From an uncultured bacterium (GTDB taxonomy: Bacteria; Planctomycetota; UBA8108; UBA1146): a DNA stretch of 64,000 nucleotides. How positions within the stretch are numbered: position 1 is the first letter of the stretch; every line of letters starts with the position of its first letter. The notes under the pieces are model-generated. The model was not told where the DNA came from, made no database searches, and saw only the letters and a list, made by a program, of their open reading frames with translations. The stretch is from positions 17,353-81,352 of the forward strand of contig CAJXMG010000002.1 in assembly GCA_913056395.1 (NCBI GenBank). Direction: 5' to 3'. Below are positions 1-64,000 of the stretch, piece by piece. The translations under genes were made by a program, and so were the position numbers.

Positions 1-2
1 GT

Positions 3-467
3 GATCAGGGACCCCGTCTCGCAGGATCAGCTCAGGGAACCGATTCCAGATGGCATGAACTTTGTCGATGGGGCGTGAAATCGGAAGACTCACAGACTCA
101 TCCGGCGATGCGCACCGAATACATGGAAACCGATGCCATTGGTGTTCTGCAACATGGTGTCGAATTGGGCCTGAATACCTGGAAGAATTTTCTGGGGACC
201 CTCAATTGGAGTTCTGAGGAGGTCGACCGGACTATTTGCCACCAGGTTGGTTCGGCCCACAGACAGGAGATCCTGCCTTCTCTGGGGATCTCTCCAGAAC
301 AGGACTACATCACCTTCCCGTTTTTGGGCAACATCGGTACCGTATCGATTCCGATGACTGCCGCATTGGCCGCTGAGCGGGGAGTCCTTCTTCCCGGTCA
401 CCGCGTGGCTTTTCTGGGAATCGGAAGTGGTCTCGTTTGCAGAATGCTCGCATGGGAGTGGCGATGA
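3..467 (+). CDS. oleA: OleA (FabH-like thiolase, head-to-head acyl condensation), C-terminal part; the gene begins upstream of the window
   Basis: The frame stays open back to base 3, and the first in-frame start (GTG at 75) is only an artefact of the ORF caller. The C-terminal motifs GNIGTVSIPM and GIGSG are typical of the FabH/OleA thiolase fold. The gene is followed by oleBCD and ends in an ATGA overlap with oleB. Confidence 0.7.
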   Translation, partial: DQGPRLAGSAQGTDSRWHELCRWGVKSEDSQTHPAMRTEYMETDAIGVLQHGVELGLNTWKNFLGTLNWSSEEVDRTICHQVGSAHRQEILPSLGISPEQDYITFPFLGNIGTVSIPMTAALAAERGVLLPGHRVAFLGIGSGLVCRMLAWEWR

Positions 468-1372
468 AACAGTTCAGTTTCAGTGAAGAGTATCCTTTCA
501 CCGGTAAGTCCTGGGATCGGGGCGACGGCATTCGCCTCAACTACGTCGACGAAGGTGAAGGGGAACCGATCATCTGTGTTCACGGCAACCCCACATGGTC
601 CTTCCATTTTCGAAACATGATCCGCGGACTCTCGACCATGAATCGGGTGATCGCCATCGACCACGTGGGCTGCGGGCTATCCGACAAACCCCAACCCGAA
701 GACTACGATTACCGCCTCAACAGCAGGATCGAAGACCTCGAAGGGCTCCTCGATCACCTGGGCATCGATTCTGGTGCCACCCTGATTGCCCATGATTGGG
801 GAGGGGCCATCGGATTTGGGGTTGCGGGTCGCAACCCCGACCGCTTCAGCCATCTGGTTGCGGTCAATACGGCTGCTTTTCCACTACAGCCTGGAATGTC
901 TTTCCCACCGATCCTGGGACCGGCCAGAGGCTTTTTGGGAGAGTGGCTCATCCGCAAAGCGAATGCATTCCTCCTCGGCACTCTCTTCATAGGAGTCAAA
1001 ACACGGAAGTTTTCGCGGGCGGAAAGAGCGGGATACAAGGCTCCGTACCCAACCGCCGCTGACCGACTTGCGATTCACCGATTTGTCGAGGACATCCCTG
1101 TCAGTGCTGCGGACCCATCATGGGAAACACTGCTGCAAGTGGAACGAAACCTGGATCAATTGAAACACCTGCCCCTGTTACTTCTATGGGGAGAAAAAGA
1201 CCCAGTTTTCAACAACGACTTCCGGGATCATTGGCTCAAACTTTGGCCAGAAGCCCAGGTTCACAGCTGGCCAGAGGCCGGCCATCTTCTTCTCGACGAA
1301 TTTCCCGACAGAATCTTGCCGATCGTTCGCAAGTTCCGCACAGAACACCGGGTCCGTGGAGGAGTGGTTTGA
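464..1372 (+). CDS. oleB: OleB alpha/beta-hydrolase (haloalkane-dehalogenase-like)
   Basis: HGNPTWSFHFRNMI is the dehalogenase-like HGNPTSS motif. The ATG at 464 overlaps the oleA stop (ATGA), whereas the track start at 437 would overlap oleA by 31 nt. Confidence 0.8.
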   Translation: MKQFSFSEEYPFTGKSWDRGDGIRLNYVDEGEGEPIICVHGNPTWSFHFRNMIRGLSTMNRVIAIDHVGCGLSDKPQPEDYDYRLNSRIEDLEGLLDHLGIDSGATLIAHDWGGAIGFGVAGRNPDRFSHLVAVNTAAFPLQPGMSFPPILGPARGFLGEWLIRKANAFLLGTLFIGVKTRKFSRAERAGYKAPYPTAADRLAIHRFVEDIPVSAADPSWETLLQVERNLDQLKHLPLLLLWGEKDPVFNNDFRDHWLKLWPEAQVHSWPEAGHLLLDEFPDRILPIVRKFRTEHRVRGGVV

Positions 1373-3024
1373 CCACCGTCAATTTCTCCGTCAATCTCTC
1401 GGGGCAGCCGCAGGCAGGCGTTGATCGACGTTTGCGTGAATTTGCACTTCGATCACCGCAACAGATCGCAGTGAGGGAGTTTCGCAAGGGCCGCTGTGAA
1501 GAACGAACCTATGCAGAACTGGATGCACTGGTAGACAGAACATGCCACGCCCTCTTGCTCCGCGGAATTCGCCGGGGAATGCGCACCGTCTTGATGGTCT
1601 CACCGGGCCGGGAATTCCTCGCATGCACCTTTGCCCTGCTGAGAATTGGAGCTCCTCCCATCCTCGTCGACCCTGGGCTGGGCATCTCCGGCTTGAAATC
1701 CTGTCTGGACAGGGCTCGTCCCGAAGCTTTCGTGGGGATCGCCAAAGCCCATTGGGCAAGATTGATATTGGGTTGGGGAAGAAACACTCTTCGCCACCGC
1801 TTTGGTGTCGGCTCAGGACCTTTCCCACCGGATACGTGGAACCTCGATCAACTGAGAAAAAAAATCCCCGCCCAGGTCCCCTATGAGGGTCCCGTTCTCG
1901 GAAAAGACGAGATCGCTGCGGTTCTCTACACTTCCGGGAGCACAGGACCGGCAAAAGGGGCCATCGCCCACCATGGTCAATTGGAAGCACAGGTCGATGC
2001 CCTCGCAAAGTGCCATCGTTTGCATCCCGGTGAAGTAGATCTGCCCACCTTTCCCCTCTTTGGACTCTTCGGAGTGGCCATGGGAATGACCTCCACCGTT
2101 CCAGTGATGGACTTTACCCGGCCAGCTCATGCGGACCCGCAGCACCTCCTCGATCTGATAGAGCGCTACAATGTGACCAACCTTTTTGCTTCTCCGGCAC
2201 TTCTCGGTGCACTTTCCAGACATCTTCAAAAAACCGGGACGATTCTCCGTGGATTGAAGAGAGTGATCAGTGCAGGTGCTCCTGCACGACATGGGGCGAT
2301 CGAAACACTGAGTCAGCATCTTTCATCAGAGACATCCATCGAAACACCTTATGGAGCCACTGAAGGATTGCCTCTCTGTCATGTTCACCATGACCAGATC
2401 CTTGCAACACATGAGGCCACTTCAGCAGGAAATGGTGTCTGCATCGGTTCTGCCGTTGACGGTATCCATCTCCAGATCGTTGAACCGGGTGGAAAGCCTG
2501 ACGAGGACACCCTTCCAGAAGGTCACATCGGTGAAATCTGGGTTTCCGGTCCTACCGTCAGCAGAGGCTACCTTTTCGATGAGAAAGCGGATGCAGTCCA
2601 TAAATTTACGGATCAGAAGAACCGGATCTGGCACCGCACCGGTGATATCGGCATGAAAGATACTGACCATCAGATCTGGTTCAGGGGCCGCACCAGTCAG
2701 AGAGTGATGACCTCTCAGGGCCCCCTCGATACCGTGGCCACGGAGCGGATTTTTGAAACTCATCCCGGCGTTTTCAGAACCGCTCTCGTCGGAGTGGGAC
2801 CCTCTGGGAATCAATCTCCGATTCTCTGTGTCGAGCCAGCCCCCAATTCGAAGATCAGTCACGCCCAAATCCAACAGGATCTGTTGAAGCAAGCTGCAGA
2901 AAACCCTCTGACCCAATCTATTGAACGTATTGTCATTACAGGACCATTTCCTGTCGACATCCGACACAATGCCAAAATCCAGCGAGAGGACCTCGCACTG
3001 ATGGCAGGCAGGAAGATCTCATGA
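1369..3024 (+). CDS. oleC: OleC AMP-dependent synthetase/ligase (beta-lactone synthetase)
   Basis: AMP-binding motif LYTSGSTGPAKGA. The track ORF (from 1120) overlaps oleB by about 250 nt, and the only start after the oleB stop is a TTG at 1369 overlapping that stop, so the start is uncertain. Confidence 0.75.
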   Translation: MTTVNFSVNLSGQPQAGVDRRLREFALRSPQQIAVREFRKGRCEERTYAELDALVDRTCHALLLRGIRRGMRTVLMVSPGREFLACTFALLRIGAPPILVDPGLGISGLKSCLDRARPEAFVGIAKAHWARLILGWGRNTLRHRFGVGSGPFPPDTWNLDQLRKKIPAQVPYEGPVLGKDEIAAVLYTSGSTGPAKGAIAHHGQLEAQVDALAKCHRLHPGEVDLPTFPLFGLFGVAMGMTSTVPVMDFTRPAHADPQHLLDLIERYNVTNLFASPALLGALSRHLQKTGTILRGLKRVISAGAPARHGAIETLSQHLSSETSIETPYGATEGLPLCHVHHDQILATHEATSAGNGVCIGSAVDGIHLQIVEPGGKPDEDTLPEGHIGEIWVSGPTVSRGYLFDEKADAVHKFTDQKNRIWHRTGDIGMKDTDHQIWFRGRTSQRVMTSQGPLDTVATERIFETHPGVFRTALVGVGPSGNQSPILCVEPAPNSKISHAQIQQDLLKQAAENPLTQSIERIVITGPFPVDIRHNAKIQREDLALMAGRKIS

Positions 3025-4025
3025 AATGCTTCGTGACAGGTGCCGGTGGCTTTATCGGTGGAAACATCACCCGCCGACTCTTGAAGTTGGGGCATGAGGT
3101 CGTCACTTTTCAGCGGGGAAACTATCCCGAACTGAATAAAATGGGTGGCACTCACATTCAGGGAAGTATCACGCAAAAAGAACTGCTCATGGACGCCATG
3201 ACAGATGTCGACGCGGTTTTCCATGTTGCGGCATTGGCCGCCATCTCCGGTCCCCGCGTAGATTTCGAGCAAGCCAACGTTTTGGGTACCAGGAACATTA
3301 TCGAAGCTTGCAGGGCTAACGGCGTCCAACGCCTGATTTTTACCTCTTCCCCCAGCGTAGTCTTCGATGGCAAGGATCAGATCGGGATCGATGAATCCGA
3401 GCCTTATCCAACCAATTTCCTGGCGGATTATCCGAGAACCAAGGCCATTGCAGAGGCCGAGGTCATCGGGGCCAACAGCGATCAGCTTTGGACTGTTTCA
3501 CTCCGTCCCCATTTGGTTTGGGGGCCAGGGGATAGACACCTTTACCCACGAATCGTCGAACGTGCTCGTCAGGGAAAATTGAAACTGGTACGCCGTCAGG
3601 GAATGAAGATCGATGCGTGCTACATCGACAATGCAGTGGATGCCCATATCTGTGCTTTGGATCGAATCGCCAGCAATCCCGACTGCAGGGGAAAAGCGTT
3701 TTTTGTCTCCAACGGAGAACCCACTTCTCCAGAAGACCTGATCAACAGTTTCCTCGAATGTGCAGGGTTAAATCCGATTCGCCCAACGGTCTCTCCATTA
3801 CTGGCAAAGGTTGCCGGGTGGCTGATCGAAAATGCCTATAAATCACCATTCTTCAACGGCGAACCCCCTCTCACCCGATTCGTGGCTCATCAGCAATCCA
3901 CCAGTCACTGGTTTGACCTGTCCGCAGCCAAGCGGGATCTCGATTGGCAACCGGCGGTTTCTACCTCAGAGGGGATTGAACGACTGCGACAACACCATTC
4001 TGAAGAAGAGCCCGTCTCAACATGA
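3021..4025 (+). CDS. oleD: OleD NAD(P)-dependent epimerase/dehydratase-family reductase
   Basis: N-terminal Rossmann motif MKCFVTGAGGFIGGNI, and an ATGA overlap with the oleC stop. Confidence 0.8.
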   Translation: MKCFVTGAGGFIGGNITRRLLKLGHEVVTFQRGNYPELNKMGGTHIQGSITQKELLMDAMTDVDAVFHVAALAAISGPRVDFEQANVLGTRNIIEACRANGVQRLIFTSSPSVVFDGKDQIGIDESEPYPTNFLADYPRTKAIAEAEVIGANSDQLWTVSLRPHLVWGPGDRHLYPRIVERARQGKLKLVRRQGMKIDACYIDNAVDAHICALDRIASNPDCRGKAFFVSNGEPTSPEDLINSFLECAGLNPIRPTVSPLLAKVAGWLIENAYKSPFFNGEPPLTRFVAHQQSTSHWFDLSAAKRDLDWQPAVSTSEGIERLRQHHSEEEPVST

Positions 4026-4780
4026 ATTCATCCACTGAAGGTTTTCAAAACGAAGAACACTCGATCGTTGAGATCGATACCTGGAAATTCAACCTCAGTG
4101 GAAAACCGCACTCGCTTCAAAACCATTTGGAAAACCTCGTCGGAGAAGAAAAACAGAGGATCGAACAAGGAATATTCCCGGAATTGGGAGAACGGGCGAC
4201 CCGGTCACGTCTCGGATTGCGCTGGATCCTTGCTGACTATCTGCAGTGCAAACCTCATGAGGTGCCCTTGATCATCGGCGAACACGGAAAGCCGGAACTC
4301 GATTCAGCATCTCCTCATTTTCAAAAGCTTCACTTCAATCTGAGTCATTGTGGAGACCGGGCATTGATGGCGGTCAGTCGGGATTCAATTTTGGGAGTCG
4401 ACCTGGAACGAATTCGCCAGGAATCCCCGATCGAGGACCTCGCCCAACGTTGTTTCTCAGAAAAAGAGCAGAAAGCATGGCTGGAGTCACCGGAGGATCG
4501 GCGACGAGTGTGGTTTTTCCATCTCTGGGTTCAAAAGGAGGCGATGGTCAAGGCCCATGGAGATGGCATGACCCTTCCATTACGGCTCTTTTCAGGAAAC
4601 CCTGACGCGCAGGCTCTTGAAGGTTCGATTTCCTCTGACTTGCCAGAAATTGGCAACAATCTTTGGCGATATCATGCCGAGGACTGCTCTGGTGACCTTC
4701 GGTCAGCCATCGTTTTCCGCGGAATATCAGCCAAGATCTCGGATTGTGACCCCGAAAGTGTGGGCCTCAGTCAATGGTGA
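4022..4780 (+). CDS. Sfp-type 4'-phosphopantetheinyl transferase
   Basis: Motifs FNLSHCGD, GVDLERI (the PPTase GxD(I/L)E motif) and WVQKEAMVKAHG (W..KEA..KA). ATGA overlap with the oleD stop. Confidence 0.75.
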   Translation: MNSSTEGFQNEEHSIVEIDTWKFNLSGKPHSLQNHLENLVGEEKQRIEQGIFPELGERATRSRLGLRWILADYLQCKPHEVPLIIGEHGKPELDSASPHFQKLHFNLSHCGDRALMAVSRDSILGVDLERIRQESPIEDLAQRCFSEKEQKAWLESPEDRRRVWFFHLWVQKEAMVKAHGDGMTLPLRLFSGNPDAQALEGSISSDLPEIGNNLWRYHAEDCSGDLRSAIVFRGISAKISDCDPESVGLSQW

Positions 4781-6590
4781 TGGTCAGGACTCCCGGTCCC
4801 AATTCCGATTGCGTGAGCGAATCGAATCCCCCCACCCGAATGAAGAAGTGATCCCCCTCTGAAACAGGAATATCACTGATTCTGGAGGTCAAAAGCGGGC
4901 ATGGGTTGCCCTGCGCATCAACGCCATCTCCATTGCAGGCCTGCTGAAGCAACTGCCCGCAAGATCCGCTGTAGATCACCATATCTGAGTCAAACACCAC
5001 TTCATCAGAGCACAGTGAGAAAGTCGCATTGCCACTTGTCGGAGCAGTGAAGTCGAACCAGATGTCTGCATACATTTGCCCCAGGGATGTGGATTCACAA
5101 CCGGAATCATCAAAGGGATCGGTCGAATCTGTCATCAAAGTGGTGTCAAAATTGTTGTCTCCAAGTGTCACCGTAACAGCACTGGTACATTCATCTCCCA
5201 GGAATCCAGCCCCACAAGTGGCATCAGAACACCCCGTATCACAACCCAATGAGTCGGGAGTGGGATCAAGTCCCGCCAACGGGAAGGGTGCAGCAGGCTC
5301 TGATCCCCCCGTAAACAGGAATGCCAAGAGGTTAACGGCGTCTGAAAGATCCAGAGAAGCGTCGTCGTTAAAGTCTGCGGCAGAAGCACAGGGCATATCA
5401 CCAAATACAAACAGGTATTGCAGTAAAGTGACCGGATCAACGAGGTTGAGTTCTCCGTCACTGTCGACGTCTCCGCGTATAAAGAGCACATCAGGAATGG
5501 GCAAGAAGATCTCGCATGATTCAGAATCAGCGGTGGTTCCCGCCAACGAAGAGCGAAGGACATAATCCAGGGTGATTCCTGGAATCGGTGCTGAATCGAC
5601 AAAGCTGGTCTCGAGCGAATTCAGACTCCCGATCAAGTTGCCCTGCCTCAGAACATCCACCTGCTCGTAGGGTAATGGGTTTTCCCAAGTCAACAGAACC
5701 GTATTGGCGTTCTGGGTACAACTCAAACCTGTCGGTGTTTCAAGTTCCCCGTCAATGGAAACAACGCAAGAAACCGCCGGGGAGGTAACTCCTGAAACAA
5801 TCCCCCTCAATGAGTAGGATCTCTCGGTTCCAATCAATGCGCCTGCATCTTCGAAGTACCCCAGACCTCCGGCAATTTCTGCAATCAGGAGCCCGTCCCT
5901 GCGTATCTGAATCTGCGAATAATCCACCGGTTCCTGCCAGGTCAAGAACACAGTCTCTGAAACTTCCCCACAAGCCAAATCCGTGGGCCGCAAAACATCA
6001 CTGATTTCCAAATCCAGAGTTCCGGAAAGAGTGGGTAGTATGACCCCATTCTGATCAGTGACGATGGAACCGATCCAGCCACACGTCAGATCAGGATCTG
6101 GCGTCGAAAGTTGAACGACACCATTGGGCGCATTTCCGACGACACGAAACTCCAACTGAGCGAGAGGTGTCGTTGTCGCTGACAAATTTTCACTGAGGAT
6201 CAAACCCAGGCTGAATGCTTCCTGTGCAGTACCATCCCACCAACTTGCACAACCCTGATCACCACCGACTCCGGCAGGCTCAGGTGCATTCCAGACAAGA
6301 ATTTCGGGGTCTGGAGATCCACTCAGGGATCCGGGCAAATCAACGGACAACAATTGGAGGGAGCCGGAATCCCAGGCTATCGCATGCTGTAATCCACGAA
6401 TCGTCTCGCCAGCAGGGTTCTCCAGCGAAAGCTCCATGACAAATGACTCACCCGGTGCATAGACACTCGATGGGCTACTCAGATTCAATTCGATTTGCTG
6501 GCCCGTTGCAGCGGAAGAACATAGACAAAGGCAGAGCAAAACGAAAACAGAGCTTTGGCTAAACCCCGCAACACTTTTCTGAAATGGCAT
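4767..6590 (-). CDS. Secreted surface protein: signal peptide, cohesin-like domain, two FN3-like modules, dockerin repeats, C-terminal PPC-like domain
   Basis: N-terminal hydrophobic signal. Dockerin EF-hand-like pair FIRGDVDSDGELNLVDP / DFNDDASLDLSDAVNLL. TWQEP / TWENP FN3-like repeats. Confidence 0.65.
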   Translation of the reverse strand: MPFQKSVAGFSQSSVFVLLCLCLCSSAATGQQIELNLSSPSSVYAPGESFVMELSLENPAGETIRGLQHAIAWDSGSLQLLSVDLPGSLSGSPDPEILVWNAPEPAGVGGDQGCASWWDGTAQEAFSLGLILSENLSATTTPLAQLEFRVVGNAPNGVVQLSTPDPDLTCGWIGSIVTDQNGVILPTLSGTLDLEISDVLRPTDLACGEVSETVFLTWQEPVDYSQIQIRRDGLLIAEIAGGLGYFEDAGALIGTERSYSLRGIVSGVTSPAVSCVVSIDGELETPTGLSCTQNANTVLLTWENPLPYEQVDVLRQGNLIGSLNSLETSFVDSAPIPGITLDYVLRSSLAGTTADSESCEIFLPIPDVLFIRGDVDSDGELNLVDPVTLLQYLFVFGDMPCASAADFNDDASLDLSDAVNLLAFLFTGGSEPAAPFPLAGLDPTPDSLGCDTGCSDATCGAGFLGDECTSAVTVTLGDNNFDTTLMTDSTDPFDDSGCESTSLGQMYADIWFDFTAPTSGNATFSLCSDEVVFDSDMVIYSGSCGQLLQQACNGDGVDAQGNPCPLLTSRISDIPVSEGDHFFIRVGGFDSLTQSELGPGVLTITID

Positions 6591-6681
6591 GTTGAACCCC
6601 TCCGAGATCCCAAATAACCGTATGGTTCAAGGATATCACCGGGGCTAAATTTTCCTCTTCAGGAAATCGTGAATCCCGAAA

Positions 6682-8937
6682 TCAGGTCAAAGTATTGAGT
6701 GCGGCACCCGCCCAAAACCACTTCACCTGACTTTCGCTACAGGTGTGACTGCAAACAGCACGATCTTCTGAACCATCCTGATGACGGAAAACAGCCGTTA
6801 AAGTGCTGCCGGGAGCCAAATTTTCCAATCCCTCAATGGAGACCACATCGCCCTGGAGAACCTTGTCATAATCGGCAGGATCCTGGAATCGAAGCGGCAA
6901 AATTCCCTGCTTTTTCAGATTTGTTTCATGAATCCGGGCGAAGGATCGAACGATGACCGCGCCACAACCCATGAATCGGGGACACATGGCTGCATGCTCA
7001 CGACTCGACCCCTCACCATAGTTCTCATCGCCAACCACAGCCCAGAAGTGACCGGAATCCCTGAGGGAAGCTGCAATTTCGTGCAACGGTTTGCTGCTCC
7101 CTGTTTCAGGATCTTTTCCAAGTCCAGGACTCTCATGAAATGCATTGACCGCACCCAGGAACATGTTTCGAGAGATATTTTCCAAGTGGCCACGGAACTT
7201 CAGCCATGGGCCTGCGGGTGAGATATGGTCAGTGGTGCACTTGCCATTTGCCTTGAACAAAAGAGGCATATCCACCAGTTGTTCAGCCTCACGCGGTTTG
7301 AAAGGCTTCAACAATTGAAGCCGCTCACTGTTTTCTGCGACATCCACCACCACTGAGTTTCCGGACTCTGGTGGAGCAACATATCCCTCCGAATCGGTCA
7401 CGAAACCCTGATCAGGAAGGCTGTCCCCTTCCGGAATCGGAAGTTTGATTTCCTCACCGCTCTCGGTCGTGACCGTATCGGTAATCGGATTGAAATCGAG
7501 GGTTCCTGCGATCGCAAATGCCGTCACCAGATCTGGGCTGGCAATAAAGGAAAGGGTTTGTGCATTTCCGTCATTACGCCCCGGAAAATTCCGATTGAAC
7601 GAGCTGACGATACTGTTGGATGTCCCCTTTTCCATGTCATCCCTTTGCCACTGACCAATGCACGGGCCGCAAGCGTTGGCGAGTACTGTCCCCCCCAGAT
7701 TCTCAAAGATACCTGCCTGACCATCACGCTCGACTGTCTTGAAGACCTGCGTCGAACCGGGAGAAACCAGAAACTGGCTTTTTGCCTTGAGACCGGCCTT
7801 GACCGCTTCGTCAGCGATGGAAGAGGCCCTGTCCATGTCTTCATAGGATGAGTTCGTGCAGGATCCGATGAGAGCGGCGCTGATTTCCAACGGCCAGCCA
7901 TTCTCTTTTGCCTCAGCGCCCAATGCGGACACGGGTCTTGCCCGGTCTGGTGAATGTGGGCCGACAACATGGGGCTCGAGTGAATCGAGGTCGATCTCAA
8001 GAATCTGGTCGTAAAACTGCGCAGGGTTTTCTTCAACCTCTGCGTCGGGAGCAAGTAGATCCGCGTGGTCCCGGGCCAGAGACGCGAGGTCTGCCCTGCC
8101 TGTCGACTCGAGGTAAAGTGCCATCGCATCGTCAAATGGGAACACTGAGCATGTCGCTCCGATTTCGGCGCCCATGTTGGTAATCGTGGCCTTGCCTGTA
8201 CAGGAAATGGAGCGAGCACCATCTCCGATGTACTCAACGATGGCACCTGTACCACCCTTGACTGTCAGCTCTCCCGCAACTTTGAGGATGACGTCTTTGG
8301 CTGAAGTCCAGCCACCCAGTTTTCCCTTGAGGTGCACCGCGATGGCTCCTGGCCATTTGACGTTCCAGGGCAATCCTGCCATCACGTCAACGGCGTCAGC
8401 TCCACCCACTCCGACAGCCAGCATTCCCAGTCCGCCCGCGTTAGGAGTGTGACTGTCGGTACCAATCATCAATCCGCCAGGGAAAGCATAATTCTCGAGA
8501 ACGACCTGATGGATAATCCCGGAACCCGGTTTCCAAAAACCGATACCGTACTTTTCTGAGGACGAACGAAGGAATCGGTAAACTTCTGCGTTGACCTCTT
8601 CCGCAGCAGCAAGATCAGTTTGAGCCTCATGTCTTGCCTGGATCAGGTGATCACAGTGCACCGTGGAAGGGACCTGAACCTGGTCCAGTCCAGCCTGCAT
8701 GAACTGAAGAATCGCCATCTGGGCTGTCGCATCTTGCATCGCCACCCTGTCCGGGCGCAAATCACAGTAATCCTGACGACGCTCAGGTACGGAAGTCAGA
8801 GTCTCCTCATTCACCTCGAGGTGCGAAAACAGGATTTTTTCAGCAAGGGTCAAACCCCTTCCCAAAACCTGTCGAGCCTGGTCGTGGCGTTGACGTGCAT
8901 TTTCGTAAAGCCCACGAATCGCATGAATATCCGTCAT
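6682..8937 (-). CDS. acn: Aconitate hydratase (mitochondrial-type aconitase family, ~750 aa)
   Basis: GTDSHTPNAGGLG and SCTNSSYEDM are aconitase signatures. The start was moved to the second Met (MTDIHAIRG). Confidence 0.85.
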   Translation of the reverse strand: MTDIHAIRGLYENARQRHDQARQVLGRGLTLAEKILFSHLEVNEETLTSVPERRQDYCDLRPDRVAMQDATAQMAILQFMQAGLDQVQVPSTVHCDHLIQARHEAQTDLAAAEEVNAEVYRFLRSSSEKYGIGFWKPGSGIIHQVVLENYAFPGGLMIGTDSHTPNAGGLGMLAVGVGGADAVDVMAGLPWNVKWPGAIAVHLKGKLGGWTSAKDVILKVAGELTVKGGTGAIVEYIGDGARSISCTGKATITNMGAEIGATCSVFPFDDAMALYLESTGRADLASLARDHADLLAPDAEVEENPAQFYDQILEIDLDSLEPHVVGPHSPDRARPVSALGAEAKENGWPLEISAALIGSCTNSSYEDMDRASSIADEAVKAGLKAKSQFLVSPGSTQVFKTVERDGQAGIFENLGGTVLANACGPCIGQWQRDDMEKGTSNSIVSSFNRNFPGRNDGNAQTLSFIASPDLVTAFAIAGTLDFNPITDTVTTESGEEIKLPIPEGDSLPDQGFVTDSEGYVAPPESGNSVVVDVAENSERLQLLKPFKPREAEQLVDMPLLFKANGKCTTDHISPAGPWLKFRGHLENISRNMFLGAVNAFHESPGLGKDPETGSSKPLHEIAASLRDSGHFWAVVGDENYGEGSSREHAAMCPRFMGCGAVIVRSFARIHETNLKKQGILPLRFQDPADYDKVLQGDVVSIEGLENLAPGSTLTAVFRHQDGSEDRAVCSHTCSESQVKWFWAGAALNTLT

Positions 8938-9150
8938 TTCAGCACTCCTGCATCCCACTTGAGACGTTTCCCTGAGGGGGTATCATCTACTCTGGTCAAT
9001 GTTTATTGATCTATTCAAACATTGTGATCGTATCCCATGATGTGTTTTCAAGGGAGTGATTCCAAACGTCGATTTGTTGACAAAGTGCCCGCCTCAACGC
9101 ACCGAAGTCGCCCAGCGACGAGGTTTGTCAGGGAAAGAGGACTCTTGAGA

Positions 9151-9999
9151 GTGACGAGTCAAATCGAAGCGGGTAACGTCCGAAAAATTGCCCAAATCGT
9201 ATACCTTCTAACAGTGCTCCTTTTGATCAGCCCTACACTGACCGGCCAAACAACGACTCTCGGAATCGGCGATGTCACCGCACAGCCAGGTGACCCGGTT
9301 TCGATCCCGGTGTTGGCTGACTGGAATGGTCAGATCGCAGGATTCAGTTTCTCCCTCGAATTTTCGGGGCCCTCTCCCTTTCCAATATCTGCCATGACGA
9401 TTGATGTGGAAGGCACTCTTGCGGGAGCCATCGAGGCGGAATACGTTCAGGCCCAGATCGATTTTTCTACGAGCACCATCATTTGTGGTGTCCTCTTTGA
9501 TGCTCTTCCGCCATTCAACGGCCAGACTCTGCCTTCTTTGGGGTACGCTCAGGAAGTTGCATTTATTCATGGCTCGATCCTGTCAACGGCTGTGGAGTCA
9601 ACGATTCAATTCAATCCACAGGACGGATTTGGATCTCCACCCATTAACAACATGCTGGTTTTTGGAACAACTTCAGTACCTGTAGAATCCTTGTATCCGG
9701 GGATTCTCGAGATTGAACTGCCCCCGGTTCCTCAACTGTTCATCCGTGGAGACGTCAACATGGATTCCGTTGTCGATCTTGCCGACGTGATTTTTCATCT
9801 CGATTACACTTTCCTCTCAGGACCACTCCCCAGTTGCATGGATGCAGGGGATGCCAATGACGACGGTGTTTCCGACGTCTCTGATGCCATTTTCTTACTC
9901 TATTGGTTCTTTTTGGACGGGCCCGGCCCCTGGATTCCGTTCCCGAATCCAGGAGAGGATTTCACCAATGACAATCTGGATTGCGCACAAGGGCTTTAG
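9151..9999 (+). CDS. Secreted cohesin-like plus dockerin protein
   Basis: Cohesin-like VSIPVLADWNGQIAGFSFSLEF. Dockerin FIRGDVNMDSVVDLADV...DANDDGVSDVSDAIFLLY. GTG start at 9151 preceded by AAGAGGA, and the track ATG at 9037 is the alternative. Confidence 0.6.
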   Translation: MTSQIEAGNVRKIAQIVYLLTVLLLISPTLTGQTTTLGIGDVTAQPGDPVSIPVLADWNGQIAGFSFSLEFSGPSPFPISAMTIDVEGTLAGAIEAEYVQAQIDFSTSTIICGVLFDALPPFNGQTLPSLGYAQEVAFIHGSILSTAVESTIQFNPQDGFGSPPINNMLVFGTTSVPVESLYPGILEIELPPVPQLFIRGDVNMDSVVDLADVIFHLDYTFLSGPLPSCMDAGDANDDGVSDVSDAIFLLYWFFLDGPGPWIPFPNPGEDFTNDNLDCAQGL

Positions 10000-10024
10000 T
10001 TAGATTTTCAATTACAATTAAAAA

Positions 10025-10058
10025 GCCCCGGCATGGGTTCCATGCCGAGGCTTTTTTT
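10025..10058. terminator. Bidirectional rho-independent terminator between convergent genes
   Basis: Stem gccccggcatgg / ccatgccgaggc (12 bp, one mismatch), loop gtt, flanked by TTTTTTT on the plus strand and AAAA on the other. Confidence 0.7.
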
Positions 10059-10076
10059 CAGTACTTATTCGGAGTA

Positions 10077-11042
10077 TCAGCTCAAATCTCGGAAGAGATC
10101 CAAAAAGCGATCTTCGTATAACTTAAAAACTCCCAAACGATCCAACTCCGCTTTCAGAAGTGGAGTCTGACTCCGATCAAATTTGGCTCTGGAAAAAAAG
10201 TTTTCCAGTTCATCGATTTCACCTTTGGTGAGATTTCGCTCTGTTGCTGAATCGTACTCTTGTCCCTCTGACTCAAAATGAAACCCATTTTCTGAATCCC
10301 AGGGCTCCCCAGACTCATGAGAAAATGCATCTCGCAATGCAGCCATCTTCTCTTCAAGAGCCAAGATCTGACCATTCAAATGATCGAAATTGAGGCGGAT
10401 CGACATCAAAGAACAAAATGTTTTTAGCAGGGCGCGTGTCGCTTTCGGATTGGGTGAGTGGAGTCCCCAAACAGGAATCTCTGAAACCAGGCAAGTGCCT
10501 TTTAAACCCATTTCCTGTGCCGCAAGCAGAATGAGACCGTTCAATCCCACAACACGCTCAGATCGAAGAGGAGGTATACCCGCTTTCGCCAATTCTTCGC
10601 CACTGTGGAAATCAGTGGTCCCAAATCGAACGACAGGCTCATCTTCCGGCTCCAAAATGCCTGAGACTGCTGCGAAGGTCATCACTGCTTGAATCCCAAA
10701 GGTAGACATTGCGGTCCTGATGACAGACCTCGCCAAATCCAATGGTTTATCAAGAGTCTGGGTATCAGGAATGAATAGGATCAACTCCTGATTCGCAGCC
10801 GAACGAACCCTCTGAAAAATCAGCTTTGGAAGGTTCCCCTGAAAAATCAGGCCATTTCTGATCTGAATATCTTCCAACTCAAAATGCGGATCAGGGTTGA
10901 GGGCGGAAACACTTTCAGACTGAAGTCCCTGAGAGAGTGCCCTGACACAGGAAGAGGCAACCCCTCCCAATCCAGGCCAACCCACAACCAAAATAGGTGC
11001 ATTCTTTGATTTGGAGGGTTCTCCAAACGAAAAATCGCTCAT
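10077..11042 (-). CDS. PAC2-family protein (proteasome-assembly-chaperone-like fold)
   Basis: N-terminal PILVVGWPGLGGVASS resembles bacterial PAC2-family proteins. Confidence 0.45.
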   Translation of the reverse strand: MSDFSFGEPSKSKNAPILVVGWPGLGGVASSCVRALSQGLQSESVSALNPDPHFELEDIQIRNGLIFQGNLPKLIFQRVRSAANQELILFIPDTQTLDKPLDLARSVIRTAMSTFGIQAVMTFAAVSGILEPEDEPVVRFGTTDFHSGEELAKAGIPPLRSERVVGLNGLILLAAQEMGLKGTCLVSEIPVWGLHSPNPKATRALLKTFCSLMSIRLNFDHLNGQILALEEKMAALRDAFSHESGEPWDSENGFHFESEGQEYDSATERNLTKGEIDELENFFSRAKFDRSQTPLLKAELDRLGVFKLYEDRFLDLFRDLS

Positions 11043-11226
11043 AAGTAACCTTATATATCGTCACTTCGAATTAAATAAAGTGGACAAGTGGGGCCAATTG
11101 CCCCTCTGCCACCTAGATAGTAACCCTTCGGAGCCTTATTTCAAATCATCGATCAGTCCAACGGTCAATAACACGATTAGAACACATATGACAGGTTTGT
11201 CAGTTTAGACAGGCCAACTATCAGCT

Positions 11227-12075
11227 TCACCAATTCATGCTCAGGATGACCAAAAGCACCCAAAGAGGAATAATCCAACGTGGCCATATTGATTTGAGAA
11301 CGACTTCCACCGGATCTCTTCCCCGTTCATGAACGACCAGTTCCCTGAAGTAGAGGATCAATCCGAATGCAACAACGATAACACTCCACCACCAGCTCTC
11401 GGATTTGAACAGATCTGAGTTCATGCAATACCACAGATAGGTGATCCAGCAAGCCGCCATCGTCAGAGCAAGACTACGTGCGAGCACAGACCGAGAGTAC
11501 CCTGCCAGACTCGGGCGATAATCAGGTCCATACCCCCGAGCCAACTCCGAATACCTCTTCCCCAACGCCAAGTTCAATGCCAGCAAAAAGCCGGTTACGT
11601 ATAACATCCCACTGGCTTTGACCAGTACCAGAGAGCAACCCAATGTGAGTCGGACCAGAAAGAAACTTGCCAGAAACAGGACATCCAACCACGGCTTGGA
11701 ACGGGCCCATACGGTATAGAGGATGTTTCCGGCAAGATATGCACCACCGAGTAACCATGTTTCCGGAGCAAAAGGTGATAGTAGTCCGGGAATAGAGAGA
11801 AGGGCCAGTCCTGACAGAGAGACGAATGCCCCCCAAATGGAAGCCCTCCCTGGCGAGATGAGTCCTGCAGCCACCGCCCGCTGACTCTTGCTCGGATGCA
11901 ACTGGTCATTATGGCGATCATGAATGTCATTGAAAATATACACCCCTGAACTCAACAGGGAAAAACCAAGGATTCCAAGAGTCAAATTGATCGGATCCGG
12001 ATCCCCGCCGGAGGCCATGGCAAATGGCAAGGGCAAGAGAATGAAGAGACTCTTGATCCAATGCGTGAGTCGCAT
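11227..12075 (-). CDS. UbiA-family prenyltransferase resembling decaprenyl-phosphate phosphoribosyltransferase (DPPRS, Rv3806c-like)
   Basis: NDIHDRHNDQLHPSKSQRAVAAG matches the NDxxDxxxD...HPxK..RPxAAG core of DPPRS, and several transmembrane helices are present. The start was moved to MRLTHW because the track start at 12288 would overlap the divergent queG. Confidence 0.65.
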   Translation of the reverse strand: MRLTHWIKSLFILLPLPFAMASGGDPDPINLTLGILGFSLLSSGVYIFNDIHDRHNDQLHPSKSQRAVAAGLISPGRASIWGAFVSLSGLALLSIPGLLSPFAPETWLLGGAYLAGNILYTVWARSKPWLDVLFLASFFLVRLTLGCSLVLVKASGMLYVTGFLLALNLALGKRYSELARGYGPDYRPSLAGYSRSVLARSLALTMAACWITYLWYCMNSDLFKSESWWWSVIVVAFGLILYFRELVVHERGRDPVEVVLKSIWPRWIIPLWVLLVILSMNW

Positions 12076-12198
12076 CAATCCAATGTAGGGTCCCAAACTG
12101 AAAGACCGAGAATCGGAGTCTGCTTGTGGCTCAGAAACACCTGTCAAAATCAGGCTCTCCCTTCTCCAAAACGGCTCTATCTCGGTTACCATTCCTGA

Positions 12199-13167
12199 AT
12201 GGAAGAGCCCATGATACCCGCAACGGATACCGGTGAAAATTCCGAGCTCGCTGACATCAATGCCGCTGCTCTCAAAATCGGCTTTCACTCAGTGGGAGTT
12301 GCCAGAGCCGGTGAGTCACCCCATGCCGACCGCTTTCGCCAGTGGGTTGATCAGGGCATGCACGCAGGCATGAAATGGATGCAATCCAACAAGGAAAGAC
12401 GCTGCGATCCCACCCTTACAGTCGATGGCGCACAAAGCGTTATCATGGTCACCTTGCCCTACCCTGACGACCCGGAGCTTTCCGAGGGAGCACCCAAAAT
12501 CGCCAGATATGCCCGCGGCCGGGATTATCACAAAGTGATGAAACCGATGCTCAAGGCCCTCTGCGAGGCTGTTTCCCAGAATGGAAAATGGCAAACGTGG
12601 TACTGCGTCGATTCCTCTCCAATTCTGGAACGGGATTGGGCTGAACTTTCTGGTTTGGGCTGGATTGGTAAAAATGGCCTGATCATCGACGAGAAATTCG
12701 GCAGTTGGTTCTTTTTGGGAGGAATCGTCACCGATCGTCCTTTGCCTACGACTTCACCGGTGACTGACCGCTGTGGTACCTGCACCCGCTGCCTCGACGC
12801 TTGCCCCACTTCTGCAATCGTTGAACCCCGCACGGTCGATGCACGGAAATGCATCTCCTACTGGACCATCGAACACCGAGGCGAGTTTCCAGAAAATATA
12901 AAATTACATGGCTGGCTATTCGGGTGTGATATTTGCCAAGAGGTCTGTCCCTGGAATCATCGCCCTGTCCGCATCAAATCCCGAGTTCATTCAGACCTGA
13001 AACCTGGAAAATCCGTTGCCTCTTGCAAGGATGTTCTCAATCTCGACAGGGATGGATTTCTGAACATATACGCGGGAACCCCCCTCACGCGCACAGGCCT
13101 GGAGGGATTGCAGAGAAATGCCCAACGTATTCTCCAGGAGAGCAACCGGGAAGAAGACCGAACTTGA
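12199..13167 (+). CDS. queG: Epoxyqueuosine reductase QueG
   Basis: CGTCTRCLDACPTSAI and FGCDICQEVCPWN ferredoxin motifs plus the YWTIEHRG region. Confidence 0.85.
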   Translation: MEEPMIPATDTGENSELADINAAALKIGFHSVGVARAGESPHADRFRQWVDQGMHAGMKWMQSNKERRCDPTLTVDGAQSVIMVTLPYPDDPELSEGAPKIARYARGRDYHKVMKPMLKALCEAVSQNGKWQTWYCVDSSPILERDWAELSGLGWIGKNGLIIDEKFGSWFFLGGIVTDRPLPTTSPVTDRCGTCTRCLDACPTSAIVEPRTVDARKCISYWTIEHRGEFPENIKLHGWLFGCDICQEVCPWNHRPVRIKSRVHSDLKPGKSVASCKDVLNLDRDGFLNIYAGTPLTRTGLEGLQRNAQRILQESNREEDRT

Positions 13168-13205
13168 GATCCCTGAGTTCTCCCAGCCAACTCTTCAATG
13201 GCACG

Positions 13206-13733
13206 ATGACCACTCATGGGCTGATTGCCCTGGTGTCCGTCACCTTTCTGCTGGGCCTGAATGGTCCTCAATATTTTCTGATTGACTCTTTTCCCCACCT
13301 GTTTCAGTCGTTGTTTTTGGGAGCACTGGCCGGAGCTGCACTCCAGGTTGTGCAATGGCTGGCGCGAAAGACCCTTCGTGCCATCCGTAACTTGAGTGCC
13401 TTGCTGGAAACACAATTTGAGGGTTGGACATTACGGGAGATTTTCTTCGTCGCATTGATCTCCTCCATCTCGGAAGAGTTACTCTTCAGAGCTCTGATAC
13501 AGCCCTACCTCGGCTTGTGGTTGACCAGTGTCATCTTCGGACTGGCACACTGGACCGGTGTCAGGGAACTTCGTATCTGGGTACCGCTGGCGATTCTCGG
13601 TGGACTTTTTCTCGGTGTACTTGCGGAGTCTTCCCGGTTCGGAATCCCTGGCAGCGTTGCCGCACATTTCACCATTAACCTGACCAGCCTCTGGATTCTC
13701 ACCCATAAACCAGGAAGCCCGGAAACTTCTTGA
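13206..13733 (+). CDS. CPBP-family intramembrane metalloprotease (CAAX protease / Abi)
   Basis: EELLFRALIQPYL (EExxxR) and FGLAHW motifs. The start was moved to MTTHG just after the queG stop. Confidence 0.7.
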   Translation: MTTHGLIALVSVTFLLGLNGPQYFLIDSFPHLFQSLFLGALAGAALQVVQWLARKTLRAIRNLSALLETQFEGWTLREIFFVALISSISEELLFRALIQPYLGLWLTSVIFGLAHWTGVRELRIWVPLAILGGLFLGVLAESSRFGIPGSVAAHFTINLTSLWILTHKPGSPETS

Positions 13734-13744
13734 TACCACCGACA

Positions 13745-13780
13745 ATCCGCTTGGCTCTCTGAAGCGGATTATTTATGTAA
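13745..13780 (+). terminator. Candidate intrinsic terminator after the CPBP gene
   Basis: atccgctt ... aagcggat, an 8-bp stem with a 9-nt loop, followed by a T-rich attatttatgtaattt. Confidence 0.4.
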
Positions 13781-13924
13781 TTTGCCCTGATTCCGTGGAT
13801 ATCAAGGGTTAATCGGTCGCTTGACTCCCCTCAATTTTGAATGGATGATGCCGATTGGCTGACACGTTTCTTTCGGAACAAAGTTGAGCCGGGCTTTTCT
13901 TGAGGAGGGAATGGGGGAGGATTT

Positions 13925-14323
13925 ATGGTCATCAAGCGCATCGACCCTGACAAGGCTCACGATCTGTTGCAGTCCGATCAGGGATTCCAATATCTCGATG
14001 TTCGCATGCCTGAGGAATTTGCCGAAGGTCATGTCCCTGATTCGACCAACATTCCCATCATGATCCGTGGAGATGGAGGCGTCGGCCTGCGAATGAACCC
14101 CGAGTTCGTCGATTGCGTCGAAGCAGAATTCCAGCCAGACACCAAGATCATTCTCGGATGTCAAAAGGGGGGTCGCTCTCAAAAGGCGGCGGATCTTCTC
14201 TCCGAAAAAGGGTTCAGCAATCTGCATGACATGCGCGGGGGATATGTAGGTGAAACTGATGTGCTCGGGAACATCACCTTTCCAGGCTGGAACTCCCGAG
14301 GGTTGCCCACCACTCGAAAATGA
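13925..14323 (+). CDS. Single-domain rhodanese-like sulfurtransferase
   Basis: Active-site loop CQKGGRS (CxxGxR) and rhodanese fold signatures. Confidence 0.75.
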   Translation: MVIKRIDPDKAHDLLQSDQGFQYLDVRMPEEFAEGHVPDSTNIPIMIRGDGGVGLRMNPEFVDCVEAEFQPDTKIILGCQKGGRSQKAADLLSEKGFSNLHDMRGGYVGETDVLGNITFPGWNSRGLPTTRK

Positions 14324-14350
14324 TCGTTCACTGAGAATTCTCCACGAATC

Positions 14351-15160
14351 TCAGGCGTCACATTCTCCAGCCTGATGGCCAGGTGAAAGTATTTTCGAGA
14401 ACATCTTTCTGGAAACGATTCCAACCAACCAGCGAGGGGCGAACCTTACCAGAAAAAGCAGCATGCGGTTTCGCCAGCCAGCGACCACAACTCCTCGGTC
14501 ACTCAACAGGCCCCTAATTGCTTCGCCCGCGACATCTTCGGGACTCATCTGCCCTGCCCTAATGTGGTCTTCAGATATTCCTGCCGTCTTGAAAAAGGAA
14601 GTTTGTGTTACCCCGGGTGCCAAAAGCAGAATCCTGATCGGTTGATCCTTCATTTCCCAATTCAGACTTTCCGCAAAACGATTTACGAATCCCTTGGTAC
14701 CGCTATAGGCTGCCATTCCCGGACCACCCGCATAGCCGATCAAGGATCCGACCAGAAGGATAAAGCCTCTTTCTCGGTCCTTCATCGATTGGAGAAGAGT
14801 ATGACTCAAGCGGGTCAATGCCTGACAGTTGAGATAGATCATTCGATCCTGATCCTCCACTGACAGGTCCTCGAATCTCCCCCCCAGACCGACTCCGGCA
14901 TTGTTGACGAGACCGTCAACATCTTCGCCTGAGATTTCTGACAACAGTTGATCAACTCCTTCGGAGGTCGCCAAATCCGCGACTACCAGGCGGCATGGAA
15001 CCTTGCAGCGCTGTGCCGTCTCCTCCAGTCGACTCTTGTTACGCCCTGCGAGAATCAGGGATCCTGCCCCATTTTGAGCCAACTTGACTGCCAACTCCGC
15101 TCCGATCCCATCACTGGCCCCGGTGACCAGCACATTCATTCCTGAAAGATATGAAGACAT
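14351..15160 (-). CDS. SDR-family oxidoreductase
   Basis: VLVTGASDGIG (TGxxxGIG cofactor motif). The start is uncertain, either MSSY at 15160 or MNVL at 15139. Confidence 0.75.
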   Translation of the reverse strand: MSSYLSGMNVLVTGASDGIGAELAVKLAQNGAGSLILAGRNKSRLEETAQRCKVPCRLVVADLATSEGVDQLLSEISGEDVDGLVNNAGVGLGGRFEDLSVEDQDRMIYLNCQALTRLSHTLLQSMKDRERGFILLVGSLIGYAGGPGMAAYSGTKGFVNRFAESLNWEMKDQPIRILLLAPGVTQTSFFKTAGISEDHIRAGQMSPEDVAGEAIRGLLSDRGVVVAGWRNRMLLFLVRFAPRWLVGIVSRKMFSKILSPGHQAGECDA

Positions 15161-15284
15161 TCGATCCCTCCACATTTGGATCAGGGCGGCGATTCACGGC
15201 AAATTGACGACTTGTCAGGCTCTCTTGACAAAAAATCCGTAATTTGCGGCAATTGGTGCGCCAGCATTAAGGAGTTGATTCCAC

Positions 15285-15974
15285 ATGAGCACCCATGTTC
15301 CCGATTTGATGATCACCATCATCTCAGGAGCTTCCATCCTACCTGAGTGGTTCGACGGCACCAGAGCACTCAACAACCTTCAGGCTTTCTGGCAGCAGTG
15401 TAACTGGATTGACATCGTCATCCTGCTCGGAATGCTTGCAGGTTTGTTCACGGGGGCTGGTCTCGGCTTTTATCGCTCGACGGCTTTGCTCTTCGGTTCA
15501 ACCACAGGTGCCTTCATGGCCTTTCAGTTTTCCAAGCCCTTCTCCCATACCCCACTGTTTTCATCCGTCGGAGTTGAACTGGGCCCCCTGGGAGCACAGA
15601 TCCTCGCGGGTCTTGCGATCTTCGCCGGATCCGTCTTTTCAACGATGCTGATCACCTATTTCTTTCGCAGCCACTTTGACAGAACTCTTAAAACTTGCGA
15701 TGGAGTTCTTGGGGCATTGATGGGCGGAGGGATCGCAGGTCTCGTCTTTGGATTGATCCTCCTCGGGGTCTTTCAATGGCCCGACGGACAGATTCACCAA
15801 CCGATTCGGGATTCGGTCATCGGTGTTCCTCTCGCAGAGGCGACCGGGACCCTTGACCACTTCTTTCCCACCGATTTTCGCGATCGCTTCCAACTGACTC
15901 TTTCAGAATCATTGGAAGCCAAGGCCCAAATCGTGCCAGCAACCGTGGATCTGCAAGAGACACGACCTCGCTGA
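15285..15974 (+). CDS. Integral membrane protein, CvpA-like
   Basis: Four or five predicted hydrophobic helices, Gly-rich. Confidence 0.35.
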   Translation: MSTHVPDLMITIISGASILPEWFDGTRALNNLQAFWQQCNWIDIVILLGMLAGLFTGAGLGFYRSTALLFGSTTGAFMAFQFSKPFSHTPLFSSVGVELGPLGAQILAGLAIFAGSVFSTMLITYFFRSHFDRTLKTCDGVLGALMGGGIAGLVFGLILLGVFQWPDGQIHQPIRDSVIGVPLAEATGTLDHFFPTDFRDRFQLTLSESLEAKAQIVPATVDLQETRPR

Positions 15975-16043
15975 CGCTATTGTTCCTGTCTTTCTCAGGG
16001 TCGTATACACTGATCATGGTCACCAAGCCGGCAAAGGTCCCCC

Positions 16044-17948
16044 ATGATTCCGATCCCAATTGCTTCTGTCCAAAAAAGAGCTTCACAAAAAGTCGTCCGC
16101 CCCTGGCTCCAGCTTTCCCTGATATTCCTTTTTTGGGTAACGCTGCTTCCCCTGTCTGGAACTGGCAGGCTTTTTTCACAGGATTTCATCCCCCCCACGA
16201 TCACTACCGCTGACCAGGTTCTGGAATCGCTCCAGGGAATTTATGACGACTTCTGGGAGTACCAACTCTCGGTAAGCCCCATGCTTGCTGCGGAGTATGG
16301 GGACGAGGAAGCTCGGGGGAAACTCCCGCAATCTGGACTGAAAACCATCGACCGTGATCTGCAAAAGTATTTCAGTTTCTTCAATGCGATGTATGCCCTG
16401 GATCTCTCACAGATTCCGGAACAGGATCGCCAGCAGGCGGAGATCCTGATCAACATCATCGAGAACAAACTGGATGGAATTCGTGTGGGTGAGCATTTGG
16501 CCCCCATCAACCAACGCAGGGGTCCGCAAGTGTGGCTTCCTCGGCTTCACAGCCAACTCCGTTTTGTCAAAACAGAGGATCATGAAAACTACCTTTCACG
16601 ACTTGAAGCGATCCCTGCCTACGTCAGTGGTGTCAGGGAAGTTCTGGAGAGAGCAGTCAGTGAAGGTTTTCTGCCTCCAAAAGCGACTCTGGTAGGGGTC
16701 CCTGAACAATTTCAGGCCTGTACTTCTCCAGCACCGACAGAGTCCCTCTTTTATGCGCCGTTCAATAAAATGCCTGCAGGCACCAGCCCCGAAGAATGGA
16801 ACCAGATTCAGAAGAGAGCTCAAAGTGTGATCGGCGACAAGGTTCAGCCCGCCCTTGCTGAACTCGCCTCTTATCTTGAGTCGACCTACATCCCCCTGGC
16901 GAGGGATTCCTTTGGAGCCTACGAATTTCCCAATGGGAATGAGTACTACAGTTTCTGCATCCGCAAACACACTTCGACCCAACTCTCTGCCATGGATATC
17001 CATCAGTTGGGCCTCCGGGAGGTCGCGAGAATCAAATCGGAGATGCAGAAGATCATCAAGGAAGTGGATTTTGACGGGGATTTTTCAGCATTTGTGCAGT
17101 TCCTTCGTGAGGACTCCCGCTTCTATCACCAATCCGCAGAAGATCTCCTGAAGGGCTATCGTGATATTTGCAAACGTGCCGATGCCATGATGCCATCCCT
17201 GTTTGGAAAATTGCCGCGGGCTCCTTACGGAGTCCGGGAAATTCCTCCCCACGAAGCCCCCCGATCGACGACCGCCTATTACATGTCCCCCCCTGCGGAT
17301 GGATCCCAACCCGGTTGGTTCTACGCCAACACCTTTGACCTGAGAAGCCGTCCGATCTACGAAATGGAAGCGTTGGCTCTCCATGAAGCAGTCCCCGGGC
17401 ATCACCACCAGTTGGCACTTCAGGGAGAAATGGAGGGGCTTCCAAACTGGAGAAAGATCACCCATTTCACGGCCTACATCGAAGGCTGGGGCCTGTACGC
17501 GGAGTCTCTCGGTGACCAAATGGGCTTTTACCAGGATCCCTACTCCCGATTTGGAAAGCTCTCCTATGAAATGTGGCGCGCTCTGAGACTCGTGGTCGAT
17601 ACCGGTATTCATCAACTGGGCTGGACCAGAGATCAGGCGATTCAGGTGATGCTGGAAAACTCTGCCCTCACTCAAAAGAATGTCGAGGCAGAAGTGGACC
17701 GATACATCGCGTGGCCGGGACAGGCGTTGGCCTACAAGGTGGGAGAACTGGAGATCCAGTCACTGGTCAAAAATGCCCGTGAAGAGTTGGGCAACGACTT
17801 TGACATTCGTGGATTCCACGACCACCTGCTCGCCGAAGGTTCGATGCCACTGGAGATTCTGCGCTCACGGATGGAATCGTGGGTACAAGAACAGAAGGCT
17901 GCTCAGGCAGCGGAGAATGGTACACGGGAAAAATCTGAGGAGGATTAG
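16044..17948 (+). CDS. DUF885-family secreted protein (putative metallopeptidase-like)
   Basis: HEAVPGHHHQ is the DUF885 hallmark, and there is an N-terminal signal peptide. Confidence 0.75.
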   Translation: MIPIPIASVQKRASQKVVRPWLQLSLIFLFWVTLLPLSGTGRLFSQDFIPPTITTADQVLESLQGIYDDFWEYQLSVSPMLAAEYGDEEARGKLPQSGLKTIDRDLQKYFSFFNAMYALDLSQIPEQDRQQAEILINIIENKLDGIRVGEHLAPINQRRGPQVWLPRLHSQLRFVKTEDHENYLSRLEAIPAYVSGVREVLERAVSEGFLPPKATLVGVPEQFQACTSPAPTESLFYAPFNKMPAGTSPEEWNQIQKRAQSVIGDKVQPALAELASYLESTYIPLARDSFGAYEFPNGNEYYSFCIRKHTSTQLSAMDIHQLGLREVARIKSEMQKIIKEVDFDGDFSAFVQFLREDSRFYHQSAEDLLKGYRDICKRADAMMPSLFGKLPRAPYGVREIPPHEAPRSTTAYYMSPPADGSQPGWFYANTFDLRSRPIYEMEALALHEAVPGHHHQLALQGEMEGLPNWRKITHFTAYIEGWGLYAESLGDQMGFYQDPYSRFGKLSYEMWRALRLVVDTGIHQLGWTRDQAIQVMLENSALTQKNVEAEVDRYIAWPGQALAYKVGELEIQSLVKNAREELGNDFDIRGFHDHLLAEGSMPLEILRSRMESWVQEQKAAQAAENGTREKSEED

Positions 17949-17953
17949 TCGGG

Positions 17954-18628
17954 TCAGCGTTGAAAAGACAGGGATTTCCCCGAATCGGCGGGTCCGAGTT
18001 GGAGAAGGAAATCCACTGCAGACTGCGCCCACTCCTCCGGTTCAACGGCAAGTGCAGCATCCGCACTTCCAAATGCCCGGCTGAGCATCTCCGTGTGAAC
18101 CACACCCGGAGAAAGAGCCACAGCCGCCAAGCCCGCAGGTAACTCCTGGGCCAGTGAGCCGATCAGTCCCTCTACTGCAAACTTGGAAGCACAATATGGG
18201 GCGACCTCCGGTGAAGTACTGCGTCCCCAGCCCGATGACAGGGCCACGAGAACCCCTCGCCCCGATTCCAGCATCTCGGGAAGAAAGGCGCAGAGTGTGT
18301 GGTGAACCCCTTTGACATTGACGTCGATCACTGAAGAGAACTCAGCGGCGGATACTTCCCAGAGAGGTGCACGAACATTCAGCAATCCGGCATTGGCGAT
18401 GACCAGATCCGGAGTGAACCCTGTTTGCCTCAGATCGTCAGCCCACTGCTTCATACCCGCTTCGTCACAGACGTCCACGGCTCTGAAATGGGGATCACCA
18501 CCCAAATCTGTGAGCAAAGAGCCCTGCCGTGCACAACCGGCCACTTCGACACCACGTTTTTGAAACTCCGCCACCAGAGCTCTGCCGATGCCCCTGCTGC
18601 AGCCGGTGACGAGAACCTGCCGTGGCAC
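17954..18628 (-). CDS. SDR-family oxidoreductase
   Basis: VLVTGCSRGIGRAL motif. Confidence 0.75.
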   Translation of the reverse strand: MPRQVLVTGCSRGIGRALVAEFQKRGVEVAGCARQGSLLTDLGGDPHFRAVDVCDEAGMKQWADDLRQTGFTPDLVIANAGLLNVRAPLWEVSAAEFSSVIDVNVKGVHHTLCAFLPEMLESGRGVLVALSSGWGRSTSPEVAPYCASKFAVEGLIGSLAQELPAGLAAVALSPGVVHTEMLSRAFGSADAALAVEPEEWAQSAVDFLLQLGPADSGKSLSFQR

Positions 18629-19242
18629 TAGTGCATCCTTGCTTCGACGGGAAGTGATCGCAGCAGATCCGCCTCGATATCTGCCGCTTCAGAGATCCTC
18701 CTGGTGACTACCGCCGGACCACACACCTGCATGGCCAAATCACGGAAGGACTCCCAATGTCGCCCCTCCGCATCCGCCAGACGCTGATAGAAATTGGCGA
18801 GATCGGGATCCGCTTCAGGCCCCGATTCAAGGGCCCGGGCGAGAACACGAAATCGTTCGCAAGAGCGGGCCTCGATAAACGCATTGACGATCAAGTGATC
18901 ACCGAGACCACCAATCCCGGATCCCTTGGCACAAAGGAGGCCACGAAGTTCTTTGACATAGGGGTCAACAGGCGGAGGCCCCAGAGAAACACCCCGCTCC
19001 TTCAGTAAATCTGTCACTTGACGGAAATGGAGCATCTCTTCCTGAACCAGCGCCACCATCGGCCGGTGCAAAAACTCATGCTCCGGAAACCGGGCCATCA
19101 ACCCGAGACCGGCACTGGCAGCCTTGTATTCACACCACGCATGATCACGAAGAACCTGATCCAGATTTGCCAGGGCCAGAGGAGCCCAATCTTCGGAAGT
19201 TTCACAGGTGAGGGGCAAACCCTCCAGCACTGGTGAGTTCAA
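18628..19242 (-). CDS. miaE: tRNA-(ms2io6A)-hydroxylase MiaE (ferritin-like diiron)
   Basis: LRDHAWCEYKAA and DHLIVNAFIEARSCERF match MiaE closely. Confidence 0.8.
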   Translation of the reverse strand: MNSPVLEGLPLTCETSEDWAPLALANLDQVLRDHAWCEYKAASAGLGLMARFPEHEFLHRPMVALVQEEMLHFRQVTDLLKERGVSLGPPPVDPYVKELRGLLCAKGSGIGGLGDHLIVNAFIEARSCERFRVLARALESGPEADPDLANFYQRLADAEGRHWESFRDLAMQVCGPAVVTRRISEAADIEADLLRSLPVEARMH

Positions 19243-19257
19243 TGTTCCTACTCCTCT

Positions 19258-22092
19258 TCAATCCTTGAAGTGGTATGCCTCGGGATCTCTCCCCAATGGA
19301 CGTGGCAGCTCACGGGGTCTTCTCAAGCCGCCGTTGCGGTCGGGTCCTGAAGGCCGGGCCAGTTTCAACCAGTTCTGGTGTGCGGCCCTGGCTTTCTCCG
19401 GATGGACGACCACGTCACCATACTGGTCCTCGTCCGCAGCCTTCACCAATCGGACCTTCTGATGCCAGCAGTGCATACCGCTGACCGGGTCTGTCTGAAC
19501 AGGGAAGGCGAGGTTTTGATGGACGCCACTTTCGTCCCACCAGGTTCGCTCACTGTCGGGGTCATCACTCTTGAATGGCTCCGAGCCCTGAACTCGACGC
19601 ATTCGTGTACTGCCATCCGGCAGTTCTTCAAAATTCACCGTGGCACTGCTCCAGCGTGACCCGGGTCCATCTTCTTTGCGCCAGCGGCCCATATGGTGGG
19701 AACAGGCGATCACCCCGCTGCGAATGCCATCGGTAATCCGGGCACGATTGACGAAATGCCCAATCTCCGTCTCAACCCGCACCAGTGCACCATCGAGGAT
19801 GTCATGACGCTCTGCATCCTCCGGGTGAATCCATACAGGATTGGCATGGGAGATCTCCATCAGATGCTTGGAGTTGGCAGAGCGTGAGTGAATCATCGTC
19901 GGCAAGCGGAACGTGGGAACGAGAACGTAAACGCCATTTTCCGGATCCAGCTTCTCCGGCCCCACATGAGATCGGGAAACTCCGGGAAGGGCCTCATCTG
20001 AAAAGCCCCACTCTTCCAGAATGCCCGAATAAATCTCTATTCGTCGGCTCGGTGTCGGAAAGCCCTTGCGGATTGCACCATCCACCGCCACGCCGATCAC
20101 CTTGCCATCGACACTGGCGAGCCCGGTTTGGGGATCGATTTCCGGGATCTGATTTTCAGCCAGATCCACTTCCTGCCGATGAAGTTCGTAAGCTTCCCCG
20201 GGCAACTCGTGAGCCCCCACTCGAGTCATGTACTCCATCGGAGTCATTTGATTCTCTGCGGCTTTTTCAGGAAGGCCGGGAACACTGTTTTCGAACATGT
20301 GTTGATACTGTTCTTCAACGGTGACCTTTTCGCCGGGGCGGTAGGGCGATTCAAAGTGCTTGCGAATCCCCAGGCTGCCATCCGGGTCGATACGCCACGA
20401 CAACTCGATCCAGAATTCGTCCTCTTCCCAGACTTCGCCGGGGTTGAATCCACGGGTATCGTCGCTCGGCTTCCCCTCCAGTCGGGCCAATGCCCTGAAG
20501 ATCGGTTGCCGGAAAGAGAGCCAGCGCGCGGAGTGCGTCTCAAGACTTTGAACGTCGTGCCTCTCAGTGGAATGTCCCATCGGCAAGACAAGGTCTGCGT
20601 AGTAGGCGGTTTCATTCCAGGTGGGAGTCAGGGCGACATGAAGGCCCACCTTCTCCTCGTCTTCAAGCATGCGCATCCACGACATGCCATCCGGATAGGT
20701 CCACACCGGATTGAAGACGCGGGTGAAATAGACACCGATCTTGCCGATGCCGTCTTCCACCAGATGCGGCAACAGATGACTCATCTCATAAAATGAGGTC
20801 GGAAATTGCCGCGGCCAGATCAATTCATTCCAGCGCTTGCCGGGATCTGGCATCGAAAAGAAGTCCGGCTTGAACTTGTTCCAACCGGCGGGAGAAGTTC
20901 CGCCCTCCACCCCCAGTGAACCTGTGAAGGCATTGAGGATCGCCAGTGAACGGGCGATCTGCCACCCCCCCAGATTGCCACTGGCCGCACTACGCCAGCA
21001 ATGGGCAGCGATGCGCGATCCTGCTCTGGCAATCTCGGCAGCCAATTTTTCGATGCTGCCACTTTCCAGTCCTGCGTAGCTCTCGGCCTCTGCAGGTGTC
21101 CACTCGGAAAGGTGTTCAGAGAAGCGCTTCAGGAAGCGATCCACCGTCGGTACGTCTTCGGGATGAAGTTCTTTCAGGTAACCGCGCCAATCGACCCACT
21201 CTTCGATGAACTTGCGATCGATCCGATTCTCTTCGATGAGGATTCTCAACGCCGCAAGGATGACTGCGCCTTCGGTTCCCGGCTTCGTCGGTAGCCAGAG
21301 GTCCGCTCTCGATGCGGTGTTCGACAATCTTGGGTCAAGGACCACGATGCGAGCCCCACTGTGCTTGGCCTCGATGATTCTCTGGGCATGGGGATTGAAG
21401 TAGTGTCCCGACTCGAGGTGGGCACTGAGGAGCAGAATCAACTGGGCATTGGCGTGATCCGGTGCGGGACGGTCATATCCCCAGGTAAACTGGTAACCGG
21501 CACGGGCACTGGCAGAGCAAACCGTGGTGTGGCTGTTATGGCCATCGATTCCCCACGCCTGCAAGACCCGCTCCACTGAGCCCTCATGTCCAGGCCTGCC
21601 CACGTGATACATCACCTCGTCGTGACGATCTTCCTTGAAGCAATTCTGAATCGAATTGGCGATCTGATTGAGGGCGCTTTCCCAACTGACCGGTTCAAAC
21701 TTGCCCTCACCACGGGGGCCGACCCGGCGCATCGGCTGCAGAATCCGCTCCGGATCCTGTACCTGGTTCAGCGTCGCCGGTCCCTTGGCACAGTTTTTTC
21801 CGCGGCTTCCGGGATGCAGAGGATTGCCCTCGAGACGAAGGATCTCCCGTGAGTCCTTGTCCACCGCCGCCAACAATCCACACGCCGCTTCGCAATTGAA
21901 ACAGGTCGTCGGGACCATCGCCAACCGCCGGGGCTTGCGCTTGCTGTCCAGCTCCTCTACTTCAAGCCACTTCTCGAAGGGCGGATAACGCAACAATCCT
22001 TCTCCGTACGGATCGGGATCGGGCCATTTTCTTTCCCGGGGAACCAGGCCGACAAGTCCGGCAAGTTTTTCGATCCAGCTGATCTTGCTCAT
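19258..22092 (-). CDS. Molybdopterin (bis-MGD) oxidoreductase catalytic subunit, Psr/Phs/Ttr/Arr-like
   Basis: N-terminal FeS motif CFNCEAAC...NCAKG, about 940 aa, with no recognisable twin-arginine signal. Confidence 0.7.
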   Translation of the reverse strand: MSKISWIEKLAGLVGLVPRERKWPDPDPYGEGLLRYPPFEKWLEVEELDSKRKPRRLAMVPTTCFNCEAACGLLAAVDKDSREILRLEGNPLHPGSRGKNCAKGPATLNQVQDPERILQPMRRVGPRGEGKFEPVSWESALNQIANSIQNCFKEDRHDEVMYHVGRPGHEGSVERVLQAWGIDGHNSHTTVCSASARAGYQFTWGYDRPAPDHANAQLILLLSAHLESGHYFNPHAQRIIEAKHSGARIVVLDPRLSNTASRADLWLPTKPGTEGAVILAALRILIEENRIDRKFIEEWVDWRGYLKELHPEDVPTVDRFLKRFSEHLSEWTPAEAESYAGLESGSIEKLAAEIARAGSRIAAHCWRSAASGNLGGWQIARSLAILNAFTGSLGVEGGTSPAGWNKFKPDFFSMPDPGKRWNELIWPRQFPTSFYEMSHLLPHLVEDGIGKIGVYFTRVFNPVWTYPDGMSWMRMLEDEEKVGLHVALTPTWNETAYYADLVLPMGHSTERHDVQSLETHSARWLSFRQPIFRALARLEGKPSDDTRGFNPGEVWEEDEFWIELSWRIDPDGSLGIRKHFESPYRPGEKVTVEEQYQHMFENSVPGLPEKAAENQMTPMEYMTRVGAHELPGEAYELHRQEVDLAENQIPEIDPQTGLASVDGKVIGVAVDGAIRKGFPTPSRRIEIYSGILEEWGFSDEALPGVSRSHVGPEKLDPENGVYVLVPTFRLPTMIHSRSANSKHLMEISHANPVWIHPEDAERHDILDGALVRVETEIGHFVNRARITDGIRSGVIACSHHMGRWRKEDGPGSRWSSATVNFEELPDGSTRMRRVQGSEPFKSDDPDSERTWWDESGVHQNLAFPVQTDPVSGMHCWHQKVRLVKAADEDQYGDVVVHPEKARAAHQNWLKLARPSGPDRNGGLRRPRELPRPLGRDPEAYHFKD

Positions 22093-22104
22093 GCTGATCC
22101 CTCC

Positions 22105-23628
22105 TCATGCCAGGGGGAGGCGTTGAGGAGCCTCCACCCACAGGTGTTCCCAGAGGGCGATTCCCAACAACGCCAACAGCGCGGGGATGACGGCCATTCC
22201 AGATCCGGTATCCAGGAATGTGATCCAAAGTAATGGAATCAGTTTTCCAAGGCCCAGAACCCCTACCCAGTAAATCGGTGCCCGCCGACCTTCCAGAATT
22301 GAATGGGCAGCACGGCGAGCGGCTTCGGTGGAGTGCCGTCCATGGACATCCAACAGAACAAAAGGGGTTTCCAGAATCAGGGAGAAGAGTAACAGGCCCT
22401 TGAGGTCTTCCAGGTCACCGGGGTTCAACAGCCACAGTGCAGCCGCTCCGGCTACGACAGCCTGGAGACCCAGGTGGAGTGGCGACAGGGCCGACTGCCA
22501 CATGTCTCTCCCCTTCGCCTGACCGAAGAGCCAGCCGGAGTAGGCGGCCACAAATGTACCGAGGACTCCCCCTGCAAGTAGTAACAGTGCACCGAGAAAA
22601 GTGGAACTGCTCTCACCCAACCACCAGCCTGCAACCAGGACTCCGTTGTAGAGAGTGATGCCATAAGCTCCACGGACCAGCCATGAAGACCATTGGGGTC
22701 GCAGAAGAACCCAGAGGAATCTCTCCGGCCTCTTGAGGTCGGCGACCAGCAAGACTCCGGTCACCGCCATGAAGAACAGTGCCAAAGGCCAGGCGATGTC
22801 GAGGGCCCCATCGATCAGGCTTCGTCGTTCAAAGGGCCAAAGCAGTGCGGGAACCATCAATGCTCCAGCGGCAATCGACTTGGTCCACAGATACGCACTG
22901 ACCTTCCAGCCCCAGCTGAGAGCGTGACGCTGCTGGATGTCGTAGGTCCGCGTCGGGGCTCCCCGCTCGTATGTCACCGGATTCTCGGCATCGTCGGTCC
23001 CATCCTCTTGCCTTTGTCCCCAGAGTGTTCTCTGGGGTCTCTGACTGGCGAGCGGATCGAGGGCTTCCACATGACCTTCGATGTAGTGAATCTTGGGACG
23101 GGTTCCTTTTTCCGGCTTGCGAACCATCGTCGGTTCACCCGCCACTAATCGTGCAATGCGGCTCTCCGGATCAGCAAGGTCTCCCGTCACGATCGCTCCC
23201 GTCGGACACACGACAGCACATGCCGGCTCCCGACCGGCATCGACACGGTGACTGCAATAATTGCATTTGGTCGCGGTGCCGGTCTCCGGGTGAATATCGA
23301 TGGCATCGTAGGGACAGGCCTGCATGCACGCTTTGCAGCCGATGCATCTTCCTGGATCAAAATCGACGATGGCATCCTTGCGAACCGAAAGGCTGGCTGT
23401 GGGGCAAATTTCCACACAGGGAGCATCTGCACAGTGATTGCAGCGCAGAACATGGAAGGCCCGCTCTGCGCGGGGGTGAACCCCTTTTTCCAGATATTGG
23501 ACCCAGGTCTTGTTGATCCCGACCGGGTCAGAATGCTCGGTCTTGCACGCCACCGTACAGGCGTGGCAACCGATGCAGCTGCGGTTGTCGATCACAAATC
23601 CATAGGAGGGGTCAGTGTGGGAAGCCAT
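22105..23628 (-). CDS. Fused four-cluster [4Fe-4S] ferredoxin (PsrB/DmsB-like) and NrfD/PsrC-like membrane anchor
   Basis: Four CxxCxxCxxxCP-type motifs in the N-terminal ~200 aa, and a C-terminal domain with ~8 hydrophobic helices. Confidence 0.7.
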   Translation of the reverse strand: MASHTDPSYGFVIDNRSCIGCHACTVACKTEHSDPVGINKTWVQYLEKGVHPRAERAFHVLRCNHCADAPCVEICPTASLSVRKDAIVDFDPGRCIGCKACMQACPYDAIDIHPETGTATKCNYCSHRVDAGREPACAVVCPTGAIVTGDLADPESRIARLVAGEPTMVRKPEKGTRPKIHYIEGHVEALDPLASQRPQRTLWGQRQEDGTDDAENPVTYERGAPTRTYDIQQRHALSWGWKVSAYLWTKSIAAGALMVPALLWPFERRSLIDGALDIAWPLALFFMAVTGVLLVADLKRPERFLWVLLRPQWSSWLVRGAYGITLYNGVLVAGWWLGESSSTFLGALLLLAGGVLGTFVAAYSGWLFGQAKGRDMWQSALSPLHLGLQAVVAGAAALWLLNPGDLEDLKGLLLFSLILETPFVLLDVHGRHSTEAARRAAHSILEGRRAPIYWVGVLGLGKLIPLLWITFLDTGSGMAVIPALLALLGIALWEHLWVEAPQRLPLA

Positions 23629-23765
23629 GGGGTTGAATTTACCCTTGGGAAGGCCCAGAGGCCATCAGTACGGACCGTCTTGACGGGGAACTTTTCAGCC
23701 TGCAAGTTCAGGCCTTGTCAGTTCCTGACACTTCAGGCGTAAATCTGGAGGAGGGAGGAAACCCC

Positions 23766-26549
23766 ATGGCGAGGGTCGAACGTCACTTTCTGGGAAAATC
23801 CCGAGGATTCCTGCGGGCCGCTGCAGAGCGTCTGGTCGCAGAGGTCTGTGGTGAATCTGGCGATTCCGGCCCCATCGATCTCAGGGACCGCCTGGTGGTT
23901 CTTCCCGGTAGCAGGGCCACCCGCCTCCTCCTTCGACAACTGACACAGATCAGCCACGATCGTGGAGTCGGGCTTCTCCCCCCTCAGATCGAGACTCCAG
24001 GTCAGTTGGAGATCCTGCTCATCGATCGGGACCTTCCACGGATCACTCCGGAAGAAGAGCGACTTTCCTGGTTGCTGACCCTTCAGTCCGCTTCCCAAGG
24101 GCAAAAAGAAACCCTCGGCATTGAAGAATCCACCAGTGGCAACGCCGCAGGATTGTTGAAAGTGGGTCAACTTCTCTCGAATACGGTTCGTCAGCTCAAG
24201 CAGGAAGGATCCAATCCAGGGGCGGCAGCCCACTGCATGGCTCCCCGTGATACGGAAGCCGCCAAGCGATTGCTGGTGATCGAGGAACTGGAGAATTCCC
24301 GTCTGGAGCTGTTACGCAATTGGGGAGTCCACCCCGGAGGATTCAGCCATGCTTCCCCCCGTGAAGCCCACAGAAAAGTGACCCTGATCGGCATTCTCGA
24401 GTTGCCAGCGACGACTCGGGCATGGCTGGAAGAACATTGCCTCTGCCAGATCTGGATCGACGCAGAAGGTGGTGACCAAAACCTCTACGACGACTGGGGG
24501 CGACCGATCCCCGAAATGTGGGCAAATCTGGAACTCGCCGATTCGATCCCCATGATCGTTGCCGACCAACCTGCGGACCTGACCCTCGCCGTCGTTCAGC
24601 ACATCGCTGAGCAGGACTCCATCGAAAAGATGGAGGACGTTTCCCTCGGCCTGCTGGATGAAGATCTGACTCCATGGTTGACCGAAGGTCTTCGTCGACA
24701 TGGCATGGGCATCCACCCTGCTGCCGGCAAACCCCATTCACTGACCTCGACGGGTCGACTGGTCGAGGGAATCCGCCGGGTGGTGACCGGAAACACCTTT
24801 GCCGCATTTTCTGGCCTCGCCCGCCATCCACTCGTGCTGAAACGACTCCCCACCAGAACAAACCACAAAGGTGAGGAGATCGAAGTCTTGAAAGACTTCG
24901 ATCGCTGGAGCACCGAACGTCAGCCGGATCAGGCTCAAGACCCCAACGCCCCACCCGCACTCCTCTACTTGCAAGAGCAGTTGTCCCCTCTGATGAGCGA
25001 CGAGGGTCAATTGCATCTGCGCATCGACCAGTACCTGCAGGTTCTCGGAAACCTTGTCGGAACCGACGAGGATGGATTTCCACAGATTCCCGAGGGAGAA
25101 GGGGATCTGCTCATCGAGACACTGGAAAAATTGCGTGAGTGTGGCCCTCAAACAGATCTGCACCTGAACGCAGACAACTTCGTCAGTCTCGTTTGCGCCC
25201 TGACGATGGATTCTTTGATACCCGAGGAAAATGACCCGTCATCGATTCAGGGACTCGGCTGGCTGGAACTGGCCATGGATGAAGCTCCTCACCTGATACT
25301 GACCGGGATCAGCGAGGGAAAACTGTCCGGCTCACTGACCTCCGATCCCCTGATTCCCGAATCATTGAGACGGGAATTGGGCATCCCCGGCTACGAAGAA
25401 CGGGTCGCCCGCGACACCCATCTGCTTCGCAACCTGGTCGACGGACGCCGTCACACAGTCGTGGCTCTTTCTGCCAGAGATTCGCAGGGAAATCCGCAAC
25501 TCCCCTCGCGTCTGCTGCTCCGCGGTGAAGCAGGAGTTCAACGACTGAGAGATTTCCTCGACATCGAGAAGCGGGCACTTTTGAAGGAACAAACCACGGT
25601 GTCCACGGAAGAGCTTGCTGATTGGGGGCCTCCACGCTCCATCGGTACTCCTGCTCCCGAGAAGATCTCGGTCACTGGATTCGCCCGCTGGATTGCGGAC
25701 CCCGTGCTCTTCGAACTGGAGCGAACCCTCCGATGCTCCGAATGTCACGACCGGGATTTGCAACTGTCGCCAATGGCATTTGGCAACATGGTTCACTGGG
25801 TTCTGGAGACGTACGGGAAAACCGAAGCCCTGAAGGATCTCGAGGACAGGGATGCCATTCTCGAAGCAGCGGAGTCACTGCTTGAACAATACTGCCGAAA
25901 GAAACTGGCACAGCACCCCAGAGCAGCGGTTCTGGTTCAGGTTGAGCAGGCACGGGCACGGCTCGAGATCTGGGCGACACAACAATCGATTCTGCGCTTT
26001 CAGGGCTGGAAAATCATGGCCACAGAGATCTCTCTCGAGCCGGAACATTGCCGATTGACGGTACCAGAGGGAAGCATCGGAGTTTCCGGCAGAATCGACC
26101 GGATTGATCGCAATGAAAAAACTGGCGAGTGGCGAATCCTCGACTACAAAACCAGTGAACAGGGGCCATCTCCTGAAAAGGATCATGGAAGACGACCGGG
26201 GAGAGATACGGAATGGAAGAAACTGCAACTCCCCCTGTATCGTCATTTCGCATCCACTCTGGTGATTGAAGGCGCTCAGCTACCAACGGACCCGGAGGTT
26301 GGATTTTTCAATCTTCCTGGAACCACTTCGGCCCGCTCAGTTCAAATCGCAGCCTGGACCGACGACGACTACGACGATGCCGTCGCACTTGCCCATGAAA
26401 TCGTGACGGAGATCTTCTCTCCAGAGGAACGAACCCTGGAAAAACTGACTCCCCCCTGGGACCGGGCCCTTGCAGGCGTGGTCATCGATGCAGAGAAGAG
26501 TCTTTCAGCGATGCTGGAAGCCTCTGCGGAAGATGAGGTGGAGGCATGA
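23766..26549 (+). CDS. addB: AddB/RexB-like helicase-nuclease subunit (inactivated helicase plus PD-(D/E)XK nuclease)
   Basis: C-terminal nuclease motif EWRILDYKTSE, no Walker A motif, paired with the downstream addA-like gene. Start set at the ATG preceded by GGAGG (23766); the track start is 23715. Confidence 0.6.
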   Translation: MARVERHFLGKSRGFLRAAAERLVAEVCGESGDSGPIDLRDRLVVLPGSRATRLLLRQLTQISHDRGVGLLPPQIETPGQLEILLIDRDLPRITPEEERLSWLLTLQSASQGQKETLGIEESTSGNAAGLLKVGQLLSNTVRQLKQEGSNPGAAAHCMAPRDTEAAKRLLVIEELENSRLELLRNWGVHPGGFSHASPREAHRKVTLIGILELPATTRAWLEEHCLCQIWIDAEGGDQNLYDDWGRPIPEMWANLELADSIPMIVADQPADLTLAVVQHIAEQDSIEKMEDVSLGLLDEDLTPWLTEGLRRHGMGIHPAAGKPHSLTSTGRLVEGIRRVVTGNTFAAFSGLARHPLVLKRLPTRTNHKGEEIEVLKDFDRWSTERQPDQAQDPNAPPALLYLQEQLSPLMSDEGQLHLRIDQYLQVLGNLVGTDEDGFPQIPEGEGDLLIETLEKLRECGPQTDLHLNADNFVSLVCALTMDSLIPEENDPSSIQGLGWLELAMDEAPHLILTGISEGKLSGSLTSDPLIPESLRRELGIPGYEERVARDTHLLRNLVDGRRHTVVALSARDSQGNPQLPSRLLLRGEAGVQRLRDFLDIEKRALLKEQTTVSTEELADWGPPRSIGTPAPEKISVTGFARWIADPVLFELERTLRCSECHDRDLQLSPMAFGNMVHWVLETYGKTEALKDLEDRDAILEAAESLLEQYCRKKLAQHPRAAVLVQVEQARARLEIWATQQSILRFQGWKIMATEISLEPEHCRLTVPEGSIGVSGRIDRIDRNEKTGEWRILDYKTSEQGPSPEKDHGRRPGRDTEWKKLQLPLYRHFASTLVIEGAQLPTDPEVGFFNLPGTTSARSVQIAAWTDDDYDDAVALAHEIVTEIFSPEERTLEKLTPPWDRALAGVVIDAEKSLSAMLEASAEDEVEA

Positions 26550-29500
26550 GTTTCCCCTATCACCGCATGATTCGGGCCAGCGCAGGATCCGGAAAAACCT
26601 ATGCTCTGACCACCCGCTATCTGGGGCTGATTCTCTGTGGAGAATCCGCCGACTCCATTCTGGCCGTCACATTCACCCGAACCGCTGCCGGGGAAATCAT
26701 GGAAAGAATCCTCGACAGGTTGCTGAAGGCTCTCGAGCCAGAAGGACTGTCAGATTTGATTCACGCCCTGAAGCTGGAGGGGTTCACTCAACTCGTTTCT
26801 GAACTGGAGGCATCATCCCAGGACGATGCCATCAGGAACCGGATTGAACCCGCACTGACTCAGATGCTCTCTGTTCTCCACAAATGTCAGGTTTCCACAC
26901 TGGATGCGTTTTTCTCACGGATCGCCACAGGGTTTACCTACGAATGCGATCTTTCTCCGGGTTGGCAGATACTGGATGAAGAGGCACTGAACAAAATACG
27001 TACCGGAGCGATTCAGAAGATTCTGGAAGAAGAGGGTACCCGGGAAGCCCGACAGTTGATGCATCGTCTCAACAAGGGAAAGCTCAGCAGTCAGGTCGCT
27101 GCGGATCTCGACAGACTCGTCTCAGACTTTCACGAAAAATGGCGTGAGTTTCCCAAGAATGCATGGGAACTGCCCGCTGACTGCTCAGGCCCCAATCCTG
27201 CCGATCTGGAACGTGCATGGGAAACCGTTCTCCGATTCGAGTGCCCCAAAGACAAAGCAGGAAAAAAGAAACGCAAACACTGGGAGAATGGTCTGCGAAC
27301 TCTCCAGGAAGTCTGGGGGGAAGATCTTCTGACGAGGATCGCGGCCTGTGAAAAGGGTCTTCTTTCCAAAGTGATCCAAGGTGAACGAATCTTTGATCGG
27401 GTTGAAATTGACGACGACCTTTTCGATGCAATTCAAACCTTCCTGGAGCAGTTAGGCAGTGAATACTCGGCATTGATCAGGACGCAGAATCAATCCACCG
27501 GTGAGTTTTTGCAAAAGTACGACATCGAACGGAGCCGCGGGCTCAAGGAGCAGGGCGGACTCAACTACAGCGATGTTCCAGTGGCCCTTCTGCAAGCCAG
27601 AATCCTCGGCCAAATGGGCCTCGTCGATGACCGCATGGATGCTTCTGTCAGACATCTGCTTCTCGATGAATTTCAGGATACTTCCCTGATCCAATTTGCG
27701 GTCCTGGACCCCCTGATCGATGAACTGGCTGCGGACAGTGCCGGTGGAAGATCGATTTTTTGCGTCGGTGACAGCAAGCAGGCCATCTACGGCTGGCGCG
27801 GTGGTCGGGCTGAAGTCATGGATCTGTTTGAACAAAAACTGTTACCCGGATCTGAACAAAGATTCGACGAATCCTGGAGATCATCCGCTCCGATTCTGGA
27901 GTGTGTGAACCAGACCTTTGGCGATCTCAGTTCAGCGGCTCCGGAGAGTGAGGATCAACCGGCTGTCGACAAGTGGAGCACGCTCTTCGATGAGCACCGT
28001 GTCGCAGCTCCACGTGCTCCTCAGGAATCCGGTCATGTGATATTGCGGATCGCTCATGAGCATGACGGCAAGTCGAGTAAAATCTGCCCCTATCTGGATA
28101 CCCTCGCCGAAGTGGAAAGGCTGCAAAGCCTCTCCCCCAACGGCACCATTGCCATACTCGTGCGAAAAAACCAGCAGATTTCCCACTTGGTCAATGCGCT
28201 GAAAGCAAAGGGTATCGAGGCCAGCGAAGAACGTGGAAACCCACTGACCGATTCACCTGCAGTCGGCCGTCTGATCGCACTGCTCGAGTGGATCGAGCAC
28301 CCTGGCGACAGCACCCTTGGACTGGCAGTAGAACGATCTCCACTCTCGAGTATTCTTAAAAAAGATCCTGCCAGCCCATGGAGAACGACTCTCGATGAAC
28401 TCCGGGATCGAATCTATTCAGAGGGATTGCCAGAGGTCTTCAGCCCGATCTGCGATGAGTTGGCAAAGGTCTGTTCAGAAGAGGACCAATTACGGATCCA
28501 GCAGTTCATGGAGCAGTTGAGATCGATCGGGTTCCATGGCCTGCGACTGGCAGATCTGATCGAGGGATTGCGCAATCGTTCCGTTCCACGCCCCGGTGGG
28601 TCTCCTGTACAGGTGATGACGATTCATCAGGCGAAAGGCCTCGAGTTTGATGCGGTCATCCTTCCCGAGTTGGACTTCCGCTGGCTCCAGGTGATCCCTG
28701 GCCTTCTCACGCTGGAGGACGAATTCCAGCCGGTCCATCTGTCACGTTACGTCGGCAAGAAACATCTCTCGCTGGTCGGAGACCCCTACCCCCAAATGTA
28801 TCAGCAGAACCGTGATCAACGCCTCACTGAAGCTCTCTGCCTATTGTATGTCGCCATGACCCGGGCAAAGCACACTCTGATCATGTTGCTGCCGACACCC
28901 CCCAAAAAGGGTGCATACTCTTCTGACTCCTACGCCTCCCTGCTCGTTCAAAAATTGGCACCGGGTGCAGAACTCTCCGCCGGAAATGTTCTGTATGAGA
29001 TCGGCGAACCTGTTCGTCTTTCAGCCACCGGGGAAAACAGTGAGCGGACCCGAGTTCAACTCAGTCAGCGACGCCCACAACCGAACTCCTTGAGGGAGCG
29101 AACGAGCAGGGCTTCAGGAAAAGCGGGACACTTGACCGCGCCGCGACGCAAAGCTTTAAAACTCGGAAATCTCGCTCACCACTTGCTGGAACAATGCCAG
29201 TGGAGCGAAGTTTCCGGAGATACTGCCATGGCAAGTCTCAAAGCCCGATTCCCAAGAGAAGAATCGATCCACGAGGAAGCGGTGACACTGGTCTGTGAGG
29301 CCTTCACCAAAGGACCATTTGCAGATCTCTTCGACGAAGATCTGACTCGACAGCGTTTGGGCTGCGGGAAAGTGGATCAAATCGTTGTGGAAGCGGAAGT
29401 GCCGATTCTGACCCGAATCGGTGACAGGGATTTTCACGGAATCATTGACCGCATGGTCTTGCGCAAGGTCGGGAACGGGGTGGTCAGTGCTGAGTTGATC

Positions 29501-29686
29501 GATTTCAAAACTGATACTCTGGCCAGGGACTCTGCGGATCTGATCGAAAAGTATCAGGAGCAGATGCAAAAGTATCGCCAGGCAGTACACAGTGGCTGGG
29601 GGATCCCCATCGAGAACATCGATTTGAAAATCGCCCATATCAACTCAGGTACGTTCTCTTCAGTGGACGATTCCAGACGGCCCTGA
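26546..29686 (+). CDS. addA: AddA/RecB-like UvrD-family helicase with C-terminal PD-(D/E)XK nuclease
   Basis: Walker A ASAGSGKTYALT, UvrD-type helicase motifs, and the C-terminal nuclease GIIDRMV...LIDFKTD. ATGA overlap with addB. Confidence 0.75.
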   Translation: MSFPYHRMIRASAGSGKTYALTTRYLGLILCGESADSILAVTFTRTAAGEIMERILDRLLKALEPEGLSDLIHALKLEGFTQLVSELEASSQDDAIRNRIEPALTQMLSVLHKCQVSTLDAFFSRIATGFTYECDLSPGWQILDEEALNKIRTGAIQKILEEEGTREARQLMHRLNKGKLSSQVAADLDRLVSDFHEKWREFPKNAWELPADCSGPNPADLERAWETVLRFECPKDKAGKKKRKHWENGLRTLQEVWGEDLLTRIAACEKGLLSKVIQGERIFDRVEIDDDLFDAIQTFLEQLGSEYSALIRTQNQSTGEFLQKYDIERSRGLKEQGGLNYSDVPVALLQARILGQMGLVDDRMDASVRHLLLDEFQDTSLIQFAVLDPLIDELAADSAGGRSIFCVGDSKQAIYGWRGGRAEVMDLFEQKLLPGSEQRFDESWRSSAPILECVNQTFGDLSSAAPESEDQPAVDKWSTLFDEHRVAAPRAPQESGHVILRIAHEHDGKSSKICPYLDTLAEVERLQSLSPNGTIAILVRKNQQISHLVNALKAKGIEASEERGNPLTDSPAVGRLIALLEWIEHPGDSTLGLAVERSPLSSILKKDPASPWRTTLDELRDRIYSEGLPEVFSPICDELAKVCSEEDQLRIQQFMEQLRSIGFHGLRLADLIEGLRNRSVPRPGGSPVQVMTIHQAKGLEFDAVILPELDFRWLQVIPGLLTLEDEFQPVHLSRYVGKKHLSLVGDPYPQMYQQNRDQRLTEALCLLYVAMTRAKHTLIMLLPTPPKKGAYSSDSYASLLVQKLAPGAELSAGNVLYEIGEPVRLSATGENSERTRVQLSQRRPQPNSLRERTSRASGKAGHLTAPRRKALKLGNLAHHLLEQCQWSEVSGDTAMASLKARFPREESIHEEAVTLVCEAFTKGPFADLFDEDLTRQRLGCGKVDQIVVEAEVPILTRIGDRDFHGIIDRMVLRKVGNGVVSAELIDFKTDTLARDSADLIEKYQEQMQKYRQAVHSGWGIPIENIDLKIAHINSGTFSSVDDSRRP

Positions 29687-29703
29687 TTCAGAGGTAGCAG
29701 GAT

Positions 29704-31749
29704 TCAGGGGCAGGATGGGTGCTCAGAACATGAAAAGTGAGCCCCAAGAGGCGCGATTCCACATTCGGGGAAGGGCGATGGTGGACTGGCTCCACCGGAA
29801 AACTCATAGAAGAGCAGGTAGAGACCATCAGAGATATCCAGGAATCCATCGCCATTGGCATCCGCTGCTTCCTCACAGTTGATGATCACGAGATCACCGA
29901 AAACCCTTGAGATCAGCAGTACCGCATCCGCCAGCCGAACTCCGGGAGTACCATCCGCATCTCCTCGGATAAAAGTCGGTTCGCATTCATCTACGTACTC
30001 ATTGGCATTGGTATTCAGCAGTGGGTCACTCAAATCGCAAAGATCCGGATGCAGGTTGCCGTTACAATCCTCAACCACTCCTGACAGGACTGCGCAAACA
30101 TCGGGCAGGCCATCCTGATCACAATCGTCTTCACAGATATCCGGCAGACCATTTCCGTCACAATCTGACAATTGCCCGTTGCTGATCTCACACTCGTCCA
30201 GTTGACCGTTCTGATCACAGTCATTTGCGGGTATGAGAACTTCACAGACGTCAGGTTCTCCATTTTGGTTACAGTCTTGCTGACAAACGTCGGGAATCAG
30301 ATCCTCGTTGCAGTCCGACACCAGACCCAATGTTGTGGAACATTCGTCGGGGACACCGTCCGCGTCACAATCTGCAACTCCTCCTGAAAGGGTCGAACAA
30401 CTGTCGGGAACAAGATCCCCATCACAATCCGCAACCAGGCCCTCAGCGATGGCACAGGAATCGGGGATACCGTCGAGATCGCAGTCGTTTTCAGCGCCTG
30501 AGACGATCTCGCAGGCATCGGGTTCACCATCTCCGTCACAATCCTTGTCTCCACTGACCGAGAACTTCACTCCCCCTCCAAGAACAGCGGAAGTCGAATC
30601 GAGAGGAGCTCCTGCGAAGATCATTCCCTTGTCCATGGCGAGAGCCGATCCGAGAAATGACCCTGCGTATCCAGTCATATCACTCTCGTGGACCCACTCC
30701 TGAAGATAGCGGTAGATGCGAACTCTTCCCGTTGGCATCGCCTCATTGCCCATGTCCATGGGAGCTCCCACTGCCAACAGATTTCCATCGATGGCAAGGG
30801 TTGCTCCAAATCCGGTTCCGGATGAACCGCTATCCGGTGTCAGGAAGGGTTGAAGAATCCAGACCGAGTTCGACCGACGATAGGAAACCACTTGTCCGGC
30901 AAAGGGCCCTGAAAAACTGGAGTAAGGACTACCTATGAAAGCGTAATCAGACAGGAGGCAGACAGAGGTTCCAAAGCGGTCACCGGGCTGTGCCACATTG
31001 TTGCCAAATCTGGCGGATTCAAACCAACCGTCAGAACCACCTGAGTACAGAATGGCGATTCCACTATCGACCCCTGAAGCATCTCTGCCGGGAGACCCGA
31101 CCAGAAGTTGCCCAAGACTGTCGACCGAAATGGAGGTTCCGAAGTTGTCCCCTTCCACTCGATCATCCGCCAACAGCCTCTCTTCGAATTGCCATTGGCC
31201 CATGGAATTCAGGCGCCAAACTGTGACGCAGCCTGCTTCACCAACATCGGTGATAAATGTGGGACTACCGACGACCAGAACACCATCTTTCAGGGCCAGG
31301 CTACTGCCAAAGCCATCCCCATCTTCACCCTGGCTATCGACAACGATGGAATGGTAAACCCAGCCGAATCGGTCCCTCTTCCACATCTCGATGTAGCCGA
31401 GACCCGCAGCGCCGATGGCAAGCCAATTCCCATCCGCTGCCAGAGAAGATCCATACTCTGCACCGGATAATCCACTGAAGACATGCTCCAACTGGTAACC
31501 GGAGACACCTCTCTTGAAAGAACGAACACTGCCACTGAGGAAACCACCACCATCATCACCGATGGCGCCGACAAACACCCTTCCGCCACTCACAGCCACA
31601 GAGCGTCCAACCCGATCACCGGGATTGATCCCGAAGACTTGTAAATCATCTTCCACGCACTGGGACCAGAGTTGAGGTCCCTGAAGCGCTGCGATCAGAC
31701 AGAGGATCTGAATCGACAACCGGAAAATCCGGGAAAATTGGGGTGGCAT
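29704..31749 (-). CDS. Secreted FG-GAP beta-propeller protein with Cys-rich DCDxxGxPDxCE calcium-binding repeats and a C-terminal dockerin
   Basis: Repeated FG..GD / VGAP motifs, about 12 tandem DC(D/N)xNGxPDxCE repeats, and dockerin FIRGDADGTPGVRLADAV...DANGDGFLDISD. Start moved to MPPQFSRIF, which begins the signal peptide. Confidence 0.65.
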   Translation of the reverse strand: MPPQFSRIFRLSIQILCLIAALQGPQLWSQCVEDDLQVFGINPGDRVGRSVAVSGGRVFVGAIGDDGGGFLSGSVRSFKRGVSGYQLEHVFSGLSGAEYGSSLAADGNWLAIGAAGLGYIEMWKRDRFGWVYHSIVVDSQGEDGDGFGSSLALKDGVLVVGSPTFITDVGEAGCVTVWRLNSMGQWQFEERLLADDRVEGDNFGTSISVDSLGQLLVGSPGRDASGVDSGIAILYSGGSDGWFESARFGNNVAQPGDRFGTSVCLLSDYAFIGSPYSSFSGPFAGQVVSYRRSNSVWILQPFLTPDSGSSGTGFGATLAIDGNLLAVGAPMDMGNEAMPTGRVRIYRYLQEWVHESDMTGYAGSFLGSALAMDKGMIFAGAPLDSTSAVLGGGVKFSVSGDKDCDGDGEPDACEIVSGAENDCDLDGIPDSCAIAEGLVADCDGDLVPDSCSTLSGGVADCDADGVPDECSTTLGLVSDCNEDLIPDVCQQDCNQNGEPDVCEVLIPANDCDQNGQLDECEISNGQLSDCDGNGLPDICEDDCDQDGLPDVCAVLSGVVEDCNGNLHPDLCDLSDPLLNTNANEYVDECEPTFIRGDADGTPGVRLADAVLLISRVFGDLVIINCEEAADANGDGFLDISDGLYLLFYEFSGGASPPSPFPECGIAPLGAHFSCSEHPSCP

Positions 31750-31821
31750 TTTGGGACCATTCTCACAGGGGATGAATGCGATCAGAGGGCGCACTGGAAG
31801 AACACTGTGAGATCAATTCAA

Positions 31822-31858
31822 GCCGTCCTTCCGGAAGTGTCAATCCCGGAAGGACGGC
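31822..31858 (-). terminator. GC-rich 13-bp perfect stem-loop between the amidohydrolase operon and the FG-GAP gene (terminator or attenuator)
   Basis: gccgtccttccgg (loop aagtgtcaatc) ccggaaggacggc, with a weak U-tract on the minus strand. Confidence 0.4.
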
Positions 31859-31887
31859 CCAATAACATCAGTCAGGTAAGGCAGAGA

Positions 31888-33294
31888 CTAGCCCTTGAGA
31901 GGATCTCCCAAGCGACGTGGCCAATGATCGTCCGGCGGAGGAGCATCGAGATCTCCACCAGGCCTGATGTGATCAAGAATGCCTTCTTCTTCCTTGTCGT
32001 ACTGAATCTTGCCGTTGACGAAAGCCCAACGGACCAGAGTCATGTAACTGAGCAGATCACCGTCGGTGATGATGAAGTCGGCATCTTTTCCCACCTCGAG
32101 GGAGCCCACACGATCAGCCACACCCAGCAACCTCGCCGGTTCGATGGTGATCGCTTCGATGGCAACCTGTTCTGGCAAACCGCCTCTTACCGCAAAGGCT
32201 GCCTCCAGAGGAAGGTGAGAGAGATCCCGCCCGGCCAGTCCCCAAAGAGCAATCCCGGTACTTTGTGGAATGATGACCAGCGGTACACCGGCATCGTGGA
32301 GCATCTTTGCATTCTCAATGCTCGATCCGCTTTCACGGTTGAGATCCTCATTGGCATCCACGCGGGCGCGAGGCGAAATGACGGCGCTGGCTCCGGTTCT
32401 CGAAAGAACTCCGGGGTCGATCCACCCCTCCTCGGCTCCTTCAAAGACGATTTCAAAACCGTATTTGCGGGCCAAAGCAGAATACTCGCGAATCTCCGCC
32501 ATCGAACGGGCACGTACCAACGCCTGGCTTTCTCCGGTAAGCAAACTGCGAACCGTGGCGTAGATCCCCTTGATCCATTTGTCATCCGGGGCTTTCGCTT
32601 CAGGATCTTTTTTCTTCTCCTCGGCGTGGCGCTCCAACGCTCTCAGGTGCTCCTGAACCCGATCCATCGCACGGCGCAGTTCACTGCGGCCTCTGGGATT
32701 CCTGTAGCTGTAATTGATACTGCTGAAGGATTTGGGACGGATGGTCAGGTCCTCGAGGCTTCCATGAACCAGCTTGGTGACTCTCGAGCCGTTCCAGGTG
32801 GCAGTGATGCCGGCGGCCAGACCCATCGTCGTATCGAGATCGAAGGGGTCCTGGCTCTTCTCCGCTTCACCGGAACCGACCAATCCGGAAGAACGAAACG
32901 CGACCAGACCCGGATAAACATGGTGCCCCGTCGCGTCGATCACCTCTGCCCCCTCGGGGCCATCCACAGGACCGGCAACGATCTGATAGATCTTGCCGTT
33001 CTTGCAGATCAGGGTTCCGTTTCTGTGGGTTCCACCTGTCACGGTGTGAAGGGTGGCACCACGGATGACGAGGTATTCATCCTCCGAGTCCGCGGCGACG
33101 ATCTCCTTCTTCTCCGGCTCCGGTTCCGGTGCGGGAGGAGGAGGTTGACGGCGGCGTCCTCGACGGCGACGGGGAGGATCTTGTGCTTCCGAGATGCTCT
33201 CGCACAAACTGTAGCCACCCGGAATCACCGGCATGTCCGTGAAGACGATGACAAAAGCCAACAGAGCGGTGATGGTTCGAATCTTCTTCAACAT
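31888..33294 (-). CDS. Secreted amidohydrolase-fold protein, paralog 1 (HxH metal motif absent)
   Basis: Signal peptide. Amidohydrolase N-terminal beta-sandwich IRGATLHTVTGG...EVIDATGHHVYPGLV and C-terminal GSLEVGKDADFIITDGD. The conserved D-x-H-x-H is replaced by AFRSSG. Confidence 0.7.
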   Translation of the reverse strand: MLKKIRTITALLAFVIVFTDMPVIPGGYSLCESISEAQDPPRRRRGRRRQPPPPAPEPEPEKKEIVAADSEDEYLVIRGATLHTVTGGTHRNGTLICKNGKIYQIVAGPVDGPEGAEVIDATGHHVYPGLVAFRSSGLVGSGEAEKSQDPFDLDTTMGLAAGITATWNGSRVTKLVHGSLEDLTIRPKSFSSINYSYRNPRGRSELRRAMDRVQEHLRALERHAEEKKKDPEAKAPDDKWIKGIYATVRSLLTGESQALVRARSMAEIREYSALARKYGFEIVFEGAEEGWIDPGVLSRTGASAVISPRARVDANEDLNRESGSSIENAKMLHDAGVPLVIIPQSTGIALWGLAGRDLSHLPLEAAFAVRGGLPEQVAIEAITIEPARLLGVADRVGSLEVGKDADFIITDGDLLSYMTLVRWAFVNGKIQYDKEEEGILDHIRPGGDLDAPPPDDHWPRRLGDPLKG

Positions 33295-34613
33295 CAGCGA
33301 CCCTCCCGATCCCAGACCACTTCACCGGAGATGATGGTCTTCATGACTTTCACTCCCGGGTCGAGTAACGATCCATTGAGAAGAATCAGGTGGGCTGCTT
33401 TGCCCTCCTCGATCGTCCCCATCTGATCACCCAGTCCCAAAAACTTTGCCGGGGCAGAAGTCAGTGAGGCGATCGCATCTTCTTCAGACATTCCATAACG
33501 AACCTGCTCCGCCATATATCCAGGCAGTTCTCTCATGCCACTGGCACTGTCAGAGCGCGGCAGGGAGATCACAGAACACCCTCCCCGTGAGAGTGCCGCT
33601 GGAACATGGTAGCGGTAGTAGGTATCGGGCAAAGCGCTCATCCCGGGAGGAATCATGACCGTCGCCTTGCGCTCGATCAGTTCATCGACCACTTCATGGA
33701 ACGCACCGTTGCGACTTCCCGGCAAAACGAAGATCGATGGTGGATCCCGATCCTCCAACTCCTTGACGCTCGACATCGCCGCATCCACGTGCAGCATCGA
33801 ACCGGGAGAAGAGATCGAGATGACCAGCGGCATGGCGGAAGATTTCTCTTCGAGAATGTCCACCAGCGGAACCAGAGCAGGATTCATCGGCGGAGCCTTG
33901 AACTCCTTGGGACCTTCGTCTTTTTTCGACTTGTCCCCCTTCTCGGCTGCAGCCTTGTCCTTGTCGCCTTTTTCCGCTTCCTTCTTCTTCGCCTCTTCTG
34001 CGGCCTTCTTGGCCTCTTCCTGCTTTTTGTCCCACTCTTCCCGAGCCTTCTTCGCCTTTTCGATCTCCTTGCGGGCACCATCGAAGGCCTGAGACACGGT
34101 TCGGTAGAGTGAAGTAGAGCCTGTCACCGTCAGCGGCAGATAGACCGACTCCTTGAGGATGCGGTTCTCTGCTTCAGGTGCGGTGTGCACGATGACCGCT
34201 TGTCCGTGAAATCCGGTTCCGGCAGGAACAAAGGCGGCAGCAACAAAGCCTGCCTCCAGAAAAGATTCCCAATCCATTTCCGAGTCGACCCAGCGATTGA
34301 GAACCGTCTGGTCACAACCCACACCGCTGACTCTTCCACCGATCAAACCCTGGCTCGTTCGGGAGAGAACCAGTCCCGCCATCAATGTCTGATTCCGGGC
34401 CTCGATAATTTTGGCGTTGTCAGGAATCTCGAGCTGGTTGCCAATCAGGGTGATCTTGCCATCTTCGATGACCACTTCACCGGGACTGATCGTCTCACCG
34501 GTACCGGTGATCACCGAGCCCGCACGAATGACCGTGACCCGGTCCTCCGCCAGCAGATCCGAGGAGACCCCCGCCACCAAGGCAAGGATCCAGGTCCATT
34601 GAATGATTCTCAT
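33294..34613 (-). CDS. Secreted amidohydrolase-fold protein, paralog 2 (HxH absent; Lys/Glu-rich linker)
   Basis: Signal peptide, IRAGSVITGTG...KIIEARNQTLMAGLV, C-terminal TIEEGKAAHLILLNG. TGATG overlap with paralog 1. Confidence 0.7.
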   Translation of the reverse strand: MRIIQWTWILALVAGVSSDLLAEDRVTVIRAGSVITGTGETISPGEVVIEDGKITLIGNQLEIPDNAKIIEARNQTLMAGLVLSRTSQGLIGGRVSGVGCDQTVLNRWVDSEMDWESFLEAGFVAAAFVPAGTGFHGQAVIVHTAPEAENRILKESVYLPLTVTGSTSLYRTVSQAFDGARKEIEKAKKAREEWDKKQEEAKKAAEEAKKKEAEKGDKDKAAAEKGDKSKKDEGPKEFKAPPMNPALVPLVDILEEKSSAMPLVISISSPGSMLHVDAAMSSVKELEDRDPPSIFVLPGSRNGAFHEVVDELIERKATVMIPPGMSALPDTYYRYHVPAALSRGGCSVISLPRSDSASGMRELPGYMAEQVRYGMSEEDAIASLTSAPAKFLGLGDQMGTIEEGKAAHLILLNGSLLDPGVKVMKTIISGEVVWDREGR

Positions 34614-35854
34614 TAGAAAACCCTCTTCTCACTGGCTTCGTAGGTGACCTCACCATCGATCACCGTCATCTCGCAGGATGAACGGGGGTCGATCGGGTCA
34701 CCGGTCCAAAGGCAAAAATCAGCGTCGAGCCCCACAGTGATGCTGCCGAGACGATGGTCCATCATCAGTGCTTCCGCGGGGATTTTGGTGATGCCCTTCA
34801 GCGCCTCGTAGGGTTTCCAACCGTAGTAGCAGGCCATGCTCGCCTGGTAGGCCAACTCTTCCTGCGGCACCACCGGAGAGTCGGTGTTGATACCCAGCTT
34901 GCGCACACCCCCCTGCCACCAGCGGGCAGCATTGCCCATCAGGCGTCTCTGGGTGCGGTCGTAGTGCAGCTGTCTCGGTCCATTGATGGTGTAAATCGAC
35001 TCGTCTGCATTGACGAGCGGAGCCACTTTCCAGGCGTCGAAGGTGGAGTGGTCCAGCACCGTACGGATGTTGAATTCTCCTGCAACCATTTTGACGGTGG
35101 TCATCAGCACCTGGTAAATCTGGGTGTGAACCGAAGCCACGGTTTCACGACGGAACAGCGGTCTAAACTCTTCCCAGTTCAGGTTGAAAGCGGGCTCGAC
35201 CTCGAGGCGACCCTCTTCCCACTCGGTTCTTGCCAAGTGGTAATCCCGTGCTTTGCGCAGGGTCTGACGGGTGTTGAAGTTCATGAAGGAACGTCCCACA
35301 CCGTAGAAGTAACGCTCCGGGTTTCCTGCCTGGGCGATCTTCAGGGATCCGGGAGCCTTGATGACGGATTCCGCAACGGTGCCCTCGGAGGTCTTCATGA
35401 TCGTACCGAAGCCGGACATGTTGTTTCCGCTACCCGGGATCGTCAATACCGTCGTCACACCACCGGCGCGAGCGCGAATCATCTCCGGGTTGTCGGGGAC
35501 GATGGATTCCAGCGTGCGCAATCCGGGGTTTGTCAGATAGACGTAGTCATGGAGGTCGGGAGAGCCACCTCCGGTGTGGTTGTGGCACTCGACAAAGCCG
35601 GGAACCAGCCACAGATCCTTGTGCTCAAAGACCTTTGCTCCGGCGGGGATCATGATCTCTTTCGATTTCCCCACCGCCGTGATCTTTCCATTTTCGACGA
35701 TCACGGTGGCATTGTTGATCACCCGCTCTTCGGTATCAAAGGTCACCACCTTGCCGACCTTGAATGCCAGGGTCTCGGCGGTTGCATCCGCCGAAAGACA
35801 AACGAGGAACAGGAAGGCCAGGCTGAAAATCCATTGATTGGCAGAGATCCTCAT
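34613..35854 (-). CDS. Secreted amidohydrolase, paralog 3 (the only one with an intact HxH motif)
   Basis: LWLVPGFVECHNHTGG is the canonical amidohydrolase HxH. Signal peptide MRISANQWIFSLAFLFLVCLSA. TGATG overlap with paralog 2. Confidence 0.75.
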   Translation of the reverse strand: MRISANQWIFSLAFLFLVCLSADATAETLAFKVGKVVTFDTEERVINNATVIVENGKITAVGKSKEIMIPAGAKVFEHKDLWLVPGFVECHNHTGGGSPDLHDYVYLTNPGLRTLESIVPDNPEMIRARAGGVTTVLTIPGSGNNMSGFGTIMKTSEGTVAESVIKAPGSLKIAQAGNPERYFYGVGRSFMNFNTRQTLRKARDYHLARTEWEEGRLEVEPAFNLNWEEFRPLFRRETVASVHTQIYQVLMTTVKMVAGEFNIRTVLDHSTFDAWKVAPLVNADESIYTINGPRQLHYDRTQRRLMGNAARWWQGGVRKLGINTDSPVVPQEELAYQASMACYYGWKPYEALKGITKIPAEALMMDHRLGSITVGLDADFCLWTGDPIDPRSSCEMTVIDGEVTYEASEKRVF

Positions 35855-38574
35855 CGTTGGACCTCCTCTCCATTGACAAATACTCGCTCGAGGCGACTGC
35901 CCCCTTCGAAAGGATGACCCTTCCAAATGAGCAGGTCTGCTTCCATGCCGACACCGATCTGACCGATTCGGTCATGGGCGCCGACCACCTTGGCCGCTCC
36001 CCGGGTCAGCGCATCCAGTGCCGCATCCGCAGCCATTCCATTGGCCACTTCTCCACGGACCCTGAAGGGCAATCTGCGGGCACCATCAGCAGCGGAACTT
36101 CTGAAGCCGACTGTCACTCCTGCACGACCCAACCAGGTGGAGGGCATGTAGGTCGTATCTGCAGCCTCAAAGCTCATCTGATCCGGCAGCAACACGGGGA
36201 TCTTCTTCTCCAGAAGCAGATCCTTGTGAAAACGCATGAACTGATCGAGTTGAACGGCAAAAGGGATCTCCTTGCCGGTGAAGTAATCGACCACAGACGG
36301 CAAGGTGTTGAAGCCCCTCACCGACACGAGGACCGGAATCTTCTTTTCCAGTACCGAACGGATCGGCTCCAGAGTCGCCCGGACTCTGGGCGGCCTCGGT
36401 CGACCATCATCGTCCTGCTTCTTCCGACGGGTGACCTTGAAGGTTTTCGCCTCCTTGCTGGTCCGGGTTCCGGAAAGATCCGCCGAGAAGGTCAGGATTG
36501 AAACCTTGCCCTCCATCGAATCTTCACCGGTGAGCTCCGCTTCGATCCGAGGAGTGTCCGGAAGATCTCCTTCGGGAACTTCGATGGTTCCCTGGAGAGT
36601 CGTTCCCTCAAGAGTACCGACGATTCGTACCGGCACCGGCGGTGCAGGCTCGACCAGTCGACCCTCCCACTCTGATCCAGTCAGGGTGATCGAAAGAGTG
36701 GCGCTTTCAGGCTCGGGAATCGGACCACCACTGATGGTCATCTCCCAGATTCCGGTCAGAGGGTCATCCAGTTTCTCTTCCGGAACCTCCTCGACCTCCT
36801 CCTGCTTACTCTTCTCAATCTTCTCCCCGGCCTCTTTTTTCTTCTTCCACTCGGCGAGATCTTTTTCGTATTTTTCCCATGTCTCGAGGTACTTCTGCCC
36901 TTGATCAAAGAGACGACGAATCGCCCCGAATCCACTATCGGAGATTTCCAGGAGAAGCATCGAGTAGTGATCGTCGATCCGCGCTTCACGGCTGTCGCCG
37001 GAAGTTTTGGCGAGAACGCCGATCCCCGCTCCACGCTGCAGTCGCTTCGGTGCCAGCAACTGACTGGTCACTCCAGCCAGAGCCACGCTGTGCTCTCGGT
37101 CACCGGTCACTCCCAACATTCGATGCAATCGATCACCGGTTCCCATCGAGGCGGAGTCCCCCTCCAGTCCCAAATGGCCGTAACAATCGATGAATCCGGG
37201 GGCAAGAAAACTGCCGGGTCCGGCGTCGATCACCTGACAATGCGGCGGGTGAGGAACCCGGTGCCCGACCGCGGTTATTACACCGTTCTCGATCAGGACC
37301 TGAGCATCACTCAACTGTTCCTCAGGAGAGATCCAGATCGTCTCTGCGCTGATCACTTTGGTGTGCTGCTCCTCCGGCTGCCACGCTCTCAGGCCCTCGA
37401 CAAAAACCTCGAGGGGACGGGCGTGAATCTTCCAGGGTGCATCGTTCCAGACGACGATATCGGCGTCCGCTCCGGGATGGAGGTGTCCCACCCGGTCTGC
37501 AACTCCGAGGATGCGGGCCGCATTATGGGTCACCCAGGGAATCACCGATTCCGGGGAATCCATGGCAGCCGCCGCTTCACTCATCGCCCAACCCAACTGG
37601 GAAAGGTCATCACCGGGAGGGGCCAATGCCCAAGCGGGACTCCCCTTCAGATGCGGAAAACCGTGGGAGCGAAGGACGCCTCCGTTGGGAATATCCCCCT
37701 GAGGTCCTCTCATACGCAGGACCACAGGAACTCCGGCATCCGCCAGATCGGCTTCCATGGCGCCGACCATCGCATCCGCCACGAGATATCCCTGACGACC
37801 TTCCGACTGCATCATTTGAATCATGCCCTGGAGATCGGGAGCAGCATCCACAGAGATGCGCATGGGAACTCCAGTGCCCCAGACCTTGGCCAGCTCACCG
37901 TGAGCGAGAGCATCTTTTCCCGCCATATCGATGGCCTCACGCAAAGCGAGAAGACGATCAACCCGGCTGGCGGGTCTCTGCGGGGCGGGTGGTTCAATCT
38001 GAACATCACTGGACGCGGGGAAGGGGATCTCCAGAAGAGGATCGGGATTGTCGACCCGGTCTCTGAGGGAGATTGCCAGATCTGAAGAATCGACCAGCAC
38101 CCTGCCGGAAGGAGCACCCTCCAGCTTCACCACCGCCCCCTGACCCGACATCAGTCGGTGTTCACCGGGATTGACATGAATCGTGGTCACGCCTGTTTCC
38201 AGGAGTGGGCGATGATCGCCGTAGGTGTTGTATCCATCTACCGCACGGAATGCGGCGGAAATCGATTCGTCACCACGGTGGGGACCGACAACCGCACTGG
38301 AGGCCGCAACGAGCCCGGGTGTCACATAGGCGTCAGGCCAATGCAACAGCGGAAGATCACCCACCAAACCGGCGGAGATCTGGGCCCATGGACCACAATC
38401 CACGACACGGCCATCTCGAACGACGATGGCTCCATCCACCAGCGATTGCTGCCCGGTATGCAAATGCCCGGCGCGAAGAACAAAATCTCCGCCTGCCCGG
38501 ACCTCTGCCGATGGGAGCAACACCAGTATCAGGAGCAGTAACCCGGTCAACCGGGTCCACTTGCCTGTCTGCAT
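35851..38574 (-). CDS. Secreted tandem double amidohydrolase-fold protein, paralog 4 (two degenerate domains plus ~200-aa charged linker)
   Basis: Two amidohydrolase-like units (YVTPGLVAASS... and FLAPGFIDCYGHLG...) separated by a K/E-rich low-complexity segment. Signal peptide MQTGKWTRLTGLLLLILVLL. Confidence 0.65.
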   Translation of the reverse strand: MQTGKWTRLTGLLLLILVLLPSAEVRAGGDFVLRAGHLHTGQQSLVDGAIVVRDGRVVDCGPWAQISAGLVGDLPLLHWPDAYVTPGLVAASSAVVGPHRGDESISAAFRAVDGYNTYGDHRPLLETGVTTIHVNPGEHRLMSGQGAVVKLEGAPSGRVLVDSSDLAISLRDRVDNPDPLLEIPFPASSDVQIEPPAPQRPASRVDRLLALREAIDMAGKDALAHGELAKVWGTGVPMRISVDAAPDLQGMIQMMQSEGRQGYLVADAMVGAMEADLADAGVPVVLRMRGPQGDIPNGGVLRSHGFPHLKGSPAWALAPPGDDLSQLGWAMSEAAAAMDSPESVIPWVTHNAARILGVADRVGHLHPGADADIVVWNDAPWKIHARPLEVFVEGLRAWQPEEQHTKVISAETIWISPEEQLSDAQVLIENGVITAVGHRVPHPPHCQVIDAGPGSFLAPGFIDCYGHLGLEGDSASMGTGDRLHRMLGVTGDREHSVALAGVTSQLLAPKRLQRGAGIGVLAKTSGDSREARIDDHYSMLLLEISDSGFGAIRRLFDQGQKYLETWEKYEKDLAEWKKKKEAGEKIEKSKQEEVEEVPEEKLDDPLTGIWEMTISGGPIPEPESATLSITLTGSEWEGRLVEPAPPVPVRIVGTLEGTTLQGTIEVPEGDLPDTPRIEAELTGEDSMEGKVSILTFSADLSGTRTSKEAKTFKVTRRKKQDDDGRPRPPRVRATLEPIRSVLEKKIPVLVSVRGFNTLPSVVDYFTGKEIPFAVQLDQFMRFHKDLLLEKKIPVLLPDQMSFEAADTTYMPSTWLGRAGVTVGFRSSAADGARRLPFRVRGEVANGMAADAALDALTRGAAKVVGAHDRIGQIGVGMEADLLIWKGHPFEGGSRLERVFVNGEEVQR

Positions 38575-38575
38575 C

Positions 38576-40117
38576 CTAGAGTCCTCCCTTGCTTGCCGAA
38601 TCAGTATCCGGCTCGGGGCTGGGGGCGGGTTTCTCTTCGCTCTTGCCATCCTTCTTCAGGGGCTCGGCATCTTCCTGGGTCTCTTCTGACCCTTTGGCTC
38701 CAGCTCCCTCTTCTGTCGAACCTTCTTCTCCCTGGGCTTCCTCGCCGGATGCTCCCTCGGAGGTTTCTTCCATCTCCTTGGATTCGTCAGAACTCTCCCC
38801 TTCTTCCACTTCGGGGAAGAGACGTTGCAGACGGGCATCCATCTCGCGGTCATAGGCGAGGATTCCTTCGATCCAGACCTTCTGAACCCATGAGGTCATC
38901 TCCAGAGGGTTGCCGGTCCACATGACGATGTTGGCCACCTTGCCCTTGTCGATGGATCCGTATTGATCTGCGACTCCACAGATTTCGGCAGCCCCCAGAG
39001 TGATCGTGCGTAATGCCTGTTCCTGCGACATGCCGTTTCGAACCAGACGTGCGGCCTGATAGGTCAGAAGATTTTCCGGTATCACATTGCTGCGACCCGC
39101 CTGCAGGGCGAAACGAATTCTGTTCTTGCGCATCACCTCGGGAATAAAGGTTTCCTCCACCTCTCCGGTGATGGCATCTCTCTCGCGGTGGATCAGATCG
39201 CTGTCGAGAACCACCGGCACCTTGGCCTCTGCAATCTCAGCTGCAGCAAGGTGAGCGTCCCCGGAGAGCACAAGAACCGCCCTTCCGGTCCAGCCCCTGT
39301 CAGCAATCATTGCGATGGCAGGAGCCACATCGGTCGCAGCACCACAATGGATCCAGGCACCCAGCTTTCCGCCATCGAGATAAGCCAAATTGCGGTGACG
39401 ATCGTCGAGGTCCTCTTCACGGATCATCGACTTCCCCTTCTCACGCGCTTCGGCGGGAGGCAAGGGATTCAAATCGTCACTGTTTTCCGCTTCCTGTTCG
39501 TAACGTGTCTCGGCGAGGTTTTCATGCCAGCGATCAAACTCGCTGAAGACACCCCGCAGTTCTGCACGCTGGCGCAAACGGTCGTAACCACCTTTGGGTG
39601 TCACCGACATCTTGAGAGCGATTCCCGGCAAACGGGTCATCTCATCGGGAGAGAGACCGATGGGATGAACGATCCGGCTCACTCCACCCACCACGCAGTT
39701 GTTGCCCTGCATGACGTGAACCGTAGAGATGCCGTTTCTCAGGGAGTTTTCAAAGAAGAAACGGGAAGGGTCGATGGCGTCGTAGACATCGACGAAGGGG
39801 GCCACCGAAAGATTCTCGTTGGGAATGTCCAATCCGGCGGGGTTGTGGGCATCCACCAACCCGGGTGCCAGGATCATTCCGCTGCAATCCACTTCCATGG
39901 CATCGTAGGGAACTTCCATGTCTGCTCCGCCTACCGCCTGAATGATGCCATTCTCGATCAGAATGGTTCCATCGACGACGGGTGCGCCGGAGACGGTCAG
40001 GATCTTGCCGCCTGTCAGGGCCACCTTGGGAGATGACTGGGCTTCTGCGACTCCCTGCTGAAAGAACAGCAGGAGGGCGATTCCCAGAGTCAGGAATTTG
40101 TGAGTCAGGGTCGACAT
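38576..40117 (-). CDS. Secreted amidohydrolase-fold protein, paralog 5 (HNP in place of HxH; acidic C-terminal tail)
   Basis: Signal peptide MSTLTHKFLTLGIALLLFF, MILAPGLVDAHNPAG, C-terminal GSIDKGKVANIVMWTG. Confidence 0.7.
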   Translation of the reverse strand: MSTLTHKFLTLGIALLLFFQQGVAEAQSSPKVALTGGKILTVSGAPVVDGTILIENGIIQAVGGADMEVPYDAMEVDCSGMILAPGLVDAHNPAGLDIPNENLSVAPFVDVYDAIDPSRFFFENSLRNGISTVHVMQGNNCVVGGVSRIVHPIGLSPDEMTRLPGIALKMSVTPKGGYDRLRQRAELRGVFSEFDRWHENLAETRYEQEAENSDDLNPLPPAEAREKGKSMIREEDLDDRHRNLAYLDGGKLGAWIHCGAATDVAPAIAMIADRGWTGRAVLVLSGDAHLAAAEIAEAKVPVVLDSDLIHRERDAITGEVEETFIPEVMRKNRIRFALQAGRSNVIPENLLTYQAARLVRNGMSQEQALRTITLGAAEICGVADQYGSIDKGKVANIVMWTGNPLEMTSWVQKVWIEGILAYDREMDARLQRLFPEVEEGESSDESKEMEETSEGASGEEAQGEEGSTEEGAGAKGSEETQEDAEPLKKDGKSEEKPAPSPEPDTDSASKGGL

Positions 40118-40168
40118 CGATTACCTCGGTTTCAATACTTCCTCCGCAGTGCGGGTGGAAGGTTTAGC

Positions 40169-41698
40169 TCAATTTCTCTCGTATGAAAGTACACCGTCCA
40201 GCATGACCTTTTCGATGCGGGTCAAGGCTGAGAATGGGGAACCGTTCCAACAAACCAGGTCAGCTCTGCGTCCCGGTTCCAGGGTTCCCACTTCTTTTTC
40301 GATTCCCAGCAACTGGGCCGGGTACTGAGTCACCATTCGCAACGCCTCCGCAGGATCGACTCCGTATCGAATCGCCAGCATCGCCTGACGGGCAAGGCCC
40401 TCTTCACCGCGCAGGTCCTGCGCACTGAGAGCCATCGGGATGCCGGCGTCAGAAAGATCGCGGACCGTGTGAAGCCTTCGGTTACGAAGTTCACGGGACC
40501 CGGCAATGATTCCGCTGGGTTGATCAAAGATGGGACCGAAGACCACGGGAGTTCCTGTTTGCTTGAGCAGGTCGACCCGCTTCCACGCTTCCACCGGATC
40601 TTCCAGTGTGAAGGAAATGCCAAACTCATTGGCAAAGCGGAAGGCGGTTTCGATGTCACTGCCGGTTCTGGCCTGAATTCTCATCGGCACATCACCGGCG
40701 AGGACTCCCTGCAAAACCCGGGAGGCTTCTGCAGAGGTTTTGTCGGCACCGGTCGGCTCAAGGCCCCGGGCGCGAAGAAGGGCATCGTAGAAGGCTCTGC
40801 GGAAAACCCAGCCCACGCCCATTCGGGAATCGGGGCGACGGGTGTAGATGGAAACAAAGCCGCGGAAAGGGCTGCGATTCCGGGTGCCGTAGCGGTAGGC
40901 GTCACTGCCGACCACCGTTTTGACAGAACCGGTTCCCATGAAGCGATCGGTGATGGGACCGCCGGTACGCATCGTGGCTCCGCGGGACCCGATCACGGCA
41001 GATCCATCGGGACTGATGTAAACCGTGGTCACCCCCTCCTGGAGCAAACGATCAAAATCTTTCGATCCGTGATCGATACCGTCCATGATCTCGAATTGGG
41101 GAACCACCTCGCTCGACTGATCGGTGATGAGTCCACTCTCGCTGGGAACTCCCGCAGCCATCGCTTCGCGCTTCAGCTCAGCGAGTTCCTCTTCTTCCTC
41201 TTCCTCATCATGGGCGTGGGCATGGGGGTCATGCTCCGGGTATCCACAGAAGAGGCAACTCTCATCATGGCGGTGAAGAGTTTGTGCAGGACAAACGGTT
41301 CCACAGGGGCAGACATCACCACCGTGATACTGGTCTTCCATCCCCAATGCTCGAAGGATCGTCAATCGCGGATCCTCGGTGGGATAGAGCATGGCATCCA
41401 TCACGTCGATCTTGGCGTTGGCATCGATCAGGCCAGGGGTCACTTCTGCGACCTCCATGACCTCCAGTCCTTCCGGAACAGCTCCGCCGGAAGTGACACT
41501 TTCGATTCGCCCGTCACGGACGACGATGACCGCATTGTCGACGGTCTGACCATTGCCGACGTGAGCCTTGCCCGCCTTGACGACATAGGAGTTGACCGTT
41601 TTCACGGCCTCCTCTTCTGCCAACAGTGGCGAGAAACAGAAACCAATCACCAGACTGAAGACCCACAGCATCAGGGATTTGTTGAGTGTGTTGTTCAT
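40169..41698 (-). CDS. Secreted amidohydrolase-fold protein, paralog 6 (HxH absent; Cys/His-rich insert plus poly-Glu)
   Basis: Signal peptide, TPGLIDANAKIDVMDA (no His), an insert CPCGTVCPAQTLHRHDESCLFCGYPEHDPHAHAHDEEEEEEE, C-terminal GTLEPGRRADLVCWNG. Confidence 0.7.
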   Translation of the reverse strand: MNNTLNKSLMLWVFSLVIGFCFSPLLAEEEAVKTVNSYVVKAGKAHVGNGQTVDNAVIVVRDGRIESVTSGGAVPEGLEVMEVAEVTPGLIDANAKIDVMDAMLYPTEDPRLTILRALGMEDQYHGGDVCPCGTVCPAQTLHRHDESCLFCGYPEHDPHAHAHDEEEEEEELAELKREAMAAGVPSESGLITDQSSEVVPQFEIMDGIDHGSKDFDRLLQEGVTTVYISPDGSAVIGSRGATMRTGGPITDRFMGTGSVKTVVGSDAYRYGTRNRSPFRGFVSIYTRRPDSRMGVGWVFRRAFYDALLRARGLEPTGADKTSAEASRVLQGVLAGDVPMRIQARTGSDIETAFRFANEFGISFTLEDPVEAWKRVDLLKQTGTPVVFGPIFDQPSGIIAGSRELRNRRLHTVRDLSDAGIPMALSAQDLRGEEGLARQAMLAIRYGVDPAEALRMVTQYPAQLLGIEKEVGTLEPGRRADLVCWNGSPFSALTRIEKVMLDGVLSYERN

Positions 41699-42888
41699 TT
41701 TCTGACGCTCTCCAATTCATCCACTTTTCCGGGTTCCGCGACCCGCGTTCCGTGCCCTCCACGCCAGACGTGAATCACGCTGGATGCGGTGTCGAGGGGG
41801 TCTCCCGAGAAAAGAACCAGATCCGCTCTCTTGCCTGCGGAAACCTCTCCCGTCTCCAGCGCTCCGGAAACTTGCGCCGGATTGCTGAAGAGGGCTCTGC
41901 GGGCAGCGGCGGCATCCATCCCTGCGGAAACAGCCATGGCTGCACTTCCACGGAGGTGATCCGCGGGACCCGCCGGAAGTCCACCGGCAAAACTTAATTC
42001 CACCCCTTGCTTCGAAGCCCTCACGGCCATCATGAGGTGTGCACGGCTTCCACCCTCCAACAGAGGGCCGACAACCATGTGCACAGGCTTGGGAAGATCT
42101 TTCATCAGATTCAAGGGGGAACGGCCATCTCCACCGGTGTGAATGAAGACCGGAATCGCATCCGCAGACCACGGCAACGCAAGTGCCTGGCGCAAATCGA
42201 TTCCCTCCGCCACATAAAGGAGACCCGGATCTTTCAAGGCCTCGGGACCGGTCTGCATCCATTCTCTCCAGATGGAGAGCAGTGCGGTTCGACTGGTTGG
42301 AACCCGGTTCGCTGAGAGAACCGAGTCACCCAATGCCAGCATCATTTTTCCGGATCCCAATCGGGTGGCGGAAGAATCGCTGTGGCAGAGGAAGGTCGCG
42401 CTCTTTCCATTGACGACTCCGAGGGGCTGCGCCACCAGCGTGGTGTAGAGCACCCCGTGGTGAGCCGCGACATCCAGCCACGGGTCCGTGGAGTCGAAAC
42501 TGCTCCCGGCGTCGAGCTGCTCGTCGACCAGGACGGTTCCGGAACGCAAGGATCCGGGTTTGCCGCGAGTGCCCAGCGCCCCCATGAGATCGTGCAATCC
42601 CGGGGTCAGGACCGACCCTTCCGGGGCGCGGTAAACCTGGTCAAACGCCTTCTCATCGACGGTGGAACCGGGTACCAGTGCCTGAATCTTGCCGTCATTT
42701 CCGACGATCACCGCCCAGTCCCCCTCCAGATTTCCATCGGGGAGAAGTACCTGTGCACCGGTAATCGCCACTCCGTTGCCACCGGCTTCTGCCGGGAAGG
42801 AAAGAGTCAGAGCGAAGAGCATTGCAAGACCGAACAGGAACAACCTGTTTCCCGAGTCCGGATTTTGGTGATTGGAGCGATTCAACAT
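41695..42888 (-). CDS. Secreted amidohydrolase-fold protein, paralog 7 (HxH absent)
   Basis: Signal peptide, VLTPGLHDLMGA, C-terminal GEVSAGKRADLVLFSGDP. ATGA overlap with paralog 6. Confidence 0.7.
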   Translation of the reverse strand: MLNRSNHQNPDSGNRLFLFGLAMLFALTLSFPAEAGGNGVAITGAQVLLPDGNLEGDWAVIVGNDGKIQALVPGSTVDEKAFDQVYRAPEGSVLTPGLHDLMGALGTRGKPGSLRSGTVLVDEQLDAGSSFDSTDPWLDVAAHHGVLYTTLVAQPLGVVNGKSATFLCHSDSSATRLGSGKMMLALGDSVLSANRVPTSRTALLSIWREWMQTGPEALKDPGLLYVAEGIDLRQALALPWSADAIPVFIHTGGDGRSPLNLMKDLPKPVHMVVGPLLEGGSRAHLMMAVRASKQGVELSFAGGLPAGPADHLRGSAAMAVSAGMDAAAARRALFSNPAQVSGALETGEVSAGKRADLVLFSGDPLDTASSVIHVWRGGHGTRVAEPGKVDELESVRK

Positions 42889-44216
42889 TAGAAGCGCCCT
42901 CCTCTCGCCGCCGAAGCTTCCTGCCAGACCACTTCACCGTCGATGATGACTTTCACCGGACGGGCGGCAGGCTGGGTCGCCGGGTTGGCACTCCACAGAA
43001 CGATGTGATTCTGCCCTGGCCGAAGGGAATCCCGACGACTGCGAAGACCTCTGAGGTTCGTCGACTGGGCACTCGAGAGTGCAGCTTCCCCCGTCAGTTT
43101 GCGGGTCATGCGCCAGAGGCCTTCTCCGGAACCTCCGCTACCGATCACCCAATCCATTTCATGCTCCTCTAGGAGCGCAGCAAGATTGGAGGATCTTCGC
43201 GGAGTCGTACTCAGAACTCCGGGACCTGAGGCCGCCATCGACGTCGCCGGTTGGTCGATAATGAAGGAAAGATCCTCCAGTTTTTTCAATTCGTCGATCA
43301 CCAGAGCCGCTTCATCCGCACCGTGGATGATCGCGTCCAACTGGAACATGTGAATCAACTCGCAGGCGTTCAGCAGGTCTGCAGATCGCCGGGCGGTGAT
43401 CAGAACCGGAATCTTGTGGTCCAGAGCACGCAGGAGGATATCGCTGTCCTCATCGAGATCGGGACGACGGGGCTTTTCGGGGGCCTTCTTCTCTTCGTCG
43501 CCATCATTGCCATCGTCCTTCTTGCCCTCATCGGAGGACTTTTCGCCCTCCCCTTCACCGTCCTTGGCCTGCTCCTCGACCCACTTCTTCAGCTCCTCGA
43601 GGTACTCCTCCAGGTCTGATTCATAACTGTCGAGGCTCTCGCGACGATCACGGGCATTGTTGAACTGCTCGACGATTTTGTCGAAAGCACGAATGCGTGC
43701 GGAAGGAGGTCCTGATGAGAGGTTGATGCAAAGGGCGGCCTCTTCCTCGATCAGCACGCCGTGCCCGCCACCTTCCGCTTCTTCAAGCGAAACCCAGCAG
43801 GATCTGCCAGAGATGCCACTGCCGCGAACCGGAACCAGATGGACCCGGGTCACCCCTGAGGCGAGAACCGTTTCGATATCATCCTTGGAAAAGCGATCGA
43901 AGCCATCCCAACTCCACTGCTTCGCCTCTCCCGATCCGCCCACGGGAAGGGTGAGAACGGAAGCGTGATCGACGAGACCCGCTGTGGCGAAAAGCCCCTG
44001 GGCCGGGATTTTTTTCGACATGAGTGGCACGTCTGCAGTCTGGGAGATCTCGGCGATCCTGCCGCCACGGATCATGATCGTCAGATCCTCGAGAGTCCCG
44101 TTACGGGTGGGTGCGCTGACACCCTCCAGAACAACCGGACGTTGAAACAACTGACCCTCTACCCAACCCGGGTAGAACAGGAGGATCAGCATCAGCCACA
44201 CTCTAGGTGAAGACAT
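42888..44216 (-). CDS. Secreted amidohydrolase-fold protein, paralog 8 (degenerate; Asp/Glu/Lys-rich linker)
   Basis: Signal peptide MSSPRVWLMLILLFYPGWVEG, LFATAGLVDHASV, C-terminal RDSLRPGQNHIVLWSANP. First gene of the operon, with a divergent promoter region upstream. Confidence 0.65.
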   Translation of the reverse strand: MSSPRVWLMLILLFYPGWVEGQLFQRPVVLEGVSAPTRNGTLEDLTIMIRGGRIAEISQTADVPLMSKKIPAQGLFATAGLVDHASVLTLPVGGSGEAKQWSWDGFDRFSKDDIETVLASGVTRVHLVPVRGSGISGRSCWVSLEEAEGGGHGVLIEEEAALCINLSSGPPSARIRAFDKIVEQFNNARDRRESLDSYESDLEEYLEELKKWVEEQAKDGEGEGEKSSDEGKKDDGNDGDEEKKAPEKPRRPDLDEDSDILLRALDHKIPVLITARRSADLLNACELIHMFQLDAIIHGADEAALVIDELKKLEDLSFIIDQPATSMAASGPGVLSTTPRRSSNLAALLEEHEMDWVIGSGGSGEGLWRMTRKLTGEAALSSAQSTNLRGLRSRRDSLRPGQNHIVLWSANPATQPAARPVKVIIDGEVVWQEASAARGGRF

Positions 44217-44544
44217 ATGCTTGGCTCTTTCCTCATAAGTCGTTGCCCTCGCAACGACTCGGCGCTCTTTCACACTGATTCGATCAAAGTCACGCACTGC
44301 TGCGGTTCACAAGCCTGCACCCGGACACAGCCGTTCAGCAGACGCGTTATTACTGCGGGCAGACTGCACTCCTGCCAGATGGCAAAACTCCCCCGTTATC
44401 AGGGAGTAGGTCCACCACCTGTGGAAGCCGGTACACAGACCGGTGTCTCTCACGTCAAACAATCAGGGCTGATCGCGCGGGGATTCCCCCCAGTTCGCTG
44501 AATACCCCTGCTGAAATCGTCTATCTCAATTCCCCCACCTCTGG

Positions 44545-44576
44545 GGAGCTCCAAAGGAATTGGAGAGCTCCAAAGG
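44545..44576. promoter_or_regulatory. Direct repeat GAGCTCCAAAGG x2 (spacer ~6 nt) in the divergent pdxS / amidohydrolase-operon intergenic region
   Basis: ggagctccaaagg aattg gagagctccaaagg, each unit containing a GAGCTC palindrome, about 200 nt upstream of pdxS. Confidence 0.3.
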
Positions 44577-44774
44577 TATCCCCGCGATTCATGTCCCCGA
44601 ATTTCCCGCAGGTCGAATACAGAATAACCACCAGAATCCGCCCATGAAACCTGTAACGTGCGCCGATCTGCTCGCATCAGGCCATTTCCGGGTGCAAACT
44701 CGGACTTGATGCGACAGAGCTGTGAAAGCCGCTGAAACCGTTTTCCAGTCTGTCAGCCAGAAAGGATTCAACCG

Positions 44775-45692
44775 ATGAATGACGGATATTCCTCCCCGCT
44801 CCGGGGAACCGGGCTCTCTGAGGCTCACAGAACCCGTATTGGCCTTGCTGAAATGCTTCGCGGCGGCGTTATCATGGACGTGACCACAGCCGAGGAGGCC
44901 CACGTGGCCCAGGAGGCCGGAGCAGTAGCGGTGATGGCCCTCGAAAGAGTGCCCTCCGACATCCGCAGGGATGGTGGCGTTGCCCGCATGTCCCCGGTCG
45001 AAAAAGTGGAAGAGATCCAAAAGGTCTGCTCGATCCCGGTGATGGCGAAAGCACGTATTGGACACTTCGTTGAAGCCGAGATCCTGGAATCCCTCGAAGT
45101 GGATTTCATCGACGAATCGGAAGTACTGACCCCCGCAGATCACGCCTACCACATCGACAAGAATCGCTTCAACGTTCCCTTCGTCTGCGGAGCCACCAAT
45201 CTGGGTGAAGCCCTTCGTCGAATCGGCGAAGGTGCGGCCATGTTGCGCACCAAGGGCGAAGCAGGAACCGGTGATATCACCGAGGCCGTGCGTCACCTGC
45301 GGGCGATTCACTCCGAAATCCGCCGCCTCACCACTGCTCCCGAAGAGGAGTGGATGACTCTCGCCAAGGATCACGGTGCTCCCTATTCCCTCGTATGCCA
45401 GGTGGCAAAGGAAGGCCGACTCCCGGTCCCCAACTTTGCGGCCGGTGGTATTGCCACCCCTGCCGACGCAGCACTGGCAATGCGCCTCGGCGCAGAAGCG
45501 GTCTTCGTTGGCTCAGGGATCTTCAAATCGAAGGATCCCTTGCGTACCGCCAAGGCCATCGTTCATGCCACCGCCCACTTTGAAGATGCGGCTGAACTCG
45601 CCAACGCCTCCCGAAACCTGGGAGAAGCGATGCCGGGAATCGATGCCAGCAAGCTCTCGGAAGCGGAGCGTCTTCAGGATCGCGGCTGGTAA
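44775..45692 (+). CDS. pdxS: Pyridoxal 5'-phosphate synthase lyase subunit PdxS
   Basis: [26 protein letters not shown] and other strong PdxS matches. Confidence 0.9.
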
Positions 45693-45695
45693 ACC

Positions 45696-46268
45696 TTGGC
45701 CACTGTTCAGGCCGCTGTTCTCGCCCTGCAGGGATCTGTGGAACCCCACCTCAGATCCCTGCATGCCGCGGGTGCGGAACCCATCGAAGTCAGAAAGCCC
45801 GCAGAGTTGGACGGGATTACCCATCTGGTGATCCCCGGTGGCGAAAGCACCACCTTGCATCATCTGCTCAAGATTCATGGTCTTGACCAGCAGATTCCCG
45901 AGCGGGTTCGCGCAGGTTCACTGGCCCTGTTGGGCACCTGTGCAGGTGCGATTTTGATGGGCAAGAATCCGGAACAGGCTCCACCCCGTTTTGAACTGAT
46001 CGATGTGGATGTCGACCGCAATGCCTATGGTCGCCAGATCCACTCCTTCGTCGGGGAGATCGAGTGGCAATCGGGACCCGGTCCCGGCACGGGTGAAGGG
46101 GTCTTCATCCGCGCTCCGAAATTTGTCCGTATCGGTGAAGGGGTCAACGTCATCGCCCGCAGGGAAGATGAAGTGGTCGCAGTTCAACAGGACCGTTGCG
46201 TCGCCTGCTGCTTCCACCCTGAACTCACCACCGATCCCCGCCTCCACCGCTGGTTTCTGGGGATCTGA
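45696..46268 (+). CDS. pdxT: Pyridoxal 5'-phosphate synthase glutaminase subunit PdxT
   Basis: LVIPGGESTT, HPELT motifs, TTG start. Confidence 0.85.
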   Translation: MATVQAAVLALQGSVEPHLRSLHAAGAEPIEVRKPAELDGITHLVIPGGESTTLHHLLKIHGLDQQIPERVRAGSLALLGTCAGAILMGKNPEQAPPRFELIDVDVDRNAYGRQIHSFVGEIEWQSGPGPGTGEGVFIRAPKFVRIGEGVNVIARREDEVVAVQQDRCVACCFHPELTTDPRLHRWFLGI

Positions 46269-46278
46269 TCCCCACCCC

Positions 46279-46306
46279 CTCTCCGTTTGGGAGAGTCATT
46301 TTTCCT
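46279..46306 (+). terminator. Candidate intrinsic terminator after pdxT
   Basis: ctctcc gtttg ggagag hairpin followed by tcattttt. Confidence 0.45.
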
Positions 46307-46424
46307 CCCGGACCACGATTCTGCCCAGACACGCCTGATATTCACTGGATCAGGAACCGCTGACACCGGACTATGCATTCACGGGAAATCCTTCTGATTC
46401 AGGGATGTGGGCGAGGAGATTTCG

Positions 46425-48020
46425 ATGAATGAACCGGTCAAGACGGATTCCAATCCGCGAATCGGCATCTTTGGTTGGGGAGTGATCGCTCCCGGCTGTG
46501 ACAGTGTCGACACCTTCCGTGAAAAACTTTACGCCGGAGGTTCGTGGCTCGAAAAGTTTGAGGACTTTGGTCCCAGCAATTTTCTCGTCGGAGACCCTGA
46601 CTTTGACTTTGAAAAGTATCACTCCTGGATCGATGACCGCTTCCCCCCCAATCGCTTTGGTCAACTTCAGAGCAAGATGGGTGACCCGACCCTGATGGCG
46701 GTGGGCAGTTTCATTCAGTCCCTCGAGCAGAACCCCGGAATCGAAAAGACACTTCAAGACCTGGGCAATGCAGCCCATGTATACGTGGGTACCGGTCTCG
46801 GTGATTTGCCCACCATCTCCGAAGTAGCCCTCACCGCAGATCGCGCTCAGGCCCGTTGGGATGAGTTCTGGGCAAGTCCGGAAAACTGTCCTGCCAGAGC
46901 GGCTTTCACTGCCGGGGATGCGGATCCTGAAACGCTGGAAGGTCTGCCCGAGGATCCGGACACCGTCGCCCCCGAGGCCCGGGAAGATGCTCGCAGAGCC
47001 TGGAACCGGTATTGGGCGGAAAAATCGAGCCGCCTCGCAGAGTACCTGGAAAAAAGCCGGGAGATTGAAGGCGAAAGTATTGAGGGTGAGGTTGAGAGCA
47101 ACAAGGCCGCGGTGATCCGTGGCAAGATGAAGAAGGCTGCCCAGTTACGAAAAGACTGGGGAGTCCCCCTCGAACCCTGGAATGCTGTTTCGCCCAATCT
47201 TCTGTGGAATATTCACAGTTCCGTAGCTACACAGATCACCATGATGGGCAAGATCACCGGGCCCAGCTTCTCCCCGGTGGCAGCGTGTTCTACCTTTGGG
47301 GTCGCCCTCAAACTGGGAATGGACGCCATTGCCCGCGGTGAAGCGGAAGCAGTCGTCGTCGGTGCTGCAGATCCTCCGCCACACTCCATGGTCGTGGGTG
47401 CGTTCAATGCCGCCCGCGTGCTTTCCAATGATGGTGAAGTCTCCAAACCGCTGACCGGTTTGCGTGGTACCCACATCAGTGGAGGCTCCTGTATCTGGAT
47501 CATCGGTGACCTCGAAAAGATGCAGGCCCGGGGCTTCAAACCCCTCGGAATGGAACCGGTGGGAGTCGGTCTCACATCGGATGCCGACCACATCATCACC
47601 CCGAGTGAAGAAGGGCCGACTGCTTCGATTCATTCCGCCCTCGAAGCCGCATCCGCGAGTGCAGAATCGGTCTCGACCTGGGACCTTCACTGCACTGCAA
47701 CTCCCGGCGACTACCTGGAAGTTGAAAATGCACGCAAACTTTTCCCCGAACACATCCTGATGACCGCCCGCAAGGGTACCTTCGGTCACGGCATGGGTGT
47801 CTGCGGTGGCTGGGAATTGACGGCACAAATGCTTGCCGGAGAATCGGGACAAATCGCTCCCACATCTCTCACCGAGGCAGAATTGAATTCACAGATCTCC
47901 GAAGTCCATCGGAACTTTACCGGAAAGGAATCCGTCCCCCTGCCAGAGGGACTCTCCGGGAAACTCTCCATGGGTGTCGGTGGCATCAATGCGTGCGTGA
48001 TCTGCCGTCCCCTCGACTGA
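46425..48020 (+). CDS. Atypical beta-ketoacyl synthase (KAS I/II-like Cys-His-His enzyme with ~110-aa insertion)
   Basis: Active-site Cys in PVAACSTFGVAL, His motifs DLHCTATPGD and KGTFGHGMGVCGG. An Asp/Glu/Arg-rich insertion lies between the N-terminal segment and the Cys region. The ATG at 46425 is preceded by GAGGAG. Confidence 0.65.
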   Translation: MNEPVKTDSNPRIGIFGWGVIAPGCDSVDTFREKLYAGGSWLEKFEDFGPSNFLVGDPDFDFEKYHSWIDDRFPPNRFGQLQSKMGDPTLMAVGSFIQSLEQNPGIEKTLQDLGNAAHVYVGTGLGDLPTISEVALTADRAQARWDEFWASPENCPARAAFTAGDADPETLEGLPEDPDTVAPEAREDARRAWNRYWAEKSSRLAEYLEKSREIEGESIEGEVESNKAAVIRGKMKKAAQLRKDWGVPLEPWNAVSPNLLWNIHSSVATQITMMGKITGPSFSPVAACSTFGVALKLGMDAIARGEAEAVVVGAADPPPHSMVVGAFNAARVLSNDGEVSKPLTGLRGTHISGGSCIWIIGDLEKMQARGFKPLGMEPVGVGLTSDADHIITPSEEGPTASIHSALEAASASAESVSTWDLHCTATPGDYLEVENARKLFPEHILMTARKGTFGHGMGVCGGWELTAQMLAGESGQIAPTSLTEAELNSQISEVHRNFTGKESVPLPEGLSGKLSMGVGGINACVICRPLD

Positions 48021-48266
48021 CCCGTTAAGCGCGCCCGGGAAGCGTAAAGATCGGTACATTTCTCTTTAAAACCGTCAAATAACGCGGATAAAGCCAACGG
48101 TTCGCTTCAGATACGATCCAAACCCGCTTCCGAAGGCCCCATCGATGGGCTAATCTGACTCTTTCATTCAGGATCCGTATTTGTCCCAAAGGCGGCTCCG
48201 GTGATTTTCGTCCTCCCAAAGAGGACTGTTCAATCCTCACGGATCAAACCCCAGCAAGGAGAACCC

Positions 48267-49223
48267 ATGAAGTCATCTCTGACAGGGATCCTGTTTCTGT
48301 GTCTTTTGATGTTCGTTGCGACCCCTTTCCTTTCTGCGACCGAAAAGGCCGCCGAAGGTCTTTCCTGGGAAACGGATATTTCCGTTGCCATGGAGAAGGC
48401 GAAAAAGGAGGGCAAGGACATCCTGATCAACTTCACCGGCAGTGACTGGTGCGGCTGGTGCAAAAAACTTGACAGCGAGGTTTTCTCCAAGCCGGACTTC
48501 GATGCCACGGCAGGCAAGCAGTTCATCTACCTTTACCTGGATTTCCCCCAGGCTGAAGAGCTGAAGGCCAAAGTGGTTGACCCCAAACTGAACGACAAGC
48601 ACCGCGATGAGATGGGGGTCAATGGTTACCCCACCATCATGCTCACCGATGCCATGATGCGCCCCTACGGTCGTACCGGATATCTTCCGGGTGGACCCGA
48701 AGCTTACCTCAAGAATCTTGAGGAGTTGCGTACCGAAGGTGACAAGCTGAAGAAGATGCTTGCCGCTGAAGATGCGGAAGCCGGCAAGATGCTTGCGGAC
48801 GTTTTTGGCGTGATGACCAAAAACGAGCTTCTCGGATACCCCGGATACTCCAAGTATCTGGAGATGGCTGAAAAGTCTGACAACGCCGACCTGAAAAAAT
48901 TGGTCGCCGCCCACAAGGCCGGCATGCGTCTCAAGGAGTTGATGAACACCCGCGAGCCGGACTTCCCGACACTGGTCGCTTTCCTGACCGAGAACCCGGA
49001 CGTCACCGGACCGGATGCCCTCAATGCTCTCTGGTTTGCCCACCAGTGGTTGGCCGAGCAGGATCGCAGGGACGAGGCCAAAGCTTTCCTGAATCGCATG
49101 CTCAAAGATCCTCTGGTCGCCGACAATCCGCAGGGCAAGCAGATGATCGAACAGGCCATCCACAATCTGGACCATCCCGATGGAAACCATGACCACGATG
49201 GTGACGGAGTGCCCGACCACTAG
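48267..49223 (+). CDS. Secreted thioredoxin-family protein (CGWC active site) with helical C-terminal extension
   Basis: Signal peptide, INFTGSDWCGWCKKLD. AAGGAG ribosome-binding site before the ATG at 48267. Confidence 0.7.
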   Translation: MKSSLTGILFLCLLMFVATPFLSATEKAAEGLSWETDISVAMEKAKKEGKDILINFTGSDWCGWCKKLDSEVFSKPDFDATAGKQFIYLYLDFPQAEELKAKVVDPKLNDKHRDEMGVNGYPTIMLTDAMMRPYGRTGYLPGGPEAYLKNLEELRTEGDKLKKMLAAEDAEAGKMLADVFGVMTKNELLGYPGYSKYLEMAEKSDNADLKKLVAAHKAGMRLKELMNTREPDFPTLVAFLTENPDVTGPDALNALWFAHQWLAEQDRRDEAKAFLNRMLKDPLVADNPQGKQMIEQAIHNLDHPDGNHDHDGDGVPDH

Positions 49224-49246
49224 GCCGGTCTCCCGAACAAGTTGAA

Positions 49247-49287
49247 ACGGAGGGTGGATCCCCGGTGATCCACCCTCCGTTTTTTTG
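49247..49287 (+). terminator. Rho-independent terminator
   Basis: 14-bp perfect stem acggagggtggatc / gatccaccctccgt, loop cccggt, then TTTTTTT. Confidence 0.8.
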
Positions 49288-49347
49288 TGCCTGATCCACA
49301 AATTGGATCACTTCTGCCCTTAAACCGACTGATCAGCATTCTCGAAA

Positions 49348-51291
49348 TTGAGCCCAGTCGTTATGATCGGAAGCAGAAGAGGGGGCAGTACTTTGGCCAG
49401 GGACACCAAGCCCAAACCAGGATGTGAAGGATTTCGCCGATCCGGCAACCGGACCCCCGGTCGTTCGGGAAAGCGACGGGCATGGGTTCTCGGATTTGTC
49501 CATCTCCTCATCGCAGGCCACCTGATTCACTGGTGGATCACGGGGCGCACTCTCTCCCCCATCGAACCTTCAGAGAGTATGTACACCCTCGAAAATGGTC
49601 AGGTGAATGCGGGCTTCATCTTTTTTGTAGTCGCCATCTTGTCGACCGCAGTACTGGGTCGCTGGTTCTGTGGCTGGGCATGTCACATGGTGGCGCTCCA
49701 GGACCTGTGTGGCTGGATGATGAAAAAGGTTGGAATCACTCCCCGCCCCTTCCGCAGCCGTCTGCTCTCCTGGGTCCCCTTCATTCTCGCCTTCTACATG
49801 TTTCTCTGGCCCACCTTCAAACGGGAAGTGTTTCCCATCGTTGAATCATTCCTTCCGGGATTGACCACATGGTTCGCTCCTGTGAAAGCGTGGCCAGGAT
49901 TCAGCAACCACCTCTTCGTGGAAGATTTCTGGGCCACATTCCCCTCGGTCATCGTCTCGATTCCGTTCTTTCTGATCTGCGGATTCGTCGTCGTCTACCT
50001 GCTGGGGGCCAAAGGTTTCTGTACTTACGGGTGCCCTTATGGAGCCTTCTTCAATATCGCTGACCGCGTCTCACCGATGCGCATCGTCGCAGATATGTCA
50101 AAGTGCGAATCGTGTGGATTGTGCACGGCACACTGCACCTCCAATGTACAGATCTCCCGTGAGATCCGTGTTCACGAGCAGGTGGTCGATCCGGGCTGCA
50201 TGAAGTGCCTCGACTGCGTGGATGTCTGCCCCAACAGCGTGCTTTCATTCGGTTTGGGAAAGCCGGGACTGTTGGCGAGCAAAGGCCCTGAAGCCAAAAA
50301 AATCGCCCGAAAATCCCATCTCTCCTGGGGTGGTGAACTGGCACTCGCATTGGTGTTTGCCCTGAGCTGGTTCAGCTGGCGAGGTGTTTACGAGCAAGTC
50401 CCCCTGCTGATGGCCACCGGTATCGCCTTGATGGTGACTTTTCTCTGTTGGAAAGGGTTCCAGTTACTGAGCGAGAAAGATGTCTCTCTCCAGCAGCAGC
50501 CCCTTCGGCGATCCGGGAAGTGGACTTCCTCCGGCAAGTGGGTTCTCGTCTCTGCTTTCCTCTGCCTGACGATGACGGTCTCTGCAGGGAAATCCCGTTG
50601 GGACCTCCAACAGTCCTCCCAATGGATGGAGAAAGCGGCGGTCAATCTGGATCAGGTCTTTTTGCCTGGCAAACCGCCTGTTCCAGCAGAAGCCATCGCC
50701 GCCGCTGAAAATGCACTCGGGTTTTTAAAGTCGCAGCTCTCTGTCACCCGGGGAGGATTCGCCCTCTTTGAGCCGGAAGGAACCCGTCTCGAAGAACGAC
50801 TCGGTTACATGAGTGCCGTATCCGGGGACCTGACGGCGGCCAAACGCTGGTGGAGCAGCGCCCTCGATGAACCTCTCGAACCGAGCCACGATCTGTTGTT
50901 GCGCTATGGCCAGTTGATTGAAAAACAGGATGGCCCGAAAGCCTTGGCTGACTGGCTGAACTCCTCCAGGGATCGCTGGGGGTTACTCCCCCCCCTCGTC
51001 ACACTTCGGGGAATTCTGGCGCAGAAACAGGCCACCGCCTCTGTTCAGAATGGAAGCTACTATGCTGCAGCCCTGCATCTGGAAGCGTTGATCCCCTGGA
51101 TCGGACCTAACCCCGGCTTGCTCGAAGACATGGGGCGACTGCTCGACTCAGCAGTCCCGAGTCAGGAAGTTGACGAGATGCGTCTGCGCCTCAACCAACT
51201 TCGGTCCAACAATGTCGCCCCGGGATCCCCTTCAGGAGTGATTCAGGAAGCAGGAGTGATTCAGAAAGCAGGAGTGATTCAGGAAGACTGA
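49348..51291 (+). CDS. NapH/CcoG/NosR-family membrane polyferredoxin with long C-terminal TPR-like extension
   Basis: GRWFCGWACH and CTYGCPYGAF motifs, plus two CxxCxxCxxxC(P) clusters (CESCGLCTAHC, CMKCLDCVDVCP). Several transmembrane helices. Confidence 0.6.
   Translation: MSPVVMIGSRRGGSTLARDTKPKPGCEGFRRSGNRTPGRSGKRRAWVLGFVHLLIAGHLIHWWITGRTLSPIEPSESMYTLENGQVNAGFIFFVVAILSTAVLGRWFCGWACHMVALQDLCGWMMKKVGITPRPFRSRLLSWVPFILAFYMFLWPTFKREVFPIVESFLPGLTTWFAPVKAWPGFSNHLFVEDFWATFPSVIVSIPFFLICGFVVVYLLGAKGFCTYGCPYGAFFNIADRVSPMRIVADMSKCESCGLCTAHCTSNVQISREIRVHEQVVDPGCMKCLDCVDVCPNSVLSFGLGKPGLLASKGPEAKKIARKSHLSWGGELALALVFALSWFSWRGVYEQVPLLMATGIALMVTFLCWKGFQLLSEKDVSLQQQPLRRSGKWTSSGKWVLVSAFLCLTMTVSAGKSRWDLQQSSQWMEKAAVNLDQVFLPGKPPVPAEAIAAAENALGFLKSQLSVTRGGFALFEPEGTRLEERLGYMSAVSGDLTAAKRWWSSALDEPLEPSHDLLLRYGQLIEKQDGPKALADWLNSSRDRWGLLPPLVTLRGILAQKQATASVQNGSYYAAALHLEALIPWIGPNPGLLEDMGRLLDSAVPSQEVDEMRLRLNQLRSNNVAPGSPSGVIQEAGVIQKAGVIQED
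51232..51285 (+). repeat. Three 18-bp tandem repeats encoding GVIQ(E/K)A at the C-terminus of the polyferredoxin
   Basis: gcaggagtgattcag(g/a)aa x3 read directly. Confidence 0.8.
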
Positions 51292-52241
51292 TCTTCCCCC
51301 GTCAGTTTCAGGTAGGCCTGCTCAAGGCTCGCACCTTCACGCACTTCATGGGGAGGCTGACCCTTCTCTATCAGAAAACGGTACAACTGGGACAAGGCCC
51401 CATTCAAGCCATCTTCCTGATCCGCATTCAGACTAACCGTCAATTGGTGATCGCTGAACTCCACTTCATTGACGTGGCTCAACTGCTTCACCTCAACGAC
51501 CAATTCCACCTCCACCTTTGCATCGAGGTGAATCTCAAAGCGACGCGCCCGCCTTGTGACCTCTTCCACGGTGCCACTGGAAATCAACTCTCCACCAACG
51601 ATCACACCGACCGAATCGATGAGGTCCTGTAGCTCCAAAAGGTTGTGCGAGGAAACGATGACCAGCGATCTTTCCGCCAACTCGCGCATCAGATGACGAA
51701 TCTGTCGTGCGTTGGCGGGATCGAGACCCGCTGTCGGCTCATCGAGAAGGACAATTTCAGGCTCGGCGAGGATCGCCTGAGCCACACCCAGTCTCTTGCC
51801 CATTCCATGGGAGAGAACAGCGGCTCCCCTGAAAAGCTCGGTCTCGAGGCCCACCCGCTGCATCACTTCGCGAACACGCTGTTCCGCCACTTCCCCCTGA
51901 TAACCATCCAGTTTCAAAAGAAAGAGAAGTTGATCAAAGATGGAGATATCCCTGGCGAAGATGGCGTCCTGGGGCATGACGCCCACTCGACCCATGAGGG
52001 CAGAAGCGACGGGGCTCGACTCCCCCAACACCGAAATCGTTCCCTTCTGCAAAGTCAGGAACCCGGCGATCAGGGAAAACAGTGTGGTCTTGCCCGCACC
52101 ATTGGGCCCGACCAGTCCGACGATTCCTTTTTGGGGCAGAACCCAATCGATGTCTTTCAGGGCCTGCTTTTCACCAAAGTGATGACTCAAGCCGCGGATG
52201 TGAATCGCTTCACCATTGGTGACTTCAGAAGAGTTGCTCAA
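51279..52241 (-). CDS. ABC transporter ATP-binding protein
   Basis: Walker A GPNGAGKTT, LSGGQ-like signature, Walker B ILLDEPT. Confidence 0.85.
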   Translation of the reverse strand: MSNSSEVTNGEAIHIRGLSHHFGEKQALKDIDWVLPQKGIVGLVGPNGAGKTTLFSLIAGFLTLQKGTISVLGESSPVASALMGRVGVMPQDAIFARDISIFDQLLFLLKLDGYQGEVAEQRVREVMQRVGLETELFRGAAVLSHGMGKRLGVAQAILAEPEIVLLDEPTAGLDPANARQIRHLMRELAERSLVIVSSHNLLELQDLIDSVGVIVGGELISSGTVEEVTRRARRFEIHLDAKVEVELVVEVKQLSHVNEVEFSDHQLTVSLNADQEDGLNGALSQLYRFLIEKGQPPHEVREGASLEQAYLKLTGEDQSS

Positions 52242-53164
52242 AGGTCAGCCCTCCGGAATCTCCATGCCGCGAGAGTCATGAACAGAAGACTGTGTCCCAT
52301 TGAATATGCCACGGCTTTGAAGACCTTGTCTCCATCCGGAGAGAGCAGTTCATGGGAGTATCCCCAGGGTAGCAGATACAGAAGATTGCCGAGGGGGTCC
52401 CATGCCTCCTGAAGACTGAGTGCCAGCAACGGTGTCCCCACCGTGGCTCCCACTGCCGCCAGAAGAGCGACCATCGGTACGCGGAAGACCGCAGAACACA
52501 AAACTCCAAGGGAGACATAGGGAGTCGCCAGACAACACAGGGAAAAAAAGCAACGCCCCGCCCACGGCACCATCGATTCAGTCGCCTCCGGTGGCAACAT
52601 GATCGACAGATAGACCACCACTGAGAACAAGAGCAGCAATATCAATACCCAGGACAGAATCAGTGTCCCCAGCCAGCGTCCCACCAAAAGGGACAGGCGG
52701 CTGGTTCGGGGAAGGAGATAGCGAACCGTTCGGTGTTGGACATCGCTGGAGATGGCGGTGAAGGACCCCAGCGGTAAAAGGAGTGGCAACACCACTCCCA
52801 ACAGTAAAACCGTGATCGACAGCAACATCGGATTGTCCTGAATCAGATATCGTGCCCACATTCCCAGATCGATCAGGTCTCCGGAATCCATTCGAGAAAG
52901 AATGTCCGTATCCGGTGGACCATTTTCATCTTCCCCACCCATACGCAAACTGGCGGTGGCAAGGGCAAATCCTATGGCCTTGCTTGCGGATTCCCTGAAC
53001 TCTTCCGCTGTCGTAAAGCCCAGCTCCACAGGAGTGATCGAGAGGTTTGCCAGTGAAAGACCGATCAGAATCGTCAGAAAGATGAAGGCGACCCCCGAGC
53101 CGGTCCGCAGGGAGTGAATGATCAGTTTTTGTGCATGGAGAAGGACATGACGAATTGGAATCAT
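52238..53164 (-). CDS. ABC-2-type transporter permease
   Basis: Six hydrophobic helices. ATGA overlap with the ATPase gene. Confidence 0.65.
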   Translation of the reverse strand: MIPIRHVLLHAQKLIIHSLRTGSGVAFIFLTILIGLSLANLSITPVELGFTTAEEFRESASKAIGFALATASLRMGGEDENGPPDTDILSRMDSGDLIDLGMWARYLIQDNPMLLSITVLLLGVVLPLLLPLGSFTAISSDVQHRTVRYLLPRTSRLSLLVGRWLGTLILSWVLILLLLFSVVVYLSIMLPPEATESMVPWAGRCFFSLCCLATPYVSLGVLCSAVFRVPMVALLAAVGATVGTPLLALSLQEAWDPLGNLLYLLPWGYSHELLSPDGDKVFKAVAYSMGHSLLFMTLAAWRFRRADL

Positions 53165-53553
53165 CCGGTTTTCCCCTGCGCTTGAAGAAAGTCACGGCGA
53201 AAGATCACATGGAGCATGAAAATCAGGAAAAGGGGATAGAAGATTTGTCGGGCAATGGAGAGTCCATTACCCCTGAGGAATGTTTGTGGCAACCATTCGA
53301 TGCTCAGAATGTAAAAGGCAGCCAAAGCGATGCCGCCAAGGGTGCCGAGCCAACGCCCGATCAAATTGCTGCGCTTCAACAAACCCCATATCGAAACCAG
53401 AAGCAGCAGTGTTGCTACCAATCCGATCACGGCAAGGATTTGCAAATCCATGGGAGTGAGTCCCTCATCGAGGAGAGACTGCAGATACTCGCGACGCCAG
53501 CCCCGGCCTCGCACCTCACCCTCTGCCACCTCCATGAGGTCATAGGAGGTCAT
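53161..53553 (-). CDS. Small integral membrane protein (unknown), translationally coupled to the ABC permease
   Basis: Hydrophobic helices. The 5' end is uncertain (Met at 53553, or a non-ATG start near 53630), and the track start at 53745 overlaps the bfr-like gene. Confidence 0.35.
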   Translation of the reverse strand: MTSYDLMEVAEGEVRGRGWRREYLQSLLDEGLTPMDLQILAVIGLVATLLLLVSIWGLLKRSNLIGRWLGTLGGIALAAFYILSIEWLPQTFLRGNGLSIARQIFYPLFLIFMLHVIFRRDFLQAQGKTG

Positions 53554-53635
53554 AAATCGCTCAATCGTCGTTCCGCCGACGGCAAGAGCGAAGAACCCAT
53601 TGAGAACCGAAAGGGCTGTCAGCCCACCGGGACGG

Positions 53636-54085
53636 TCACTCGCTGCCAACGGTATTTTCCCCGAGGAGCATCCGCAATTCGGAAACGTGTTCAGATTCCA
53701 GGGCCACCTGTTGACGGGCGAACTCCTCGAGAACCACGTCCCCACTACCCTCTACCACCTCGAGAAACTCCTTGTACGCATCCAGAGCCGCCTGCTCAAA
53801 GAGAAGGGCCGTTTGAAGTGCTTCGATGCCCGTACACTTTTCACCGGTCAACTCGAGATTGATTTTTGGCTGGGGGGTTCCCCCCACCTGAAGAATCTTC
53901 TCGGAGACCTGTTGGGCATGCTCGACCGTTTCTTCATGATTTTCCTGAAGCACCTTTTGGATGACCAGTCGATCGATCCCCTGGACCAGTGTGCCCAGAT
54001 GCAGATATCGGATTGAAGCTTCCAGCTCTTCCGCCAACAACTCATTCAGGCGGCTCAGAGCAACCTCACGGGAATATTCACTCAT
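53636..54085 (-). CDS. bfr: Bacterioferritin / ferritin-like diiron protein
   Basis: ExxH pairs (HEETVEH, LESEH) in a ~150-aa four-helix protein. Start set at MSEYSRE. Confidence 0.6.
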   Translation of the reverse strand: MSEYSREVALSRLNELLAEELEASIRYLHLGTLVQGIDRLVIQKVLQENHEETVEHAQQVSEKILQVGGTPQPKINLELTGEKCTGIEALQTALLFEQAALDAYKEFLEVVEGSGDVVLEEFARQQVALESEHVSELRMLLGENTVGSE

Positions 54086-54635
54086 CGTCTTTATCCTTGC
54101 TTTGCTCTTCAGAGCTGCTCTGCAATCGCTCGGAGATGGTCTCGATCTCTTTTCCCGGGAAAGCCTCAACCCGGCCTTCGCGGATACTGTCTTCGAGAGC
54201 GTTCACTTGCTGTTCACGATCCGAAGAAGAATCCGAAGCATCCTCTCTTCGATCGATGTAGATCGCCAGCGCCTCAGCGGTCAGATCGCTGACCAGGTGC
54301 TCAATCTTGCAGGCGTCCATTTCCGCCAGATCCGCAGGCAGACCGAGGGATTTTTCCAAAAACGCCTGAAACAGGACCCGCTTGGTGTGAATCCCCCGCG
54401 CAATCCGCTGGCCTTCATCAGAAAGCCCCAAATGCTTGTGCTGGTCTTCCACCACCAGCCCTCTTTGCCGGAGCCCCTTGAGGGAGACGGAGACACTTCC
54501 GCGGGTGATGCCCAGTTTTCGGGCGACATCCGACACTCGGGCATACCCCTGATCTTCCAGGAGTTGCTGAATCGCCGTCAAATGGTGGGCAGCAGAATGA
54601 CTTACGGGGTTCTGGTCGAACTCTCGCCAATCCAT
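54078..54635 (-). CDS. DtxR/MntR-family metal-dependent transcriptional regulator
   Basis: HTH VSDVARKLGITRGSVSVSLKGLRQRGLV. Start at MDWREF with a GAGGAGGAG ribosome-binding site. Overlaps the bfr start by 8 nt. Confidence 0.75.
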   Translation of the reverse strand: MDWREFDQNPVSHSAAHHLTAIQQLLEDQGYARVSDVARKLGITRGSVSVSLKGLRQRGLVVEDQHKHLGLSDEGQRIARGIHTKRVLFQAFLEKSLGLPADLAEMDACKIEHLVSDLTAEALAIYIDRREDASDSSSDREQQVNALEDSIREGRVEAFPGKEIETISERLQSSSEEQSKDKDDE

Positions 54636-54652
54636 TCGCGTCTCCTCCTCTT

Positions 54653-54668
54653 GTTTGGGTACCCAAAC
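54653..54668. promoter_or_regulatory. 16-bp perfect palindrome GTTTGGGTACCCAAAC, candidate operator in the dtxR / feoA divergent region
   Basis: Read directly. About 20 nt upstream of the dtxR start. Related copies at ~61034 and ~62417. Confidence 0.5.
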
Positions 54669-54921
54669 GGGTTGATGAGCACTCAAACAGCATGTAAAAA
54701 TAGGCCTGCTGAGCACCGTGTTCCTGGATCTGCAGATTAATGCCCGATTCACGTAAGGACAAGTGTTCGTAATAGTTGCGAGGCTCACTTGAGCCTTCAT
54801 CTCAGGACTTTCGAACTGGAGATCCATGCAAACCGGTAACCCCAGCCCAGAAAAGAGTGCGCGACCCTCGCTGGAACAGGCGGCTCTCAGCACGTCTGCC
54901 CAGGTCAGATCACTCTTTGAC

Positions 54922-55128
54922 ATGAAACTGGGAGATCGGGGTCGCCTGGTGGAAGATTCAATCCCCCAGAATCAGCGCCCCCTGCTGGAAGCGATGGGCA
55001 TGTGTGGGGACTGCGAGCTTCGGGTTTGCCACAATTCCGGTTCCTGCATTCTGGAGATCGACGGACAAAGGGTAGGACTCAGTGAAGAGATCGCTTCTAC
55101 GCTCCGGGTTCTCCCTCTGGACAGTTGA
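54922..55128 (+). CDS. feoA: FeoA-family protein
   Basis: MKLGDRGRLVE...LLEAMGMCGDCELRV...LEIDGQRVGLSEEIASTLRV matches the FeoA SH3-like fold. The track ORF begins at 54826. Confidence 0.65.
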   Translation: MKLGDRGRLVEDSIPQNQRPLLEAMGMCGDCELRVCHNSGSCILEIDGQRVGLSEEIASTLRVLPLDS

Positions 55129-55239
55129 TCCAGATTTCTTTCCTTGAACACGCTTTCCTTTCACAAATCTGATTCACTGTTTATACAGCCGGCACATAGC
55201 CTGCATTCCAGTGTTGATTTTCAGGGTTGAAAAGAGTGG

Positions 55240-55929
55240 GTGAAGACTGACATGACCCGATTTTACAAGCAGTCCGGATTTACCCTTGCTCGCTCCAATA
55301 CCTCAACCCGTTGGCTTCTGACTCTCTTTTTCCTGACCGTGATCTCCGGTTGCGTCGTTGCTGCGATTCAATACTCCAGCAGTGCAGGAGGATTCACCCT
55401 CGAGAATGCCCGCGAATGGGTTCTGGGCAATGAGGACGACCTCGATGCTGAAGAGTTGATGTCCGAAAAAACTCCCAGAGAACTGCTCTCCTTCATCCAT
55501 GACCACATCTTCTCGCTGGGAATGCTGCTCTTCGTCGTCCTGCACCTGTTTGAACTGACGCCCTGGTCCACCGGGGTCAAGGTCACCCTTTCCTTCACAG
55601 GCTTTGGAAGTCTTGCGGGGTTGCTCTTTTCACCCCTCGCCATCGCTTCCGGAAGTTCACTGGCACTCTTCACCCAGATCATCGGCGGAAGCCTTCTGTT
55701 GCTCAGTCTGGTAATGGGATCTTTGGCATGCCTCGACGAGTTGTGGTGGGCACCTCGCCGAAGAAATCGGGCGGGCAAGGCCGATCCCCCGGCTTCAGAC
55801 CCCCTCTTCCCTGCCAAAGCCTCGAAAAAAACAGACTCGGGCAAGTCGGAATCGGGAGGCTGTCCCATGGGCTTCGGGTCCGGTCAAAAAAATCCCGGGA
55901 AACCTTCGTCAGAAGATTCCCCGGGATAA
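55240..55929 (+). CDS. Integral membrane protein of unknown function, downstream of feoA
   Basis: Four or five hydrophobic helices and a Gly/Ser/Lys-rich C-terminal tail. Confidence 0.4.
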   Translation: MKTDMTRFYKQSGFTLARSNTSTRWLLTLFFLTVISGCVVAAIQYSSSAGGFTLENAREWVLGNEDDLDAEELMSEKTPRELLSFIHDHIFSLGMLLFVVLHLFELTPWSTGVKVTLSFTGFGSLAGLLFSPLAIASGSSLALFTQIIGGSLLLLSLVMGSLACLDELWWAPRRRNRAGKADPPASDPLFPAKASKKTDSGKSESGGCPMGFGSGQKNPGKPSSEDSPG

Positions 55930-55955
55930 TCCACTTCGCATATGAATGAGTGGCT

Positions 55956-57128
55956 TTACTTGCTCTTTTCAGCGGCCTGTTCCGCTTTCGCTTCCTGAAC
56001 CAGCAACTCGATGGCGTCGTCCATTTCTTTGCCACGGATATCCTTGTAACGAATGATTCCCTTGGCGTCGATCAAGTAGATCGTCGGCCAACCGGTCACA
56101 TTCCAGCGTGTTGATATCGGTCCACCAGGACTTCCATCGTAAAAGCTGAGCCAGTTGATCTTGTTTTTCTCGACCACTTCACGGGCTTTTTCGATGGAGG
56201 AATCCGAATTGATTCCGACGATGGCAAAAGGATCTGCAGAGTATTTCTCCACGAGCGACCGCTCGTGAGGGTACATGGCCCTGCAGGGGCCTCACCAATC
56301 ACCCCAGAAATCAAGCAGGATCACCTTGCCTCTGAAAGAGGACAGCTGCATCAACTTGCCGGAGATCTCCTTGCCAATGATTTCAGGTGCGACACAACCG
56401 ACCTGAAGATTCTTCATTTCGAAGAGGTCGCCCTTGACCTTGTCGGCATAAACGGATCTCCCGTAAGAGACATCCCCATACTCATCCTGAACCCTTTTGA
56501 GCAGAGCCAGGCCCTCACTGCGGGTCTCTTCCTTCTTGCCCTTGATCTTGGCAAGAGAGTAACAGCCTGCGGCCTGAACTTCCCTGTGAGGCGAGTCACT
56601 GACCACCACGCTGAGAAAATCACACATGGCAGGAGCCATGGCATCGGAGCAGTAGTGTGCGTAGCGCAAGACGTCGACCAGCTTCTCATTCTTCAGGTAG
56701 TGAGTCTTGAGTGCTGACAATGCCTTTTCTGCCATCCAACCGGCAGATTCACTTCTGCCAGCCAGAGCCAACAATTGGTCACAAGCACCGAGGGCCGCAT
56801 CTGTCCCCGCATACTTGTCGATGGCTTTGAGCATCTCGGGGCCGACGACCATCACAGGATCGAGAGCCGGATCGAGTTCGATCTTCTCCATCTCTTTATC
56901 GCTGAGACCTTTTTCCCGAGCCTCTGTCAGCGGCTTGTAATAAGCCTCCTGAGCCTTGCTCATTTTTTTATTGATCTCTTCAAATGCCTTTTCAGCGGCC
57001 GCTTCCATCTTTTCATCTGCGATCCCCGAAACTGAAGCGGGAGAAAAAGAGAAAGCCACTGCCGGACCCGACAGCATAAAAGCGATCACGAGACAGACGG
57101 TCCCGTATCGACGAAGACGAGGAATCAT
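55956..57128 (-). CDS. TlpA/ResA-like thiol:disulfide oxidoreductase, candidate selenoprotein (in-frame TGA at 56292..56294 at the first Cys position of the CxxC motif)
   Basis: Two track ORFs (56292..57179 and 55956..56276) lie in the same frame and are separated by a single TGA. The read-through reads ...VILLDFWGDW-U-GPCRAMYPHE..., i.e. the thioredoxin-fold WCGPC motif with U for C. The second ORF continues with a TlpA-like fold (SFYDGSPGG...GWPTIYLIDAKG). Signal peptide MIPRLRRYGTVCLVIAFMLSG. Confidence 0.6.
56250..56267 (-). promoter_or_regulatory. SECIS-like hairpin downstream of the in-frame UGA
   Basis: mRNA CACGAGC-GGUC-GCUCGUG: a 7-bp stem with the same GGUC apical loop as the E. 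coli fdhF SECIS, beginning ~24 nt after the UGA with the loop at ~31 nt. Confidence 0.45.
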
Positions 57129-57347
57129 GGGATACCCTTCCAATTTTGACCTTCCGGTCGATCCACCTCCGTGGATCAATCTGCAACCAAAGATACCACA
57201 GTGGAAGAAATTGGCAGGGTCCTATTTGGAGCAGGGTCCACAATCTCCTCCGGACGTGCGGCTCCGCTTCCGGACCAGCAACAGGAGAGAGACAACTGCG
57301 ACGAGAGTCACAATCCAGAATTGGGAGTCTGATTCAAACATGGATTC

Positions 57348-59291
57348 TCACTCCCACCCAAGAAGCAAAATCAACATGCGCATGGCGGCAGCCATACCCC
57401 ACGCCAGGAGGCTCATCCATGTCAACTGAAGGATCGCCCACTTCCATGCCCCAGACTCCTTGCGAGTAACCGCAAGTGTGGGAAGGCACTGCATCGCCAG
57501 CACGAAAAAGACCAACAATCCAGCAGCCGAAGAGGGTGTCAGAAGAGGAGAACCATCATCCCGTCTGGAGTTTCTGATCTTCTCCATCAATGGTTCCGCT
57601 TCTGCCTCTTCGCCGGTTCCCAAAAGAACACTGGTTGAGGACACAAAAACTTCTCTGGCGGCAAAACTGGCCATGATCGAAATCGACAATTGCCAATCGG
57701 CTCCTATGGGTGCAAACACCGGCTCCACACTCTTGCCGATTCGACCCAGGTAAGACGCGGCGGTACTCTCTCGGGAAGCGAGGGAATCCGCCTCCTCGAC
57801 GAGAGATTCCGCTTCCTCCACAGATTCCACTGCTGCAGCTTTGGCTCGCAAATCGGCGACAGCAGAACTCTCTGTGCTCTTGGGATAGGTTCCCAACCAC
57901 CAGAGAACGATGCACATCAGCAAAATGACGGTTCCCGCATTTTTGAGGAAGAGCCAACCACGCTGGAAGGCGATTTTCAGGGAGTCCATCAATGACGGTC
58001 GCTGAAAGGGAGGCATCTCGAGAACCAGGTCAGGACTGGGCCCGGGCAACAGGAAACGCCGAACTATCCAGGCGCTGAAGACCGCTGCCAATGCTCCCAG
58101 CAGGTAACACCCGGCAAAAGCCAATCCGGCAATGAAGGGTTTTTCAGGAAAGAGCAACCCTACCAGCAGCTGGTATACCGGCAATCTGGCTGCACAAGAG
58201 AGGAATGGAGCAACCAGAATCGCTGCCAGACGATCCTTGCGATCCGGAATCAAACGCGTGCACAGAATTCCTGGAATGGCACAGGCGTGACTCGACAGCA
58301 AGGGAACGAAGGAATGCCCTGGCAGGCCGAATGGTCGCAGCCAACGATCCGCAACCAAAGCTGCACGGGCCAAATACCCAGTTTCCTCCAAAACACTGAT
58401 GAGGAAAAACAACAGCAAAATCTGAGGCAGGAAAATCAGCGTACCTGAGACGCCACCGATGATTCCCTCGACGACGAGACTTCGGACCTCGCCTTCCGGC
58501 ATGCTTGCGGAGACCCAATCCGCGATCAAAGCAAAGGTATTGTCGAGCCATTCCATGGGAATCTGGGCCAACCAGAAAACACATCCAAAAAGCAGGCTCA
58601 TGATGAGGAAAAAGGTCGTCAGCCCCCAGAAGGGATGAAGCAGGAACCGATCGAGGCGATCCTCTTTCTCTCTTCGCTTTTTGGCTTCCTCCGGTCGAAC
58701 GGGGCGTGTCACCGCTGCGACCGTATCGTCGACCCACTTCGAGTCGAGAACCGTATCCTGAGGACTCACGGGCCGCTCTGCCGCTGCCAGAATAAATTCC
58801 TTGAGGGCTACATTTCGGTGTGCATGACGATGAGCCAATTCCATGACCGGGACCTGAAGAATCTCTTCCAATCGCTGGAAGTCGATCTCCACACCCCGGA
58901 GCCGTGCTTCATCGGTTCGGGTCACAATGACCGCATTTGCAGTCCCTCTTTGCAGGCACTCCGCCAACAGGTTCATGTTTCTGCGCAGGCTGACCGCATC
59001 GATCACACTGACGATCAAGTCGGGATTTGGGGAAGCCTCCAAATGTTGTTGGCAATGACGGGATTCGGGAAGGTCCAGTTGCAACCCGTAACACCCGGGG
59101 AGATCGGTGACCTCCACATCGATGTCTCCCCAACGATCCTCACCCACCAGCGATTCCGCAGTGATTCCGGGAAAGTTGGAGACTCTGGCATTCCCCGTCA
59201 CAAGGGCATTGAAGAGGGTGGATTTTCCAACGTTGGGATTTCCGGTGACAGAAATGCGGAGTGTTTTCCCGGATTGTTCTTGGTTCATCAC
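57348..59291 (-). CDS. feoB: Ferrous iron transporter FeoB
   Basis: G-domain GNPNVGKSTLFNAL and a permease domain with many transmembrane helices. Confidence 0.85.
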   Translation of the reverse strand: MMNQEQSGKTLRISVTGNPNVGKSTLFNALVTGNARVSNFPGITAESLVGEDRWGDIDVEVTDLPGCYGLQLDLPESRHCQQHLEASPNPDLIVSVIDAVSLRRNMNLLAECLQRGTANAVIVTRTDEARLRGVEIDFQRLEEILQVPVMELAHRHAHRNVALKEFILAAAERPVSPQDTVLDSKWVDDTVAAVTRPVRPEEAKKRREKEDRLDRFLLHPFWGLTTFFLIMSLLFGCVFWLAQIPMEWLDNTFALIADWVSASMPEGEVRSLVVEGIIGGVSGTLIFLPQILLLFFLISVLEETGYLARAALVADRWLRPFGLPGHSFVPLLSSHACAIPGILCTRLIPDRKDRLAAILVAPFLSCAARLPVYQLLVGLLFPEKPFIAGLAFAGCYLLGALAAVFSAWIVRRFLLPGPSPDLVLEMPPFQRPSLMDSLKIAFQRGWLFLKNAGTVILLMCIVLWWLGTYPKSTESSAVADLRAKAAAVESVEEAESLVEEADSLASRESTAASYLGRIGKSVEPVFAPIGADWQLSISIMASFAAREVFVSSTSVLLGTGEEAEAEPLMEKIRNSRRDDGSPLLTPSSAAGLLVFFVLAMQCLPTLAVTRKESGAWKWAILQLTWMSLLAWGMAAAMRMLILLLGWE

Positions 59292-59334
59292 TTACGCCCC
59301 CTGAAAAAGCACTGCCCAATCAGCCAGAAAAGTC

Positions 59335-60951
59335 TCAGCGCTGATGACGCCCGACAAAACGTGGCTGGCTCTCACCCTCAACCAGAATCACTGCAGAAGC
59401 ATTCGGGCAGTTATCCAGAATCGTTCGTGCTCTCTCTTGTCCGAGAAGAGCGACAGTGGTGCTCAAGGCATCCGCCTCGGTGGCACTGTTCGAAAGAACC
59501 GAAGTGGTCAGGATACGTCCCGGTGAAGGATTGTCGAGAAGTTGCACTAGGTGATCCCCGCGTTCATAGCACGCAGTGGTCGCCAGTGAGGAGCGAATCA
59601 GTGACAGCTCATGGAGGACAGACTTGCCATCCCTGGGGTCATGGATTCCCACAGCCCAGGATTTTTCACCGGGGGGCGGATCGAGTGCCAAAAGTTGGCC
59701 TCCGAAATCGAGAAGAGCACGGGAGCAGCCGTGGGACTCAAGTACGACCGCCGCACGATCGAGGGCATAACCTTTTCCGATTCCACCCAAGTCGAGAATC
59801 AGGCCGGGACTCAACAGGGTGATCGTCCCCTTTTCCCGATCCACCTTGACGCTGCGGAAGCCATCCTTCTTCAGGGTCAGATCAAAGGCTCCCCCACTCT
59901 CTCTGGACATGGCGAGTGCTTTTTCGACGACCTCGACAGTTTCCCGGGCAACCTTGACCGGCTCTCCCACAGGTGCCGCTTCTACCCTCAAGACGTCGCT
60001 CCCCGCTTTCCAGCGGCTGTGCAGCGATTCCAGGCGCTCTACTTCAGAATAGGCGGCTTCCACAGCCTTGAGTGCCTGCTCTCCGTAGACCTCCATCTTG
60101 AGGACGGTCCCCATGGCGGGACGAGCCCTCTCGACGGAAGCCGGTTTGTCTTCCTTACCTGATCGGAGTACAGAAACGTCCTCAGGGCCCGCAGCGGTCA
60201 CCGGTTCCGCGGAGGCGGGTTCACCGTATGCCAGAGAGGAGCCGGAAAGAGCCTGCCAAACCAGATCCAGATTCTGTTTCTGCGAAACTTCAACGGTCGC
60301 GATCGATCGTCGCACTGCACGAACAGCTGCACGGGCAGAAAGAGTGGCACCGGAGAGGTTTCTGATTCCGCGGTGGAGCTTCAGCGACTTGCCCAGTTTT
60401 TTATTCCTGAACTGCCGGGTGAATCGGGGAGATTCAATCTCCTGACCGATGTGCTCCCGGTAAACGAGAACCTGAAGGTCAAGGACGCGCCGATCATTGT
60501 CGAGGGCGACAAAGAAAGTGATGGGACGATACTTCCCGACCTCATCGAGGATCACCACAGATCCCAGTCTGTTACCTTGGGGAGAGGTGACCCGAAACAG
60601 AGTGGTCTGTTGGTCATTGGTTCTCACCCTGCTCATCTCAACGATCTTCTTCTTCACTTCCCCTTCGACCGGAACATGGCATCGCTCTACGTGCACATCT
60701 GCACTCCACAGATCAGCAATCAGATCCCTGCTGAAGAAGCCGGAAGTCTTTTCGGGAAGCGTTGTCTCAGTCGACACACCTGTCTCGGAAGAGACGGATT
60801 CAGATGCACCTGGCTCAAGAGCCAGTGCCTGGGAAGAAACGGTCATGACCCACAGCAAACCCGCAACCAACCCGCAGTAACGGAAGCAGACCCGCGACTC
60901 GCGGATCCCTTCGGAATGCGTGCTGAAATCACTGCAGGAAACAGGGCTCAT
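59335..60951 (-). CDS. Fused FMN-binding domain (flavinylation target) and ApbE FAD:protein FMN-transferase
   Basis: FMN_bind motif NLSGATLSARA (SGATxS), ApbE motifs GGAFDLT and DLGGIGKGYALD. Start moved to the signal-peptide Met MSPVSCSDF... Confidence 0.7.
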   Translation of the reverse strand: MSPVSCSDFSTHSEGIRESRVCFRYCGLVAGLLWVMTVSSQALALEPGASESVSSETGVSTETTLPEKTSGFFSRDLIADLWSADVHVERCHVPVEGEVKKKIVEMSRVRTNDQQTTLFRVTSPQGNRLGSVVILDEVGKYRPITFFVALDNDRRVLDLQVLVYREHIGQEIESPRFTRQFRNKKLGKSLKLHRGIRNLSGATLSARAAVRAVRRSIATVEVSQKQNLDLVWQALSGSSLAYGEPASAEPVTAAGPEDVSVLRSGKEDKPASVERARPAMGTVLKMEVYGEQALKAVEAAYSEVERLESLHSRWKAGSDVLRVEAAPVGEPVKVARETVEVVEKALAMSRESGGAFDLTLKKDGFRSVKVDREKGTITLLSPGLILDLGGIGKGYALDRAAVVLESHGCSRALLDFGGQLLALDPPPGEKSWAVGIHDPRDGKSVLHELSLIRSSLATTACYERGDHLVQLLDNPSPGRILTTSVLSNSATEADALSTTVALLGQERARTILDNCPNASAVILVEGESQPRFVGRHQR

Positions 60952-61033
60952 CGACTTCTTCCTCTGATTGAAAGGGACGGTTTCGGGACCCAATGACGGA
61001 CCCGCCGAAAATAGAACTGATTTGGTACCGTTT

Positions 61034-61049
61034 GGCAACCCAAACAAAT
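61034..61049. promoter_or_regulatory. GTTTGGCAACCCAAAC, third copy of the GTTTGG..CCAAAC palindrome, upstream of the FMN_bind/ApbE-feoB genes
   Basis: Read directly. 6-bp arms with a 4-nt spacer (or 7-2-7 with one mismatch). Confidence 0.4.
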
Positions 61050-61169
61050 GACTTCTTTCACTGCTTTTGATCAGATTTACCCAAATTCAGCCCTCAGACT
61101 CTCATTGCCCATATTTGGCCATTGATTCCCGGCTCTGGCTTCCGAGAGCCAGAGCCGGAGAAAAATGGC

Positions 61170-62324
61170 CTAGAAGTAGGTCGCAGCGGAGAAGATGAAG
61201 GTTCCGTCGGGATCCGCAGATCCCTCGATCGACTCCTGCTCGTAGTCGAACTTGAGAACCGTCTCGTCCGTCGGCCGCATGTTGAAACCATAGGTCATGC
61301 GGTTCGTCACCGGGCCGGTGAGATCCTGCTCTTCCCAACGGATCGTCACCGCACAAGAGGAATCATCCCCCCACAGGTTGGTGACGAAATCCGGGAAGAA
61401 CTTTTTGGAGACTTCGATGGAGGTTGCGCTGATGTCGTCGGGAACTCCGCCGGCAATCGCCGCTGCGTCGCGGTCGATGGAAACATGACCCATCTCAAAG
61501 TTCAGGATCGTCGCACCCACTGCCTCAACCCAGCTGCCCAGATCTGTCGTGATATCGATGACGGTAATATTCAGATCGAGTTCGCCGGCGTCATCCCATG
61601 GGCCAGTCCAATTCGAGAATCCGATTTCGGTTCCAAGTACCGGGCTGTAGGTAAAACGTCCCACAAAGCTGGCGGGGCGATCCCCCATGTTGGTTTTCAG
61701 GCTGGGACGCCCACTCCGAATACCACTGGAAGTGTTGAAGTTGTATCCCCCCACACCGTCTTCACCCTGGAAACCGTTGACCGCATAGAACTCCATTCCC
61801 CAGGTTCCATCATCCGCTCCCCAGACTCCGCCCAGACCGGCACTGGTCAATGTCGAAGGAACAATCGAACGTGCGACAAAGGGGCGATTCGTCAACTGAC
61901 GCATCGGTGAGTCGTGATAGAGATTGGTCGACCCCAGGGGAATCAGAATCGCTCCGCTTCGCAGGGTCCAACCACCAAAATCCACATCGGCGTAGGCATA
62001 TTCAACTTTGGTTTCACCGTCACCTCTGGGGGCGCTGGCACCTCCATATTCGAATTCGATTTCGGCGGAGAAACTTACATTTTCGCTGATGTTCGCATCC
62101 AGCATCGGAACCAGTCGATGCTGTTTGAAATCGAGACGATCACTGTTCATGAACAACTCAAGATCCAGATATCCACCCAGGCGAATATCCCGATCCCCTT
62201 CTGCGGCGGGGCGATTGTCGTAACGGTCGACCTGTGCTTCGAGAACTCCGAAACTGGACAGAGTCAAAGCCAGTACGCAGACCAGAAGTGTGATTCTGGT
62301 GGAGAACGCAGGATTCAGCGGCAT
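61170..62324 (-). CDS. Putative outer-membrane beta-barrel (porin-like) protein
   Basis: Signal peptide MPLNPAFSTRITLLVCVLALTLSS, alternating amphipathic beta-strand pattern, C-terminal aromatic ...AATYF. GAGG ribosome-binding site before the ATG at 62324. Confidence 0.5.
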   Translation of the reverse strand: MPLNPAFSTRITLLVCVLALTLSSFGVLEAQVDRYDNRPAAEGDRDIRLGGYLDLELFMNSDRLDFKQHRLVPMLDANISENVSFSAEIEFEYGGASAPRGDGETKVEYAYADVDFGGWTLRSGAILIPLGSTNLYHDSPMRQLTNRPFVARSIVPSTLTSAGLGGVWGADDGTWGMEFYAVNGFQGEDGVGGYNFNTSSGIRSGRPSLKTNMGDRPASFVGRFTYSPVLGTEIGFSNWTGPWDDAGELDLNITVIDITTDLGSWVEAVGATILNFEMGHVSIDRDAAAIAGGVPDDISATSIEVSKKFFPDFVTNLWGDDSSCAVTIRWEEQDLTGPVTNRMTYGFNMRPTDETVLKFDYEQESIEGSADPDGTFIFSAATYF

Positions 62325-62416
62325 ATTTCGTTTCCTCTCTGAGGAGGCACGTAATCGATCATTCGCACCTCGTCTGAAAATCGTACTCTGCCGATGGTTA
62401 TAAAATGGCCCCCCTG

Positions 62417-62432
62417 TTTGGCAAGCCAAACA
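62417..62432. promoter_or_regulatory. GTTTGGCAAGCCAAAC palindrome (7-bp arms, 2-nt spacer) ~95 nt upstream of the porin gene
   Basis: Read directly. Same architecture as the dtxR-proximal palindrome. Confidence 0.45.
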
Positions 62433-62489
62433 ATTGAAATAGTCGCCAAAATGCCTGTTTTTTGTCAAATTCCCGGAATCCTCCATAGG

Positions 62490-63671
62490 ATGGAATCCAT
62501 GAGGGATATCTGGCAAAAACTGATCTCGGGTCAACTCGATTCTCTGCTCCATAAGGCGCAGGACACCCCCCAGGGTGACGTTGCCGCCATCTCACGGTTG
62601 AGGAAACATGGCTCCCTCGAAGAGGTCTCCGTGGTCCTTGAAGCCCTCGAGGCTCGCCGCCGCTCCCGGGGCCGGCTTCGAGATTCCCAAACATGGCTGA
62701 TGGATCGTGAAGGCATGGAGCAAGCCACCCGAACGACCGTCGCCGAACACAAGGCACAGAGAATGCGATCCGCCATCGGCTCGGAAACGGTCATCGACCT
62801 CTGTTGCGGAATCGGCAGTGACACCGCGGCTCTCGCCCAATCCGGACCTGTAATCTACGTCGACCATGATCCGGTGCGCGTCGAATTGACCCGCTTTAAT
62901 CTGGACCAGTCATCGAAGAAGCCCAGTAACTCACACCCTCTCGTTGCGGACGCAAAGTGCCTGCCCCTCCCCCCCCTGCCATTGCATGTCGATCCCGCGC
63001 GCCGCATCGATGGTCGTCGGGTTCACGACTTTGAAGGAATGGTGCCGGGACCTGAGATACTGAACAGTCTGATCGGCAGACATCATTCCGTCGCATTGAA
63101 GTGTGGCCCAGGAATCTCCGTCGAGGAGTTACCGCCCGGTGAGATTGAGTGGCTTCAGGATGGCAACGACCTCGTCGAAGCCACACTCTGGTGTGGAGAC
63201 CTGGCCCAATCGGCCAGACGCAGTGCAACACTTCTGCGCCAATCCCTGACGATCAGCGGTGAACAGGAACCTCTTCAACAAAGCAGCCTGAAAAATCCCG
63301 CCTTTCTGCACGAACCCTGTTCCGTCATCGAGCGCTCCGGATTGGTGTGCATGGTTCAGGGAGAAATCGCCGCTGGTGAATGGCACCCCGGTCTCGGCTG
63401 GCTCGCCGGTGAAGAAGAGAGAACCAGTCCCTGGTTCCGCAGTTTTGCAGTGGTCGCCCAAATGGGGTGGCACGAAAAGAAAGTCGTCGACTGGTTTCGC
63501 CAACAGGGGTGTGCACCTGCAAGTATCAAAACCAGGGGGGTGCAGGAAAATCCCTCACAGTTGATCAAACGCTTCAAGGGAGATCCGGGGCCGTGGATTC
63601 TCGCACTGCTCAGAAGAGGGCTTCAGATTGAAGCCTGCATCCTCGAAGAGCTGAATCCATTGGCAGGGTAA
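62490..63671 (+). CDS. Class I SAM-dependent methyltransferase
   Basis: Motif I VIDLCCGIGSDT. The start is uncertain (62394, 62451 or 62490), and the later one was chosen because the upstream palindrome probably belongs to the divergent porin promoter. Confidence 0.55.
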   Translation: MESMRDIWQKLISGQLDSLLHKAQDTPQGDVAAISRLRKHGSLEEVSVVLEALEARRRSRGRLRDSQTWLMDREGMEQATRTTVAEHKAQRMRSAIGSETVIDLCCGIGSDTAALAQSGPVIYVDHDPVRVELTRFNLDQSSKKPSNSHPLVADAKCLPLPPLPLHVDPARRIDGRRVHDFEGMVPGPEILNSLIGRHHSVALKCGPGISVEELPPGEIEWLQDGNDLVEATLWCGDLAQSARRSATLLRQSLTISGEQEPLQQSSLKNPAFLHEPCSVIERSGLVCMVQGEIAAGEWHPGLGWLAGEEERTSPWFRSFAVVAQMGWHEKKVVDWFRQQGCAPASIKTRGVQENPSQLIKRFKGDPGPWILALLRRGLQIEACILEELNPLAG

Positions 63672-63674
63672 GTC

Positions 63675-64000
63675 CTAGATACGGAACTCTTCGGGAACCG
63701 AAAAGTTTTCATGGATTTCGTTCTTCCCCGTGAGGGAATCCACCAGCCATTCAGCAGTTTTGGGTCCAATCAGCAGACCCGTTCGGTAATGTCCGGACGC
63801 AATCCACAGAGTGCGTGCTGTGTCGATGGGCCCCATCAGAGGGCCGCCGTGTCTCAGGGATTTGGGGCGAAGGCCTGCCCAATGTCGGACGATCCGGCTT
63901 TCCACTCCGGGACCGAAAAAGGAGGTGGCCGCCTCAATCAGGCGCGCACGCCCGGTGGCGGTTGGCTCCGGCAGAGTCTCTTTTCCTTCACCGGTATCCC
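63675..64000 (-). CDS. FAD-dependent oxidoreductase (glycine/D-amino-acid oxidase, ThiO-like), C-terminal part; the gene continues past the window end
   Basis: RHWAGLRP...IASGHYRTGLLIGP is the DAO C-terminal signature, and the frame stays open to base 64000. Confidence 0.55.
   Translation of the reverse strand, partial: DTGEGKETLPEPTATGRARLIEAATSFFGPGVESRIVRHWAGLRPKSLRHGGPLMGPIDTARTLWIASGHYRTGLLIGPKTAEWLVDSLTGKNEIHENFSVPEEFRI

Follow-up and report, generated by a model that had tools for sequence, protein, structure and literature searches.

The oleABCD and phosphopantetheinyl transferase genes of an uncultured planctomycete as the probable 3′ end of a single pfa-ole operon

That pfa, ole, and pfaE genes can lie linked in genomes is already on record (PMC3098273; PMC6463001), and the Pfa-dependent formation of the C31:9 polyolefin and a direct hand-off between OleA and ACP, the latter as a proposal, are likewise published. 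In Shewanella oneidensis MR-1, pfaEABCD together with oleABCD leads to hentriacontanonaene (C31:9), with the PfaE-activated Pfa synthase feeding polyunsaturated acyl chains to OleABCD (PMC3098273; PMC6463001). The pfa and ole genes of Shewanella lie at separate loci, with pfaB as a gene of its own and pfaD located after pfaC. In Photobacterium profundum SS9, pfa and ole are adjacent on the chromosome (PMC6463001), where the thioesterase gene pfaT stands between the two operons and an EntD-like enzyme acts as the PPTase. In the published linked pfa-ole clusters, ole is often linked, the proposed product is C31:9, and a nearby PPTase carries the P0, P1a, and P1b motifs of the PUFA type (PMC3098273), which read hRxhLS, x(G/D)xP, and (F/S)NxSH, respectively (PMC3098273).

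The stretch of DNA analysed here, referred to as the window, is 64 kb long (64,000 nucleotides). The locus at its left end is an ordinary member of these described hydrocarbon gene clusters in an uncultured Planctomycetota host, because its PPTase is very probably the PfaE of a Pfa synthase encoded just upstream, beyond the window edge. Window positions 1-4780 very probably represent the 3′ end of a tightly packed eight-gene operon, in which the PPTase would serve the Pfa half and not the Ole enzymes. The enzyme set is the same as in Shewanella and so is the logic of the pathway, while the arrangement differs from that of Shewanella in being a single operon that opens with pfaD, has pfaB and pfaC fused as pfaBC, and closes with pfaE. 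Like SS9, the locus has pfa and ole side by side, but they are separated by a gap of only 2 nt with no intervening gene, and the unit contains no pfaT-like gene. Compared with the published linked clusters, it resides in an uncultured Planctomycetota lineage and forms one overlapping eight-gene unit, with the PPTase at the 3′ terminus after oleD. It adds an example from uncultured Planctomycetota of pfaD-pfaA-pfaBC-oleABCD-pfaE fully fused into one probable operon.

Table 1. Features at the left end of the window, with window positions
Feature	Position	Strand	Evidence or remark
oleA, 3′ part (head-to-head condensing thiolase)	1..467	+	PF08541 E 2.4e-15; PRK09258 model positions 200-338 matched
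oleB (haloalkane-dehalogenase-like alpha/beta hydrolase; Ole-pathway beta-lactone decarboxylase)	464..1372	+	PF00561 E 5e-28
oleC (AMP-dependent beta-lactone synthetase)	1369..3024	+	TTG start overlapping oleB stop; PF00501 E 1.6e-49
oleD (NAD(P)H-dependent 2-alkyl-3-oxoalkanoate reductase, extended SDR)	3021..4025	+	PF01073 E 5.7e-51
pfaE-type Sfp-family 4′-phosphopantetheinyl transferase, last operon gene	4022..4780	+	PF01648, PF22624 above cut-offs
Next gene after PPTase, convergent	4767-6590	-	

The genes of the window are listed in Table 1. A preliminary description, made from the window letters alone, had named oleB, oleC, oleD, and an Sfp-type PPTase (464-4780, + strand), and the domain and model matches support these identities, less firmly for oleD. 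It had also reported ATGA- or TTGA-type overlaps at every junction; indeed, four overlaps of 4 nt are present, ATGA at 464-467, TTGA at 1369-1372, ATGA at 3021-3024, and ATGA at 4022-4025. The same gene starts were picked by an independent gene caller on a near-identical metagenome contig, ENA ERZ27241904 k141_82741 (locus L087). The OleA called complete in that description is truncated: the window holds only the last 154 codons of oleA (codons 197-350, window 3-467) and its stop, in frame from base 3, while the initial 586 nt of the gene, which encode the region of the catalytic Cys, fall beyond the left edge. OleA residues 197-350 in the window include the HQV and GNIG regions. The full oleA on L087 (16927-17979, 350 aa) scores 392.7 bits against PRK09258 (cut-off 285), and its product best matches, among PDB entries, Xanthomonas OleA (3ROW, E 7e-49), with which it shares the NAC Cys and the EP(S/A)TA Glu. 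Only the full L087 gene shows all the residues expected of an OleA thiolase, namely the Cys, His, and Asn of the active site plus the Glu specific to OleA.

OleB carries the HDWGG nucleophile motif, and its best matches in NCBIfam and the PDB are haloalkane dehalogenases, the libraries searched containing no OleB-specific model; the gene is assigned as oleB by these features together with its position between oleA and oleC, with a 4-nt overlap on each side. OleC is identified by PRK09274 (578.4 bits, above the cut-off of 478), followed by the olefin beta-lactone synthetase models NF045785 (484 bits) and NF045786 (480 bits), both under their species-narrow cut-offs of 850 and 900. The top two NCBIfam matches of OleD are the OleD models NF042423 (376.6 bits) and NF042422 (364.8 bits), both under the cut-off of 580, and the assignment is also backed by the position of the gene and its 4-nt coupling. 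OleC and OleD show only moderate identity to the Shewanella-type models and score under the narrow equivalog cut-offs for Shewanella and Xanthomonas.

The PPTase matches PF01648 with 58.6 bits (cut-off 25), the check that had been suggested for this fifth gene, and PF22624 with 37.9 bits (cut-off 27), identifying the PPTase superfamily domain and an N-terminal half of the Sfp type. Its best PDB match is Sfp (1QR0, E 4e-15) and its best NCBIfam match is HetI. It shares PF22624, PF01648, GVDxE, and WxxKEAxxK with the group II PPTases Sfp (Bacillus subtilis) and HetI (Nostoc); its score with the HetI model, about 110 bits, falls well short of the cut-off of 370, so it is not a HetI orthologue. 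The motifs found are LRWILA, HGKP, FNLSH, GVDLE, and WVQKEAMVK. Among them, HGKP at residues 88-91 corresponds to P1a and FNLSH at 105-109 to P1b, as in PUFA-type PPTases, and 13 PPTases linked to ole genes, drawn from two phyla, conserve both motifs. LRWILA is a near-match to P0, with Ala where the consensus has Ser, a position at which relatives have S or A. Judged by its context, the PPTase would belong with the PfaE-type enzymes.

No pfa, PKS, or NRPS genes and no ORF of >1100 aa were found within the 64-kb window, where one divergent FabF-like ORF (46407-48020) is the sole further ketosynthase; with no ACP-dependent synthase in the window, the answer had to be sought outside it. The contig ERZ27241904 k141_82741 is 99.95% identical to window positions 1-14780, with 8 differing positions, none of them within 1-4780. 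It comes from another sample, and the pfa genes upstream of window base 1 were read on it and are inferred for the window. On this contig, pfaD, pfaA, and pfaBC directly precede oleA, giving the gene order pfaD, pfaA, pfaBC, oleA, oleB, oleC, oleD, and pfaE (the PPTase) with junction gaps of -1, -4, +2, -4, -4, -4, and -4 nt. The unit, of about 21.3 kb, is bounded by a 155-nt gap upstream of pfaD (L087) and by the convergent gene 3′ of the PPTase. Since the window starts within oleA, positions 1-4780, which had been taken for the whole operon, cover its 3′ quarter. When the operon and its 3′ end were scanned for sigma-70 promoter and intrinsic terminator consensus sequences, the hits equalled or fell short of the number expected from shuffling, and the sigma-70 scan found no promoter-like site on the + strand in 20 kb; these scans were uninformative, so co-transcription is argued solely from the overlapping junctions.

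The genes upstream of oleA on L087 encode a Pfa synthase resembling Type I of Shulse & Allen. PfaD, the enoyl reductase (ER), matches TIGR02814 (pfaD_fam) with 571.4 bits (cut-off 449). PfaA has the KS-MAT-5xACP-KR-DH architecture and matches TIGR02813 (omega_3_PfaA) with 1521 bits (cut-off 1010); KS, AT, KR, and PS-DH domains and five PP-binding stretches were found in it. PfaBC, a fusion of PfaC with a PfaB-type AT, is organized as KS-CLF-AT-DH-DH: ketoacyl-synt matches in two stretches, and DH domains of the FabA type are recognized by Pfam FabA (262 bits) and by NCBIfam fabA, the latter also in two stretches. Its AT domain is divergent compared with the published linked clusters: the Pfam AT model stays under threshold (E 0.14; 0.0045 on the excised region), although GHSLG is intact at residues 1079-1083, and residues 993-1290 match pfaB_fam with 69.8 bits, under the cut-off of 144. 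Loss of the AT was considered and rejected on the pfaB_fam match and on the alignment of GHSLG and VHC with homologues whose AT is above threshold in Pfam.

These results indicate how the pathway may operate. Going by its family and context, the PPTase would move 4′-phosphopantetheine from CoA onto its expected substrates, the ACP domains that PfaA carries as five tandem copies, thereby switching on the Pfa synthase; it could serve other carrier proteins of the genome as well. The Pfa synthase would then make a polyunsaturated acyl chain, which in Shewanella is a 16:4 intermediate, and OleA would join two such chains head to head. Reduction by OleD, beta-lactone closure by OleC, and decarboxylation by OleB would follow, yielding a long polyunsaturated hydrocarbon. 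Judging by homologous systems, this hydrocarbon would most likely be similar to hentriacontanonaene (C31:9). Among related planctomycetes, n-C31:9 occurs in the Gemmataceae (PMC7534041). The preliminary description had treated the PPTase as an oddity on a carrier-free pathway, and the main value of the present analysis is to correct this: with five ACPs on PfaA, the PPTase appears as the last gene (pfaE) of the pfa-ole operon and the normal activator of the Pfa synthase that feeds the Ole enzymes. The same description had supposed that an ACP-dependent, Pfa-type synthase supplies Ole, which holds, and had placed it elsewhere in the genome, which does not, as pfaD-pfaA-pfaBC adjoin oleA on the 99.95%-identical contig. 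The compact unit offers a handy single piece for heterologous polyolefin production or for testing the direct use of acyl-ACP by OleA.

The first impression of oleABCD plus the PPTase as a self-contained five-gene operon, with the PPTase serving an ACP-dependent synthase elsewhere in the genome, agrees with the lack of pfa and PKS genes in the 64-kb window. The operon seems to stand alone, with its PPTase unexplained, because the window begins inside oleA; the near-identical contig has pfaD, pfaA, and pfaBC before oleA, and the same arrangement recurs in every Planctomycetota relative sampled, so that this explanation is hardly tenable and in effect refuted. It is possible, but rather doubtful, that the PPTase is kept beside ole because OleA takes its substrates from holo-ACP and not from acyl-CoA, which would make phosphopantetheinylation part of the Ole step. 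In E. coli without FadD, OleA still made a 31:8 ketone from Pfa products, and a direct interaction between OleA and the PfaA ACPs was proposed from this result (PMC6463001). The L087 operon agrees with such a hand-off in having neither a thioesterase nor an acyl-CoA ligase gene between pfaBC and oleA, and no PfaT-type thioesterase was found anywhere within it, but a PfaT-type enzyme could be encoded elsewhere. The position of the gene does not discriminate, as PfaA needs a PPTase with or without docking of OleA to the ACP, and the OleA enzymes that have been solved and assayed use acyl-CoA in vitro. A broader proposal combines direct unloading of the PfaA holo-ACPs by OleA with a Pfa synthase that has no fatty-acid or phospholipid output, the eight genes together forming a dedicated, horizontally mobile polyolefin cassette. 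Taken jointly, these claims are unlikely; if true, the cassette would be conserved from Planctomycetota to uncultured Gammaproteobacteria and would involve no thioesterase or acyl-CoA step, and the 3′-terminal PPTase would functionally be an Ole-pathway gene.

Sfp-type PPTases are often promiscuous, and the enzyme might accordingly be a general one for all PKS, NRPS, and other carriers, its place after oleD being a historical accident. EntD of E. coli is reported to be able to stand in for PfaE (PMC2901515). Against such a general role, which we consider quite unlikely, stand the 4-nt overlap that couples the PPTase gene to oleD and the retention of the PfaE-specific P1a and P1b motifs instead of the GSIxH or hShxH motif of the PKS/NRPS type (PMC3098273). 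The place after oleD is moreover conserved over two phyla. Among the GTDB species-representative genomes, 27 loci show oleABCD after pfaBC with 500 nt or more of sequence past oleD, and the PPTase lies immediately 3′ of oleD in 23 of them (8 Planctomycetota and 15 MAGs mostly labelled Gammaproteobacteria), by which a chance adjacency of the PPTase was also rejected. Assignment of the PPTase to the Pfa synthase of its own operon is consistent with this conservation, and the gene order is also unchanged where the PPTase of a relative shares just 43% identity. The remaining four loci have no PPTase right after oleD (two Geobacter, which in this respect differ from the present locus, one Uabimicrobium, and one unclassified), indicating that the position is common but not obligatory. 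The PfaBC query recovered homologues from Geobacter and Desulfuromonas, and the names of the related MAGs suggest that they are marine.

On its plus strand, the interval 1-4780 of the window carries four whole genes and one truncated gene, as established from the ORF list and the sequence. The genes overlap by 4 nt at all four junctions (gcgATGAaa at 464-467, gtTTGAcc at 1369-1372, tcATGAaa at 3021-3024, and acATGAat at 4022-4025). The oleA gene is present from codon 197 of 350, and its catalytic Cys lies off the window; the preliminary description of a complete oleABCD set coupled to a PPTase gene therefore holds for the genes and their overlaps, but not for a whole oleA. The next gene (4767-6590, minus strand) is convergent with the PPTase gene, and the unit therefore ends with its fifth gene.

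Features of the pfa-ole unit in the window and on the near-identical contig (locus L087)
Feature	Coordinates	Strand	Basis
oleA, 3' fragment	window edge to 467	+	PF08541; PRK09258 model positions 200-338; FabH/OleA-type thiolase C-terminus
oleB	window 464-1372	+	haloalkane-dehalogenase-like alpha/beta hydrolase; HDWGG motif
oleC	window 1369-3024 (TTG start)	+	PRK09274 578 bits (cut-off 478); both olefin beta-lactone synthetase models rank next
oleD	window 3021-4025	+	top matches are two 2-alkyl-3-oxoalkanoate reductase (OleD) models, under their narrow cut-offs
PPTase	window 4022-4780	+	PF01648 and PF22624 over cut-off; top NCBIfam match HetI; nearest solved relative Sfp
pfaD	L087 988-2676		TIGR02814 571 bits (cut-off 449)
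pfaA	L087 2676-10004		2442 aa; TIGR02813 1521 bits (cut-off 1010); KS, MAT, five PP-binding domains, KR, PS-DH
pfaBC	L087 10001-16924		2307 aa fusion; KS, CLF, PfaB-like AT with intact GHSLG, FabA-type DH domains
oleA, full gene	L087 16927-17979		PRK09258 393 bits (cut-off 285)
oleB, oleC, oleD	L087 17976-21537		match window copies
PPTase	L087 21534-22292		matches window copy

Exact copies of the PPTase sequence occur on three metagenome contigs, the longest being ENA ERZ27241904 k141_82741 (96.9 kb), which carries the locus L087. Over window 1-14780, this contig shows just 8 differing positions, with none in 1-4780, and therefore represents the population of the window (window position = L087 position - 17512). 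From pfaD through the PPTase gene, the junction gaps on L087 are -1, -4, +2, -4, -4, -4, and -4 nt, and a 155-nt non-coding gap lies 5' of pfaD. Given this gene order and these junctions, the window carries the last 4.8 kb of an approximately 21.3-kb unit of eight genes, pfaD-pfaA-pfaBC-oleA-oleB-oleC-oleD-PPTase. The proposal that an ACP-dependent synthase elsewhere in the genome feeds the Ole enzymes is supported with regard to a Pfa synthase feeding Ole, but not with regard to its place: on L087 the synthase is adjacent, upstream in the same operon, and the apparent anomaly of the PPTase therefore disappears. The AT domain of PfaBC (L087 12977-13870, residues 993-1290) falls under the Pfam Acyl_transf_1 threshold in this Planctomycetota clade, with the GHSLG serine and a downstream VHC histidine retained; in more distant PfaBC homologues, the domain passes.

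To classify the PPTase, we compared its motifs with those given for PUFA-associated PPTases by Shulse and Allen, namely P0 (hRxhLS), P1a (x(G/D)xP), and P1b ((F/S)NxSH), the last being replaced by hShxH in PKS/NRPS-type PPTases (PMC3098273). The window protein has LRWILA at P0, with Ala replacing Ser, HGKP at P1a, and FNLSH at P1b, together with the general motifs GVDLE and WVQKEAMVK. Thirteen ole-linked PPTases of other genomes were aligned with it: the P1b, GVDxE, and KEA motifs occur in all 14 sequences, and the GKP core of P1a in 11. Its P1a and P1b motifs assign the window PPTase to the PfaE type.

The unit itself shows its genes with their order, coupling, and domain make-up, and the motif type of the PPTase; the pathway steps are predicted from protein families. 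The PPTase would turn the five apo-ACP domains of PfaA into the holo form, and the Pfa synthase would build polyunsaturated acyl chains, two of which OleA would join by condensation. The resulting beta-keto acid would be converted via beta-hydroxy acid and beta-lactone to a cis-olefin by OleD, OleC, and OleB. A polyunsaturated hydrocarbon of the C31:9 type is the probable product, because Ole-made C31:9 needs Pfa in Shewanella, Geobacter bemidjiensis also makes C31:9 (PMC3098273), the planctomycete family Gemmataceae is characterized by n-C31:9 (PMC7534041), and Gemmata, Singulisphaera, Zavarzinella, and Urbifossiella homologues were among the matches to the PfaBC query. On the strength of experiments with fadD-deleted E. 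coli, direct hand-off from ACP to OleA has been proposed (PMC6463001); the gene order here is compatible with either this route or acyl-CoA supply and does not decide between them.

In other Planctomycetota MAGs, with PPTase relatives down to 43% identity, the layout pfaBC, oleA, oleB, oleC, oleD, PPTase is retained, followed 3' by a shared convergent neighbour and an aconitase gene. A scan with the CLF region of PfaBC, using one genome per species, recovered 80 loci, onto which nine proteins were mapped by tblastn and the PPTase by HMM; pfaD-pfaA lay upstream of pfaBC wherever the 5' side was covered. Twenty-seven loci were informative (pfaBC then oleABCD, with at least 500 nt of sequence past oleD), and in 23 of them a PPTase ORF comes immediately 3' of oleD (8 Planctomycetota and 15 MAGs mostly labelled Gammaproteobacteria), so the adjacency is conserved rather than a product of chance. 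The other four are two loci of Geobacter, one of Candidatus Uabimicrobium, and one of an unclassified MAG. Gene clusters in which pfa, ole, and pfaE are linked are already described (PMC3098273; PMC6463001). Associated PPTases lie directly near the synthase in most types, Type I included (PMC3098273), and the pfaBC fusion and 5' pfaD of our unit agree with a Type I-like layout. The possibly new points are modest: the uncultured Planctomycetota lineage, the joining of all genes into a single overlapping unit, and the repeated placement of pfaE at the 3' end.

Several MAG records titled 'uncultured Enterobacteriaceae' or 'Klebsiella pneumoniae' (loci L020, L022, L028, L033, L034, and L085) carry the pfa-ole-PPTase cluster as in MAGs labelled Gammaproteobacteria, and their taxonomic labels look unreliable. 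In Schlesneria MAGs (L044, L056, L070, and L073), no oleA comes after the PfaBC gene, and an oleD-like gene sits on the opposite strand some 4 kb further downstream, indicating that the pfa-ole linkage is differently arranged within Planctomycetota.

Several window ORFs of 400-600 aa had no family match. They include four long ORFs of 425-607 aa, at 4767-6590, 42888-44297, 61170-62552 (minus strand), and 62394-63671 (plus strand), with essentially no Pfam/NCBIfam match; the first, the convergent neighbour whose overlap with the PPTase stop is 14 nt, is syntenic in related MAGs and has a marginal match to a galactose-binding-like domain. At 46407-48020 (plus strand), outside the pfa-ole unit, the C-terminal ~270 residues of a 537-aa ORF weakly match FabF-type ketoacyl-ACP synthase (124 bits, cut-off 494), with no family match for the N-terminal ~260 residues; the ORF either encodes a divergent stand-alone KS or has a mis-set start. 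A molybdopterin oxidoreductase with a 4Fe-4S/NrfD membrane partner (19258-23628, minus strand) and an AddAB-like PD-(D/E)XK nuclease with a UvrD-type helicase (23715-29686, plus strand) look like ordinary housekeeping genes. At 31888-42888 (minus strand) lies a head-to-tail array of seven ORFs (468, 439, 437, 932 [double domain], 513, 509, and 397 aa), an unusual local expansion of paralogues in which six match the amidohydrolase superfamily (PF01979/PF07969) and the seventh (41695-42888) shows only a faint PhnM-like C-terminal match.

Follow-up and report, generated by a model that had tools for sequence, protein, structure and literature searches.

An array of eight putatively exported amidohydrolase-fold paralogs in Planctomycetota, one with a complete metal site, as a possible multi-subunit periplasmic enzyme

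In the window, i.e. the whole stretch of 64,000 nucleotides analyzed here, eight consecutive open reading frames on the minus strand (31888-44216) were found to code for nine domains of the amidohydrolase fold. P8 (42888..44216; 442 aa) is the first gene, followed by P7 (41695..42888; 397 aa), P6 (40169..41698; 509 aa), P5 (38576..40117; 513 aa), P4 (35851..38574; 907 aa), P3 (34613..35854; 413 aa), P2 (33294..34613; 439 aa) and, as the last gene, P1 (31888..33294; 468 aa). P4 is a double-domain protein, made up of the N-terminal P4a (37360..38574) and the C-terminal P4b (35851..37359). Internal stops are absent from all eight genes. The P8/P7, P3/P2 and P2/P1 junctions are 1-nt overlaps and those of P7/P6 and P4/P3 4-nt ATGA overlaps, while gaps of 1 and 51 nt are found at P5/P4 and P6/P5, respectively. 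GGAGG-like motifs precede most of the starts, and in a Pirellulales MAG the called genes overlap by 4 nt at five of the seven operon junctions. The first-pass annotation had proposed one transcription unit driven from the region 44217..44774. This stretch separates P8 from pdxS, a divergently oriented gene, and is the presumed promoter region from gene layout only. While the tight spacing agrees with a single unit, neither a sigma-70-like promoter nor an intrinsic terminator was found at either operon end, and the intergenic region held no sigma-70-type consensus and no Rfam family. The single transcription unit therefore rests on gene spacing alone.

Pfam Amidohydro_1/3 domains were identified above the gathering cut-off in P1 to P6 (e.g. 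Amidohydro_1 with E-values of 7e-14 in P6, 3.6e-12 in P2 and 9e-13 in P1), below it in P7 and not at all in P8. In profile-profile alignments, all nine domains aligned over their full length to the P3 orthogroup with probabilities of 99.2-100%; hhalign against the P3 profile gave 99.2-99.8% (full length) for P8 and 99.4-99.8% for P7. All eight proteins are thus members of the amidohydrolase superfamily, P1-P6 by Pfam and P7 and P8 by profile-profile alignment. Signal-peptide-like hydrophobic N-termini occur on every one of them, and in 25 of 30 to 36 of 36 orthologs per group. These were called with a Kyte-Doolittle heuristic, not SignalP, and export is inferred. Open reading frames, profile alignments and structure matches hence agree with the initial description of eight consecutive exported paralogs of this fold.

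Only P3 has a full set of metal ligands, namely H91, H93, K172, H243, H269 and D325, with codons within 34880-35584. These are invariant in 37 out of 37 orthologs and align with the HSH, K, H, H and D of the Thermotoga maritima structure 3OOQ. P3 is accordingly predicted, from its sequence, to be the sole catalytically competent subunit, with a binuclear-type site in which carboxylation of K172 is inferred. Of all paralogs it is also the best conserved, 31% of its columns being invariant at a dN/dS of 0.006, compared with only 8-9% invariant columns in P2, P7 and P8. At the HxH position, P5 has HNP, P8 DHA and P4b YGH, and no such His motif is found in P1, P2, P4a or P6; P7 has MGA, without any His, the nearest one lying just upstream in PGLHD. 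This bears out the earlier observation that HxH is unique to P3 and that the other sites carry HNP, DHA, one His or none. The ligand positions of P1, P2, P4a, P6, P7 and P8 are occupied by Arg, Ser, Ala, Asn, Gly or Leu, several of these positions varying between orthologs, and the ligands are not merely shifted. Mapping of the mid-barrel ligands, which relies on alignments of 15-25% identity, is less certain than that of the HxH position. As judged from the orthologs, the degeneracy of P3's sister sites is ancient and stable, in line with their proposed nature as likely pseudo-enzymes.

The count of seven degenerate sites holds in so far as P3 alone is complete, but needs qualification for two proteins. 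P5 keeps three ligand-like residues, H91 (29/32 orthologs), K169 (30/32) and H241 (30/32), and P4b one invariant His, H467. In P5, HxH is without its second His, ligands are missing at beta6 and beta8, and the alignment of the beta5 His is ambiguous; one metal might be bound via H, K and H at these positions. HxH is kept by P4b in seven loci only, there without the other four ligands, i.e. in six MAGs labelled Pirellulales/Pirellulaceae and in the locus L040, from a chromosome-level MAG labelled Gemmatimonadota. In P7 of the window all six ligands are gone. P7-like domains have all six in Candidatus Eisenbacteria, HxH and K in a second Planctomycetota clade and none in the main clade; the fully liganded form in Candidatus Eisenbacteria therefore points to stepwise loss of active sites.

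The presumed pseudo-enzymes also have features of their own. P8 contains a K/E/D-rich helical insert and the beta1 motif DHASV, has HxH in no ortholog and shows a dN/dS of 0.048; its AF2 model is of low confidence (pLDDT 61). Gene callers elsewhere placed the P8 start eight codons downstream, which gives 434 aa. P7 is the least conserved paralog. P6 has the beta1 motif IDANAK, with N94 replacing the first His in 30 of 32 orthologs, followed by an insert (41114..41410) with a Cys/His-rich stretch (CxC...C...CxxCG) and then poly-Glu. The insert had been noted before and is found, at 77-158 aa, in all P6 orthologs, but its five-Cys motif is clade-specific: the marine clade of the window alone conserves it, and elsewhere it is partial or, in several Pirellulales, absent. 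P5 ends in an acidic tail (38579-38827). The tandem nature of P4, also recognized previously, was found in 120 out of 120 best homologs (850-1005 aa), and Pfam detects two Amidohydro stretches in it; P4a is without metal ligands. In the AF2 model of P4 (pLDDT 83.7, pTM 0.73), the two domains are connected at residues 387-416 by a continuous beta-strand junction of high confidence. P4b harbors an inserted eight-stranded beta domain (36439..36768; strands at P4 residues 608-706), conserved in a 40-sequence alignment, with the motif DP(L/I)TGxW...GGPxPEP and without a Pfam hit at any E-value up to 10. P2 has a long K/E-rich helical insert, an R-x-S/R beta1 motif in its orthologs and a dN/dS of 0.07. 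P1 has RSS at beta1; a proline-rich, basic stretch follows its signal peptide, and its C-terminal tail, ...RPGG...HWPRRLGDP, is conserved.

For the four proteins tested (P3, P4, P5 and P8), the closest solved structure was 3OOQ, an uncharacterized amidohydrolase of T. maritima MSB8 deposited as a structural-genomics entry. P3 and P5 matched it over their full length (E 3.5e-41 and 3.7e-30), the P4 profile at 1.8e-48 and P6 with 33% identity in a profile alignment. Foldseek ranked it first for the models of P4 (E 1.6e-20) and P8 (E 1.4e-16; next match 2e-7). 3OOQ shares with P3 the six ligand positions and a helical insert between beta4 and beta5. However, it consists of ten identical chains, in a dihedral assembly according to a docking benchmark, and its alignments begin at the beta-sandwich, without a leader, whereas the window encodes nine different domains on proteins with signal-peptide-like N-termini, eight of them without a metal site. 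Its function is unknown, so it offers no clue to the substrate. The next-best characterized relatives are binuclear-metal peptidases, i.e. the L-Arg/L-Lys carboxypeptidase Cc2672 (3MTW) and the Sargasso Sea prolidase/arginine carboxypeptidase (3FEQ/3N2C, 3BE7/3DUG). They have the fold and the C-terminal G.L..GK.ADL in common with the operon proteins, and several entries hold 8 or 16 chains, but matches are limited to N- and C-terminal segments and each entry has one chain type, without pseudo-enzyme partners. Against the Xaa-Pro dipeptidase family NF051886 of NCBIfam, P3 scored 70.6 bits, with a cut-off of 500.

The order P8-P7-P6-P5-P4-P3-P2-P1 was found in 30 out of 41 unique loci, distributed over Planctomycetia, Pirellulales and Phycisphaerae. 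Another nine were canonical sub-runs, most ended by contig edges, and none was rearranged. In distant relatives, too, the homologs thus lie together in one strict order and are not scattered. Operon neighbors vary by lineage, flanking genes being common only within the window's own clade. L040 has only P5-P1 at the locus, so that in this MAG P8-P6 may be unlinked or dispensable. All nine domain lineages came out as monophyletic, each at 100% bootstrap, and identity between paralogs was only 15-27% in one comparison and 15-35% in another; the duplications are therefore older than the planctomycete classes. With dN/dS values of 0.006-0.07 at a dS of 0.18-0.35, purifying selection on each of the eight genes is strong. 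Fusions of P8-P7 (875-898 aa) and P8-P7-P6 (1280-1343 aa) also occur, one such cluster having 42 members, with linkers that lack signal peptides. The operons with fusions (L054, L055) consist of seven or six genes, with nine domains in unchanged order.

With one complete metal site and an order kept phylum-wide, the array therefore most likely encodes one multi-subunit periplasmic enzyme, although there is no direct evidence of assembly. We give slightly better than even odds to the eight genes coding for subunits of one hetero-oligomer, in which a single subunit is catalytic and eight domains serve as scaffold; both assembly and substrate are inferred. All subunits would be exported by Sec, would be produced at near-equal levels through coupled translation, and would assemble with their operon neighbors into a fixed complex. 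P3 would provide the single hydrolytic site, its target probably a peptide or other amide/ester bond, and the eight degenerate domains would provide a scaffold, gate the substrate or offer a surface for binding. Such an enzyme may have arisen from a homo-oligomeric, 3OOQ-like one by duplication and stepwise loss of active sites, a diversification resembling that of proteasome and chaperonin rings. No description of a nine-domain amidohydrolase operon was found in the literature searched, as the first-pass annotation had suspected.

Comparable cases are partial. Animal CRMP/dihydropyrimidinase-like proteins are also pseudo-enzymes of this superfamily: CRMP-4 keeps two of six metal ligands, with Leu replacing the carboxylated Lys, and the family favors heterotetramers of paralogs (PMC4051505). 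The amidohydrolase fold can therefore serve as a non-catalytic hetero-oligomer subunit. CRMPs, however, are cytosolic eukaryotic signaling proteins of the dihydropyrimidinase-like subfamily, not operon-encoded, and their complex has no catalytic member and flexible pairing among five paralogs, as opposed to nine domains. PyrC' of Pseudomonas aspartate transcarbamoylase, an inactive dihydroorotase-like subunit without metal site that is structurally required, is a bacterial pseudo-enzyme of this fold within an enzyme complex, but a single one, cytoplasmic, with a partner of unrelated fold and no paralog series. In the eukaryotic 20S proteasome and CCT/TRiC, homo-oligomeric ancestors gave rise to fixed-position paralogs of which only some keep an active site. 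The analogy is evolutionary, i.e. the stepwise loss of sites; the folds are unrelated, nine domains match neither ring number, and for the operon neither a ring geometry nor fixed positions have been shown.

Eight adjacent same-strand paralogs could at first sight suggest a recent local amplification with decaying copies, or the toxin/antitoxin-like decoy family once offered as a function. This we regard as virtually ruled out: it is refuted by the divergence of the paralogs, their 1:1 orthologs and vertical conservation across planctomycete classes, the low dN/dS, the intact reading frames and the absence of mobile-element, tRNA and RNA features from the window. A series of enzymes with non-canonical or metal-independent chemistry, performing several consecutive hydrolytic steps, appears improbable. 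Metal-independent members of the superfamily exist, e.g. LigI, and purifying selection on every gene, the residues kept by P5 and P4b and the wholly or partly liganded P7-like domains of other lineages would all fit, but the ligand positions of the remaining six domains do not resemble a conserved alternative catalytic set, and P2, P7 and P8 have far fewer invariant columns than P3.

A co-regulated set that does not assemble, in which P3 is a free periplasmic hydrolase and the seven degenerate proteins form a substrate-capture array with ligands of their own, serving one nutritional task, is unlikely but remains possible. The pseudo-enzymes keep the fold and paralog-specific motifs that could line binding pockets, all N-termini are signal-peptide-like, L040 manages without P8-P6 at the same locus, and assembly data are nonexistent. 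Against a hetero-oligomer speak, besides L040, the mismatch between nine domains and a decamer of the 3OOQ type, which has ten slots, the possible metal binding by P5, the less certain ligand mapping in the mid-barrel, and the fact that enzymes of one pathway also show operon conservation and fusion without a stable complex. Independent binders, however, would rarely hold a strict order phylum-wide, or exactly nine domains while gene boundaries shift; neighbors fused through linkers without signal peptides and the predicted rigid packing of the two P4 domains also speak against them. Gene order conserved among distant prokaryotes reportedly predicts physical interaction (attributed to Dandekar et al. 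1998). The order of genes in an operon, in turn, reportedly tends to follow the order in which the subunits assemble (attributed to Wells et al. 2016). The multi-subunit assembly, one of three functions initially suggested, thus gains support from gene order, adjacent-gene fusions and the rigid, confidently predicted packing of the two P4 domains, and further from the tight coupled spacing, the ancient paralogs, purifying selection, stepwise site loss and the oligomeric relative 3OOQ.

ORF listing and translation bore out the eight consecutive minus-strand genes proposed in the first-pass annotation at 31888-44216, namely, from the first gene to the last, P8 (42888-44216, 442 aa), P7 (41695-42888, 397 aa), P6 (40169-41698, 509 aa), P5 (38576-40117, 513 aa), P4 (35851-38574, 907 aa), P3 (34613-35854, 413 aa), P2 (33294-34613, 439 aa) and P1 (31888-33294, 468 aa), all on the minus strand. 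P4 is a double domain (P4a N-terminal, P4b C-terminal), giving nine domains in all, and no additional paralogs were found elsewhere in the 64-kb window. Adjacent genes overlap by 1 nt at P8/P7, P3/P2 and P2/P1 and by 4 nt (ATGA) at P7/P6 and P4/P3; P5/P4 and P6/P5 are separated by 1 and 51 nt, respectively, and GGAGG-like motifs lie upstream of most starts. This tight spacing agrees with the single transcription unit originally claimed, but scans of both operon ends found neither a sigma-70-like promoter nor an intrinsic terminator, so that the unit remains an inference from gene spacing alone. The window had no match in either an Rfam or a tRNA scan. Long antisense ORFs (387-584 aa) overlie operon genes at 31672-33426, 34754-35917, 36901-38085 and 40469-41773 on the plus strand; no sign that they are coding was seen, and they resemble the shadow ORFs of GC-rich genes.

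Pfam domains Amidohydro_1 and Amidohydro_3 (PF01979/PF07969) were matched above the gathering cut-off by P1 to P6 and below it by P7, with no match in P8, and the matches fell mainly on the C-terminal G.L..GK.ADL segment and the N-terminal beta-sandwich. When orthogroup profiles (approximately 30-38 orthologs each) were aligned to the P3 profile, the matches ran over the full length, with probabilities of 99.2-100% for 9/9 domains, P4 being counted as two, which upheld the assignment of all eight proteins to the amidohydrolase superfamily. An AlphaFold (AF2) model of P4 from a 40-sequence alignment reached a pLDDT of 83.7 and a pTM of 0.73, and its best PDB match by Foldseek was 3OOQ, a Thermotoga maritima amidohydrolase of uncharacterised function with ten identical chains (E 1.6e-20, target TM 0.73; next match 1e-9). 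The P8 model, from only 11 sequences, was of low confidence (pLDDT 61), with 3OOQ still first (E 1.4e-16 vs 2e-7 for the next). The fold, i.e. a (beta/alpha)8 barrel with a composite N- and C-terminal beta-sandwich cap, is supported by the amidohydrolase matches of these two models, and in the other paralogs by homology only. Sequence searches of the PDB likewise placed 3OOQ far ahead of the next best entry for P3 (3.5e-41 vs 4e-11), P5 (3.7e-30 vs 3.8e-8) and the P4 profile (1.8e-48 vs 4.6e-17). The nine-domain family falls in the uncharacterised 3OOQ-like amidohydrolase group, the PDB comparison having covered P3, P4, P5 and P8; P3, P5 and P6 share 31-33% identity with 3OOQ, more than the paralogs share with each other in that comparison. 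The nearest named NCBIfam model, NF051886 (Caulobacter Xaa-Pro dipeptidase), scored 70.6 bits with P3 and 21-67 bits with the others. Membership of the Xaa-Pro dipeptidase / Arg-Lys carboxypeptidase group (Cc2672-like) was rejected on this best score against an equivalog cut-off of 500 bits, and no substrate can be transferred to the operon proteins. Public annotations name the products 'amidohydrolase family protein', 'imidazolonepropionase-like amidohydrolase' or 'hypothetical protein'.

The metal ligands of P3 (H91, H93, K172, H243, H269 and D325) align with the HxH, Lys, His, His and Asp of 3OOQ and are unchanged in 37/37 orthologs, the set being complete in every ortholog examined. Judged by these residues, P3 meets the ligand definition of catalytically active amidohydrolases, i.e. 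HxH on beta1, Lys/Glu on beta4, His on beta5, His on beta6 and Asp on beta8. The full set is absent from P1, P2, P4a, P4b, P5, P6, P7 and P8, both in the window and in the orthologs. In the beta1 alignment, where the position is well aligned and the losses are common to the orthologs of each degenerate domain, HxH is replaced by RSS in P1, RTS in P2, SSA in P4a, YGH in P4b, HNP in P5, NAK in P6, MGA in P7 and ASV in P8. The ortholog alignments therefore agree with the initial observation of an HxH in paralog 3 alone. There are two partial exceptions to the ligand losses: about 30/32 P5 orthologs retain H91, K169 and H241, and P4b, which has one invariant His, carries an HxH without the other four ligands at seven loci (six MAGs labelled Pirellulales or Pirellulaceae, and L040, labelled Gemmatimonadota). 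Mid-barrel positions are less certain, as the alignments there are at 15-25% identity, and the beta5 His of P5 is placed differently by two alignments.

The window belongs to a MAG lineage of marine Planctomycetota. All eight orthologs occur in identical order at 30 of 41 unique loci (Planctomycetia, Pirellulales and Phycisphaerae), and nine further loci have canonical sub-runs, most of them ended by contig ends. The only two loci deviating in order were dismissed as ORF-calling artefacts. The paralogs are only 15-35% identical in pairwise comparison, and a bootstrapped NJ tree recovered nine out of nine domain lineages as monophyletic at 100%. Its deep branches are weak (P3+3OOQ 70%, P4a+P6+P7+P8 57%, P2+P4b 57%); an alternating A/B duplication pattern along the operon, hinted at by hhalign scores, was dropped since the deep groupings reach only 57-70%. 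Against a close relative (dS 0.18-0.35), dN/dS was 0.006 for P3 and lay between 0.024 and 0.07 for the other genes, and P3 is also the most conserved in invariant columns (31%), with P2, P7 and P8 the least (8-9%). The first-pass annotation had named scattered homologs as a sign of local amplification; the orthologs are instead clustered in the same order in distant relatives. Its suggestion of a toxin/antitoxin-like decoy family fares no better, since these are large exported proteins in a phylum-wide fixed order under strong purifying selection, and not a small linked pair with patchy or mobile distribution and rapid turnover. Both recent amplification and a decoy family are refuted. A full operon was also seen in a MAG labelled Bacillota bacterium MAG 7 (L024, QNYK01000079.1), in which P3 is 80% identical to that of the window and lies amid loci from Planctomycetota; this MAG has probably been assigned to the wrong phylum.

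Searching 1.84 billion proteins with the P8 profile gave 563 representative clusters at E <= 1e-10, of which 166 reached E <= 1e-30. In the long P8-like proteins, domain scans identified P8-P7 fusions of 875-898 aa (P0389, P0395, P0398 and P0399) and P8-P7-P6 fusions of 1324-1343 aa (P0370 and P0386), the P0386 cluster having 42 members, of which the full-length ones are mostly 1280-1332 aa. The linkers contain no hydrophobic signal segment, and the fusions are thus considered genuine; P0310, another candidate P8-P7 fusion, was excluded as a frameshift artefact. The fused forms sit in operons of unchanged order, namely [P8-P7]-P6-P5-P4-P3-P2-P1 (locus L054; seven genes, nine domains) and [P8-P7-P6]-P5-P4-P3-P2-P1 (locus L055; six genes, nine domains). 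A variant outside Planctomycetota, at L053:1780-9528 in Candidatus Eisenbacteria (GCA_035762625.1), reads [P8-P7]-P6-P5-P4 before the contig ends. The P4 double domain was present in 120/120 best homologs. At L040:5779-14400, in a chromosome-level MAG (CP070666.1, labelled Gemmatimonadota bacterium bin75, its phylum known from that label only), the locus has P5-P4-P3-P2-P1 alone, and the ORFs upstream of them show no relation to P6-P8; a split cluster and a five-gene form are the alternatives here.

The P7-like domains differ in what remains of the metal site: six out of six ligands are present in the Candidatus Eisenbacteria variant, HxH and Lys are retained and the other three gone in the fused-clade Planctomycetota, and all are gone in main-clade P7. 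These graded sets and the leftover HxH in P4b indicate an ancestor in which several subunits were active, followed by lineage-specific degeneration.

All eight proteins begin with a basic n-region followed by a hydrophobic stretch. By a heuristic criterion (an 11-residue window with mean Kyte-Doolittle hydropathy >= 2.0; not SignalP), an N-terminal hydrophobic window was found in 25/30 to 36/36 orthologs per group, and visual inspection of the listed N-termini revealed no consistent lipobox. Several K/E/D-rich segments had been taken for linkers or tails; a helical, often K/E-rich insert between beta4 and beta5 is in fact found at the same site in every paralog and in 3OOQ, and is a family trait rather than a linker. 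P4b contains a domain of eight beta-strands (P4 residues ~605-710) in which the motif DP(L/I)TGxW...GGPxPEP is conserved; a Pfam search with this domain gave no match. The Cys/His-rich insert and poly-Glu reported for P6 are present in the window. The insert after beta1 occurs in all P6 orthologs, but the CxC...CxxCG motif with poly-Glu is conserved in the window's clade only, being partial elsewhere and absent in several Pirellulales. The C-terminal tail of P1 is conserved. Two lineage-specific stretches of opposite charge were also observed, i.e. an acidic low-complexity tail of about 80 residues at the P5 C-terminus (38579-38827, minus strand) and a basic proline-rich stretch after the P1 signal peptide, RRRRGRRRQPPPP (33117-33180, minus strand).

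The operon proteins are read most economically as one periplasmic hetero-oligomer. Its support is indirect, and the multi-subunit assembly put forward initially is still an inference. The reading rests on the strict order, the coupled spacing, the fusions between neighbors and the oligomeric closest relative, as well as on the constancy of the nine domains despite shifting gene boundaries and the rigid packing of the P4 double domain in its model. Conserved gene order predicts physical interaction, and assembly order tends to be mirrored by operon order. P3 would be the sole catalytic subunit, its catalysis being inferred, the eight degenerate domains would act as scaffold, gate or binding subunits, and a homo-oligomeric enzyme of the 3OOQ kind would be the ancestor of the complex. 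Against a complex stand the absence of direct assembly evidence, the misfit of nine domains to a ten-slot decamer, and the L040 locus with P5-P1 only. The proteins could instead form a capture array without assembling, a rival favored by the L040 locus and the lack of assembly data, with the strict order, the constant nine domains, the fusions and the P4 packing against it, or they could belong to a pathway in which catalysis is non-canonical.

Precedents exist for parts of the hetero-oligomer reading. Proteasome and CCT rings are built of paralogous subunits, and Pseudomonas ATCase has an inactive dihydroorotase subunit. The nearest conceptual precedent is that of the CRMPs, amidohydrolase pseudo-enzymes that prefer heterotetramers and retain two of the six ligands (PMC4051505). 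3OOQ itself resembles the operon proteins in the six ligand positions shared with P3 and in the beta4-beta5 helical insert shared with all paralogs; its only literature mention found was its listing as a dihedral assembly in a docking benchmark. No description of the operon was found in the full-text literature (searched for planctomycete genera, amidohydrolase, cryo-EM, pseudo-enzyme and 3OOQ), in keeping with the first impression that the arrangement is not a described system.

A more far-reaching scenario is offered as a tentative one, about which we are doubtful. A homo-oligomeric 3OOQ-like amidohydrolase (ten chains, dihedral) would have given way to an obligate assembly in the periplasm, made of nine paralogous domains that are fixed and cannot be interchanged and that enclose the one active site left. 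This assembly would be conserved throughout Planctomycetota, with at least Candidatus Eisenbacteria having it too, and sites would have been lost one by one in different lineages, as a bacterial counterpart of proteasome and CCT evolution. An obligate nine-domain assembly would amount to a large, previously unseen periplasmic machine in a phylum with unusual envelope biology.

Should the nine domains assemble at all, the operon would show with unusual clarity how a prokaryotic homomer turned into a fixed paralog hetero-oligomer with a single active site; intermediates with two liganded subunits, with partial sets of ligands or with neighbors fused are extant in other lineages, and the stepwise degeneration is open to comparison between the Eisenbacteria, fused-clade and main-clade versions. 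About 12 kb of conserved, strongly selected Planctomycetota coding sequence marks a sizeable part of periplasmic biology still unexplored in a group that is ecologically abundant, and P3 and the uncharacterised 3OOQ family, with no known substrate, are a target for enzymology.

The operon flanks vary between lineages, and no tenth subunit, transporter or regulator was found in the flanks of 20 diverse loci. Three neighbors recur beside the operon in the window's own clade only. One encodes a secreted FG-GAP repeat protein (29704-31794, minus strand) and lies 93 nt beyond the 3' end of P1 in the same orientation; the protein has many Cys-rich DCDxDGxPD repeats in a long C-terminal stretch, and its tail is dockerin/EF-hand-like; the FG-GAP genes downstream of P1 in the window and in L055 show no homology. 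Another is pdxS, which with pdxT (44775-46268, plus strand; pyridoxal-phosphate synthase) is divergent from the operon, and the third is a UvrD-type helicase (1046 aa) that follows, with a 4-nt overlap, a PD-(D/E)XK nuclease protein (944 aa); the two (23715-29686, plus strand) form an AddAB/RecBCD-like pair. A DUF885 protein (E 9e-168) is encoded at 16044-17948 (plus strand), and in L040 Asparaginase_2 and DUF885 genes directly follow P1; through the DUF885 family, a loose link of the operon to peptide degradation is possible. Lastly, at 19258-23628 (minus strand), a molybdopterin oxidoreductase (944 aa) adjoins a fused 4Fe-4S dicluster and NrfD-like membrane protein (507 aa), a pair that looks like a polysulfide-reductase or alternative-complex-III-type module.

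Follow-up and report, generated by a model that had tools for sequence, protein, structure and literature searches.

A conserved palindrome at three promoters of a planctomycete iron-gene neighbourhood is a candidate operator for a DtxR/MntR-superfamily regulator

Three copies of a 16-bp palindrome in a 64-kb stretch of marine planctomycete DNA (hereafter the window) are almost certainly docking sites of a metal-sensing repressor. Judging from sequence, we consider it probable that the palindrome is an operator and that the DtxR/MntR-superfamily regulator whose gene lies at 54078..54635 binds it as a dimer. What we observed directly comprises the three sites, how well they are conserved, their fixed placement with respect to promoter-like elements and the presence of the regulator gene beside them; these observations are presented first, ahead of the discussion of which protein binds, with which metal, and whether it represses or activates.

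Results

A pattern search of the window with GTTTGGNNNNCCAAAC returned exactly three matches, all exact, intergenic and not assigned to a strand. Site 1 (54653-54668, GTTTGGGTACCCAAAC) lies in the divergent region between dtxR and feoA, its ends 17 nt from the dtxR ATG and 157 nt from the feoA ATG; site 2 (61030-61045, GTTTGGCAACCCAAAC) lies upstream of FMN_bind/ApbE-feoB, 78 nt from the ApbE ATG; and site 3 (62416-62431, GTTTGGCAAGCCAAAC) lies 91 nt from the ATG of a porin gene (all distances read from the sequence). An earlier note on this DNA had reported three copies in front of iron-related transcription units; the count, the intergenic locations and, by Pfam, the gene assignments all hold, and the positions it gave for sites 2 and 3 (61034 and 62417) are off by a few bases only. 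It had also judged a chance origin unlikely, and indeed only 0.21 copies are expected by chance at up to one mismatch, and none of 100 shuffles reached three. No further copy with one or two mismatches was found in the window, and copies with three mismatches (17 versus 28.5 expected) are at or below chance. With a weight matrix built on 21 distinct sites, the window's three sites score 27.6-31.7 bits and nothing else in the window reaches 11 bits. Over about 250 kb the scores are bimodal, real sites scoring 22-34 bits with none between 12.1 and 22.5 bits. As for density inside genes, which the earlier note had raised, no off-target copy was found in about a quarter of a megabase of DNA, all of it from motif-bearing lineages.

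Phylogenetic footprinting, which had been proposed at the same time, was carried out on seven orthologous planctomycete MAG loci (regulator identity 98-69%). At all three sites the arms are invariant in 12/12 positions, against only 13-24% invariant columns in the flanks. At site 1 the invariance of the arms extends over 7 aligned loci, while 15 of 16 columns are invariant among 6 loci at both site 2 and site 3, and the three sites are the best-conserved blocks of their own intergenic regions across orthologues. The core, GTTTGG-N4-CCAAAC, extends to approximately TTGTTTGG-SWWS-CCAAACAA, a 20-bp motif of 8-4-8 layout. It has the general attributes of an operator: dyad symmetry, intergenic placement at promoters and cross-species conservation above that of its flanks.

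Exact or near-exact copies of site 1 are present in loci L014, L016, L017, L020 and L025, exactly so in L025, a relative with 72% GC, whereas the copies of L016 and L020 have a single mismatch (C11 to T). Loci in which the regulator has feo genes as neighbours carry the palindrome, or something very close to it, at regulator identities as low as about 43%, and every copy in the lineage is placed at an orthologous promoter. The regulator gene adjoins the motif in every motif-bearing locus, across several gene orders, which supports the earlier proposal of a candidate operator of the local DtxR-family regulator; feo genes lie beside the regulator in each of these loci too. The motif is absent from three feo-less regulator loci (L018, L021 and L022), despite the same TRGS recognition helix. 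It is confined to one lineage within Planctomycetota, as the suggestion of a lineage-specific operator had anticipated. The regulon follows operon structure: site 2 is missing in L014 and L016, where porin and apbE have merged into one operon, and site 3 of L016 is a tandem duplicate, 55 bp apart.

The genes around the sites fall into units of the following composition. On the minus strand, dtxR (54078..54635; 185 aa; Pfam Fe_dep_repress and Fe_dep_repr_C) is followed by a ferritin-like gene (53636..54085; Pfam Ferritin 1.6e-18) whose ATG overlaps the dtxR end by 8 nt. This pair is kept in L014-L022, L144 and L145, and is fused into a single 323-aa polypeptide in P0084, a Phycisphaerales genome. 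Abutting or overlapping ORFs downstream (51279..53745, minus strand) encode a membrane protein, an ABC-2 permease and an ABC ATPase, in an order repeated in L014, L016 and L017 (Pfam ABC2_membrane_2 and ABC_tran); they probably belong to one operon with dtxR and the ferritin-like gene. On the plus strand, feoA (54826..55128; Pfam FeoA) is divergent from dtxR wherever a site-1-type palindrome occurs, including L017, where the gene caller had missed it, and is followed by a membrane-protein ORF (55240..55929) whose L014 and L016 orthologues belong to the Aq_1264_TM family (Pfam PF27139).

Behind site 2, all on the minus strand, are the FMN_bind + ApbE fusion (59335..60951; Pfam ApbE 2.5e-43, FMN_bind 5e-5), feoB (57348..59291; Pfam FeoB_N, Gate and FeoB_C) and a thioredoxin-fold gene (55956..57179), probably the final gene of this unit. 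The translation of the latter carries an in-frame TGA (56292-56294) at W-U-G-P-C, kept in 10/10 orthologues with a conserved hairpin downstream. Site 3 precedes a putative outer-membrane porin (61170..62324, minus strand; weak Porin_O_P match, below the Pfam cut-off), syntenic in L001-L007, L014 and L016. A hairpin with a 12-bp stem (61129..61158, minus strand), 3' of the porin gene, parts it from site 2; it is without a U-tract and was not called by the terminator scan, and the equivalent region of L003 holds a hairpin of different sequence.

We then considered promoter elements, by analogy with sigma-70 promoters. The putative feoA promoter (54672..54701, plus strand) starts 3 bp after site 1 and comprises a -35 hexamer TTGATG (54672-54677), a 17-nt spacer and a -10-like TAAAAA(T) (54695-54701). 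In the window the match falls below the threshold of the promoter scan, so that the case for a promoter rests on conservation: the arrangement palindrome-3 nt-TTGAYN-17/18 nt-TAnnnn towards feoA is kept in 13/14 loci of 51-72% GC, with near-consensus -35 hexamers such as TTGACA, TTGACG and TTGACC. The feoA site is centred near -47, upstream of this near-consensus -35, a position less typical of repressors than one overlapping the -35 or the -10. No dtxR promoter was identified, and the distance from site 1 to the dtxR start codon varies from 16 to 92 nt. Since site 1 is phased to the feoA -35 hexamer (the fixed 3-bp gap) and not to dtxR, and feo-less loci are without the motif, its core function would not be autoregulation, control of dtxR appearing instead as a by-product of the divergent layout. 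In sites 2 and 3, read in gene direction, the right half TTGCCA itself resembles a -35 element; at site 2 it is followed 17 nt later by an invariant TCTATT in 7/7 loci, and at site 3 the arrangement is TTGCCA-16 nt-TATAAC.

The regulator matches PF01325, the N-terminal winged-helix DNA-binding domain (residues 16-69; 31.9 bits versus a cut-off of 26), and PF02742, the metal-binding/dimerisation domain (residues 73-129; 41.3 versus 27), and no domain was detected past residue 129. Its nearest solved structures are MntR proteins, which are dimeric. It is a DtxR-superfamily protein of the MntR-like, two-domain type and has no SH3-like domain. As an MntR equivalog it was rejected (NCBIfam 69.1 versus 153 and 51.5 versus 138 bits, score versus cut-off), and four of the six residues of the MntR Mn site (D8, E11, H77, E99, E102, H103) are replaced, by H17, T20, R86 and C109. 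The DtxR/IdeR equivalog was likewise rejected (31.2 versus a cut-off of 290 bits; no SH3-like domain; R86 at the H79 position). The helix-turn-helix and residues H13/H17/H18/D107/C109/E112/H113 are invariant in homologues of the regulator; by alignment only, H17/C109/E112/H113 occupy the MntR D8/E99/E102/H103 positions and are invariant in 14 homologues. Guedon and Helmann reportedly linked, in 2003, a Cys at this metal-site position with selectivity for Fe rather than Mn. The recognition helix, TRGS, is unlike that of MntR, DtxR or IdeR, and the MntR base-contacting residues H35/P36/S37/K41 align with T44/R45/G46/V50, replacements which would account for the different operator sequence.

Neither the DtxR/IdeR iron box TTAGGTTAGCCTAACCTAA nor the Fur box GATAATGATAATCATTATC has a match in the window with up to three mismatches, in agreement with the earlier note, which had seen no likeness to either; the same search with the MntR box AACATAGCnnnnGCTATGTT also gave none. 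MntR sites of B. subtilis are 18 bp long, with 9-bp inverted repeats. The enterobacterial MntR box (E. coli/Salmonella type) is even-centred, of about 20 bp and 8-4-8, the geometry of our palindrome with its 8-bp arms and 4-bp centre (PMC1698941). In each half-site the MntR contacts fall on base pairs 4-9, and the palindrome is conserved at base pairs 3-10 from the dyad, corresponding to the helix/wing contact zone of MntR (PMC11275975). Further likenesses to MntR are a presumed binder that is a two-domain superfamily member without an SH3 domain and with dimeric relatives, and sites that overlap or abut the -35 hexamer. The arms differ, however (TTGTTTGG here versus AACATAGC in MntR), as do the targets (Feo iron-uptake genes here, Mn transporters for MntR) and the metal site (Cys109 and His17 where MntR has Glu99 and Asp8), and the regulator has another residue in place of the Pro through which MntR, DtxR and IdeR alike contact a thymine methyl. 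With DtxR/IdeR the system shares palindromic operators at promoters, an iron-uptake regulon under what would be a DtxR-superfamily repressor, an iron-storage gene in that regulon and a primary site holding Cys-x-x-Glu-His (C109, E112, H113); H17/C109/E112/H113 is closer to M10/C102/E105/H106 of DtxR/IdeR than to the carboxylate-rich MntR site. In contrast, the DtxR box spans 19 bp in an odd-centred 9-1-9 arrangement, the C-terminal SH3-like domain is missing from the regulator, and the ancillary-site residues are not kept (H79 being replaced by R86). Fur boxes upstream of proteobacterial feoABC are functional analogues, as sites of a metal-dependent repressor at a ferrous-iron transporter promoter, but the protein family is unrelated and the box is AT-rich, 19 bp long and absent from the window.

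Discussion

Co-location, family function and operator geometry together make it likely that the palindromes are bound by the adjacent regulator. We propose that a metal-loaded dimer, most likely with Fe(II), would occupy and repress three promoters: that of feoA through an operator abutting the -35 hexamer, and those of FMN_bind/ApbE-feoB and the porin through operators overlapping the -35-like TTGCCA. At site 1 the bound dimer would also separate the dtxR ribosome-binding site from any dtxR promoter farther upstream, and so damp the dtxR-ferritin-ABC operon.

We also asked whether the operator could serve another factor encoded elsewhere, Fur-family or uncharacterised, with the DtxR-like gene a mere member of the regulon. 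All motif loci have feo and feo-less regulator loci are without the motif, so that the motif goes with feo promoters rather than with the regulator itself, whose co-location could be secondary. In L146 a FUR-domain-FeoA fusion between regulator and feoB indicates that Fur-type proteins occur in this gene context, and the proposal, made from L144 and L145, that helix residues 48/50 covary with the inner bases of the operator failed its prediction test in L146. We nonetheless consider such a factor unlikely: the DtxR-family regulator is the only transcription factor that turned up in the window, its gene stays adjacent through several gene orders, and the even 8-4-8 geometry fits MntR-type boxes (PMC1698941), not the odd-centred 19-bp Fur or DtxR box. 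That the same regulator activates feoA from near -47, and represses only where the site overlaps the promoter or lies in a leader, a dual role modelled on B. subtilis MntR or M. tuberculosis IdeR, strikes us as quite unlikely. The strict 3-bp phasing in 13/14 loci is typical of activator sites, and MntR has known activating sites that lie upstream of, and overlap, the -35 (PMC11275975). However, near-consensus -35 hexamers are unlike those of activator-dependent promoters, and metal-bound activation of Fe(II) import would be counter-productive. In the DtxR/MntR family, footprints reach several bp past the dyad, and the bound protein would therefore cover the feoA -35.

Each copy can also fold into a stem of 6-8 bp capped by a 4-nt loop, as would an iron-responsive-element-like RNA hairpin that controls, from the 5' leader, how stable an mRNA is or how well it is translated; site 1 lies within the dtxR leader, adjoining the Shine-Dalgarno sequence, and on the dtxR strand the C11 to T variants would still pair, as G-U. 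Yet gene-direction folds are no stabler than shuffled sequence (z = -0.66, -0.52 and -1.74), the hairpin is no longer the best fold in the L016 and L019 variants, the arms are invariant and never covary, and there is no Rfam match. Towards feoA, site 1 lies upstream of the predicted -35 and so would not be transcribed, and the conserved TT/AA flanks lengthen the dyad as in protein sites; we regard an RNA element as very improbable. By chance or for some other reason, unrelated contigs from metagenomes do hold the same 16-mer, within genes for instance and, in L124, upstream of a TetR-family gene, as might be expected of a dispersed repeat or chance recurrence without regulatory role. For the window's copies this is effectively refuted by the strong footprint and the placement of all lineage copies at orthologous promoters, alongside the shuffles and the lack of a repeat body around any of the three sites.

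Returning to the repressor operator, the regulator and the ferritin-like gene occur side by side in almost all homologous loci, and co-repression of the latter with iron uptake is not textbook logic. It is conceivable, though we rate it as quite doubtful, that the two proteins sense iron as one unit, not the regulator alone. If so, operator occupancy would report the loading state of the ferritin-like partner, not free Fe(II), and the unusual placement of the operator, at the feoA -35 and in the dtxR-ferritin leader, would belong to a feedback loop coupled to iron storage. Under the repressor reading that we favour, the palindrome would represent an operator of new sequence in a metal switch of a familiar and ordinary type.

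A recurrent palindrome in front of iron-related genes

Three exact matches to the pattern GTTTGGNNNNCCAAAC are found in the 64-kb window, at 54653-54668 (site 1), 61030-61045 (site 2) and 62416-62431 (site 3). The earlier note, which had proposed this palindrome as the candidate operator of the local DtxR-family regulator, was thus borne out as to the coordinates and sequences of the three copies, and its gene calls around them are upheld by Pfam. No further copies with up to one mismatch are present in the window; dinucleotide-preserving shuffles averaged 0.21 such matches and in no case reached three. A separate scan of the window found no two-mismatch copies, and three-mismatch copies number 17 versus 28.5 by chance, i.e. 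at or below chance.

Site 1 lies between the regulator gene (dtxR; 54078..54635, - strand; 185 aa, with DtxR-family DNA-binding and dimerisation domains by Pfam) and the divergent feoA (54826..55128; Pfam), beyond which is a membrane protein gene, likewise divergent from the regulator. The end of the site is 17 nt from the dtxR ATG, and the Shine-Dalgarno sequence AAGAGGAGG follows it immediately in the dtxR direction. Directly after the regulator, on the - strand, comes a ferritin-like gene (from 53636, ATG at 54085) whose ATG overlaps the regulator stop (8-nt overlap), then, on the same strand, genes for a membrane protein, an ABC-2 permease and an ABC ATPase. Site 2 is 78 nt ahead of the start of an FMN_bind+ApbE fusion gene (59335..60951, - strand; Pfam), which is followed by feoB (57348..59291, - strand; Pfam) and a thioredoxin-fold gene (55956-57179, - strand). 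Site 3 is 91 nt ahead of the start of a gene with weak resemblance to porins (61170..62324, - strand), and a hairpin separates this gene from FMN_bind+ApbE. Among the surveyed ORFs of the window, no other transcription factors were found.

Several of these neighbours have features of their own. The ferritin-like protein scores far under the NCBIfam cut-offs for Dps and bacterioferritin. Its gene is paired with that of the regulator in almost every homologous locus, and in a Phycisphaerales genome the two are fused as one 323-aa protein (P0084; L021:10001-10972). By analogy, the FMN_bind/ApbE protein is plausibly a flavin-dependent ferric reductase of the periplasm. Translation of the thioredoxin-fold gene gives ...LLDFWGDW-[TGA]-GPCRAMYPHERSLV..., with the TGA at 56292-56294 and a redox motif W-U-G-P-C; the TGA is kept in 10/10 orthologues, and none (0/10) carries Cys there instead. 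About 24 nt downstream begins a conserved hairpin, CACGAGC-GGUC-GCUCGUG, which looks like a bacterial SECIS element. The gene thus probably encodes a selenoprotein; gene callers split it into 277-aa and 107-aa pieces.

Conservation of the sites in orthologous loci

Scanning one genome per species, we retrieved seven orthologous loci from marine Planctomycetota MAGs, with regulators 98-69% identical. Exact copies of the palindrome occupy all three orthologous positions in these loci, except in L005, which is cut by a contig end and retains site 1 only. When the three intergenic regions are aligned, no 16-column stretch is better conserved than the palindrome: its arms are 12/12 invariant each time, and elsewhere 24%, 19% and 13% of columns are invariant. 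With the flanks included, the dyad is about TTGTTTGG-SWWS-CCAAACAA. In a weight matrix built on 21 distinct sites, real sites score 22.5-34.1 bits and nothing in about 250 kb of related sequence falls between 12.1 and 22.5 bits. The same matrix found nothing else at or above 11 bits in the window, and so no additional regulon members there. One three-mismatch copy (60980) falls in the stretch from site 2 to apbE; it was dismissed, as it is kept only among the closest relatives.

Promoter layout at the sites

The loci were then aligned on the palindrome. Promoter assignments at sites 1-3 are provisional, as promoter rules for Planctomycetota are not established. From site 1 toward feoA, 13 of 14 loci show the palindrome, 3 nt, TTGAYN, 17-18 nt, and then TAAAAA, TACAAC, TACACT, TAGGAT or TAGAAT. 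This conservation suggests, provisionally, a promoter of the sigma-70 type with its -35 hexamer immediately next to the operator, from which a feoA transcript would start near 54707; the match in the window, TTGATG-17-TAAAAA, is under the promoter-scan threshold. Toward dtxR, the distance from site 1 to the start codon ranges from 16 to 92 nt among loci, and neither flank of the site showed a conserved -35/-10 pair in the aligned loci. The palindromes of sites 2 and 3 have TTGCCA as their right half, which agrees with the -35 consensus at 5/6 positions. This hexamer is followed at site 2 by an invariant TCTATT after 17 nt (7/7 loci) and at site 3 by TATAAC after 16 nt in the window and 16-17 nt in close relatives.

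Two further elements were seen in these regions. In the predicted 5' leader of feoA, the blocks AGATTAATGC (54734-54743) and GGACAAGTG (54757-54765) are conserved in all seven loci. A promoter match TTGTCA-18-TAGGAT at 62462-62501(+), 30 nt past site 3, faces a THUMP-like methyltransferase gene; because its -10 element ends 7-8 nt short of the ATG at 62499, the mRNA may be leaderless.

Distribution of the motif with regulator homologues

Planctomycetota commonly carry homologues of the regulator, and we examined the DNA surrounding a range of these. An exact palindrome stands upstream of the regulator in L014 (62% identity) and L017 (49%), a copy with one mismatch is found in L016 (61%) and L020 (43%), and in L019 one arm is degenerate (GTTCTGTATGCCAAAC). 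The exact site is also retained between feoA and dtxR in L025, a 72%-GC relative found by a motif-based metagenome scan. In L014, porin, apbE and feoB form one operon and site 2 is gone; in L016, two tandem copies precede the porin-apbE-feoB operon.

Loci L144 and L145 have the one-strand order regulator-ferritin-feoA-feoB, with a related palindrome 30-40 nt upstream of the regulator (ATGTTTTATTGTTAATACAC at L144:9940-9965 and GTGTTTTACTGGTAAAACAC at L145:9953-9972). These variants keep the outer frame TGTT-N12-AACA and have TA where the inner arm otherwise carries GG. In L146, GGTCGGTATGCCAAAC overlaps a promoter, ATGCCA-16-TATAAT, driving the regulator, a Fur-FeoA fusion and feoB; the fusion, a 311-aa protein with FUR and FeoA domains (L146:6886-7821), is encoded between the DtxR-like regulator and feoB.

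No such palindrome, even allowing the TGTT-N12-AACA frame, was found in L018, L021 and L022, regulator loci without a nearby feo gene. The motif thus follows feo promoters no less closely than it follows the regulator gene. L017 had seemed a counter-example separating linkage to dtxR from linkage to feoA, and fails as such: its feoA was missed by the gene caller, the true gene lying on the - strand (L017:254-655) and the deposited call being a 111-aa ORF on the + strand.

A metagenome scan with TGTTTGGNTTGCCAAAC returned at least 120 matches. Among those listed, only L025, L065, L073, L121 and L131 belong to this lineage, all five at orthologous promoter sites; the remaining listed matches are unrelated or chance, many within ORFs, and yielded no new regulon members. 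Many are accounted for by an unrelated conserved string, ccTGTTTGGTTTGCCAAACa (L045:2452, L035:2359, L087:734 and some 25 further metagenome contigs of low GC, 29-43%), which sits within an ORF about 110-120 codons long; this is probably a gene conserved in a different marine lineage. On marine-sediment contigs (L124:1098, also L053 and L059) the same 16-mer stands 119 nt upstream of a TetR-family gene, probably an unrelated operator sharing the sequence by coincidence. A Latescibacterota contig (L143) carries a palindrome, ATGTTCAGGGACATGAACAT, at 5162, upstream of a DtxR-like regulator; beside this regulator and ZnuA are two ABC-3 permeases with a C-terminal Fe_dep_repr_C domain (L143:8683-11168), which resemble the chlamydial YtgC-YtgR fusion.

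Metal site and DNA contacts of the regulator

The nearest solved relatives of the regulator are two-domain MntR proteins (E-values about 1e-8), and Pfam detects no SH3-like third domain in it; it scores far under the NCBIfam equivalog cut-offs for both MntR and DtxR. The B. subtilis MntR ligands D8/E11/H77/E99/E102/H103 align to H17/T20/R86/C109/E112/H113, and a set of 14 diverse homologues shows no variation at H13, H17, H18, D107, C109, E112 and H113. This His/Cys/Glu/His set is similar to the Met/Cys/Glu/His primary site of DtxR/IdeR. In the light of published metal-selectivity work, the residues point to Fe(II) rather than Mn(II) as the likely metal.

MntR touches bases through His35, Pro36, Ser37 and Lys41 (PMC11275975); the counterparts here are T44, R45, G46 and V50, and the segment ITRGS is invariant in the regulator family. 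Such a changed recognition surface would fit a different box. No classic DtxR, MntR or Fur box was found in the window, and the 8-4-8 geometry of the operator is that of the enterobacterial MntR box AACATAGCnnnnGCTATGTT (PMC1698941). The L144 and L145 regulators, with helix TRGSASITLKNL and operator GTTTTA..TAAAAC, gave the idea that helix residues 48/50/54 (VSV..G vs ASI..N) covary with the inner arm bases (GG vs TA). As stated this rule fails, since L146, the locus of the homologue P0108 (helix SASLTLK), has a CC-type half-site.

A candidate operator and its alternatives

The best-supported reading is that the palindrome serves as the operator of a metal-dependent repressor, with the co-located regulator as its likely binder. 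The data show the sites themselves, how well they are conserved, where they stand with respect to promoter-like elements and that the regulator gene accompanies them; which protein binds, which metal it senses and whether it represses are inferred. The metal-loaded dimer would bind the dyad at the three promoters and switch off FeoA, FeoB, the porin and the probable periplasmic flavoprotein, besides occupying the leader of the regulator's own operon. Three observations do not sit neatly with this model: at feoA the centre of the operator is near -47, upstream of a -35 close to consensus; the ferritin-like gene would be co-repressed along with iron uptake; and the motif is missing where the regulator has no feo neighbour. 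Activation at feoA by the same protein, which would be compatible with the main reading, has a low probability.

That a different, unlinked transcription factor binds the palindrome is unlikely, and the Fur-FeoA fusion of L146 indicates that Fur-type proteins do occur in this gene context. Chance recurrence or a dispersed repeat is excluded by the conservation data. A role at the RNA level, as a hairpin or a member of a known family, was rejected as unsupported: the folds have ordinary z-scores, the stem is broken in the variants, no covariation is seen between the arms, an Rfam search gave no match and, toward feoA, the site is upstream of the inferred promoter.

A repressor operator of this type would be an ordinary metalloregulator operator, leaving the general understanding of how metalloregulators work unchanged; what is new is the operator sequence, the regulator clade and the regulon. 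Our literature search turned up no account of the motif, nor of any DtxR-type iron regulon in Planctomycetota, in which iron regulation is essentially uncharted. The analysis provides a concrete candidate operator for an uncharacterised DtxR/MntR-superfamily clade of marine planctomycetes, together with a first candidate regulon: feoA, feoB, the porin, the FMN_bind/ApbE protein, the probable selenocysteine-containing thioredoxin-fold protein and the regulator-ferritin-ABC operon. It may be of use in annotating iron-responsive genes in marine MAGs and in interpreting iron-limitation metatranscriptomes.

Follow-up and report, generated by a model that had tools for sequence, protein, structure and literature searches.

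A very probable selenocysteine-containing TlpA-like thiol:disulfide oxidoreductase gene with a conserved SECIS-like hairpin, linked to feoB in its close orthologues

Thiol-disulfide isomerase-like proteins (cd02966) and peroxiredoxin-like (Prx-like) proteins carrying a UxxC motif are established families of predicted selenoproteins (PMC1088965, PMC1794560, PMC13188914), the Sargasso Sea metagenome having provided the initial prediction of the thiol-disulfide isomerase-like family (PMC1088965). These reports bear out the preliminary description of the locus studied here, where thiol-disulfide oxidoreductases with selenocysteine (Sec) substituting for Cys were taken to be an established class. 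The known UxxC TlpA-like class is represented chiefly among Planctomycetota and Verrucomicrobiota of marine and fresh waters. Planctomycetes with complete selA/selB/selC/selD sets are documented (PMC4807772), and Kim et al. (2016; PMC4807772, Table S9) listed for Planctomycete P1 'thiol-disulfide isomerase-like thioredoxin' and 'peroxiredoxin' genes as Sec candidates, split in the annotation.

The gene described below belongs to the UxxC thiol-disulfide isomerase-like/TlpA-like class, its fold being assigned by Pfam and the published members compared by their descriptions. With the cd02966 TlpA-like and Prx-like (PF00578) families it shares the thioredoxin/AhpC-TSA fold, a UxxC motif opened by (here predicted) Sec, the existence of CxxC homologues, occurrence in marine bacteria and a SECIS hairpin with a G opening a small apical loop (PMC1088965, PMC13188914); it differs from those families, as they are described (e.g. 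MGB1650493.1), by a predicted signal peptide, by an additional domain, all-alpha and about 200 residues long, and by the link of its clade to feoB. Compared in the same way to the P1 candidates, it has in common the phylum, the kind of gene and the two-ORF annotation. Singulisphaera provides the closest Cys homologue of the P1 genes (PMC4807772), and one of the Cys homologues found in this work (P0013) comes from Singulisphaera rosea. However, bSECISearch detected a SECIS in neither of the two thioredoxin-like candidates of P1 (PMC4807772), whereas the hairpin of the present gene is clear and strongly conserved. As for the classical proteins of the superfamily, TlpA of Bradyrhizobium, ResA of Bacillus and DsbE/CcmG share with it an N-terminal export or anchor sequence (predicted here) and the W-C/U-x-P-C motif, the differences being the lack of a cytochrome-maturation or copper-chaperone gene context here, the predicted Sec instead of Cys and the extra helical domain.

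The window, i.e., the whole 64-kb stretch of DNA that was analysed, contains on its minus strand a frame of 390 codons that is interrupted once, by a TGA in the context DFWGDW-U-GPC (Table 1). On the longer view the frame reads ...VILLDFWGDW, the stop and then GPCRAMYPHERSLV..., or, on both sides of the codon, ...GKVILLDFWGDW-TGA-GPCRAMYPHERSLV..., and its start Met is common to the orthologues. This agrees with the preliminary description, which had placed one in-frame TGA at the site of the first Cys of WCGPC. The same description counted 106 further codons, a number that has to be corrected: 111 sense codons follow the TGA, while the figure of 106 corresponds to the ORF that gene callers start at an ATG (56276-55956). 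As also described earlier, the gene is split by such callers, giving 277/278-aa and 106-aa products in every public assembly examined, and the fragment is named 'hypothetical protein' or 'peroxiredoxin family protein' by NCBI. Considering the conserved UGA, the intact frame under purifying selection, the hairpin within the published bacterial SECIS (bSECIS) ranges and the alignment with Cys homologues, the earlier reading is supported, and the locus is very probably a genuine gene for a Sec-containing TlpA-like oxidoreductase.

Table 1. Features of the candidate selenoprotein locus and its neighbours (positions within the window).
Feature	Position	Strand	Remarks
Ferritin-like protein	53636-54085	minus	domain searches and annotation
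DtxR-family iron-dependent repressor	54078-54635	minus	domain searches and annotation
feoA	54826-55128	plus	FeoA 25.2 bits; convergent with the candidate selenoprotein gene
Aq_1264_TM membrane protein	55240-55929	plus	PF27139, precomputed annotation; convergent
Intrinsic terminator	55892..55927	minus	16-bp stem and run of seven T, 29 nt past TAA
Candidate selenoprotein CDS, complete	55956..57128	minus	ATG 57128 to TAA 55958-55956; 390 codons, Sec predicted at 279
Thioredoxin-fold domain (TlpA/ResA/Redoxin-like)	56031..56402	minus	residues 243-366; Pfam
Predicted SECIS hairpin	56250..56267	minus	CACGAGC-GGUC-GCUCGUG; loop 56257-56260; 31 nt from UGA to loop
UGA predicted to be read as Sec	56292..56294	minus	opens the redox motif U-G-P-C; aligns with first Cys of WCxPC
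All-alpha helical-repeat domain	56409..57014	minus	residues 39-240; AlphaFold mean pLDDT 88, ten helices
Predicted N-terminal signal peptide or membrane anchor	57030..57128	minus	MIPRLRRYGTVCLVIAFMLSGPAVAFSFSPASV; basic n-region, then hydrophobic stretch
Small ORF	57222..57341	minus	separates feoB from the candidate selenoprotein gene; 39 aa with a single TM helix, ending in CGPC; previously uncalled
feoB, ferrous iron transporter	57348..59291	minus	FeoB_N, Gate, FeoB_C; directly upstream
Fused FMN_bind (RnfG-like) and ApbE flavin-transferase protein	59335..61047	minus	upstream of feoB

The protein can be divided into three parts. A signal peptide or a membrane anchor is suggested by the N-terminal sequence (MIPRLRRYGTVCLVIAFMLSGPAVAF...), so that an export of the protein may be supposed; in the AlphaFold model, which covers the N-terminal 278 residues, this sequence forms a helix (residues 3-18) at low pLDDT, followed by a disordered linker. 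The helical domain that comes next is also present in the aligned Cys homologues. No Pfam family matched it, and Foldseek against the PDB gave weak helical-repeat matches only (YfgM, 14-3-3), with E values of at least 0.024 and, for the best match, a TM score of 0.35. Regarding the C-terminal part, the TlpA/ResA-like fold named in the preliminary description is recovered by Pfam across the UGA: with Cys put at the stop, AhpC-TSA (60.2 bits), Thioredoxin_8 (59.3 bits) and Redoxin (56.8 bits) all match above their gathering scores. The best NCBIfam models are ResA (E = 1.7e-18), TlpA (E = 6e-16) and DsbE (E = 7e-13), and no NCBIfam model reaches its own cut-off for the 390-residue protein, the scores being 67.1 against 170 for ResA (NF002854), 58.9 against 230 for TlpA (NF047696) and 48.5 against 123 for DsbE (TIGR00385). 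As these scores are far below the cut-offs, the protein is to be seen as a superfamily relative and not as an orthologue of ResA, TlpA or DsbE.

The alignment with Cys-containing homologues (A1) spans 87-97% of the protein, and in the 27 full-length homologues the first Cys of WCxPC sits in the column of the UGA, as had been expected; no variation is seen at the second Cys (C282) and hardly any at W278. The closest proteins in the databases are 271-293 aa long, and every one of them stops exactly at ...DFWG[DH]W, while WCxPC is carried by more distant full-length homologues. When the DNA behind these truncated proteins was retrieved, TGA was the next codon in 13/13 loci, followed by 103-118 in-frame codons; the identity of the N-terminal part is 51-95% for nine of the proteins, 42% for one and 26-32% for three. 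Orthologues and paralogues retain the TGA over the whole span of N-terminal identity, with 95% at the upper end and about 26% at the lower, and the same TGA is present in independent assemblies of this species (L001-L004).

A scan of one genome per species was then used, with the pattern W-[TGA/TGC/TGT]-G-P-C-R-A-M-Y-P and the hairpin left out of the pattern. At least 119 loci were obtained, and among the matches listed 116 bear TGA, three TGC and none TGT; also among the matches listed, the carriers belong mostly to Planctomycetota (Pirellulaceae, Gemmataceae, Mariniblastus and others), together with Verrucomicrobiales/Akkermansiaceae MAGs. The frame after the TGA remains open for at least 101 codons in all 110 complete loci among these matches (median 110), and the dN/dS of this segment against five orthologues is 0.02-0.19, an indication of purifying selection and, therefore, of a translated segment 3' of the UGA. 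Decay of the gene instead of a conserved TGA, which had been named earlier as one of the findings that would speak against Sec, was not what these comparisons gave, since the TGA is kept in all 13 loci of the N-terminal fragments and in 116 of the 119 scan matches listed.

Among the other readings of this pattern, the UGA could mainly act as a terminator, the functional product then being the 278-residue helical protein, with the thioredoxin part made only occasionally (e.g., with selenium) or started at the internal ATG 56276. Bacterial Sec insertion competes with release factor 2, and for this reason some truncated product is expected; moreover, the 106-codon ATG-started ORF is indeed present downstream. 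However, a product started at Met285 would be devoid of the whole UxxC motif and of the first strands of the fold, and no ribosome-binding sequence stands out by eye ahead of this ATG. The truncated product would, in turn, stop in the middle of the thioredoxin fold, as the AlphaFold model has strands at residues 251-261 and then the end of the chain. In the loci found only through the N-terminal half, the amino acids of the five GPCRA codons, located between the TGA and the ATG, are conserved while their synonymous sites vary, so these codons are translated. Termination as the main outcome is consequently regarded as very improbable.

The reading of the UGA as Sec is further favoured by the RNA downstream of it. 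The preliminary description had proposed a 7-bp hairpin with a GGUC loop about 31 nt past the UGA, and the hairpin was found as proposed, from +27 to +44 of the mRNA with the loop starting at +34 (the U of UGA being position 0). The bSECIS consensus of Zhang and Gladyshev, as restated in PMC13188914, comprises an apical loop 3-9 nt long, a 4-16 bp upper stem, a G at loop position one or two with G/U as its usual successor, a spacing of 16-37 nt and a minimum free energy of -7.5 kcal/mol or lower. The present hairpin has a loop of 4 nt with the sequence G-G-U-C, a 7-bp stem that a U-G pair may extend to 8 bp, a spacing of 31 nt, inside the range as stated earlier, and an energy of -11.8 kcal/mol when folded alone. 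Among known elements, it resembles the SECIS of E. coli fdhF in the GGUC apical loop (the identity of the two loops, claimed earlier, agrees with the sequence), in the G+C-rich stem and in its location inside the CDS 3' of the UGA; in contrast, its loop starts at +34 instead of +21, i.e., 13 nt farther from the UGA, and it has neither the bulged U in the stem nor a conserved lower helix reaching the UGA. Searches with Rfam gave no SECIS family at the gathering score across the window, and for 56100-56400 at E <= 10 two unrelated chance matches.

By itself, the local fold is moderately unusual (z = -2.4; 3/200 shuffles fold as well), so that the hairpin is taken to exceed chance because of its conservation across genomes and not because of the single-sequence fold. 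The 17-mer CACGAGCGGTCGCTCGT is identical, and at the same distance from the UGA, in 107 of the 116 TGA loci among the matches listed, and eight of the nine remaining loci differ from it at one or two positions. Five of these eight variants keep the pairing through a G-U wobble, one such change altering the amino acid (E to G), another one (L041) has a compensatory change of the outer pair from C-G to U-A and two break one pair. The ninth locus (L056) has a TGA and no hairpin, with GAGC where the loop stands, and it is the only exception to the invariance of GGUC in 113 distinct sequences. The distance between UGA and hairpin is the same in every hairpin-bearing TGA locus among the matches listed.

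The constraint on the hairpin is exerted at the nucleotide (RNA) level. The entropy of third codon positions is at most 0.15 bit at +29, +32, +35, +38 and +41, compared to 1.2-1.9 bit at the flanking third positions, and the codons CAC-GAG-CGG-TCG-CTC are used in 107/110 sequences among the matches listed, while they would be expected in 0.9% of HERSL peptides from the codon usage of these sequences themselves. When 113 sequences were analysed by RNAalifold, a hairpin of 6-7 bp was the sole conserved structure, and no conserved lower stem was found, whereas the single-sequence fold of the window has a long one. Because the stem is nearly invariant, classical covariation lends it little support, amounting to a single compensatory pair plus five changes to wobble pairs. 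Regarding the loci in which the UGA is replaced, the three TGC loci of the scan, among the matches listed, have no hairpin, and three other sequences with TGC, CGA or TGG at the site keep it exactly. The latter would most simply be fossil SECIS elements left after a one-base change; alternatively, the hairpin could have a role independent of the UGA.

It is also conceivable that the UGA is recoded to something other than Sec, by near-cognate read-through with Trp or Cys or by Cys charged on tRNA(Sec), the hairpin then serving as a stimulator or pause site. Such recoding would be in line with the variants bearing a Cys or Trp codon at the site and with the searches for Sec machinery in the sequence sampled: ARAGORN detected no tRNA-Sec in the window or the related loci (136 sequences, 1.07 Mb), tblastn with SelA, SelB and SelD of E. 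coli gave no match in the same 1.07 Mb (window and loci) and no SelA, SelB or SelD came up when the window's large ORFs were compared with Pfam. On the other side, the G-G-U-C loop and the geometry of the hairpin match SelB-dependent bacterial SECIS elements, the UGA falls on the nucleophilic Cys of the CxxC motif, a classic site of Sec/Cys exchange (PMC1794560), and Planctomycetes are known with full sel sets and similar split genes (PMC4807772). In addition, TGA is the main stop codon in the window, for which reason an efficient non-specific read-through would be costly. Recoding to another amino acid is, hence, scarcely credible. A reassignment of UGA in the genetic code was also considered and is ruled out, since TGA closes 27 of the 33 Pfam-supported genes of the 64-kb window. 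A scan for other frames joined by TGA and bearing a redox motif gave no second candidate in the window.

A pseudogene or a sequencing error, in which the TGA would have arisen by nonsense mutation, or by the miscalling of TGC/TGT, in a TlpA-like gene that once had Cys and whose downstream part is not made, agrees with gene callers ending the protein at the TGA and with TGC, CGA or TGG at this codon in rare relatives, but it is effectively refuted by the conservation data, as the TGA is shared by the independent assemblies and the 116 species genomes among the matches listed, the downstream frame is intact in all 110 complete loci with the low dN/dS given above and the terminator stands past the second part of the gene, not past the TGA.

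In the preferred reading, that of a Sec-containing enzyme, the gene would encode one exported or membrane-anchored thiol:disulfide oxidoreductase of 390 residues related to TlpA/ResA, with the all-alpha domain preceding the thioredoxin fold and selenocysteine as the attacking residue of the active site (U-G-P-C). The GGUC loop of the mRNA would recruit SelB-GTP-Sec-tRNA(Sec), and the UGA would then be read as Sec instead of stop; both SelB binding and the incorporation of selenium are proposed here from the sequence. Translation would continue for the 111 codons up to the TAA, and the predicted end of the transcript lies past the second 'ORF', at the intrinsic terminator, and not past the UGA. 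Outside the cytoplasm, the mature enzyme may reduce disulfides as a selenol/thiol reductant, the likely chemistry, by analogy with TlpA-like proteins, having Sec as the nucleophile and Cys282 as the resolving residue.

What is modestly new here is that the gene is linked to feoB, that the protein has an additional helical domain and that the sequence and spacing of the SECIS are remarkably constant in two phyla; the view of bacterial selenoproteins in general stays as it was. Nevertheless, the family is a very clean natural data set of SECIS elements, with one hairpin at one distance in more than 110 species, to which the few one-base 'escape' variants (Cys, Arg, Trp) with a fossil SECIS can be added, and it should be useful for SECIS models and for the engineering of Sec insertion. 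Because the annotation gives a fragment of about 277 aa and a stub of 106 aa, the selenoproteomes of marine Planctomycetota and Verrucomicrobiota are likely to be under-counted.

As regards the genomic context, feoB lies about 200-260 nt upstream on the same strand in the window and in L001-L010, and this linkage, together with the downstream genes, is kept in close orthologues down to about 44% identity (L001-L010). Among the matches listed of the wider family, feoB is nearby in 8 of 119 loci, and the distant paralogues are located in unrelated gene contexts, so that the iron-uptake context is limited to the close clade. Thus, the 'iron-uptake operon' of the preliminary description holds for this clade (L001-L010 and the 8 scan matches listed) and does not extend to the Sec-TlpA family overall. 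Within the feoB-linked clade the gene may be co-transcribed with feoB and co-expressed with the Feo genes for ferrous-iron uptake. A search of the intergenic regions for a DtxR/IdeR box (19-mer palindrome, up to 3 mismatches) and for inverted repeats gave nothing convincing.

The link to feoB, being conserved, points to a connection of selenium with iron uptake that can be tested. A more specific proposal has two parts, and it is advanced tentatively and held to be rather unlikely: the exported Sec reductase linked to FeoB would serve ferrous-iron uptake in oxic waters as its dedicated redox accessory, targeted by its novel helical domain and keeping reduced either the cysteines of FeoB or of a partner or the extracytoplasmic flavin/Fe(III)-reducing module (FMN_bind-ApbE) that is encoded upstream, and the invariant 17-nt hairpin at +34 across Planctomycetota and Verrucomicrobiota would represent a lineage-specific class of SECIS, with a SelB geometry unlike that of E. 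coli.

Some of the neighbouring genes vary within the clade. The FMN_bind/ApbE gene is found upstream of feoB in L001, L003, L006-L009 (L009 being GCA_009937185.1) and probably L005, and L010 (GCA_036338595.1) has neither the ApbE nor the Aq_1264_TM gene. The small ORF next to feoB matches PF12669 (FeoB-associated Cys-rich membrane protein) weakly and below threshold, with an E value of 0.018, and its frame and CxxC motif are conserved in L005-L010; it is probably such a FeoB-associated Cys-rich membrane protein. Beyond the convergent pair of genes, an ABC-2 exporter is also encoded.

The predicted SECIS hairpin is also present in some relatives with another codon in place of the selenocysteine (Sec) TGA. 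In three relatives lacking TGA at this position (L134, L135 and L136), the substitutes TGC, CGA and TGG each differ from TGA by one base, and the exact CACGAGCGGTCGCTCGT hairpin is present in 3/3. These hairpins look like fossil SECIS elements in genes that would have lost Sec recently; alternatively, the non-TGA codons are possibly assembly errors. In addition, Sec paralogues carry the variant motifs U-P-P-C, U-G-A-C and U-G-R-S at five loci, one of which (L012) has two adjacent Sec paralogues, with the hairpin sequence and its distance from the UGA unchanged.

Coordinates of the features discussed (window positions unless a locus is named)
Feature	Position	Strand	Remarks
Amidohydrolase-family paralogues, run of four	31888-41698	-	468, 439, 932 and 509 aa
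Second exported thioredoxin-like protein	48201-49223	+	340 aa; WCGWC motif, Thioredoxin_7/DsbH-like
Region with Arg-codon bias	56277-56291	-	offsets +3 to +17 after UGA (U = 0)
All-alpha N-terminal domain of the selenoprotein	56409-57014	-	about 200 residues; predicted confidently, pLDDT 88
Uncalled ORF	57222-57341	-	39 aa; starts 6 nt past feoB stop
FMN_bind-ApbE fusion	59335-61047	-	570 aa, single protein; adjoins feoB, upstream
Sec-codon variants	L134:3001-4113, L135:1124-2245, L136:406-1593		TGC (Cys), CGA (Arg) or TGG (Trp) instead of TGA
Variant-motif paralogues	L083, L124, L126; L012 near 5350-5400; L084 near 4970-5020		
Carriers with off-phylum labels	L017 and L081 (QNYK01); L023; L078		'Bacillota bacterium'; 'Proteobacteria'; 'Gemmatimonadota'

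Just 3' of the UGA, 106 of 113 sequences use a G-ending codon for the Arg that follows GPC, although CGG and AGG together account for only about 26% of the Arg codons in Sec-TlpA genes. A small GGNCC/GGGCC hairpin forms immediately after the UGA in many of the single-sequence folds. Together, the bias and this small hairpin may represent a second constrained RNA feature.

The true stop codons of the selenoprotein genes also differ from their surroundings. Among the matches listed from the species-genome loci (L014-L132), TGA terminates 41 of 110 Sec-TlpA genes against 468 of 732 long ORFs elsewhere in those loci, a lower share (Fisher p = 2e-7, phylogeny ignored). The Sec-TlpA gene of the window stops with TAA, whereas 27 of 33 Pfam-supported window genes close with TGA.

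The N-terminal domain is common to Sec and Cys homologues; it matches no Pfam family, and a PDB search with it gave no neighbour better than E = 0.024 (YfgM, 14-3-3-like helical repeats).

In the feoB neighbourhood, the uncalled ORF encodes MFESDSQFWIVTLVAVVSLLLLVRKRSRTSGGDCGPCSK, with a single transmembrane helix, a patch of basic residues and a CxxC at its C-terminus, and matches PF12669 (FeoB_associated) weakly (E = 0.018). Its frame and CxxC are kept in the close orthologues L005-L010, and in L010 alone was the ORF called as a gene. The fusion protein has two parts, an FMN_bind domain resembling RnfG and an ApbE flavin transferase. Its position beside feoB, kept in most close orthologues, suggests that a flavin-based redox module is attached to ferrous-iron uptake.

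Among the matches listed, a few Sec-TlpA carriers are MAGs labelled outside Planctomycetota/Verrucomicrobiota. Since their sequences are similar to the planctomycete feoB-linked clade, mis-binning, mislabelling or transfer is possible.

Elsewhere in the window, the second thioredoxin-like gene lies about 7 kb from the selenoprotein gene, and is overlapped by a longer, spurious opposite-strand ORF (48273-49301). ORFs without a Pfam match are scattered between the amidohydrolase paralogues, the 932-aa member of which, with two Amidohydro matches, looks like a tandem duplication.
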